From Candidatus Auribacterota bacterium (GTDB lineage: Bacteria; Auribacterota; UBA6266), in contig JAGLRQ010000116.1 in the NCBI GenBank assembly GCA_023136205.1, positions 1 to 18,118 on the forward strand: a stretch of DNA of 18,118 nt. Direction: 5' to 3'. The position numbers and the translations under genes were made by a program. The notes beneath the pieces are model-generated. The model worked only from the letters and a program-made list of their open reading frames with translations, was not told where the DNA came from and did not search any database. Shown in pieces: positions 1 through 18,118 of this stretch; position 1 is the stretch's first letter, and the number at the start of each line of letters is the position of its first letter.

Positions 1-927
1 AAAAGACTTTACGCGGAAATATCCCGATCTATAGGTTTTTACAGAATACAGTCCGGCGGGTCGGCGCTGGAACGCCTGATATTTTCAGGTGGAACAAGCC
101 AGCTTACCAACATCAGAGAATATTTTCTTAAAAAGCTCAATATCAGAACGGAAATGGTGGAACCTTTTAGCCAGCTGGAAATTGATCCTTATCTGGGCCT
201 TGAAGAACTGGCTTCTTTAAAGCACCTCTTCGCGGAAGCTATAGGGCTTGCGCTTAGAAAAGTTCACAAATGTGCCATCCATGTTAATTTGATCCCGAGA
301 AAAATAGCCCGGCAGAGAGAAATTAATAAACGCAAAGGATATATTATTTTATCTGCCATCATGATTTATGTAATGATGGCAACGGTGGCGATTTATTCAC
401 GCGGCATTGTAATAACAACAAACGCGAACATTAAACAGTACGATCTCCTGGTACGTGAGATGAACGGGTTCAAGCATGAAATAAATCAGAAAGAGAAGAA
501 TATTAAGGGATATAAAAATGAGCTGGATTTGTATGAAAAACTGATGGATGAGAGAGTCTACTGGCTGGATTTATTACTGACGCTTGAAAAAATTACCCCG
601 GAAAATATATGGATTTCCAAACTAATGCCGAAGAGCTCTTACAAAAGTTCCAAAACATTGGCGCCCTCTGTTTCGAGAAGGAGCGCAAGGGGCCGCAAAA
701 CAACAAAGAGTGTTGATTCTTTGGCGGAAGACGGGAAAGAGATCCTTCTTCTCGTCGCGAATACTACAGGTGTTTATGACGATGTTTATAAGTATTTCAA
801 AAAGTTAAAAGATTCAGGTTATTTTGTTGAGGATTCTGATACGAAAATTGACAAGGCAGAAAAACCTGTTCTGGGAATAAGAAAATTCTATTTCGAGCTT
901 AAGCTTAAAAAGGAAATTCCCAAATGA
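1..927 (+). CDS. Type IV pilus assembly protein: PilM C-terminal end fused in frame to PilN (5' partial, ORF open to the window edge)
   Basis: Frame 1 has no stop from nt 1 to the TGA at 925-927. The ATG at 154 in the ORF track is therefore an internal Met. nt 1-264 translate to KRLYAEISRSIGFY..LIFSGGTSQLTNIREYF..VEPF..AEAIGLALRKV, which matches the conserved C-terminal end of actin-like PilM (GGGA..L, NPF, A.GLALR). From about nt 277 the sequence reads HVNLIPRKIARQRE (the PilN INLLP motif). It is followed by a TM helix (GYIILSAIMIYVMMATVAIY), a coiled coil and an alpha/beta C-domain. Confidence 0.8.
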   Translation, partial: KRLYAEISRSIGFYRIQSGGSALERLIFSGGTSQLTNIREYFLKKLNIRTEMVEPFSQLEIDPYLGLEELASLKHLFAEAIGLALRKVHKCAIHVNLIPRKIARQREINKRKGYIILSAIMIYVMMATVAIYSRGIVITTNANIKQYDLLVREMNGFKHEINQKEKNIKGYKNELDLYEKLMDERVYWLDLLLTLEKITPENIWISKLMPKSSYKSSKTLAPSVSRRSARGRKTTKSVDSLAEDGKEILLLVANTTGVYDDVYKYFKKLKDSGYFVEDSDTKIDKAEKPVLGIRKFYFELKLKKEIPK

Positions 928-1682
928 TAGAGATTAAAAAAGATATTACTCTGTATATAACACTGGGGGTTTTAGCGGTTTTGCTGGTTGTTTTTGTGTT
1001 TATCCTGCGCGAGGCTTTATCCTCAAAATCCGACGCGGAGTCTGAACTTCAGCAGAAGATAGCAGAAAACAAAACCCTTTTTCGGGATGCCTCCGTGCCT
1101 TCCGTAATTACAGTTTCCGCGCTTAAGAAAGAGGAGAATCGTATCAGGGCTCAGAAAAACAGTATATATAACCTTCTTATTGACGCGGATACGAAAGAAG
1201 ATGAAGATATGGAGTATCCTTCGCCCGTAGAATTTAAGGATAAGCTGCTTTCCTATCAAACCAGGCTGGTTAACAGGGCCGATGCAAACGGCGTGAAGTT
1301 GCCCGGGACCCTTGGTTTTGAAGAATATGAAGGCGGAGACCTGCCCAGTATGAAGGATATCCCTCTTTTGATACGGCAAATGAAGATAATTGAAAAACTG
1401 GTAAATCTGTTTATCGATAGCCGTGTACAGCTTGTGGAAAAAATAGAGAGGGAGGAGACTAAAATATCCGAATGCAGGCACATTGATGGAATTTGCACGG
1501 TCTTGAACTTTAGCCTTGAAATGACTTGTCAAACGCCCGCACTTATAAAGTTTATGGGGGGGCTTGAATTTTTGAATAGCTTTATAATTATAAAAAATAT
1601 GGGAATAGAAGCGGATAAGATAAATAAAGTAAAAATGTTCATAAAAGCAGTAGACTTTAGAAAAGAAAATGAAAATTCCTAA
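924..1682 (+). CDS. pilO: PilO-like (GspM-like) bitopic inner-membrane pilus alignment protein
   Basis: The start shares an ATGA overlap with the upstream stop (924-927), and AAGGA lies 9 nt upstream. The protein has an N-terminal TM helix (ITLGVLAVLLVVFVFIL) and a coiled coil. Its C-terminal ferredoxin-like segment (FSLEMTCQTPALIKFMGGLEFLNSFIIIKNMGIE) fits the PilO pattern G.Y..l..Fl..L. The gene sits directly after PilN. Similarity is at the architecture and motif level only. Confidence 0.6.
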   Translation: MIEIKKDITLYITLGVLAVLLVVFVFILREALSSKSDAESELQQKIAENKTLFRDASVPSVITVSALKKEENRIRAQKNSIYNLLIDADTKEDEDMEYPSPVEFKDKLLSYQTRLVNRADANGVKLPGTLGFEEYEGGDLPSMKDIPLLIRQMKIIEKLVNLFIDSRVQLVEKIEREETKISECRHIDGICTVLNFSLEMTCQTPALIKFMGGLEFLNSFIIIKNMGIEADKINKVKMFIKAVDFRKENENS

Positions 1683-3276
1683 AATACCAAAGTTGAATTT
1701 TTCAGGGTTTGCGAAACCAAAGATTTTGGGGGGGATTGTAAAAAATCTTGAAAAGATTGTTTTTTTGATCCTTGAGGCTATATGGCTTGTTATGCTGGTA
1801 ACCTGCCTTATTAAACTTTACACGAATAATGTCAGGGCAAAACCTATTAGAGTAGCAGGAGGAGGTATTTTAAAGGAAGGGATAGAAGTAGATTTAAAGA
1901 AATATGAAGAAATTGAAAAAAGAATTAAGAAATTGAAAGAGGGACATGGAGGCTTGGACTTAAAAATCACGAAAGATATTTTTTGCAGGGAAGAAATAGA
2001 GATAGATCCCGTCATAGAGGAAATGGTAGTGGACAGTGACAAAGATGGTATGCCTGATGAATGGGAAAAGATGTATGGATTAAACTTAAGAAAAGCTTCC
2101 GATGCTGATGAGGATAAGGATGTTGACGGATACACAAACCTTGAAGAATTTGAAGCCGGAACGGATCCAACCAATCCTAACAGCAATCCCGGTGACATAG
2201 AATTTTTGTTAAGGAGATATACTCTGAAAGCTATTTCCAGGGAAACGGTGTCGCTTATTTTCATGGGATACACGCAGTGGAAACCCGAGTATCTTGATCT
2301 GCAGATAAACTGGCAGAACATGAGTTTTTTTCCAAGAATCTGGAGGGTAAGTGAAGATAATCCGGATATATATGAAGGTTTCCATATTACTGAAGAACGA
2401 TATAAGGAAGAGCTTGAAGGTAAAATAAGTGTTGGGAAACCAAGTATTAATTCCAGCAGTATTAATAAAATCCGGGCAATTCCTGAACTTGATCACAGCA
2501 TTGTTCAGGCTATAATAAATAGCAGGCAGAAAAGTATTGTAAAGCATATTTCAGATCTGTTAGAGTTTATTCAGTTGACTCCGGAGGAGCTGACGGTTGT
2601 TCATGATAAAGTTGCCGCGGAGGTTAATGTTAATAATTGTTCCGAGAATGAATTGGCCGAATTTTTTGGGATTTCCGCGAGTAACGCGAAAAAGGTAGTT
2701 GCGTATCGCGGGGAAAAAGGGTATTATAAAAACTTGAAAGAATTTCTGAGAGTTGCTGATGTTCCAACCTCACGACTTAAAGAGATTAAAGATATTCTTG
2801 TCGCAAAGCTTGATATTAATTCCGCGAACAGGAAAGATATAATTAAGTTCTTTGAAGATGAACGGTTAGCTGACGCGATATTGTTTTACAGGGAAGTGCA
2901 GGGACTTTTCAAAGATAAATATGATGTAGTTTCGCGTGGGAGGATTCAGGGATACTGGGTTATTTCATGTGAGGTCAAGATCAGGGAACTTCCGCCAAAA
3001 CCCGGGAGGCCCTATGGCCAAAAGATAAACGAGTCGGAAACGGTAATTCGGATGAGGGGCAGCGACCCTGTACTACTTCAATTTAAGAAAGTTACACAGG
3101 GCAAAGAACTTTTCGCGCGTGTTTACGATAAGACTTTAAATAAAGATGTTATGTGGAATGCCGGAACGGTAATTGGAAGCGATAAATCAAAATTTGAAAT
3201 TGTAGAAATAAACAAAAATGAAGTTGTCTTAAGCAAAAGAGGCGACAAATATCTGTTAAAATATAGCGGTAAATAA
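1669..3276 (+). CDS. Membrane-anchored PilP-position protein with a TSP3-like Ca-binding motif, three ComEA-like HhH modules and a PilP/GspC-HR-like C-terminal domain
   Basis: The gene overlaps the pilO-like gene by 14 nt. A TM helix lies at about aa 30-52. Residues 121-172 read DSDKDGMPDEWEKMYGLNLRKASDADEDKDVDGYTNLEEFEAGTDPTNPNS. Residues 259-422 hold three tandem units that resemble ComEA (IN.A...EL..LPGIG...A..II.YR...G.F.s.edL). The best one is VNVNNCSENELAEFFGISASNAKKVVAYRGEKGYYKNLKEFLRV. The C-terminus (GTVIGSDKSKFEIVEINKNEVVLSKRGDKYLLKY) resembles the PilP/GspC HR beta-domain consensus. Confidence 0.6.
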   Translation: MKIPKIPKLNFSGFAKPKILGGIVKNLEKIVFLILEAIWLVMLVTCLIKLYTNNVRAKPIRVAGGGILKEGIEVDLKKYEEIEKRIKKLKEGHGGLDLKITKDIFCREEIEIDPVIEEMVVDSDKDGMPDEWEKMYGLNLRKASDADEDKDVDGYTNLEEFEAGTDPTNPNSNPGDIEFLLRRYTLKAISRETVSLIFMGYTQWKPEYLDLQINWQNMSFFPRIWRVSEDNPDIYEGFHITEERYKEELEGKISVGKPSINSSSINKIRAIPELDHSIVQAIINSRQKSIVKHISDLLEFIQLTPEELTVVHDKVAAEVNVNNCSENELAEFFGISASNAKKVVAYRGEKGYYKNLKEFLRVADVPTSRLKEIKDILVAKLDINSANRKDIIKFFEDERLADAILFYREVQGLFKDKYDVVSRGRIQGYWVISCEVKIRELPPKPGRPYGQKINESETVIRMRGSDPVLLQFKKVTQGKELFARVYDKTLNKDVMWNAGTVIGSDKSKFEIVEINKNEVVLSKRGDKYLLKYSGK

Positions 3277-3293
3277 ATGAAAGGGGTAAAAGT

Positions 3294-5759
3294 ATGTGTG
3301 TTAAAAAAATCTTAAAAATTTGTGCGCTTTATATATCGGTTACTGTTTTTTGTTCACTGGCAACTTTTTCTCTCGCGGTAGATTCTGAGATAGAAACAGC
3401 GTTAAGACAGCAGGAGAGAAAAATTGCTGCCGAACACGTTGTGGAAGACGGTATAGCGTTTTACAAAGCAGGGGATTTTGCTGCTGCCCGGAAAGAGTTT
3501 CTGAAAGTTAAGGAACTTGATCCCGGCAATGAAGCCGCGGAAAAATATCTTGCTAAGATAGAAAATAAATTGCTTAAAGCCCGGAAAAAAATGCTGAAGG
3601 ATAAGGTTAGAGCCGGGGTTTCCAATTATAAAGCGAAGAATTATGAACAGGCTGCTGAACTTTTCATGGAAGTGCTTGAAATTGACCCCAACCATTCCAA
3701 AGCACAGAAATATCTAGCGAAATGTGATACAAAGCTGGGGATTTTAGAAAAGAATATTTCCTCCGAAAAATATTCGGGTGTTACAACAAGAGAGACAAAC
3801 GAACTTTATGAAAGAGGCAGGCTTCTTTACGATAACGCGCGGTATGATGAGGCAAGAGAGATATTTTCAGAGATTATCGCGTATAGCCCCAATCATGTTC
3901 CCGCTTCAAGATACATTGATTCCTGTAACGCGAGGTTACAGGAAATAGCTGATGAAGACCAGGAAGTCTTAAATAAAGAAGAGATGATAACTCTTAGAAA
4001 GTCCTGGTTTCCCCAAAAAGAATTTGAAAAGGAAGAGATTCCTGCTGACATTATTGACCTGCCGGATCTAACAATAACGGCGGCAAGGGAAAAAATAGAG
4101 AAGGAACTTGACCAGATAATACCTTTGATAGATTTTACAAACGCGCATTTGAGAGACCTTATAACCTCTCTTTCCGGTATGAGCGGTGTCAATATTATTC
4201 TTGATGAGAGTGTTTTTCCCGTCGTGGGAGCACCTGAAGACGCAGTTCTGGAAGGGGATATAACCGCAGAAGAACTGCTTGAAGACGCGGACGCGGCGGA
4301 ATTGGCTGAACTTGAAGCGCTTCTCTCTGAGGAAATCGGTGAAACGGACTCATCAGGCGTTATTGCTCCTTCCGTTGAATCCGGCGTCGGTGGAGAGGTG
4401 ATTGATGACACAATTACGATATCTTTGAGGAATATTCCCTTAAGAGAGGCTCTTAGATATATTGTTAAAGCAAAAGGGCTTAAATACAGGATTGATGATT
4501 ATGCTGTTGTAATATCCACCCCTGAAAACCTGATAGATGAAGAAATGGAAACAAGATATTACCATCTTAAAAGCGGTATAGGCGCTTTCACTGCCTTTAT
4601 AAGAAAAGATGCTGGGGGGGAAGCAGGGGCAACAACAGTATTGGGAGGAAATGTTTCGACTGAAACGATATCTATAAAAGATGTTCTTGAGCAGAGCGGT
4701 GTTCCCTGGCCGGAAGGGAGTAAGATATTCCTGCATGAAAGAACCAGTACCCTTATAGCCAGAAACAGCCCGACAAACCTCTCGATAATAGAAGATGTGT
4801 TAAGAGTTCTTGATGTAACAGCCCTTCAGATAGAGATACAGGCTAAATTTGTTGACCTTAATGAAACAGATGCTTCTGAACTCGGGCTTGAGTGGATGTT
4901 GACATCTGACTGGGGTATAAAAAGAGATAAAAGCGGCCGTGGTATTACAATGAATAAGGATTCATTGTTCCCAACCCTTATGCCGGATGGTGGTCCGGGT
5001 TTTGGACGATATCCTGGAGGTGCTTCAACCAGCTATGGTTTAACGCGGGGCCTGAGGTTTTTGGAGGATGGTACAACAGGTAATCCCATTGGAAATATTT
5101 TAAGTATTGGTGGAATTTTAACTGAACCTGAGTTTCAGGTTGTCCTGCACGCTCTTTCTCGAAGTCAGGCTGCTGACATTTTATCCTCTCCAAGAATTGT
5201 TACGCTGAATAACCAGGAAGCAACCATTCGCATTGTTGATGAACTGATTTATCCAACTGAATATGAAATAACACCTCCGACGTGGAGGGTTGACCCTGAT
5301 GACGGAACTATAACGATGGTGAGTTACGCGGCGGTGGCACCCGGTGGTTTTGAGACAAGGGAAATTGGGGTAATTCTTAAGGTAATTCCCAATGTCGGTG
5401 CTGACAATAAAACAATTAATCTTGCAATAATCCCTGAAGTTAGTGAATTAAGTTCCTGGATAACGGATTATGATATTATATATGATTTGCAGAGAATAGC
5501 GTTACCCCAGCCTTTTATTTCAACAAGGCTGGTTACAACCAATGTTATAATAAATGATGGTGAAACGATTGTTCTCGGAGGGCTCATGAATGAGACAGCA
5601 ATAGAAAAGGATGATAAGATTCCTATACTGGGAGATATTCCGTTTTTGGGAAGGCTGTTTAGAACCGAATCCGAAAGCAATGAAAAGAGGAATCTTATGA
5701 TATTTGTGACGGCAAATCTTCTTACACCTACAGGTGAAGCCTTTGCAATCGGAGAATAA
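3294..5759 (+). CDS. pilQ: Outer-membrane secretin (PilQ/GspD family) with an N-terminal TPR region, paralogue 1
   Basis: AAGGGG lies 7 nt upstream of the ATG. The signal peptide ends at ..FSLA/VDSE. There are three TPR-like units, each ending in DP.N..A..YL.K. An N0/STN-like domain follows (IDFTNAHLRDLITSLSGMSGVNIILDE ... ITISLRNIPLREALRYIVKAKGLKYRIDDYAVVIS). The classic secretin C-domain is present (LSSPRIVTLNNQEATIRIV, GVILKVIPNV, INDGETIVLGGL, KIPILGDIPFLGRLFR, LMIFVTANLL). Confidence 0.9.
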   Translation: MCVKKILKICALYISVTVFCSLATFSLAVDSEIETALRQQERKIAAEHVVEDGIAFYKAGDFAAARKEFLKVKELDPGNEAAEKYLAKIENKLLKARKKMLKDKVRAGVSNYKAKNYEQAAELFMEVLEIDPNHSKAQKYLAKCDTKLGILEKNISSEKYSGVTTRETNELYERGRLLYDNARYDEAREIFSEIIAYSPNHVPASRYIDSCNARLQEIADEDQEVLNKEEMITLRKSWFPQKEFEKEEIPADIIDLPDLTITAAREKIEKELDQIIPLIDFTNAHLRDLITSLSGMSGVNIILDESVFPVVGAPEDAVLEGDITAEELLEDADAAELAELEALLSEEIGETDSSGVIAPSVESGVGGEVIDDTITISLRNIPLREALRYIVKAKGLKYRIDDYAVVISTPENLIDEEMETRYYHLKSGIGAFTAFIRKDAGGEAGATTVLGGNVSTETISIKDVLEQSGVPWPEGSKIFLHERTSTLIARNSPTNLSIIEDVLRVLDVTALQIEIQAKFVDLNETDASELGLEWMLTSDWGIKRDKSGRGITMNKDSLFPTLMPDGGPGFGRYPGGASTSYGLTRGLRFLEDGTTGNPIGNILSIGGILTEPEFQVVLHALSRSQAADILSSPRIVTLNNQEATIRIVDELIYPTEYEITPPTWRVDPDDGTITMVSYAAVAPGGFETREIGVILKVIPNVGADNKTINLAIIPEVSELSSWITDYDIIYDLQRIALPQPFISTRLVTTNVIINDGETIVLGGLMNETAIEKDDKIPILGDIPFLGRLFRTESESNEKRNLMIFVTANLLTPTGEAFAIGE

Positions 5760-5788
5760 ATTTTTTGAAGAAAGGGAGAAATAAAGTT

Positions 5789-8143
5789 ATGAGAAGGATA
5801 ACAGCAGGGAATATAAAAACCGCGTTAATAATCATGGGTACACTGTTTTTCTTTTGTGTTTCTGTACCGTTGTCCGCTCAGGTTGACAGCGGGTCAAAAC
5901 AGAATGCTGAAAAATTCGCGAAAGAGTATGCGAAACAGGTTGAGATTGAGCGCCAGGTAAATAAAATCGAGGTGCGAAGGCATATTGGTACGGCGGAAGA
6001 ATATGTGTCCAGGGGTATGTTTGTTGAGGCTAAAATTGAATATGAGAAAGTCCTTGAAATTGACCCGGATAACAAAACAGCCGGAAGCCGGATTTTGACC
6101 CTGAAAAAGAAAATAGTGAAAGCCAGAGCAAAAGAGCTGAATGCGAAGGTTCGTGGAGGGATTAACGCGTATAACGAGGCCAGGTATGCCGCGTCTGTTG
6201 AGATGTTTCAGGATGTGCTGAATGAAGACCCTAGAAATAAGAAAGCTATGAAATATCTCGCGAAGGCCAAAGCAGCCCTTTTCGCTGAAGGCAGTTCGGT
6301 AAGTGTAGTAAAGGAAGTAATTGTGGAAAACGGAAGCCTGGTTCTGGACAACATTGGGAAAGCTAAACAGCTTTATACAGAAGGGGTTCTTTATTATAAG
6401 AATGGAAGGTATCCCGAGGCTGTTCCGTTTTTTAAGAAAGCCCTGGAGCTGAATCCCGATCATGCCCAGGCACGCAGGTATCTTGAGCGGTCACTTGCCG
6501 GTGAGCGAGAAAATACTGATGATGTATGGGATGACACAAAGGATGCTTATATTGAACAGGTTGATAAACACTGGCTTACGGAAAAAAGGAAACTTATCAA
6601 AGAAGAACCTGATAAGGATGTTTTTGAATCAGCTCCGAAAAAGGACTCCGCGGCCAAATTAAACATAGAGAAAAATCTCCGGCAGGTTATTCCTTCCATT
6701 AAACTTAAAGATGCTAATCTGAAATACGTGGTAAAACACCTTTCAGGTTTAAGCGGGATTAATATTCTTCTTGACCCCGCGGCAAGGGAAATAGAAAACC
6801 AGAACATAACAATATCGCTTACCGATATTCCCCTGCTCGAAGCTATAAAATATATTGTCCGCGCGAAGGGGCTGGTGTATAGAATTGACGATTATGCTGT
6901 AGTTATTACAACAAGCGAAAGGCTTTTTGACGAAGAAATGGAAACGAGATATTACCAGCTTGCCTCAGGTGTAACAAGCGGTTCTGTTTTTAGCACAAGC
7001 TTCGCGGAAACCGCGGGTGAAACAACGACTATTGGAACGGCTGCGGCTTTTGAATCTACCACGACAATTCAGGATGTTCTTGAAGAATCAGGTGTTCCTT
7101 TTCCTGAAGGAAGCAAGATATTTCTTGATAAAAGAACCGGTATACTTATAGTAAGAAACACCCCTTCAAATCTTAGTATTATTGAAGAAGTCCTACAGAA
7201 ATTAGATGTGGTTCCTTACCAGATTGAGATTGAAGCCAGATTTGTTGAATTAACTGAAACGACTTATAAAGAGCTCGGAATTGAGTGGATGTTAACCAAC
7301 CAGTTGTCAATAGGCAATGATTATGCTCTAAACCCCCTTCCATGGATTGATTCTACCGGAAAAGCAGGGGATGGACAGTACGGGGATACTTGGGGTAGAG
7401 AAGGAATAACCCATGGTGTAAGATTTCTGGAAGATACCGTAGGCGAACCTCGGGGAAATATAATGAGATTGTCAGCAGTACTGGGATCATTAGAATTTTC
7501 GGCAATTTTACATGCTCTTGCTCAGAAGGGGGATTCAAATGTGCTCTCAGCCCCAAAGGTTACCACTGTAAACAACAGCCAGGCGCAGATTAAAATTGTA
7601 AGTGAATTGATATATCCTACAGAGTTTGAGATTACACCTCCTTCGACAAATGAATGGGGAAGCATTGTTACGCCTGCTGTTGTTATTCCGGGCACATTTG
7701 AAACCAGGGAAGTTGGAATTTTACTCAGTGTTGTTCCTACTGTGGGGGCTGATAAGAAAACTATAACACTTGCGATTATTCCTGAAGTCAGCAGTTTGAC
7801 CTCTTGGATAAACTATGGAACTGATCGTTTGCCTGCCAGACAGCCGCAGTTTGAAACACGAAACCTGAGCACAAGTGTTGTGATAAATGACGGGGACACG
7901 GTTGTAATGGGCGGCCTTATAAAGGAAACTACAACAAACACTGAGGATAAGATTCCTATATTAGGAGATATCCCTTTTATAGGAAGGTTGTTTAGGAATG
8001 ATTCAAATGAATCCGTGAAGAAAAACCTTGTTATTTTTGTTACTGCTAAACTTGTTACGCCTCGCGGTGACCTTCTGAAGGAATTTATGGCAGGCGGCTC
8101 CGGTACCGGTATTGAGTCGAAATCTCTGATTAGTATTGATTAA
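5789..8143 (+). CDS. pilQ: Outer-membrane secretin (PilQ/GspD family) with an N-terminal TPR region, paralogue 2
   Basis: The architecture matches paralogue 1. It has a signal peptide (..VPLSA/QVDS), three TPR-like units and an N0/STN-like domain (IKLKDANLKYVVKHLSGLSGINILLD ... ITISLTDIPLLEAIKYIVRAKGLVYRIDDYAVVIT). The secretin domain is also present (LSAPKVTTVNNSQAQIKIV, GILLSVVPTV, INDGDTVVMGGL, KIPILGDIPFIGRLFR, LVIFVTAKLV). I prefer the ATG at 5789, with GGGAG at 5774-5778, over the TTG at 5765 in the ORF track. Confidence 0.9.
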   Translation: MRRITAGNIKTALIIMGTLFFFCVSVPLSAQVDSGSKQNAEKFAKEYAKQVEIERQVNKIEVRRHIGTAEEYVSRGMFVEAKIEYEKVLEIDPDNKTAGSRILTLKKKIVKARAKELNAKVRGGINAYNEARYAASVEMFQDVLNEDPRNKKAMKYLAKAKAALFAEGSSVSVVKEVIVENGSLVLDNIGKAKQLYTEGVLYYKNGRYPEAVPFFKKALELNPDHAQARRYLERSLAGERENTDDVWDDTKDAYIEQVDKHWLTEKRKLIKEEPDKDVFESAPKKDSAAKLNIEKNLRQVIPSIKLKDANLKYVVKHLSGLSGINILLDPAAREIENQNITISLTDIPLLEAIKYIVRAKGLVYRIDDYAVVITTSERLFDEEMETRYYQLASGVTSGSVFSTSFAETAGETTTIGTAAAFESTTTIQDVLEESGVPFPEGSKIFLDKRTGILIVRNTPSNLSIIEEVLQKLDVVPYQIEIEARFVELTETTYKELGIEWMLTNQLSIGNDYALNPLPWIDSTGKAGDGQYGDTWGREGITHGVRFLEDTVGEPRGNIMRLSAVLGSLEFSAILHALAQKGDSNVLSAPKVTTVNNSQAQIKIVSELIYPTEFEITPPSTNEWGSIVTPAVVIPGTFETREVGILLSVVPTVGADKKTITLAIIPEVSSLTSWINYGTDRLPARQPQFETRNLSTSVVINDGDTVVMGGLIKETTTNTEDKIPILGDIPFIGRLFRNDSNESVKKNLVIFVTAKLVTPRGDLLKEFMAGGSGTGIESKSLISID

Positions 8144-8150
8144 GAAATAG

Positions 8151-8190
8151 TTAGCTTAAATCTTATGGTATTTAGCTGATGATTTATGGT
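8151..8190. repeat. 19-nt imperfect direct repeat with 21-nt period upstream of polA
   Basis: The two copies are TTAGCTtaaatcTTATGGT (8151-8169) and TTAGCTgatgatTTATGGT (8172-8190). A tandem TAACTCA TAACTCA follows at 8208-8221, immediately before the polA ATG. Confidence 0.5.
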
Positions 8191-8225
8191 CCATTTCTTG
8201 TAGCCCGTAACTCATAACTCATTCC

Positions 8226-10862
8226 ATGTCGAAAAAAACCTTTTTAATGATTGATGGTATGTCATTTGTTTACAGGGCGTACTATGCCATCAGGCAGTTA
8301 ACAACTTCTTCGGGATTTCCTACCAACGCTATTTTTGGTTTTATAAACATGCTTGAAAAACTTATTAACGATTATAGCCCTGATTATATGGCGGCGGCAT
8401 TTGATACGAAAGAACCTACTTTCAGGCATGAGAAATACAAGGATTATAAATCACAGAGAAAGCCTATTCCTGAAGATTTGATACCGCAGTTAGGCCCGAT
8501 TAAAGATATTATAAGAGCTTTTAATATACAGCTTTTTGAATGTCCCGGTTACGAAGCTGATGATATTTTAGCAACGCTTGCCGCCAAAACCGGCGCCGGA
8601 GCTATTAAGTCTATTATCGCCACCGGTGATAAGGATATGTTTCAGATTATTGACGGAGAGAATATATTTGTTCTTTCCCCCGGGGGAGGGGGTAAGGAAA
8701 ATATTCTGTACGATCCTGAGAGGGTAGAACAGAAATTTGGGGTAAAACCTGACAAAATTGTTGATATGCTCGCGCTTGCGGGGGATTCCGCGGATAACAT
8801 TTCAGGGGTTCCCGGCATAGGTTTAAAAACGGCTAAAGCACTTTTGGATGAGTTTGGTTCACTTGAAAATATATTATCTGAAACTGACAAAATTAAAAGC
8901 CCGGCCCGCAGGCACGCTATAAAGGAACATGCCGATAAAGCAAGATTTTACAGGGAACTGGTTACGGTAAATACACGGGCTCCTGTTGATTTTAGAATAG
9001 AAGAATGTATGCGCAAAACTCCTGATTTAAATAAATTGCTCGAACTTTTTAGAAAGTTTGAGTTCACAAAACTTGCATACAAGTACAGCGCGAAAGAACA
9101 AATTTCTGAAGACGCTGTAATTATTAATAATATAAAGGAAGCAGAAAAGTTCTTTAAAAAACTTGAAGGCTCGGAAAGACTTTATTTCAAAACGATTTTT
9201 GATAGTGGAGAACCTTTTGGTGATGTGAATATTGTCGGCATTGCCGCGATGGTTGATGGGGTAAAACCCGCTTTTATTTCTACGGAAGGTATTGGATTAA
9301 AGGAATTAATTCGTTTGATAGGCCCGGTTTTGCGGGATCCTGAGATTAAGAAAGCGGGATATGGACTGAAAAATGAAATAGTTAATTTTAAAAAGCTTGG
9401 AATAGATATCGAAGGCATAGAATTTGATGCTGAAATTGCCGCTTATATATTAAATCCTTCAAGAAAAGATTATTCTCCTGAATCAATTATATCTCTTTAT
9501 TCAAATATGATTATACTCCCGGTAGAGAGAAAGAAGGAAGAGCGGGATTTATGGCTTAAACAGGCTGCTTCAAATCTCTGCGGGTGTGTAAAAGCCCTTC
9601 CCGGAGTATGCAAGAGCCTTTTGGCGGAAATTAAGGAAAAAGCGGTGGTTAAACTTTTTAAGGAAGTGGAAATGGGCCTTTTATATGTACTGGCGGAAAT
9701 GGAGTGTGAAGGAGTAAAAATAGATGTAAAAACATTGACCAGGCTTTCCGGTGAATTTCACCGCGGGATTAGTAAAATTGAAGAGGAAGTTTATAATATA
9801 GCAGGGGAAAAGTTTAACCTGAATTCTTCAAAGCAGCTGGGAAAGATTTTGTTCGAAAAACTGAAACTTCCCGTTATTAAGAAAACTAAAACGGGATATT
9901 CTACGGATGATGAGGTTTTAGAAGTTTTGAAAAACAAACATCTTCTTGCCGGACTTATAAAAAACTACAGGACGCTTTCCAAACTAATTTCCACATATGT
10001 GGACTCCATGCCGTTGTTAATTTCTAAAAAGACGGGCAGGCTTCATACAACATTTAATCAGACTGTAACTTCTACGGGACGCCTTAGTTCAAGTAATCCA
10101 AACCTCCAGAATATCCCCATAAAAACCGAAGAAGGAAGGAAAGTGAGGGAAGCTTTTGTTCCAAGGGAGGGCTGGTTTTTGATTTCTGCGGATTATTCAC
10201 AGATAGAACTCAGGATTCTTGCCCACCTTTCAAAGGATGCCGGACTTGTCCGGGCATTTAAACAAGGAGAGGATATTCATACTTTTACGGCTGCCCTTAT
10301 AAACGGCATTGAACTTGAAAATGTAACAGAAGAAATGAGAAATGCCGCAAAAGCCGTTAATTTCGGCATTATTTACGGGATCAGTTCCTTTGGACTCGCG
10401 AAAAACACAGGTGTAGATAAAAAAACGGCAGGGGAGTTTATTAAGAGTTATTTTGAGAGGTATCCCGGAGTAAAAGTATTTATTGACGGGCTTATAAAGG
10501 AAGCCAGAGAAAAAGGATATGTGAGCACCATATTTAACAGGAGAAGGTACATAAATGAGTTTAAGTCCTCAAATGCTGTGGAAAGAAATTTTGCCCAAAG
10601 GGCAGCGGTGAATACTGCAATCCAGGGTTCAGCGGCAGATATTATTAAGATTGCAATGCTTAAGGTAAATGAAAAACTTAAAGAAGAGTCTTTTCAGGCG
10701 AGGATGATTTTGCAGGTTCATGATGAGCTGCTGCTTGAGGTACCTCCGCTGGAACTTAATCTTTTGGAAGAACAAATCCGCGGCATTATGGAAAATGTTG
10801 TTGCTCTGGATGTTCCTTTGAAGGTAAAGGTAAATAGTGGTAAAAGCTGGGCGGAAATTTAG
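8226..10862 (+). CDS. polA: DNA polymerase I
   Basis: 5' nuclease motifs are intact (IDGMSFVYRAYYA, GYEADDILATLA, TGDKDMFQI, GDSADNISGVPGIGLKTA). Polymerase motif A (DYSQIELRILAH), motif B (RNAAKAVNFGIIYG) and motif C (QVHDELLLE) are present. The central 3'-5' exonuclease-like domain has degenerate catalytic motifs. Confidence 0.97.
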   Translation: MSKKTFLMIDGMSFVYRAYYAIRQLTTSSGFPTNAIFGFINMLEKLINDYSPDYMAAAFDTKEPTFRHEKYKDYKSQRKPIPEDLIPQLGPIKDIIRAFNIQLFECPGYEADDILATLAAKTGAGAIKSIIATGDKDMFQIIDGENIFVLSPGGGGKENILYDPERVEQKFGVKPDKIVDMLALAGDSADNISGVPGIGLKTAKALLDEFGSLENILSETDKIKSPARRHAIKEHADKARFYRELVTVNTRAPVDFRIEECMRKTPDLNKLLELFRKFEFTKLAYKYSAKEQISEDAVIINNIKEAEKFFKKLEGSERLYFKTIFDSGEPFGDVNIVGIAAMVDGVKPAFISTEGIGLKELIRLIGPVLRDPEIKKAGYGLKNEIVNFKKLGIDIEGIEFDAEIAAYILNPSRKDYSPESIISLYSNMIILPVERKKEERDLWLKQAASNLCGCVKALPGVCKSLLAEIKEKAVVKLFKEVEMGLLYVLAEMECEGVKIDVKTLTRLSGEFHRGISKIEEEVYNIAGEKFNLNSSKQLGKILFEKLKLPVIKKTKTGYSTDDEVLEVLKNKHLLAGLIKNYRTLSKLISTYVDSMPLLISKKTGRLHTTFNQTVTSTGRLSSSNPNLQNIPIKTEEGRKVREAFVPREGWFLISADYSQIELRILAHLSKDAGLVRAFKQGEDIHTFTAALINGIELENVTEEMRNAAKAVNFGIIYGISSFGLAKNTGVDKKTAGEFIKSYFERYPGVKVFIDGLIKEAREKGYVSTIFNRRRYINEFKSSNAVERNFAQRAAVNTAIQGSAADIIKIAMLKVNEKLKEESFQARMILQVHDELLLEVPPLELNLLEEQIRGIMENVVALDVPLKVKVNSGKSWAEI

Positions 10863-10879
10863 AAAAACAAAAAAAGAAA

Positions 10880-10983
10880 TTAACCACAAATAACACGAAT
10901 TTTCACAAATTAAAAAAAATACTAGATTATTTATTCGTGCAGATTTCCCTCCAGAATGGGACAGGTGTGTGATTAGTGGTTAA
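10880..10983. repeat. 17-nt imperfect inverted repeat (15/17) bracketing ~70 nt in the polA-downstream spacer
   Basis: TTAACCACAAATAACAC (10880-10896) is complementary to GTGTGATTAGTGGTTAA (10967-10983), with mismatches at 2 positions. An inner inverted repeat pairs CACGAAT (10894-10900) with ATTCGTG (10933-10939). CACAAAT occurs as a direct repeat at 10885 and 10904. Confidence 0.5.
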
Positions 10984-11060
10984 AAAATTAGATACTGGAA
11001 TTTAGATCATTAGAATTCGTTTCGGATTTCGTGCTTCGAATTTAGTATTTTTAACTTCAG

Positions 11061-13103
11061 GTGACCGATATTAAAACAATTAAAACAAACAAAATTATCA
11101 TTAGCGCGATTACAGTCATTGCTCTTCTTTCCATCTATTGCGGGAGTGTCTGGTTGAGGCTGGAGATAAGGAAGCATCACGAAGAGCAGTATGGAAGAGA
11201 ACTGCCGTTTACGCTTGAAAGCGCGTTGCTTTTTAAATATGCTTCAATGCTTTCAAAAGGCGAAGCCATACCTGATATTGATAAGAGCGCTCAGTATCCT
11301 GAAGGGCTGAAGGTAAAGGAAAGGCTTTCAATAGGCGGCGAAATTTTACCCGCGTTTATTTACAGGGTTGTAAAACCGGCTATTTCATTTCAAGGATTTA
11401 TGAGGATTTTTTTCCCCTTGTTTTATTCAATTGGCATATTTGGTATTTATCTGTCGGCGAAAGAACTTTCGGGCACAAAAATCGGGGGGCTTATTGCTGC
11501 CGCGATATACGCCTTTTCGGCCGCTTCAGTTGTACGTTCAACAGGCCTGGAGTTTTCCAGGGAAAACTTCGCGCTGCCGTTTATCTGTTTTCATCTGGCT
11601 TTTGTTTCGATATATGTACGCCGCCGCTCTGTTTTTGCTGTAGTAGGATCCGCGCTGACCCTGGGAGCGGCACAGTGTGTATGGGATCTTACCCAGATAT
11701 ATATTGTTTTTATGGCTGTTATTATCATCGGGTATTTTTTGATTAATGGGAGCATCGGTAAGTACAGGGCGATACTTTTTTACAATACTCTTGCCCTGGT
11801 ATTTGCCGGGCTGGTTTCTCCATATTTAAGATGGCATTCTTTCTTAAGTTCATATATTATGGGGTCCCTCTATGTAACCTTAATTCTGTCGATTTTTCAG
11901 CCCCGAATAAAATTTCTTGCAAAAAAATATTATCTTGCTATAATATGGATAAGTTTGTACGTTATCTCCTGTTTTATATCTTATTATGGCTCAGAATACG
12001 GCGATGTTTATTCAAATTTTATATCCCTGCTTTTTGGAAAATTAAGATACTTTAATAAAATACCGCTTGATTCATCGAAATTAAACTGGGATGTTCGGGT
12101 GTTATGGACACCTGCTCTTGATTCGGTTAGCTTAAAGTCCTTTTTAAATTATTTTCATGCTCTGCTAATTGTCTTTTTTCTCGGTTTTGCGGGAATGTTA
12201 TTAAGTAGAATCAGAAGCCGCAATCCTTCTCTTTATCTGATGGTTCCGATGGTTTTGTTCTTCTGCTTCTTGTGTTTCTTTTTTAGAAGGATGTTTGTGT
12301 TCTTTGTAATACCCTTTTCTGTTGTCGCGGGGTTTGTTCCTCTGATATTCAGAAAAAATCGGTTTTTCAGGGCTCTGATTATAGTGGTTGTGTTTTTCTT
12401 TATATTTTTTGAGGGAGAAAGGTGTTATGCCCGGAGGAACCTGTGGCGCCGTGATGTAAGGTATCTGGAGCTGGAAGATATTTCGATCTGGGCAAGAGAA
12501 TCAACGCCTGAAGGCTCAGTTGTCCTGGCAAACTTTACTCTTTCTCCTGTAATTAATTATTATGCCGGAAGGAGTATTGTTATACATCCTAAATTTGAGG
12601 ATCCCGCGCTGCGGGAAAAAGTATTTGAATACGGCAGGGCTATCTTCAGCGTGGAGGAAAGTGATTTTATTGATTTCTGTGATAAATACGGGGTTAACTA
12701 TTTTATTTTTTCAAGAGGGACTTACTCGACGGTTTCTCCGTATTCAATGAGATATATATGGAATGTAAAAAGCGAGGTGCCCTCCAGCGCGGCGGCAAAA
12801 TTTAAAAGATACGGAGATGCCCCATACAGGTTTATTCCCCTTTACTACAATGGAAAATACAGGGCATACTACTTTGTTTCCGCGGGGGAAATGGGACTTA
12901 TTAATGAGTATATGGCCGAGTCTGACAGGCTGTTTCGAGAAGGTGATAAGGCTTCTGCCGTAAAGATGCTGGAAAAGGTTTTGAAGATTTATCCGCTTTA
13001 TAAAGAAGCCTGTTTCCGGTTGGGCAAATTGTATATGGAAGATGGCAGGGTTAGAGAAGGGCTTAACCTGCTCAAAAACGCGAAAGAAATGTTGTTTGAA
13101 TGA
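11061..13103 (+). CDS. Polytopic GT-C fold membrane protein, STT3/PglB/AglB-like oligosaccharyltransferase homologue with WWDYG replaced and a C-terminal TPR
   Basis: The GTG at 11061 is the first start after an in-frame TAA (11052-11054), and no clear SD is present. There are more than 10 hydrophobic helices. Loop motifs resemble STT3: LPFTLESALLFKYA (EL1 acidic motif) and VRSTGLEFSRENFALPF (compare RSVAGSYDNEGIAIF). The soluble C-domain aligns by eye with eukaryotic STT3: WARESTPEGSVVLA-NFTLS-PVINYYAGRSIVI versus WLR.[28 protein letters not shown]. A second stretch, GRAIFSVEESDFIDFCDKYGVNYFIF, aligns with [25 protein letters not shown]. The last ~70 aa are TPR-like. Confidence 0.55.
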   Translation: MTDIKTIKTNKIIISAITVIALLSIYCGSVWLRLEIRKHHEEQYGRELPFTLESALLFKYASMLSKGEAIPDIDKSAQYPEGLKVKERLSIGGEILPAFIYRVVKPAISFQGFMRIFFPLFYSIGIFGIYLSAKELSGTKIGGLIAAAIYAFSAASVVRSTGLEFSRENFALPFICFHLAFVSIYVRRRSVFAVVGSALTLGAAQCVWDLTQIYIVFMAVIIIGYFLINGSIGKYRAILFYNTLALVFAGLVSPYLRWHSFLSSYIMGSLYVTLILSIFQPRIKFLAKKYYLAIIWISLYVISCFISYYGSEYGDVYSNFISLLFGKLRYFNKIPLDSSKLNWDVRVLWTPALDSVSLKSFLNYFHALLIVFFLGFAGMLLSRIRSRNPSLYLMVPMVLFFCFLCFFFRRMFVFFVIPFSVVAGFVPLIFRKNRFFRALIIVVVFFFIFFEGERCYARRNLWRRDVRYLELEDISIWARESTPEGSVVLANFTLSPVINYYAGRSIVIHPKFEDPALREKVFEYGRAIFSVEESDFIDFCDKYGVNYFIFSRGTYSTVSPYSMRYIWNVKSEVPSSAAAKFKRYGDAPYRFIPLYYNGKYRAYYFVSAGEMGLINEYMAESDRLFREGDKASAVKMLEKVLKIYPLYKEACFRLGKLYMEDGRVREGLNLLKNAKEMLFE

Positions 13104-13678
13104 AAATCGCAATAACCGGCGGAATATGTTCGGGGAAAAGCACTGTTCGCGCCATTCTTGAAAAGCGCGGTATTGAAATTATTGATGCCGATGACCTTGC
13201 GAGAGAATCCGCGGAATTGAGTAAGGAGAGAATATTACAGCATTTTGGCCCTGGATATTTTGATGTAAAGGGGAAATTAAACCGGGCAAAACTTGCGGAG
13301 AAAATTTTTAGTTCTCCTGAAGAAAAAAAAGCTCTGGAAAGAATATTGCATCCTGTAATAATTTCTCTCATAAAACAGGGAATGGAATGTTTTGAAAAAG
13401 ACGAAAAAAAATATATAGTAATAGCTCCGCTGATTTTTGAAACGGATATTGGCGAATTATTTGATTATGTCATTTTGCTTTCATGCGGGCAGCAGCAGCA
13501 GATAAAAAGGCTTACGGAAAGAGAGCAAATAGCGAAAGAGAAGGCTTTTGAGAGGATAAGAGTTCAGTTTTCTGACGAGGAAAAGGGTAAAAAGGCTGAC
13601 TTTATAATAGATACTTCCTGCAGTATTAGTGAAACAGAAGAAGTAATAATAAAACTTTTAGAAAAAATAGGTTTTTAA
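13100..13678 (+). CDS. coaE: Dephospho-CoA kinase
   Basis: The start shares an ATGA overlap with the upstream stop (13100-13103). The N-terminus MKIAITGGICSGKSTV carries the P-loop. The protein is 192 aa, and LHP and DFIIDTS-type motifs typical of CoaE are present. Confidence 0.9.
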   Translation: MKIAITGGICSGKSTVRAILEKRGIEIIDADDLARESAELSKERILQHFGPGYFDVKGKLNRAKLAEKIFSSPEEKKALERILHPVIISLIKQGMECFEKDEKKYIVIAPLIFETDIGELFDYVILLSCGQQQQIKRLTEREQIAKEKAFERIRVQFSDEEKGKKADFIIDTSCSISETEEVIIKLLEKIGF

Positions 13679-13689
13679 GGAGGAATTAA

Positions 13690-15075
13690 ATGGCAAAAAC
13701 GAGAACGAGTGAAGTACAAAAAGAAGTTAAAAACGCGAACTCTGTAAAACCGCCTGTTGTAAGAGACGCAAAAATTGTTGACACAGGAACTAAAAATGAA
13801 GGGATTGCCGCGGTAATAGATGCGGATGTAAATATCGTGACTCTCCAAAAAATGACTGTTGCCCGGTTAAATGCTATTGCGAAACATTTGAAAATAGCGG
13901 CAACGGGGACGTTGAAAAAACCCCAGCTTATATTTGAGATATTAAAAGCAAAAGCGCGGGCCAACGGCCTTATGTTTGGTGAAGGTATCCTGGAAATTCT
14001 CCCGGACAGTTTCGGGTTTTTACGGTCTCCGAACTATAATTACCTTCCCTGTCCCGAAGATATATATGTTTCTCCTTCACAGATAAGAAGGTTCGATTTA
14101 CAGACCGGGGCCATGGTTTCAGGCCAGATACGGCCTCCAAAAGATAAGGAGAAATATTTTGCCCTTCTCAAGGTCGAAGCGGTCAATCATGAAGATCCGG
14201 ATAAAGCAAAGGACAAAATCCTTTTTGATAATCTTACGCCTTTGTATCCTCAGGAGAGATTTCTGATTGAAACCGAGCCGGACAGTATATCTATGAGAGT
14301 GATGGATCTATTGACGCCTATAGGCAAGGGCCAGAGAGGCCTTATTGTAGCACCTCCCAGGACCGGAAAGACAATGCTGCTTCAGGCTATCGCGAACGGT
14401 ATAACAAAGAATACCCCGGATGCGAAGCTTATAGTGATGCTTATAGATGAAAGGCCTGAAGAGGTGACGGATATGGAGAGGACTGTAAATGGGGAAGTTA
14501 TAAGTTCAACGTTTGATGAGCCGCCTGAAAGGCATATTCAGATAGCTGAAATTGTTATAGAAAAGGCCAAGAGGATGGTTGAGCATAAGGAGGATGTAGT
14601 CATTCTCCTGGATAGTCTTACCAGGCTGGCGCGCGCGTATAACACGGTTCAGCCTCACAGCGGAAGAATTCTTTCGGGCGGGCTTGATTCTACTGCTCTT
14701 CATAAACCCAAGAGATTTTTTGGCGCGGCGAGAAACATAGAAGAGGGAGGAAGCCTTACTATTATTGCTACAGCTCTTGTTGATACAGGGAGCAAGATGG
14801 ATGAGGTTATATTTGAAGAGTTTAAGGGAACCGGAAACATGGAACTTCATTTGGACAGAAGACTGGTTGATAAGAGGGTGTTTCCTGCTATAGACATTGA
14901 AAAATCCGGGACAAGGAAAGAGGAGCTTCTTTTTCACGCGGATGAGCTGAAGCGCATATGGCTCTTGAGAAAAGCCCTGCATGGAATGAATCCTGTTGAA
15001 TGCATGGAGCTTATAATAAACAAAATCAAAAAGACGAAGAGCAACGCGGAATTCCTGATGTCGATAAACGGCTGA
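13690..15075 (+). CDS. rho: Transcription termination factor Rho
   Basis: A strong SD (AAGGAGG, 13677-13683) lies 6 nt upstream. Similarity to E. coli Rho is near-collinear: [59 protein letters not shown] (Walker A), [54 protein letters not shown]. About 45-48 extra residues precede the Rho_N domain. Confidence 0.97.
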
Positions 15076-15084
15076 TATTCCCGG

Positions 15085-15115
15085 TTGCATAAATTCTTGA
15101 CAGATAGAGTATAAT
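15085..15115 (+). promoter_or_regulatory. Candidate sigma70-type promoter for rpmE-prfA (TTGCAT-N19-TATAAT)
   Basis: A perfect TATAAT sits at 15110-15115 in the 105-nt rho-rpmE spacer. The only -35-like hexamer at usable spacing is TTGCAT (15085-15090), and its 19-nt spacer is longer than optimal. The perfect TTGACA at 15097-15102 is only 7 nt from the -10 and so is not a partner. Confidence 0.25.
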
Positions 15116-15180
15116 TACATTTTGAATTTATTAGTGGGATTTTTGTGAGATAATTTAATTAGCAGAGAGGAAAATATACA

Positions 15181-15393
15181 ATGAAAGATAAAATCCATCC
15201 AAAATACGCGGAATCTACTGTTACCTGTGCTTGTGGAGAGGTAATCCATACCCGTTCCACAAAGCCGGAGATTCATGTGGGCATTTGTTCAAAATGCCAT
15301 CCGTTTTTTACAGGTAAACAGAAGCTCGTGGACTCAGCGGGCCGTATAGAGAAGTTTATGAGGAAGTACGGCAAAAAGAAGGCCGGAGAGTAA
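15181..15393 (+). CDS. rpmE: 50S ribosomal protein L31, Zn-ribbon (Cys-containing) type
   Basis: The sequence [37 protein letters not shown] is nearly identical in pattern to E. coli L31, and all four Zn-ligand Cys are retained. A GAGAGGA SD lies about 9 nt upstream. Confidence 0.95.
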
Positions 15394-15396
15394 TCC

Positions 15397-16464
15397 GTGC
15401 TTAAGAATCTTAGTTTTTTTAAGCAAAAGCTTTCTGAGCTTGAGAAAAGTCTTGCTGACAATATTACGATCTTAAATCCTGAGAAATATAGGGAAACAGC
15501 AAAAGAACACGGCCGTATTTCTCAGATAGTTTCTATTGGGACAAAACTTGAAAAAGTTGTATCTGATTTGGATTCTGCGCGCAATATACTCAATTCCCAA
15601 ACCGAAGACGAGGAGCTTGTTTCTATAGCAAAGGAAGAAATTGCTGATCTTGAAGAGCAGAAAGCTCTTATTGAAAAGGAATACAAGATTCTCCTGATTC
15701 CCTCCGATAAAAATGACAGCAGGAATACAATAATTGAAGTGCGTGCCGGTACGGGCGGTGAGGAAGCATCGCTTTTCGCCGCTGATATAGCACGAATGTA
15801 TATCCGTTATGCTGAGCGGGTCGGATGGAAGGTTGAAATATTGAATTCGAATGAAACGGAGAAACACGGATTTAAAGAGATTATTTTTTCTCTGGAAGGG
15901 GAGAATGTTTACAAAAGAATAAAGTATGAGAGCGGTGTTCACAGGGTTCAGCGTGTTCCGGAAACAGAAGCAAGCGGCAGAATCCATACATCAGCAGTAA
16001 CGGTTGCTGTAATGCCCGAAGCTGAGGATATAGATGTGCAAATAAAACCTGAAGATTTGAGGATTGATACTTACCGGGCATCAGGCGCGGGCGGACAGCA
16101 CGTAAATAAAACCGATTCCGCTGTGAGGATAACACATATTCCGACGAATACGATAGTTGCCTGCCAGGACAATAAATCGCAGCATAAAAATAAAGCACAG
16201 GCGATGAAAGTTCTCAAGGCAAGAATTTATGAGAAAATTCAACAGGATGAAAATCGAAAACGTTCTACTCAAAGAAAAACAATGATTGGAACAGGAGATA
16301 GAAGCGCAAAGATTAGAACGTATAATTTCCCCCAGTCAAGAGTTACTGACCACAGGATTGGGCTCTCGCTTCACAATCTTGATGAAATAATGAACGGTAA
16401 TTTAGGGCCTTTACTGGATGCTCTTATTGAAAAAGACCATGAAGAGAAACTCAGGCTTCTGTAA
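15397..16464 (+). CDS. prfA: Peptide chain release factor 1
   Basis: The GTG start lies 3 nt after the rpmE stop, with GGAGAG 6 nt upstream. The P-x-T anticodon-mimic motif ([14 protein letters not shown]) and the GGQ motif ([22 protein letters not shown]) are present. There is no RF2-type SPF motif and no frameshift site. Confidence 0.97.
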
Positions 16465-16467
16465 ACC

Positions 16468-16687
16468 CAGATTTTGCCCATTGAAATGTAAAACATTTCC
16501 TGGACTTTAGTCCCTGAAATCGCATTTGCGATTTCTAGGGGCATCAGCAAAATCTGCCCGAAGGGCGAACCCAAGAAAATCCTGACGGGATTTTGTTGAA
16601 AAGGTTCGGGTAATCCCAAAATTTGTTTGTATTTTTTTGATGTCGGCTGTTATCATGCAACCCTTTGGATTGCAGAGGGCAAAATCC
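16468..16687 (+). other. Cluster of perfect hairpins and mutually exclusive long-range complementarities between prfA and prmC (candidate structured RNA, leader or operator)
   Basis: Hairpins: GAAATGT-aaa-ACATTTC (16483-16499). CCCT-GAAATCGCA-tt-TGCGATTTC-t-AGGG (16512-16540). GCCC-gaa-GGGC (16556-16566). AAAATCC-tgacg-GGATTTT (16576-16594). Long-range: CAGATTTTGC (16468-16477) pairs with GCAAAATCTG (16547-16556). Alternatively, GATTTTGCCC (16470-16479) pairs with GGGCAAAATC (16677-16686), which sits just 5' of the prmC SD. Confidence 0.4.
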
Positions 16688-16702
16688 GGAGTAAGGGATA
16701 AA

Positions 16703-17581
16703 ATGGGGAAATTTTCTTTTAGGCCTGATATCAGTTCAGCATTAAGATGGGCAGATGAACTTCTTGCAGGAAGTCAGATAGAAAATCATTTAAGTAAAGC
16801 TGAATGGCTTCTTGAATATATAACAGGGTTTGAAAGAGCACAGCTTTATCTTGAAAAAAATGATATCCTTAAGCCCGCGGAAGCGAAAAAATATTCTTCT
16901 CTTATCCTAAAGGCCTCTCAGGGTGTTCCTGTCCAGTATCTTTCGGGAGAAGTGTTTTTTTATGGAATAAAACTGGCTATTTCCATGCGTGTTTTTATTC
17001 CCAGGCCCGAAACCGAACTGCTGGTTGAAAAGGTCCTGGAAGTTTTAAAGAAAAAGAGAAGCCGGTCGGTAGTTTATGATTTGTGTTCGGGTTCGGGGGC
17101 AATTTCTGTTGCCATGGGCATTAATTCAGACAGCATTGTGTATGGAACCGATATTTCCAAAGAGGCAGTTAAATGCAGTCGATTGAACGCGGAAAAGCAT
17201 AATTTAAAACACAAAACTATATTTTATCAGGGTGACTTTTATAAACCGCTGATTGAAAATAAAGTACCGTACCCTGATGTTATTGTTTCAAATCCTCCGT
17301 ATATCGCGGAATCAAATCCAGAGGATGCGGATGCATTTGTTATCCGGTATGAGCCGAAAGGTGCTCTCTGGGGAGGGGAGGATGGTACCGATTTTTATCA
17401 CAGGATTTTCGGAGGAGCCGCGGGCCTCATCAGAAAAGATGGGGAAATACTCGTTGAGATAGGATATAATCAGGCACAAAAAGTTCTGAAAATCGCGGAG
17501 GAAAATGGATTTAAAAAGGCTGGTATTTATAAAGATTATTCAGGGAAGGACAGGATTGTGCACGTGAAAACAGAAGGATAA
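16703..17581 (+). CDS. prmC: Release factor glutamine N5-methyltransferase PrmC (HemK)
   Basis: The SAM-binding motif (VYDLCSGSGAISVAM), the NPPY catalytic motif (VSNPPYI) and FIPRPETE are present. I prefer the ATG at 16703 (AAGGGA/GGAG upstream, giving 293 aa) because the conserved N-domain starts right after it. The ORF stays open back to TTG 16637 / ATG 16640, so the start is uncertain. Confidence 0.88.
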   Translation: MGKFSFRPDISSALRWADELLAGSQIENHLSKAEWLLEYITGFERAQLYLEKNDILKPAEAKKYSSLILKASQGVPVQYLSGEVFFYGIKLAISMRVFIPRPETELLVEKVLEVLKKKRSRSVVYDLCSGSGAISVAMGINSDSIVYGTDISKEAVKCSRLNAEKHNLKHKTIFYQGDFYKPLIENKVPYPDVIVSNPPYIAESNPEDADAFVIRYEPKGALWGGEDGTDFYHRIFGGAAGLIRKDGEILVEIGYNQAQKVLKIAEENGFKKAGIYKDYSGKDRIVHVKTEG

Positions 17582-17586
17582 AGTAA

Positions 17587-18118
17587 ATGGACAAATTCAT
17601 TATCAGGGGGGGAGCCAGGTTAAAAGGTTCAGTGAAAATGAGCGGCTCAAAGAATGCCGCTTTACCCATAATGGCGGCTGTTATCCTTGCTGATTCTCCC
17701 TGTGAGATACTTGGTGTTCCTGACATTCGAGATATCAGGACGATGTCGGAAATATTAACTTCACTTGGAGCTGAAGTTAATATTTCGGGCAATACTGTTA
17801 AAATAGATCCTTCGAGAATAAATAAGTTTGAGTCTCCGTATACGCTTGTGAAGAAAATGAGGGCGTCCATTGCGGTTCTGGGGCCCCTTCTTGGCAAATT
17901 CGGCAAGGCGCGGGTTTCATTCCCGGGCGGTTGTGTTATAGGTTCGCGGCCGGTTGACCTTCACCTGAAAGGATTATCTGAGATGGGTGCGGATATAAAA
18001 ATAGAGCACGGATATATTTGTGCTGACGCCGGGAAATTGAAGGGTTGCGAGATTTTTTTAGGAGGATATTTCGGTTCAAGTGTTCTGGCAACCGCGAATG
18101 TTATGATGGCAGCAGTTA
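17587..18118 (+). CDS. murA: UDP-N-acetylglucosamine 1-carboxyvinyltransferase MurA (3' partial, runs off the window)
   Basis: This ORF is absent from the ORF track because the window contains no stop for it. Translation from the ATG at 17587 gives MDKFIIRGGARLKGSVKMSGSKNAALPIMAAVILA...MRASIAVLGPLLGKFGKARVSFPGGCVIGSRPVDLHLKGL. That includes the active-site Cys in the PGGC.IG.RPVD.H motif. A GAAGGA SD lies upstream. Confidence 0.95.
   Translation, partial: MDKFIIRGGARLKGSVKMSGSKNAALPIMAAVILADSPCEILGVPDIRDIRTMSEILTSLGAEVNISGNTVKIDPSRINKFESPYTLVKKMRASIAVLGPLLGKFGKARVSFPGGCVIGSRPVDLHLKGLSEMGADIKIEHGYICADAGKLKGCEIFLGGYFGSSVLATANVMMAAV

Follow-up and report, generated by a model that had tools for sequence, protein, structure and literature searches.

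Five plus-strand open reading frames lying within positions 1-8143 of the window (the whole 18,118-nt stretch of Candidatus Auribacterota DNA that was analysed) form a pilMNOPQ-like module, which is probably the Auribacterota orthologue of the pilus-like cassette of PVC bacteria, represented in Akkermansia muciniphila by Amuc_1102-1098 (the MUL2 locus plus PilQ). The ORF and domain matches of this module are far beyond chance and all four of its gene types match NCBIfam families, i.e. Amuc_1101, Amuc_1100, Amuc_1099 and Amuc_1098; since every one of these scores lies below the respective equivalog cut-off, the genes are to be regarded as distant relatives rather than equivalogs. The original prediction had considered the architecture to be undescribed, with four of five components rewired, yet it corresponds to a standard PVC-type cluster for which four NCBIfam models exist, and for which a TPR-secretin was reported in 2016 as Akkermansia PilQ (PMC4960237) and the gene cluster itself in 2017 (PMC5332112). 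A fused PilM-PilN protein and a secretin with TPRs are the norm in the PVC cassette, and the catalogued layout is exceeded only by an HhH insertion in the third protein and by an additional secretin.

Conservation of the cassette

Homologues of the fused PilMN protein number 3,847 at E ≤ 1e-5, and at least 586 GTDB species genomes contain relatives of it; 80 loci were sampled from these genomes. The co-conservation of the genes, for which a survey of related genomes had been suggested, is borne out by these loci, as the same order recurs in Verrucomicrobiota, Kiritimatiellia, Lentisphaerota and Auribacterota and is always PilMN, Amuc_1100-like, Amuc_1099-like, secretin. Of the 80 loci, 45 contain an Amuc_1100-like gene, 43 an Amuc_1099-like gene and about 60 a secretin gene, many contigs ending early. 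On the 3' side the recurrent neighbours are polA/exonuclease (38 loci), a Dpy19-like gene (16 loci), rho (16 loci) and also coaE. The Akkermansia cluster and its PVC homologues have this order in common with the module, together with an Amuc_1102-like gene (in relatives), the PilM-PilN, Amuc_1100-type and Amuc_1099-type proteins, a TPR-secretin, a near-invariant DxDxDGMPDxWE TSP3 motif in the Amuc_1099-type protein, and flanks comprising polA/5'-3' exonuclease, a Dpy19-like GT, coaE and rho; a recent report likewise names secretin, coaE and rho as neighbouring genes in Akkermansiaceae (ISME J 2026, PMC13174399). The relationship is nevertheless a distant one, with PilMN identities of approximately 30-40% in the surveyed relatives.

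The window opens inside pilMN, so that the Amuc_1102 position falls outside it; in relatives, a gene of this family heads the cassette (PF28178 in precomputed annotation; NF042424 at E 5e-8 and 1.5e-6, both under its cut-off of 55). In a 55% relative, GspH/I/J/K-like genes and three GspG-like genes are located upstream of the cassette, and no gene for an ATPase, a platform protein or a prepilin peptidase was found close to the cassette in the Auribacterota loci examined.

Gene layout and the probable inner-membrane pair

The first gene (positions 1..927, 308 codons, open at the 5' end of the window) encodes the C-terminal part of a fused PilM-PilN protein and overlaps the second (924..1682, 252 aa) through an ATGA at 924-927; the second in turn shares 14 nt (1669-1682) with the gene for the connector protein (1669..3276, 535 aa). 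Secretin A (3294..5759, 821 aa) follows after 17 nt (3277-3293) which include an AGGGG-type ribosome-binding site, and secretin B (5789..8143) after 29 nt (5760-5788) which contain GAAAGGGAGA. For secretin B, the ATG at 5789 gives 784 aa and a TTG at 5765 gives 792 aa, the former agreeing with a 784-aa orthologue in the 91% relative L001. Direct reading of the sequence thus reproduces the five genes, coordinates, overlaps and 29-nt gap of the original prediction, whereas the gap in front of secretin A, previously given as 18 nt, had to be corrected to 17 nt.

The part of the first protein encoded in the window starts within the PilM actin-like domain, of which the final ~87 aa are included, and continues with a TM helix (approximately positions 337-399) and some 175 further residues that are PilN-like and periplasmic. 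PilM_2 is matched at E 4e-11 by aa 3-87, corresponding to the last 85 profile positions, and NF045709 (Amuc_1101_fam) at E 6e-44 by aa 2-233, corresponding to model positions 264-496 of 608; with a fragment of 308 aa from a distant relative, a score under the 650-bit equivalog cut-off of the latter is to be expected. Complete orthologues are 578-580 aa long and carry PilM_2 and FtsA. Among 23 members of the family, PilM_2 is matched by all and PilN by eight, which supports the earlier view that PilM and PilN form one polypeptide, in a single reading frame where the canonical T4aP PilMNOPQ operon has separate genes.

The second protein belongs to the Amuc_1100 family of bitopic proteins and occupies the PilO/GspM slot. 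It matches NF038287 (Amuc_1100_fam) at E 1e-16 (61 bits versus a cut-off of 180), its orthologues carry PF28028 (Amuc_1100) in precomputed domain annotation, and a profile of its 26-member family retrieves the Amuc_1100 structures 6KNY/6LAD (E 2e-17), with nearly the full length covered. It differs from the Akkermansia protein in being shorter (252 aa versus a 326-position model). While a Pfam search with the window protein itself gave no match, the predicted PilO/GspM-like character finds support at the level of the family, with T2SSM_b matched by seven of 26 members (best E 7.6e-5) and PilO by one.

The two TPR-secretins

Secretin A comprises a signal peptide, three TPR pairs (approximately positions 3399-3983), an N0/STN domain, Secretin_N and the secretin domain proper (5151-5723), while secretin B comprises TPRs (approximately 5972-6499), N0 and N1 domains and a secretin domain (7514-8056). 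As anticipated from the sequence, both are secretins in which TPRs stand in the place of AMIN domains: Secretin is matched at E 9e-39 in A and 6e-42 in B, TPR_2 at E 5e-15 in A and TPR_1 at E 2e-13 in B, and AMIN yielded no Pfam match at E ≤ 0.1 in either copy. NF042912 (Amuc_1098_fam) is matched at E 1e-97 by secretin A, over model positions 31-803 of 805, and at E 1e-104 with near full-length coverage by secretin B, both under the 750-bit cut-off.

Full-length identity between the two copies is 40%, and the orthologues of each form a group with 100% bootstrap support, the pairs being retained across the clade. Two full-length secretins occur in four of the 80 loci and a single secretin ORF in 49; L018/L035 and L072 show separate duplications (bootstrap 93.5% and 100%, respectively). 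Tandem duplication of the secretin is thus rare and has arisen independently at least twice. A 63-residue acidic loop in the N0/STN domain (positions 4209-4397; 18 D/E, no K/R) is kept in secretin A orthologues and missing from secretin B.

It may be argued that A and B serve two machines or two states rather than one stoichiometric complex, for instance with A alone docking the connector and B acting in another pilus or secretion system, or as a spare. The limited identity of the two copies, the systematic difference between their N0 docking domains, the independent duplications elsewhere and the single secretin that suffices in most PVC relatives would fit such an arrangement. On the other hand, the genes lie on the same strand, separated by 29 nt with an own ribosome-binding site and no terminator, a tight spacing which suggests co-expression, the secretin domain is complete in both copies and the pairs have been kept throughout the clade, so this division of labour seems rather unlikely.

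The connector protein

The third protein has an N-terminal TM helix (approximately positions 1753-1821) in place of a lipobox, which is lacking, followed by a linker, a Ca-binding TSP3-like motif (2020-2202) and a beta-domain in two pieces (2203-2349 and 2950-3273). In an alignment with insert-free Auribacterota homologues from the same slot, the helix, the TSP3 motif and the two pieces of the beta-domain all have counterparts. NF042425 (Amuc_1099_fam) is matched at E 3e-12 (46.9 bits versus a cut-off of 50) by aa 96-177, that is, the TSP3 region only. This protein had been described as a PilP/GspC-like connector with HhH modules, of which the HhH modules are clearly present while evidence for the PilP/GspC fold is weak and lacks statistical support. 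Thus, Foldseek with the AF2 model of the beta-domain (pLDDT 80-89) gave no match at E ≤ 1e-3, the matches of highest probability being the PulC HR domain (6hcg_e; non-significant, probability 0.66, rmsd 1.8 Å over 52 columns) and GspB (4wfw); Pfam PilP was not matched by the window protein and, among 23 family members, was matched by a single one (E 0.066); and a connector profile searched against the PDB found nothing.

The HhH insertion

Between conserved strands of the beta-domain, as judged from the insert-free homologues, lies an insertion of about 200 aa (positions 2350..2949), in which a linker (aa 228-262) precedes three HhH modules (aa 263-315, 316-378 and 379-427; positions 2455-2949). 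HHH_3 is matched at E 7e-19 (68 bits versus a cut-off of 27) in two stretches and the ComEA HhH region model TIGR00426 at E 3e-12 (46.4 bits versus a cut-off of 53.1), a search of the PDB retrieved ComEA at E 1e-4, and the block can be aligned to 8DFK/8DSS. The label ComEA-type given to these modules in the original prediction is therefore right as a statement of homology. The block is missing from the connectors of L018, L035 and L024, and among 1.84 billion representatives the only other protein matching beyond the HhH repeat was one from the same clade (P0005); the insertion is thus limited to one small Auribacterota clade, where it is as conserved as the remaining protein.

It has to be considered that the system might be a DNA-uptake pilus, for competence or DNA feeding, in which the HhH modules act as a built-in ComEA, binding and ratcheting periplasmic dsDNA inward. 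The HhH modules are of the HHH_3-type (HhH)2 kind, alignable with ComEA and, like it, periplasmic, within a T4P-like machine; the insert is under purifying selection; dprA and comM are located approximately 3-4 kb upstream in L001; and DNA catabolism in microcompartments has been predicted for Auribacterota (PMC9324843). Unlike ComEA, however, the connector has three modules set inside the beta-domain of another protein, and the G-h-G hairpins are gone at five or more of six positions: the GVG/GIG and GIG of ComEA are replaced by GIS and DVP, while modules 1 and 3 read PELD, IQLT and FEDE. The sole remnant is GIS, for which the 55% relatives have EVS or KVS, so that the Gly is not kept there. 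The canonical HhH motif PF00633 had no Pfam match on the connector, whereas the nearest tandem-HHH_3 proteins match it at 1e-22 to 1e-52. The most ComEA-like module is also the least conserved of the three (44-46%), while the third is 80-82% identical compared to 55-56% overall, the pI of the block (4.9-7.8) provides a weak further argument, and neither the 55% relative nor other Auribacterota have dprA/comM next to the cassette. Loss of the canonical motif makes DNA binding doubtful and, with hairpins this degenerate, homology to ComEA does not yet support a competence function; a DNA-uptake machine is accordingly an unlikely reading of the module. For the block itself, the chances are about even that it serves, with its degenerate hairpins, as an adaptor or spacer facing the cargo or the filament, which is likelier than a classical DNA clamp, although the latter still deserves serious consideration.

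A model of the machine

Homology to T4aP and T2SS parts suggests how the PVC-type cassette may be assembled. The cytoplasmic PilM domain would be joined through one TM helix to the periplasmic PilN-like part, in a GspL topology, and would pair with the Amuc_1100-type PilO/GspM-like protein to form an inner-membrane alignment platform. The connector, anchored by its N-terminal TM helix as is GspC and unlike the lipoprotein PilP, would span the periplasm, its C-terminal beta-domain being predicted to dock the N0 domain of a secretin, which brings its own TPR module, presumably pilotin-like, instead of AMIN domains; the second paralogue differs in this docking domain. As the HhH block is carried in a loop of the beta-domain, it would come to lie in the periplasm, where the secretin has its base. 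GspG-K-like pilins would make up the filament, the ATPases being encoded elsewhere. The Akkermansia system, whose mechanism is itself not settled, is reported to be required for mucin uptake (PMC13174399), which points to polymer handling as the likeliest general role.

Compared to T4aP PilMNOPQ, the module has its functional slots in the same order and is homologous in PilM_2 and PilN, and differs in its PilM-PilN fusion, the Amuc_1100 family in the PilO slot, a TM-anchored protein with no significant PF04351 (PilP) match in the PilP slot, the replacement of AMIN domains by TPRs and the presence of two secretins. A protein-secreting T2SS read as GspL-GspM-GspC-GspD-GspD, with the HhH block replacing the GspC PDZ domain in substrate recognition, is quite improbable, because PilM_2 (23 of 23 family members) is far stronger than T2SSL (one of 23, E 0.009), the secretins score under the GspD cut-off and bear TPRs, no PDZ domain is present, neither GspE nor GspF is encoded adjacently, and the Akkermansia homologue has been tied to pili-like structures and, reportedly, to mucin import rather than export (PMC5332112, PMC13174399). 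What the module does have in common with a T2SS is its topology (a fused L-like protein, an M-like partner with T2SSM_b matches, a TM-anchored C-like connector with its best, though non-significant, local fold matches to PulC HR and GspB, and secretins with N0 and N1 domains that match gspD TIGR02517 at E 1e-57 to 1e-61), as well as the GspG/H/I/J/K-like pseudopilin genes that adjoin the cassette in one relative, UBA6266.

Gene content and slot assignments

Five tightly packed genes, all on the + strand, make up nt 1-8143 of the window. ORF calling places the 3' part of a PilM-PilN fusion at 1-927 (open at the window's 5' end), a second gene of 252 aa at 924-1682, a 535-aa connector at 1669-3276, secretin A (821 aa) at 3294-5759 and secretin B at 5789-8143; the ORF of the latter opens at a TTG at 5765, and its length of 784 aa is that of its orthologue in locus L001. 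Read directly from the sequence, the junctions consist of an ATGA overlap (924-927), a 14-nt overlap (1669-1682) and gaps of 17 nt between connector and secretin A and 29 nt between the two secretins, each gap with a purine-rich ribosome-binding site. The original prediction had reported these five genes and junctions, and its description of the module is confirmed, save that its 18-nt gap is one of 17 nt. Scans for consensus promoters and terminators gave results at or below chance, with no terminator within the cassette or ahead of polA.

Pfam and NCBIfam scans also uphold the predicted domains (PilM, ComEA-type HhH, and TPR-secretins without AMIN). The first ORF aligns with the final 85 profile positions of PilM_2 (E 4e-11) and continues with a TM helix and ~175 residues; the connector matches HHH_3 over two stretches (E 7e-19) and the ComEA HhH region TIGR00426 (E 3e-12); and secretins A and B, which are 40% identical end to end, match the Secretin domain (E 9e-39 and 6e-42) and TPRs (E about 5e-15), with no Pfam match to AMIN in either.

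Family-level comparisons support a candidate PilM-PilN fusion in the first slot, where among 23 members PilM_2 is matched by all, PilN by 8 (best E 1.7e-7) and T2SSL by 1, and likewise support a putative PilO/GspM-type protein in the second, where T2SSM_b is matched by 7 of 26 members and PilO by 1. The third slot is less clear: its Pfam matches to PilP and T2SSC are marginal (1/23 members each, E 0.066 and 0.25), and the N-terminal TM helix of the connector, which has no lipobox, recalls GspC more than PilP. A profile of the connector beta-domain retrieved only 10 proteins in a homologue search and nothing significant in PDB or Pfam. The full-length AF2 model of the connector (pLDDT 47) is unusable, and that of aa 174-535, built on a 23-sequence alignment (pLDDT 80-89), is adequate for the beta-domain only. 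Foldseek found no PDB match to this domain at E <= 1e-3; the local matches of highest probability were the PulC HR domain in PulD-PulS-PulC (6hcg_e, prob 0.66, rmsd 1.8 A, 52 columns) and GspB (4wfw, prob 0.47). Compared with canonical PilMNOPQ, the cassette has no separate M and N, no PilP lipoprotein and no AMIN domains, while it resembles a T2SS in topology only.

Relationship to the Akkermansia Amuc_1098-1102 cluster

The Amuc_1098-1102 system has been studied intensively because of Akkermansia, and Amuc_1100 is a candidate therapeutic. Each cassette protein matches an NCBIfam family of this cluster: the PilM-PilN fusion Amuc_1101_fam (E 6e-44, 608 positions), the second protein Amuc_1100_fam (E 1e-16), the connector Amuc_1099_fam in its TSP3 region only (E 3e-12), and secretins A and B Amuc_1098_fam over nearly their full length (E 1e-97 and 1e-104). 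Because every one of these scores falls below the equivalog cut-off, the proteins are to be regarded as distant relatives of the Amuc families. The second protein had no Pfam match because the Pfam set used did not contain PF28028 and PF28178, and phmmer against PDB returned nothing for it; a profile of the 26 second-slot proteins matches the solved Amuc_1100 structures 6KNY, 6LAD and 6LAF (E 2e-17) over almost the whole length, so that Amuc_1100 is reached by the family profile only. In two relatives, whose HhH proteins share 91% and 55% identity with the connector of the window, the contigs encode an Amuc_1102-like protein (PF28178), a PilM_2/FtsA protein of 578-580 aa, Amuc_1100 (PF28028), the HhH protein and two secretins, followed downstream by polA, a Dpy19-like gene and coaE.

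Homologues of the fused PilMN number 3,847 at E <= 1e-5, the best 120 of which are nearly all 510-700 aa long, and a GTDB scan with one genome per species found relatives in at least 586. Six-frame ORFs of the best 80 loci from these at least 586 genomes were searched with pieces of the window's proteins. In Verrucomicrobiota, Kiritimatiellia, Lentisphaerota and Auribacterota alike, the order, wherever genes were detected, was PilMN, Amuc_1100-like, Amuc_1099-like (330-420 aa) and a single secretin (800-1,100 aa). Many contigs end early, and the Amuc_1100-like protein was detected in 45 loci, the Amuc_1099-like protein in 43 and the secretin in about 60.

The five-gene Akkermansia cluster was described in 2017 (PMC5332112), and a TPR-secretin in 2016 for Akkermansia PilQ, with three pilotin-like TPRs and a secretin domain that are kept in other Verrucomicrobia (PMC4960237). 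The cluster proteins are abundant envelope components in Akkermansia, whose mucin uptake reportedly requires the locus (PMC5332112, PMC13174399). Judged by homology, the cassette belongs, as a distant member, to the PVC Amuc_1098-1102-type system and is predicted to work like it. The claim that its architecture is undescribed is therefore overturned on the prediction's own terms, since the type was already catalogued. To judge from the survey of relatives and the published TPR-secretin, two of the four rewirings proposed (PilMN fusion and TPR-secretin) are the norm in this family of the PVC superphylum and hence no anomaly; the HhH insert in the connector and the second secretin do stand out as unusual. 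As far as our searches show, the insert and the recurrent secretin duplication are undescribed.

Starting from the gene content and homologies, we infer that the PilM-PilN fusion and its Amuc_1100-type partner would make up the inner-membrane platform, and that the TM-anchored Amuc_1099-type connector would bridge it to the secretin N0 domain. The TPR module may serve the secretin as its own pilotin, a role already suggested for that of Akkermansia PilQ (PMC4960237), and pilins and ATPases would be encoded elsewhere. The variant in the window would extend this machine by a second subunit of the channel and by an HhH block located in the periplasm, at the channel's base.

Tandem secretins

A single secretin ORF is present in 49/80 loci, and two complete secretins occur only in Auribacterota, namely in the window clade (L006 and L007, the second secretin of L007 being cut by the contig end and confirmed by L005) and in L018/L035. 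In a crude neighbour-joining tree (C-terminal 400 aligned columns, BLOSUM distances, 200 bootstrap replicates), the secretin A orthologues of the window clade group together in 100% of replicates, as do its secretin B orthologues and the two short secretins of L072; both copies of L018/L035 group together in 93.5%, and neither all first copies nor all second copies ever do (0% each). From this grouping, tandem duplication has occurred at least twice, and probably three times, unless gene conversion mimics the pattern. For loss of a secretin copy in L024, the bootstrap values are 45% against 53%. In the literature on type IV pilus systems, a search for tandem, heteromeric or TPR-bearing secretins met with no account of any such arrangement, which is weak negative evidence. 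With duplication recurring, one may ask whether there are secretin channels of heteromeric or alternative composition.

Secretin A carries a 63-aa acidic loop in its N0/STN domain (aa 306-368, window 4209-4397; 18 D/E, 0 K/R) that is kept in its orthologues, partial in L024 and the first L018 copy, and missing from all B copies. The paralogues differ at the expected docking site of the inner-membrane platform. The two halves of the connector beta-domain are basic in the window (net +4 and +8), and together these features would be compatible with subfunctionalisation of the secretins.

Other ways of altering the secretin were also seen. L072, from a MAG labelled Planctomycetia, has at 13194-16881 a separate 496-aa ORF for TPR and N0, after which come two short secretins in tandem (370 and 373 aa); this is a third, independent route to a multiplied secretin. 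In five Verrucomicrobiota genomes (Limisphaerales-type), the secretin is split into two ORFs (L073 13659-16757; L078 7296-10145; L079 13866-17066; L081 12106-15284; L085 13777-17071): the first, of 740-890 aa, stops in the middle of the secretin domain, and the second, of 206-257 aa, holds the last ~130 residues and has its own ATG in at least L078 (MKIRAI...). Sequencing error is an unlikely cause, because the split recurs in independent MAGs.

The HhH insertion in the connector

Alignment of the connector with the same-slot Auribacterota proteins of L018, L035 and L024 (328-350 aa) revealed a common TM helix, TSP3-like motif (DxDxDGMPDxWE...) and beta-domain, to which the window protein adds ~200 residues (aa 228-427) comprising a linker and three HhH modules. 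The insert lies between a strand ending '...INW....F' and a strand starting 'GY.V', and in the AF2 model both flanks fall in one beta-domain. It is rare: full-length homologues amount to six entries from one clade, including 'Candidatus Aureabacteria', UBA6266 and an SRR21487744 MAG, and among the 80 loci the block is present in L006 and L007 only. An exhaustive phmmer search of aa 181-535 against 1.84 billion representatives found a full-length match in just one protein, itself of that clade, with 440 further matches spanning the HhH repeat alone, and none of 149 other HhH-repeat proteins had the connector's N- or C-terminal domains. Copying of the block from the neighbouring giant GspK-like pseudopilin was rejected (BLASTP E 0.1). 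Relative to the 55% relatives, HhH3 is the best-conserved connector segment (80-82% identity; HhH1 49-55%, HhH2 44-46%), and the insert is under purifying selection.

Homology of the block to ComEA is real, and its graft onto the connector at the secretin base suggests that this slot faces cargo or filament. A structural or cargo-/filament-facing adaptor has about an even chance of being its role. That it binds DNA or another polyanion is possible but doubtful. HhH domains owe their contacts with the DNA backbone to an h-G-h-G motif, and this is mostly lost from the block: GIS and DVP of the window protein stand opposite GVG/GIG and GIG of ComEA (8DFK/8DSS), the hairpin positions of modules 1 and 3 are occupied by PELD, IQLT and FEDE, and the 55% relatives have E or K in place of the sole remaining hairpin glycine. 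The canonical motif PF00633 likewise has no match in the window connector, while the nearest tandem-HHH_3 proteins match it at 1e-22 to 1e-52. Little weight is given to the block's pI of 4.9-7.8, since the Bacillus-type ComEA segment in the alignment, counted by hand, is likewise not basic.

In favour of DNA binding there is circumstantial evidence: the periplasmic setting of the block in a T4P-like machine, the DNA degradation in microcompartments predicted for Auribacterota (PMC9324843), and the presence of dprA, a comM-like gene of the Mg-chelatase family and yraN (UPF0102) immediately ahead of the cassette in L001 (836-3618), the 91% relative. The dprA/comM adjacency was rejected as weak evidence of competence because it is not conserved, being absent from the 55% relative and other Auribacterota; in its place, UBA6266 (L007 333-8074) has a GspH/I/J/K-like minor pseudopilin set followed by three GspG-like pilin genes, and L018 and L024 have housekeeping genes. 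As the hairpin motif is mostly lost and DNA binding is putative, the connector is not a ComEA.

It is unlikely that the insert is a working periplasmic DNA/polyanion receptor hard-wired to the secretin-docking connector, with the secretins forming one mixed or two-tier channel. If it were, the module would be a machine-integrated analogue of ComEA and the Amuc_1099 slot the cargo-specificity module of PVC Amuc-type machines, which would support a polymer-import role for these machines, that of Akkermansia included. Natural variants altering a single slot are informative about the Amuc-type mechanism, and whether the insert binds DNA offers a testable handle.

Neighbouring genes

The cassette is followed in the window by polA, a Dpy19-like gene, coaE, rho, prfA and prmC. 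Among the 80 loci, polA or a 5'-3' exonuclease gene follows in 38, while coaE, rho and the gene for a Dpy19-like membrane protein each do so in about 16; because these downstream genes are shared with relatives, the window as a whole conforms to a deep synteny of the PVC group. A 2026 paper reported that a secretin, coaE and rho adjoin the MUL2 locus (amuc_1099-1102) in Akkermansiaceae (PMC13174399). The set at window 8226-15075, with polA or a ~300-aa 5'-3' exonuclease in the first position, follows the cassette in four PVC phyla (L015, L018, L024-L028, L031, L035, L045, L050, L055, L065, L075, L077 and L082); for an envelope machine and housekeeping genes, synteny of this depth is unusual.

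The Dpy19-like gene (11061-13103, +), which accompanies the cassette in at least 16/80 loci, encodes a 680-aa polytopic membrane protein with an above-cut-off Pfam match to Dpy19 (E 3e-28) and a C-terminal TPR. In eukaryotes, Trp residues of thrombospondin repeats are C-mannosylated by DPY19 enzymes, and in the neighbouring Amuc_1099 family a thrombospondin-type-3-like motif, 'DGMPDxWE', is nearly invariant; that the two are functionally linked is pure speculation.

Between rho and the first prfA start codon lie ~320 nt (15076-15396), which could merely reflect a misplaced prfA start; an Rfam scan of the window gave no match, this interval included. In UBA6266, the minor pseudopilin set upstream of the cassette shows weak matches to 'Verru_Chthon cassette' proteins D, B, C and A, and includes a GspK-like protein of 1,309 aa.

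What the first reader, a model, noticed from the sequence alone, without database searches (positions are those of the whole stretch)
1669..3276. PilP-slot protein carrying three ComEA-like HhH modules: a candidate DNA-handling adaptor tethered beneath the secretin
The domain order inferred by eye is as follows. A TM anchor lies at about aa 30-52. A coiled, charged linker follows. An acidic DxDxDG / GTDP TSP3-like Ca-binding motif spans aa 121-172 (nt 2029-2184). An unassigned beta-rich segment comes next. Three tandem ComEA-like HhH units span aa 259-422 (nt 2443-2934). The protein ends in a PilP/GspC-HR-like domain at aa ~455-533 (nt 3031-3267). In competent Gram-negative bacteria ComEA is a separate periplasmic DNA receptor that ratchets DNA in through PilQ. 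Fusing such modules to the protein that docks on secretin N0 would place DNA-binding domains at the periplasmic mouth of the channel. One caveat applies. Only the middle module keeps a G-I-x hairpin (FGISASNAKKVVAYR). In the other two the GIG position is ELD or DER, so DNA binding may be weakened or repurposed.
Basis: partly seen in the sequence, partly recalled or inferred. Interest (0 to 1): 0.75.

Follow-up and report, generated by a model that had tools for sequence, protein, structure and literature searches.

The report
PilP-slot pilus protein with inserted HhH array
This gene encodes the membrane-anchored connector of a type IV pilus-like machine in an uncultured Auribacterota bacterium. 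A 200-residue block of ComEA-type helix-hairpin-helix modules has been inserted into it, but the residues ComEA needs to bind DNA are gone, so a DNA-handling role is possible but not supported.

Summary
The ORF (1669..3276, 535 aa) is real and the domain order read by eye is largely correct. The protein has a TM anchor, two TSP3 Ca-binding loops, three ComEA-type HhH units and a C-terminal beta domain.

The gene sits in the Amuc_1099 slot of an Akkermansia-type pilus cluster: PilM/N fusion, Amuc_1100-like, this gene, then two tandem secretins.

New points:
- The "unassigned beta segment" (aa 183-224) and the C-terminal domain (aa 425-531) are one conserved scaffold. They are contiguous in about 20 HhH-less orthologs of roughly 260 aa that occupy the same syntenic slot.
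- The HhH array is therefore a 200-aa lineage-specific insertion. It occurs in only 4 of 185,579 GTDB species genomes and in one 50%-identity cluster out of 1.84 billion.
- Module 3 is truncated.
- None of the five hairpins keeps G-h-G plus Lys. The single G-I-S hairpin is lost in the 55%-identical relatives.
- Similarity of the scaffold to the PilP/GspC/GspB HR domain is coherent but weak.

Verdict: this is a new domain-insertion variant of a known kind of component. The architecture is confirmed, secretin docking is plausible, and canonical DNA binding is unlikely (about 0.2-0.25).

The parts
1..927 (+). 3' part of a PilM-PilN-like fusion gene (Amuc_1101 family). The ORF is open to the window's 5' end.
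   Evidence: NCBIfam Amuc_1101_fam E=3.8e-25. The frame is open from base 1. Orthologs of 578-584 aa carry PilM_2/FtsA domains.
924..1682 (+). Amuc_1100-family pilus-like protein (PilO slot)
   Evidence: NCBIfam Amuc_1100_fam E=1.1e-16. Pfam Amuc_1100 is recorded on the orthologs.
1669..3276 (+). Target ORF, 535 aa: Amuc_1099-family (PilP/GspB/GspC-slot) protein with an inserted HhH array
1753..1821 (+). N-terminal TM anchor (aa 29-51), predicted N-in, C-out
   Evidence: Direct reading shows a Lys-rich aa 1-28 followed by a hydrophobic stretch. AF2 models helix 21-55.
1969..1992 (+). Linker motif TKDIFCRE (aa 101-108), aligned with the conserved RD(L/I)F motif of the HhH-less orthologs
   Evidence: Alignments. 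It also lies within the Amuc_1099_fam match aa 96-177.
2029..2184 (+). Two TSP3-type Ca-binding loops (aa 121-172)
   Evidence: Pfam TSP3_bac. Amuc_1099_fam profile positions 77-157. TSP3 protein hits.
2215..2340 (+). N-terminal half of the conserved beta scaffold (aa 183-224)
   Evidence: BLASTP to the HhH-less ortholog P0262, aa 113-154, E=3e-5. AF2 pLDDT 59-90.
2341..2940 (+). Lineage-specific 200-aa insertion (aa 225-424): a low-confidence linker plus the HhH array
   Evidence: The two BLASTP segments are 2 residues apart in P0262 and 200 apart in the target. See also alignment A6.
2443..2616 (+). HhH module 1 (aa 259-316), a complete (HhH)2 with hairpins E-L-D and Q-L-T
2617..2802 (+). 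HhH module 2 (aa 317-378), a complete (HhH)2 with hairpins G-I-S and D-V-P. It is the only module above the Pfam cutoff.
   Evidence: HHH_3 68 bits. TIGR00426 E=3e-12. AF2 pLDDT 68-86. Foldseek 2edu and 5ol9, probability 0.97.
2803..2937 (+). HhH module 3 (aa 379-423), truncated after the first HhH and linking helix, hairpin F-E-D. It is the most conserved segment of the insertion.
2941..3261 (+). C-terminal half of the beta scaffold (aa 425-531). Its last ~60 residues are HR-like (GspB/GspC/PilP type).
   Evidence: BLASTP to P0262 E=4e-10. AF2 pLDDT 69-93, all-beta. Foldseek 4wfw, probability 0.77. Pfam T2SSB E=0.016. GspC_delta in 8 of 12 orthologs.
3294..5759 (+). Secretin 1, with N-terminal TPR repeats and an N0/STN block (Amuc_1098 family)
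5765..8143 (+). Secretin 2, a paralog 40% identical to secretin 1, with the same N0 block

Best explanation
The ORF encodes the inner-membrane-anchored periplasmic connector of an Akkermansia Amuc_1098-1102 (MUL2)-type type IV pilus-like machine from a Candidatus Auribacterota bacterium (PVC group). It is the Amuc_1099 / PilP-GspB-GspC slot protein.

Shown:
- It shares with Amuc_1099-family proteins the slot, the N-terminal TM helix, a (K/R)D(I/L)F linker motif and two TSP3 Ca-binding loops.
- It shares with about 20 HhH-less Auribacterota orthologs a bipartite beta scaffold (aa 183-224 plus 425-531).
- A 200-aa block (aa 225-424) has been inserted into a loop of that scaffold in one small clade. 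It carries two complete and one truncated ComEA-type (HhH)2 modules.
- The block is under purifying selection overall.

Inferred:
- The scaffold, whose C-terminal part resembles the HR domain of GspB/GspC/PilP, docks on the N0 domain of one or both secretins. The N-terminal region contacts the PilM/N-Amuc_1100 platform.
- The HhH arm then hangs in the periplasm beneath the secretin.
- The fold-determining residues of the HhH units are kept, but the G-h-G hairpins and the DNA-contacting Lys are lost. The arm is therefore most likely a repurposed, non-canonical module, such as a protein-contact arm, a spacer, or at best a weak polyanion binder. It is unlikely to be a ComEA-like DNA clamp.
- The highly conserved truncated module 3 probably packs against the scaffold.
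For: Cluster identity: NCBIfam hits for Amuc_1101, Amuc_1100, Amuc_1099 and Amuc_1098 on four to five consecutive genes. The target scores 46.9 bits and its 91% relative P0002 scores 50.3 bits, against an Amuc_1099_fam cutoff of 50. The intermediates P0272 and P0273 align to that profile out to position 226, into the beta scaffold.

Synteny: identical in L001-L008.

Ortholog without HhH: P0156 (263 aa) occupies exactly the same slot.

Insertion: mapped by BLASTP and MAFFT.

Rarity: one 50%-identity cluster in 1.84e9 proteins and 4 GTDB species.

HhH units.

Loss of hairpin and Lys determinants, with the fold residues N4, I25, R29 and an aromatic at position 28 in most modules retained: set against the V. 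cholerae ComEA mutagenesis in PMC3879209.

Selection: dN/dS is 0.23 overall, 0.28 for the array and 0.07 for M3. M3 is 78-80% identical in relatives that are 55% identical overall.

HR-like scaffold: AF2 gives an all-beta fold with pLDDT 69-93. Foldseek matches the OutB/GspB HR domain 4wfw with probability 0.77 and rmsd 2.0 A over 52 columns. Pfam T2SSB gives E=0.016 and hits 5 of 25 family members. NCBIfam GspC_delta hits 8 of 12 orthologs, best E=2.8e-4. HR domains share only 10-17% identity with each other and bind secretin N0 (PMC9239104).

Partner domain: both secretins carry the N0/STN block.
Against: - No HR-family match is statistically significant on its own. The Foldseek E-value is 1.8, and Pfam PilP and T2SSC give no hit at all.
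- hhalign against E. coli GspB and GspC, and profile searches of PDB sequences, found nothing.
- Modules 1 and 3 and the linker aa 226-273 are modelled at low confidence.
- The claim that the arm does not bind DNA canonically rests on motif loss only. Some HhH-like domains bind DNA without perfect G-h-G hairpins, and the net charge of the array (0 to -7) does not differ from that of solved ComEA HhH domains (-2).
- In the closest relative, dprA and a comM-like gene lie just upstream of the cluster.
Confidence: 0.6

Rival explanations
1. Tethered DNA receptor. The HhH array binds incoming dsDNA at the periplasmic mouth of the secretin and acts as an anchored ComEA-like ratchet or hand-off module for DNA uptake, either for transformation or for DNA as a nutrient.
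For: - The modules are of the ComEA HHH_3 type rather than another HhH class. HHH_3 gives E=6.7e-19 and TIGR00426 (ComEA HhH region) gives E=3e-12.
- The closest solved sequence relatives are B. subtilis-type ComEA (8dfk, 8dss) and a tandem-HhH EEP-domain protein.
- The topology is periplasmic, next to two secretins.
- dprA, a comM-like gene and yraN lie 1.5-7 kb upstream in the 91% relative.
- The homologous Akkermansia machine is implicated in polymer (mucin) import.
- The array is retained under purifying selection in four species.
Against: - Zero of five hairpins keep G-h-G.
- The residues equivalent to V. cholerae G60 and K63, where G60E and K63E abolish uptake, are D/S/D and I/N/L.
- The only G-I-S hairpin is not conserved in the 55% relatives.
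- M2 is the fastest-evolving part of the array, while the truncated M3 is the most conserved.
- The dprA/comM neighbourhood is not conserved in the other HhH-bearing genomes.
- TIGR00426 and comEA (TIGR01259) scores are below their cutoffs.
- HhH folds have known non-DNA uses. GspK and PsbU models cross-hit here.
Confidence: 0.22
2. The beta scaffold is a lineage-specific fold unrelated to PilP/GspC/GspB HR domains. The protein is still a pilus-machine component, but it contacts something other than secretin N0, for example peptidoglycan, the TPR domains or the Amuc_1100-like protein.
For: No HR-family match reaches significance. The conserved scaffold (about 150 aa) is twice the size of an HR domain. 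A test for an internal HR-like repeat was not significant, at probability 4.9%.
Against: Three independent weak signals all point to the same superfamily: T2SSB, GspC_delta and the 4wfw structure. 4wfw is the only beta-domain structural hit with appreciable probability. The gene position and TM-plus-periplasmic-beta topology match GspB/GspC. HR domains are known to be nearly unrecognisable by sequence.
Confidence: 0.15
3. Assembly or gene-calling artefact: a chimeric ORF joining a ComEA-like gene to a PilP-like gene.
For: None. The only related oddity is that one database entry (P0254) was called from an internal start.
Against: The same 534-536-aa ORF occurs in independent assemblies from NCBI, ENA and Logan. 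It is intact in a 1.99-Mb contig. dN/dS is 0.23.
Confidence: 0.01

Closest known systems
Amuc_1099 family pilus-like system protein (NCBIfam NF042425; MUL2 locus of Akkermansia muciniphila)
   Same: It occupies the same slot in the same cluster: Amuc_1102, PilM-like Amuc_1101, Amuc_1100, this gene, then the secretin Amuc_1098. The flanking coaE and rho are also shared. It has an N-terminal TM helix and the linker-plus-TSP3 segment aligns to profile positions 77-157. Intermediates align to position 226. The function of Amuc_1099 itself is uncharacterised (PMC13174399).
   Different: The target is 214 aa longer than the 321-position profile because of the 200-aa HhH insertion. It scores 46.9 bits against a cutoff of 50. 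The C-terminal half does not align to the profile. It is followed by two secretins instead of one.
HR (homology region) domain proteins GspB/OutB, GspC and PilP
   Same: The gene lies directly upstream of the secretin. Like GspB and GspC it has a bitopic N-in TM anchor and a periplasmic beta domain. It gives weak matches to Pfam T2SSB, NCBIfam GspC_delta and the structure 4WFW. N0 domains are present in the neighbouring secretins.
   Different: There is no Pfam PilP or T2SSC hit. It is not a lipoprotein like PilP, has no PDZ domain like GspC and has no recognised PG-binding tail like OutB. The scaffold has an additional N-terminal beta half, and the HhH array is inserted into it.
ComEA (periplasmic DNA receptor; Pfam HHH_3, TIGR00426, TIGR01259)
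   Same: The (HhH)2 unit is the same, with the N-x-N-t-A start, the A..I..YR helix and the G-x-F turn conserved. The location is periplasmic, next to a type IV pilus-type secretin.
   Different: There are three tandem units, one of them truncated, embedded in another protein. The G-I-G hairpins and the Lys pair shown to bind DNA in V. cholerae ComEA are absent. Scores are below the ComEA model cutoffs.
HhH-like modules with non-DNA roles: GspK alpha-domain (Pfam T2SSK) and PsbU
   Same: These are HhH-type helical modules working in the periplasm or lumen as protein parts. In GspK the helical domain is likewise an insertion into a beta-sheet domain (from memory of the GspK structure, not tested here). 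T2SSK, T2SS_GspK and PsbU models give weak cross-hits.
   Different: The target matches HHH_3 far better than T2SSK (68 vs 22 bits). The host domain is not a pilin.

Membership tests
Amuc_1099 family (NF042425) | Gene lies between the Amuc_1100-like gene and the Amuc_1098-like secretin, in a cluster with the PilM-like Amuc_1101 and Amuc_1102 | tested here: met
Amuc_1099 family (NF042425) | Whole-protein HMM score at or above the curated cutoff (50 bits) | tested here: inconclusive
   The target scores 46.9 bits. Its 91% relative P0002 scores 50.3, while P0004 and P0005 score 41.3 and 38.6. Only profile positions 77-157 of 321 align.
Amuc_1099 family (NF042425) | Colinear C-terminal domain shared with the family | tested here: inconclusive
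   The intermediates P0272 and P0273 extend the match to profile positions 209-226. There is no match to positions 227-321. No Amuc_1099 structure or model could be compared.
PilP / GspC-HR / GspB-HR domain | Small beta-sandwich HR fold | tested here: inconclusive
PilP / GspC-HR / GspB-HR domain | Recognised by family HMMs (Pfam PilP, T2SSC, T2SSB; NCBIfam GspC models) | tested here: not met
   T2SSB gives E=0.016 at 15.3 bits against a cutoff of 28.4. GspC_delta gives a best E=2.8e-4 at about 17 bits against a cutoff of 150, in 8 of 12 orthologs. PilP and T2SSC give no hit.
PilP / GspC-HR / GspB-HR domain | [quoted passage not shown] | not testable with these tools
   N0/STN blocks are present in both secretins. 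No multimer prediction was available.
PilP / GspC-HR / GspB-HR domain | Encoded next to the secretin and after the PilN/PilO-type genes | tested here: met
ComEA | (HhH)2 domain of the HHH_3 type | tested here: met
   M2 scores 68 bits against a cutoff of 27. M1 scores 21.2 bits and M3 16.1 bits, both below cutoff. All three are found by an independent unit HMM, and 0 of 2000 shuffles reach their scores.
ComEA | G-h-G hairpins and a basic residue at +2/+3 that contact DNA phosphates (V. cholerae G60, K62, K63) | tested here: not met
   The hairpins read E-L-D, Q-L-T, G-I-S, D-V-P and F-E-D. The +2/+3 residues are S-I, S-N and R-L. Mutagenesis reference: PMC3879209.
ComEA | Curated ComEA model cutoffs (TIGR00426 53.1 bits; TIGR01259 152 bits) | tested here: not met
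   46.4 and 38.1 bits
ComEA | Binds dsDNA without sequence specificity | not testable with these tools
   Requires EMSA or anisotropy on the purified fragment.

The most novel reading that the evidence does not exclude
One Auribacterota clade has re-tooled an Amuc_1099/MUL2-type polymer-import pilus machine for nucleic-acid uptake. It did so by inserting ComEA-derived modules directly into the secretin-docking protein. This would give a membrane-tethered periplasmic DNA receptor or ratchet at the channel mouth. It would use non-canonical contacts, possibly Ca2+-assisted and TSP3-adjacent, in place of G-I-G/Lys. The fusion would be a natural "Rosetta stone" linking the pilus alignment complex to ComEA function.
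Probability: 0.18. Interest if true: 0.75.

Novelty: new variant of a known kind. Interest (0 to 1): 0.4.

Why it matters
How DNA is passed from the pilus and secretin to periplasmic ComEA is still poorly defined. A natural protein that physically joins a secretin-docking scaffold to ComEA-type modules would be direct genomic evidence that the two act at the same place. It would also give a compact construct to test that idea.

If the modules do not bind DNA, the case is still useful in two ways:
- It shows that the uncharacterised Amuc_1099 (MUL2) slot protein belongs with the GspB/GspC/PilP-type connectors.
- It shows that this slot protein tolerates large domain insertions. That helps interpret the much-studied Akkermansia Amuc_1098-1102 locus and its relatives across the PVC group.

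It is also a clear example of an HhH fold kept while its DNA-binding signature decays.

Tried and rejected
Structure prediction and fold search:
- The first AF2 run on the full protein with 6 sequences was unusable, with mean pLDDT 37.

Sequence and profile searches for the scaffold:
- Profile searches of PDB sequences with the scaffold (A4, A7) gave only chance-level hits: bL17c, BT_2262 at E=0.03, and Pol III epsilon.
- hhalign of the C-terminal scaffold profile against E. coli K-12 GspB and GspC gave probability 0.1%.
- A test of whether the scaffold is two HR-like repeats found only a 12-column match at probability 4.9%. That idea was dropped.

Arguments that did not discriminate or were not used:
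- Net charge and pI of the HhH array do not discriminate. Solved ComEA HhH domains are also slightly acidic.
- The alternative alignment places the ortholog strand "SIRGYAIERFEKV" on target aa 233-248 (A3). It was rejected in favour of aa 425-438, which MAFFT A6, BLASTP and AF2 all support.
- dN/dS of 1.95 for M1 rests on very few substitutions (dS 0.027) and is not interpreted as positive selection.

Searches that could not be run as planned:
The scan was therefore done with the HhH-bearing profile only.
- Whether a stand-alone comEA or comEC exists in these genomes could not be tested with the tools and caps available.
Full report
**1. What is in the sequence**

The ORF at 1669..3276 (+, 535 aa) is real. 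It overlaps the stop of the upstream ORF by 14 nt, and its N-terminus aligns from Met1 with homologs.

Pfam finds HHH_3 at aa 317-375 with E=6.7e-19. It also gives a sub-threshold TSP3_bac hit at aa 153-170 and weak T2SSK and HHH_6 hits on the same HhH stretch.

NCBIfam identifies the neighbourhood:
- The ORF open at the window's 5' end (1..927) is the C-terminal part of an Amuc_1101-type PilM(-PilN) fusion.
- 924..1682 is Amuc_1100-family.
- The target matches Amuc_1099_fam at aa 96-177, profile positions 77-157 of 321, E=2.8e-12, 46.9 bits against a cutoff of 50.
- 3294..5759 and 5765..8143 are two Amuc_1098-type secretins with N-terminal TPR repeats.

Downstream lie polA, a Dpy19-like membrane protein, coaE, rho, rpmE, prfA and a prmC-like gene (by eye; not scanned).

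So the gene occupies the Amuc_1099 slot of the Akkermansia-type type IV pilus-like cluster. That is the position PilP holds in pilMNOPQ.

**2. Relatives and distribution**

Only about seven 90%-identity clusters share the architecture, among 5.8 billion. They are P0001-P0006 and P0254, and some are fragments.

A full HMMER scan of 1.84 billion cluster representatives used a profile of aa 175-535. It found a single 50%-identity cluster with the whole architecture. All other hits were tandem-HhH proteins, apart from one, P0156, which matched the C-terminal domain only.

A scan of one genome per GTDB species (185,579 species) found four carriers. All are Auribacterota-type MAGs, and Auribacterota belongs to the PVC group.

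Synteny is the same in every locus fetched: Amuc_1102-like, PilM fusion, Amuc_1100-like, target, secretin, secretin, polA, Dpy19-like, coaE.

**3. The HhH array is an insertion, not a linear fusion**

Profile searches with the non-HhH parts recovered about 20 proteins of roughly 260 aa from Auribacterota, including Ca. Ancaeobacter aquaticus. They also recovered four proteins of about 348 aa that carry a zinc ribbon and TSP3 but no HhH.

P0156 (263 aa) sits in exactly the same slot of an otherwise colinear locus, which also shows the PilB/PilT-type ATPases and PilC upstream.

BLASTP of the target against the HhH-less P0262 gives two segments:
- target aa 183-224 = P0262 aa 113-154 (E=3e-5)
- target aa 425-531 = P0262 aa 157-258 (E=4e-10)

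The two pieces are 2 residues apart in the ortholog and 200 apart in the target.

Residues 225-424 are a lineage-specific insertion made of a low-confidence linker plus the HhH array.

MAFFT (A6) and the second AF2 model agree on which strand rejoins the scaffold after the insertion. It is aa 429-435, "YWVISCE".

**4. The HhH modules**

Scanned alone, M1 (aa 259-317) hits HHH_3 with E=3.2e-4. M3 (aa 375-431) hits it with E=0.012, over profile positions 5-45 only.

I built an independent unit HMM from 334 units of unrelated tandem-HhH proteins. It finds three domains in each of the five family members:

| Module | Residues | Score | Note |
|---|---|---|---|
| M1 | aa 260-314 | 18.6 bits | complete |
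| M2 | aa 319-376 | 49.1 bits | complete |
| M3 | aa 382-422 | 16.2 bits | ends at HMM position 43 of 60 |

In shuffle controls, 0 of 2000 shuffles reach the real score for any module. The array is therefore two complete (HhH)2 modules plus one module truncated after its first HhH.

The closest solved sequence relatives of M2 are ComEA (8dfk, 8dss) and a tandem-HhH EEP-domain protein. The AF2 model of M2 has pLDDT 68-86 and matches the HhH domains 2edu and 5ol9 with probability 0.97.

**5. Are they DNA-binding?**

I aligned the modules to the unit consensus. Most fold-determining positions are kept: N4, I25 (V in M2) and R29 in all three modules, A22 in M2 and M3 (V in M1), an aromatic at 28 except in the target's M1 (S), and F35 as V/Y/F. 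The hairpins are not kept:

| Hairpin | Consensus | M1 | M2 | M3 |
|---|---|---|---|---|
| HhH1 | G-I-G | E-L-D | G-I-S (E-V-S, K-V-S or K-V-A in the 55% relatives) | F-E-D |
| HhH2 | G-I-G | Q-L-T | D-V-P | absent |

In V. cholerae ComEA, G60E or G60V in the HhH1 G-I-G hairpin, and K63E, abolish DNA binding, uptake and transformation (PMC3879209). The equivalents of G60, K62 and K63 in the three modules are D/S/I, S/S/N and D/R/L.

M2, the most ComEA-like module, is only 45-52% identical in relatives that are 55% identical overall. The truncated M3 is 78-80% identical and has dN/dS 0.07. The array as a whole has dN/dS 0.28.

Charge is uninformative. The array has net charge 0 to -7, and solved ComEA HhH domains have -2.

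So the fold is maintained under selection while the canonical DNA-contact signature is gone. I put canonical or near-canonical DNA binding at about 0.2.

**6. Is the scaffold PilP/GspC/GspB-like?**

Evidence in favour:
- The gene position.
- The GspB/GspC-like topology of an N-in TM helix followed by a periplasmic beta domain.
- An AF2 all-beta C-terminal domain at pLDDT 69-93.
- The only beta-domain Foldseek hit with appreciable probability is the OutB/GspB HR domain 4wfw, at probability 0.77, rmsd 2.0 A over 52 columns and target-normalised TM 0.45.
- Pfam T2SSB gives E=0.016 on the isolated C-terminus and hits 5 of 25 family members.
- NCBIfam GspC_delta hits 8 of 12 HhH-less orthologs over their last ~40 residues, best E=2.8e-4.
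- HR domains of GspB, GspC and PilP share only 10-17% identity and all bind secretin N0 (PMC9239104).
- Both neighbouring secretins keep the N0/STN block.

Evidence against:
- Nothing is individually significant.
- Pfam PilP and T2SSC do not hit.
- hhalign against E. coli GspB and GspC, and PDB sequence-profile searches, found nothing.

I rate HR-type docking at about 0.65-0.7.

**7. Link to Amuc_1099**

The target's match to the Amuc_1099 model covers the (K/R)D(I/L)F linker motif and the TSP3 loops. P0002 reaches the curated cutoff with 50.3 bits. The TSP3-bearing intermediates P0272 and P0273 extend the match to profile positions 209-226, which is into the scaffold.

In Akkermansia the locus is called MUL2. 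Amuc_1099 and Amuc_1100 are still uncharacterised there, and pili are implicated in mucin import (PMC13174399; bioRxiv 10.1101/2024.03.27.586211; PMC5332112).

**8. Verdict**

- Observation: essentially right, with three corrections. The array is an insertion rather than a linear fusion, the third module is truncated, and the scaffold is bigger.
- Interpretation: the PilP-slot connector reading is supported. "DNA-handling adaptor" is not supported by the sequence determinants but is not excluded.
- Novelty: a new domain-insertion variant of a known kind of component, confined to four uncultured species.
- Interest: moderate, 0.4. It would rise to about 0.75 if DNA binding were shown.

Noticed in passing
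window 3294..5759 and 5765..8143: Two tandem paralogous secretins with N-terminal TPR repeats, 40% identical over their full length. They occur as a pair in every Auribacterota locus seen, whereas Akkermansia has one (Amuc_1098). Secretin 1 carries an extra acidic stretch of about 60 aa (aa ~297-356) beside the N0 block. This raises the question of a heteromeric or double secretin.
   Followed up: partly
window 8226..16464; L001, L004, L005, L007, L008: Deep synteny downstream of the pilus cluster: polA, a Dpy19-like GT-C membrane protein with a TPR tail (11061..13103), coaE, rho, rpmE (15181..15393) and prfA. coaE and rho also flank MUL2 in Akkermansiaceae (PMC13174399), so the linkage is conserved across PVC phyla.
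   Followed up: partly
L005 836..3618 (the 91%-identical relative): dprA (DNA_processg_A), a comM-like Mg-chelatase/AAA ATPase and yraN (UPF0102) lie just upstream of the pilus cluster. In the 55% relatives (L002, L007) that place is occupied by other genes. The window starts too late to show its own upstream region.
   Followed up: no
L002 1..3584; L007 1..2294: A protein of at least 1299-1306 aa, GspK/T2SSK-like, with a single ComEA-type HhH unit near its C-terminus (27.9-30.4 bits). It is followed by two or three N_methyl pilin genes, upstream of the cluster in the 55% relatives.
   Followed up: partly
P0272-P0275: Variants of the same slot protein, about 348 aa, with a CxxC...CxxC zinc ribbon right after the TM helix plus TSP3 loops but no HhH. 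A zinc ribbon on the predicted periplasmic side is unusual.
   Followed up: no
window 1969..1992 (aa 101-108) and the orthologs in A4/A6: A conserved (R/K)D(I/L)F motif in the otherwise variable linker, shared by HhH-bearing and HhH-less orthologs and included in the Amuc_1099_fam match. It is a possible contact site for the PilN/PilO-like platform. The analogy to the PilP N-terminal region is from memory only.
   Followed up: no
window 1..927: The PilM-like ORF continues into a PilN-like TM/periplasmic part as one reading frame, an Amuc_1101-type PilM-PilN fusion. Orthologs are 578-584 aa.
   Followed up: partly

Follow-up and report, generated by a model that had tools for sequence, protein, structure and literature searches.

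To our knowledge, every characterised secretin is homo-oligomeric, a ring of one gene product, with no hetero-oligomeric case known. What, then, is the use of two secretin genes side by side at one locus? The question is raised by an 18,118-nt stretch of a Candidatus Auribacterota contig (the window), in which two intact, co-oriented ORFs, secretin A (3294-5759, 821 aa, MCK4948099.1) and secretin B (5789-8143, 784 aa, MCK4948100.1), lie head to tail on the + strand. The public record annotates both genes only as 'tetratricopeptide repeat protein', and these phyla therefore probably have more pilus and secretion machinery than has been counted. The identity of the parts and their evolutionary history can be given with high confidence: the locus is the outer-membrane end of a PVC-type type IV pilus-like machine resembling that encoded by Akkermansia Amuc_1102-1101-1100-1099-1098.

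The gene pair and its operon

Secretin A is preceded by a Shine-Dalgarno-like AAGGGG (3281-3286, + strand), read from the sequence. The secretin B ORF has alternative starts at TTG 5765 and ATG 5789, both reading to 8143; ATG 5789 is the likely start because GGGAG lies 10 nt upstream (5774-5778) and public gene calls give 784 aa. With this start the spacer (5760-5788, + strand) is 29 nt, the distance given in the first-pass annotation, and it carries the GGGAG motif but no terminator. The two genes are predicted to be co-transcribed, each with its own ribosome-binding site. The proteins are 40% identical over their full length (BLASTP, E 1e-174), and every identical block claimed earlier is present in the alignment. 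The patchy nucleotide identity also claimed needs a shift of coordinates: 4540-4569 matches 6933-6962 (27/30), not 6940-6969 (10/30).

Both copies are intact and have the common architecture attributed to them: signal peptide, three TPR-like units, N0, N1 and secretin domain. The AlphaFold2 (AF2) models of A and B begin with a helical N-terminus (pLDDT >90), from which a disordered linker leads to N0, N1 and the beta-rich secretin domain, with Foldseek matches to PilQ, GspD, BfpB and InvG (E 1e-20 to 1e-23). Hand inspection agrees with the earlier reading of both signal peptides as SPase I type, at 3294-3377 in A (cleavage between FSLA and VD) and 5789-5878 in B (between PLSA and QV). Neither contains a lipobox, and a signal-peptide cysteine is not conserved, being missing in the L002 and L009 orthologues. 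Export of A and B would be by Sec, with cleavage by signal peptidase I.

The TPR-like units of secretin A (aa 46-93, 101-148 and 168-215; 3429-3938) score 72-81 bits each with an HMM of a 48-aa 'TPR plus capping helix' unit, and those of secretin B (aa 62-109, 117-164 and 192-238; 5972-6502), also seen in the AF2 model, score 70-75 bits. Pfam TPR models are well above their cutoffs in both proteins (TPR_2, cutoff 27: 54.9 bits in A and 54.6 in B; TPR_1, cutoff 27.8: 37.5 in A and 50.1 in B), as expected from the claim of an N-terminal TPR module. The units occupy the position at which other PilQs have AMIN, and neither protein matches AMIN (PF11741). The description of this region as an array holds for the three units but not for their packing; they are separate, joined by long helices, and form no contiguous TPR superhelix.

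The ring-building domains follow. N0 of secretin A (STN-like, 4080-4583) has a beta-alpha fold in the AF2 model and a Pfam STN score of 26 bits, below the cutoff. It is interrupted by an acidic insert (4206-4409; 68 aa, 21 of them D/E, low pLDDT) that is typical of the family. Secretin B lacks this insert; the N0 of B (6650-6958; AF2) has nine residues there (PAAREIENQ, nt 6776-6802). The secretin B N0 region has Foldseek matches to N0-N1 structures (6rwk, 4e9j), including the MxiD N0N1 and XcpQ N012 crystal structures. The N1/N3-type domains, at 4653-4811 in A and 7067-7204 in B, are seen in the AF2 models and match Secretin_N below cutoff (19.6 and 24.3 bits). Thus both proteins carry N0 and N1-type domains upstream of the barrel by AF2, with sub-threshold Pfam scores of 19.6-26 bits. 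The barrels themselves match PF00263 far above its cutoff of 27.5 bits, at 4827-5726 in A (133.2 bits) and 7220-8056 in B (143.5 bits), which places both in the Secretin superfamily. The secretin A barrel has a variable, low-confidence loop at aa 537-611 (AF2), matches 6w6m, 9u5s and GspD in Foldseek, and is followed by only 10 aa. The best Foldseek match of secretin B is the V. cholerae competence PilQ 6w6m, and its C-terminal tail (8057-8140) is longer (25-27 aa in the B clade vs 10-11 aa in the A clade). Both A and B appear to be working secretin subunits, predicted to form gated multimeric beta-barrel pores; rings of the superfamily are SDS-resistant 12-15-mers in the outer membrane.

Three genes precede the pair on the + strand. 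The window begins inside a PilM-PilN fusion gene of the Amuc_1101 family (1-927, 3' part; NCBIfam NF045709, E 3.8e-25), whose full-length form in L001 and L015 is 578 aa with PilM_2 and FtsA domains. It is followed by an Amuc_1100-family, PilO-like protein (924-1682; NF038287, E 1.1e-16; PF28028 on the equivalent L015 gene) and an Amuc_1099-family membrane-anchored periplasmic protein (1669-3276; NF042425, 46.9 bits). The latter has a TSP3 repeat and, inserted at aa 255-430, a ComEA-type HhH module that is confined to the clade with the A/B pair. HHH_3 matches the module with 68 bits at aa 317-375 and twice more weakly, and PDB ComEA 8dfk gives E 1.3e-4. The C-terminal 95 aa of this protein were considered as a PilP/GspC HR or GspB-like secretin-docking domain, for which no support emerged (a weak T2SSB match of 15.6 bits); a 10-sequence profile of the segment had no PDB match. 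In the window's own genome the order is Amuc_1102, PilMN, Amuc_1100, Amuc_1099, A, B, and in L015 and L016 the secretins follow PF28178, PilM_2, PF28028 and an Amuc_1099-like gene. The PilMN, Amuc_1100 and Amuc_1099 genes are present as a single set only.

Descent of the two copies and the N0 insert

Measured against L001 (dS ~0.35), dN/dS is 0.16 for secretin A and 0.20 for secretin B, and purifying selection holds in every domain of both. A and B are saturated with synonymous differences (pS 0.73) and show no conversion tracts, in agreement with the earlier proposal of an old duplication with both copies maintained. Recent gene conversion between them was rejected: no 60-nt window exceeds 80% identity, third positions are 37% identical overall, and exact matches extend to only ~15 nt. 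Both proteins retain all 46 invariant columns of their 57-sequence alignment, and both are intact in four genomes of the clade (the window, L001, L002 and L009). Faster or relaxed evolution after duplication was also rejected. Departures, counted with separate training and test clades in place of an initial count that was circular (18-22 vs a median of 4), amount to 15-21% in A and 14-27% in B vs 10-22% in single-copy clades, that is, within or near the single-copy range, so no clear acceleration is seen.

That one copy is a redundant duplicate, spare or drifting to loss and with no distinct role, is very improbable. A single gene does suffice at five related Auribacterota loci, but both copies are intact under the constraint described above in genomes diverged to only 54% PolA identity, their synonymous sites are saturated, and a two-secretin arrangement has been retained at 14 loci of a Victivallaceae-like group. 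The concern that relatives might routinely have one copy is only partly borne out: both copies persist in the nearest relatives (88% and 67% identity), and the single-copy state is that of the five other Auribacterota loci.

Tandem pairs appear to have arisen separately in at least four Auribacterota lineages. Partners group as sisters with bootstrap values of 92% (A+B), 97% (C1+C2), 96% (I1+I2) and 100% (D1+D2) in trees that are neighbour-joining only; A+B sisterhood is lower elsewhere, 35% in a 75-taxon set and 71% in a 68-taxon set. A single ancient duplication leaving positional orthologues (B with C1, I2 or D1) received 0% bootstrap in every test and was rejected. Pairs and singles are interspersed on the Rho+CoaE tree. 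A possible alternative to repeated duplication is lineage-wise concerted evolution. In the 14 Victivallaceae-like loci, an ancient pair has been kept (V1 95%, V2 96%). Contigs from human-gut metagenomes (L035, L046) also show the paired arrangement.

In most pairs one copy has the family-typical acidic N0 insert and the partner does not. The insert is 64-68 aa in A vs 9-10 in B, 59-61 in I1 vs 17-19 in I2, 35-43 in D2 vs 13-19 in D1, and 33-74 in V2 vs 7-10 in V1. All five verified Auribacterota single-copy secretins have an insert of at least 32 aa. The C pair, with 32-40 aa in both copies, departs from this pattern, as do L032, where both inserts are long, and L049, where both are short. A prediction that two short-insert proteins, P0053 and P0058, would have a partner held in both cases. 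The stricter rule that a short-insert copy is never alone holds in Auribacterota and the V group, but fails for L022 and L023 of another clade and was rejected. The fixed differences between A and B also cluster in N0, the domain of PilQ and GspD that contacts the inner-membrane platform. The repeated, independent appearance of pairs with one insert-bearing and one insert-less copy suggests a division of labour between the paralogues at the level of N0.

One ring, two rings and the TPR module

The first-pass annotation raised the possibility of self-piloting, the N-terminal TPR module serving as a built-in pilotin in place of a separate PilF/PilW/Tgl lipoprotein. The units are real and under purifying selection (dN/dS ~0.22), no pilotin-like gene lies within 10 kb of the secretin pair, and the TPR region of Akkermansia PilQ has been likened to BAM and pilotin proteins (Ottman et al. 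2016, PMC4960237). Yet the lipobox motif [LVI][ASTVI][GAS]C is absent from A, B and 19 relatives, 21 family members in all. Similarity to pilotins is only the generic similarity of TPRs, scores being 24.7 (A) and 22.8 (B) bits with the PilW model TIGR02521 (cutoff 154) and 23.9 bits with the BamD model (cutoff 81.4). Among the best 50 Foldseek matches, those to the TPR region are consensus or Hop/FKBP-type (FKBP52) TPRs and no pilotin. The AF2 models set the units apart by long helices with no 6-TPR groove, and relatives have anything from 1 to 3 of them. Location is a further difficulty. Pilotins of the T2SS type bind the C-terminal S-domain of the secretin, and the module of A and B lies at the opposite end, N-terminal to N0 and distant from the outer membrane. 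Self-piloting is therefore an improbable reading, and the module is probably not a pilotin; most likely it would serve as a periplasmic strut or docking arm at the AMIN position of other PilQs. The fusion of TPR to secretin is not new; it is a family-wide trait (1-3 units in nearly all of ~70 homologues) and the already known architecture of Amuc_1098, the Akkermansia PilQ, described in 2016 (PMC4960237).

The choice that remains is between one ring and two. A and B would be made side by side from one operon with targeting and docking modules of the same kind, and from this we infer that they may build one mixed ring together, or at the least share the one inner-membrane platform as their docking site; in a mixed ring, only the A-type N0 domains would carry the acidic loop. 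This mechanism is put forward tentatively. Independent pairs are likewise tightly spaced or overlapping (29 nt here, 2 nt in L009, a 1-nt overlap in L013 and an 11-nt overlap in L005), and according to the literature mixed multimers are a risk for related secretins that do not differ in their targeting (PMC3230066). The gene spacing, the shared operon and modules and the recurrent N0 asymmetry are indirect evidence for co-assembly. Against a mixed ring, no such secretin is known, both copies look competent alone, complementary degeneration is absent, single-copy relatives manage with one gene, and the N0 asymmetry has the exceptions given above. Cells are thought to avoid mixed secretin rings. 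A fuller form of the proposal is that the secretin is obligately built of two paralogues, insert-bearing and insert-less subunits in one ring, the acidic loop of the subset engaging the platform, and that this arrangement arose four or more times in Auribacterota and one further time, long ago, in the group containing Victivallaceae; this may be so, with a probability short of even.

Two separate homo-oligomeric channels that divide the tasks are also a possible arrangement, one that we would not rate as probable. A (with the N0 insert) and B (without it, and with the longer tail) would each form its own ring. The two rings would differ in substrate, state or partner (for instance, one for pilus extrusion and the other for DNA or other cargo), or in the inner-membrane component on which they dock. 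The homo-oligomeric nature of the characterised secretins favours it, as do the family-invariant residues and normal constraint kept by A and B, the concentration of their fixed differences in the platform-contacting N0, and the competence PilQ as the best structural match of B. So do two features of the neighbourhood, the ComEA-type DNA-binding module gained by the adjoining Amuc_1099-like gene in the A/B clade and the dprA and comM-like genes upstream in this genome. On the other hand, there is no obvious means of segregating the subunits, which share the operon, signal-peptide type and TPR module and have no pilotin within 10 kb; moreover, the dprA/comM linkage is not conserved in L002, and pairs occur in at least four other lineages without the HhH module. 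Since the C, I, D and V pairs lack that module, the presence of two secretins cannot in general be put down to DNA uptake, and the suggested split between fibre exit and DNA entry fails as a general explanation. On balance, we lean slightly towards the mixed ring over separate channels.

If true, a mixed A/B ring would be the first hetero-oligomeric secretin, and the paired-secretin family would be a natural test case both for mixed rings and for the match of ring symmetry to the inner-membrane platform. The new element of the locus appears to be the retained paralogue pair, one member without the acidic N0 loop, recurring across related bacteria and not described in the searchable literature. 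Searches of that literature gave nothing relevant on secretins as tandem genes, as pairs or as hetero-oligomers, nor on Amuc_1097.

Comparison with known systems

Retention of both copies of a duplicated core component as adjacent genes has precedents in the TadB/TadC platform, PilN/PilO and PilB/PilT pairs. Such duplication is a recognised route of innovation in the type IV filament superfamily, listed for pilins, ATPases and platform but not for the secretin (PMC6668835). Those precedents form one assembly, whereas co-assembly of A and B is a proposal. Pilotins (PilF/PilW/Tgl, TadD) resemble A and B in TPR content, and self-piloting liposecretins (HxcQ, BfpB) in the idea of a secretin bearing its own targeting device; the liposecretins differ in having a lipid anchor signal.

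Among secretin families, the T2SS GspD model TIGR02517 scores 192.2 (A) and 205.8 (B) bits vs a cutoff of 351.35. GspD has N0-N1-N2-N3 domains and a C-terminal S-domain, whereas the barrel is followed by only 10 aa in A and 27 aa in B. The type IVa PilQ model TIGR02515 also falls short (162.4 and 190.5 bits vs 284.35). Type IVa and competence PilQs (V. cholerae 6w6m, P. aeruginosa 6ve2, M. xanthus 3jc8) are nonetheless the best PDB matches in sequence and fold, share the secretin, N1 and N0 folds, and are associated with a PilM/N/O-like platform; they differ in that many have AMIN where A and B have TPR units, and in that their known rings are homo-oligomers. No PilP gene was recognised at the secretin pair locus.

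The closest likeness is to Akkermansia muciniphila PilQ (Amuc_1098), which has the same order of signal peptide, three TPRs (reported at 71-239, PMC4960237), N0/N1 and secretin. The Amuc_1098 model NF042912 scores 327.8 (A) and 347.9 (B) bits, aligning in a single stretch with secretin A (aa 36-817, model positions 31-803 of 805) and in three stretches with secretin B. These scores are far below the equivalog cutoff of 750, which makes A and B distant homologues from another phylum rather than equivalogs. The neighbourhood is also alike, with Amuc_1102, the PilM-like Amuc_1101, Amuc_1100 and Amuc_1099 followed by the secretin (PMC4960237, PMC10688800). The Auribacterota locus differs in the ComEA-type HhH module of its Amuc_1099-like gene and in having two tandem paralogues, where the literature describes one PilQ. 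The family to which the pair belongs includes the Akkermansia cluster Amuc_1098-1102, and how the proteins of that cluster affect the host is a subject of study.

Gene content and architecture of the secretins

Every large ORF of the window lies on the + strand, and GC skew is positive throughout positions 1-18118, the genes all being on one strand. The 3' part of a PilM-PilN fusion gene (1-927), an Amuc_1100-like gene (924-1682) and an Amuc_1099-like gene (1669-3276), assigned by NCBIfam matches to the Amuc_1101, Amuc_1100 and Amuc_1099 families, precede secretin A (3294-5759, 821 aa) and secretin B (5789-8143, 784 aa). Exact look-up identifies the secretins as MCK4948099.1 and MCK4948100.1 from a Candidatus Aureabacteria/Auribacterota MAG, both of which carry only the name 'tetratricopeptide repeat protein' in public NCBI records; thus, the outer-membrane channel of a pilus-like machine is hidden by automated annotation. 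On the window's own 538-kb scaffold the full cluster runs Amuc_1102-like, PilMN (578 aa), Amuc_1100-like, Amuc_1099-like, A and B, with no pilotin-like gene within 10 kb. Downstream of B are polA, a gene for a Dpy19-family membrane protein with C-terminal TPRs, coaE, rho, prfA and prmC, in that order. The Dpy19-family protein (11061-13103; PF10034, 98.8 bits) is polytopic; in eukaryotes this is a C-mannosyltransferase family. In most of the Auribacterota loci examined its gene keeps synteny with the secretin cluster (L003, L005, L011 and L014 lack it), and only across it, at 11-13 kb of the window, is AT skew negative.

The two proteins align end to end (40% identity, E 1e-174), which confirms the tandem full-length paralogues proposed in the first-pass annotation, and all of the identical blocks it listed are found in the protein alignment. 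Its nucleotide example was misplaced: the true partner of 4540-4569 is 6933-6962 (27/30), not 6940-6969. Pfam Secretin scores 133 bits in A and 143 bits in B; TPR_2/TPR_1 exceed the cutoff in both, and STN and Secretin_N fall slightly under it. AlphaFold2 models from a 57-sequence alignment (mean pLDDT 72-73) have the same plan: a helical N-terminal region (pLDDT above 90), then 20-25 aa of disordered linker, the periplasmic domains N0 and N1, and a secretin domain rich in beta structure. Foldseek matched both to BfpB, the V. cholerae competence PilQ, GspD and InvG, and B also to N0-N1 crystal structures; a PDB sequence search was consistent with the secretin matches. The 29-nt spacer between the genes contains no terminator and carries GGGAG 10 nt ahead of the ATG at 5789.

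Maintenance and recurrence of secretin pairs

The tandem secretins are a genuine and old pair, kept by selection, and one case of a wider pattern. Synonymous sites between A and B are saturated (pS 0.73), in keeping with the old duplication claimed earlier, and no conversion tracts between them were found. That both copies are maintained is borne out by intact, adjacent orthologues with the same flanking genes in the related loci L001 (88% identity), L002 (67%) and L009/L010, and by dN/dS against L001 of 0.16 (A) and 0.20 (B) at dS ~0.35, each domain falling within 0.10-0.24. Both keep 46/46 invariant columns of the 57-sequence alignment, which includes A and B themselves, and in a separate train/test design their departures from conserved residues were not clearly more than in single-copy clades.

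Single-copy relatives, which had been named as a possible refutation, do exist: five Auribacterota loci with the same polA/Dpy19/coaE/rho synteny (L003, L006 from Ca. Ancaeobacter aquaticus, L007, L008 and L014) have one secretin, but L001, L002 and L009/L010 keep both. In L008 (5946-7737) three small genes, two of them for OMP_b-brl outer-membrane barrels, separate the Amuc_1099-like gene from the lone secretin. Two secretins also occur at L005 (clade C2), L011 (clade C1), L012 and L013 (clade I), and L017 and L018 (clade D). In neighbour-joining trees of the N0 + N1 + secretin core, the copies within a lineage are closest relatives (A+B 92%, C1+C2 97%, I1+I2 96%, D1+D2 100%); support for A+B goes down to 35% and 71% in larger taxon sets. 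Grouping of 'first' or 'second' genes across lineages has 0% support in any combination, and single-copy L006 falls outside D1+D2 with 92% support. In a Rho+CoaE tree, genomes with pairs and with single copies are intermingled. Lineage-wise concerted evolution is a possible alternative to separate duplications. A metagenome scan yielded ~19 further tandem pairs, from relatives that are more distant. One ancient duplication is common to 14 loci, among them the Victivallaceae genome L004 and contigs from the human gut, and its two clades, V1 (95%) and V2 (96%), are reciprocally monophyletic. No description of the tandem pair pattern was found in the searchable literature.

N0 asymmetry and the arrangement of the two subunits

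Most family members carry an insert of 30-88 aa within N0, often very acidic and modeled at low confidence. That of A spans aa 305-372 (4206-4409; 68 aa, 21 D/E, predicted helix at aa 325-347); the extreme, in the second gene of L060, has 34 D/E in 74 aa. In 4/5 well-resolved duplications the insert is retained in one copy and lost from its partner: A (64-68 aa) and B (9-10 aa), I1 (59-61) and I2 (17-19), D2 (35-43) and D1 (13-19), and V2 (33-74, up to 34 D/E) and V1 (7-10). The order of the two genes varies among lineages. The insert is at least 32 aa in 5/5 verified Auribacterota singles, and the prediction that the short-insert homologues P0053 and P0058 would not be solitary held, 2/2 lying in tandem pairs. 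Exceptions are the C pair (two medium inserts), L032 (two long), L049 (two short), and another clade in which a short-insert secretin is solitary (L022, L023) or stands beside a TPR-less short secretin (L021, L028). The latter, a different kind of pair, has the short gene second (488-530 aa; L021:2823-4286, L028:4200-5789). Just upstream of the single-copy secretin in L019 (3662-4213) and L030 (3911-4513), there is an ORF of 184-201 aa whose match to the family profile is confined to N0 (85-106 bits), apparently a free-standing N0-like protein.

N0 is also where the lineage-fixed departures of A and B from residues conserved elsewhere are concentrated. Sequence comparison shows two complete, constrained and predicted co-transcribed secretin subunits with one platform gene set behind them, in pairs that are recurrent and mostly asymmetric in N0. 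In PilQ and GspD it is N0 that touches the inner-membrane platform; taken with the recurrent loss of the acidic loop in one copy, this suggests that the paralogues would divide labour at the N0-platform interface.

The data are compatible with two arrangements. A and B subunits might be joined in one multimer, a mixed ring that we put forward tentatively, at somewhat under an even chance. Gene spacing that is tight or overlapping in independent pairs, targeting and docking modules identical in kind, and the single platform gene set beside A and B all count for it, as does the published view that secretins related to each other mix in their multimers when nothing keeps them apart (PMC3230066). 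Separate homomeric channels, A rings and B rings, have all precedent among secretins on their side, as well as the absence of complementary degeneration of A and B; we regard them as only slightly less likely than the mixed ring. Because no hetero-oligomeric secretin is known to us, a recurrently evolved two-paralogue secretin, proposed here from comparative genomics, would be noteworthy to specialists.

The Amuc_1099-like protein (1669-3276) is membrane-anchored and periplasmic, and contains a ComEA-type HhH module of roughly 180 aa (~2430-2960), with one clear HHH_3 domain (68 bits) between two weak copies. The module is confined to the two-secretin A/B clade (window, L001, L002, L009/L010) and absent from Amuc_1099-like genes at all other loci examined. 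On the window's own scaffold (L015:1402-3793) and in L001 (836-3227), dprA and a comM-like gene of the Mg-chelatase family precede the cluster by 1.5-4 kb, next to an IS200-type Y1 transposase; the linkage was not seen in L002. Together, the module and these genes make a DNA uptake role plausible for the A/B-clade machine. It does not account for pairs in general, since other pair-bearing lineages are without the module. The C-terminal 95 aa of the same protein (2989-3273) are conserved across loci and weakly match T2SSB (GspB, 15.6 bits); a PDB profile search found no match, so a secretin-docking role is a guess.

The TPR module and Akkermansia PilQ

The N-terminal TPRs were correctly recognized: besides the Pfam matches, a 48-aa unit (TPR plus capping helix), modeled on its six copies in A and B, occurs three times in each. 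Self-piloting, with these TPRs as a built-in pilotin, is quite improbable, and no support for it came from tests for the features that define pilotins and liposecretins. As proposed, the signal peptides are not of lipobox type; A and B have no lipobox, nor has any other of the 21 family members compared, and the Cys residues of A and B are not conserved in orthologues. Against the PilW and BamD models A and B reach 23-25 bits, far under the cutoffs. Within the Foldseek top 50, the TPR region is matched by consensus TPRs and Hop/FKBP52 but by no pilotin structure, and in the models the units do not make up a single groove but are spaced out by long helices. A module on the N-terminal side of N0 is at the protein end opposite the C-terminal S-domain, to which T2SS-type pilotins bind; the TPR module may therefore be a periplasmic strut or docking arm.

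For A and B alike the top NCBIfam match is NF042912, 'Amuc_1098 family type IV pilus outer membrane protein', at 328 bits (A) and 348 bits (B), both below the equivalog cutoff of 750; A aligns full length, TPR region included, in one stretch and B in three. The same TPR unit is present in 1-3 copies in nearly all of ~70 homologues. Akkermansia PilQ (Amuc_1098) is a 907-aa outer-membrane secretin whose three N-terminal TPRs have been likened to pilotin proteins, and it is conserved in other Verrucomicrobia and Lentisphaera (Ottman et al. 2016, PMC4960237). Thus, the TPR-secretin fusion is genuine but a previously known family trait. A and B resemble Akkermansia PilQ in having three N-terminal TPRs, and their neighbours match the Amuc_1101, 1100 and 1099 families.
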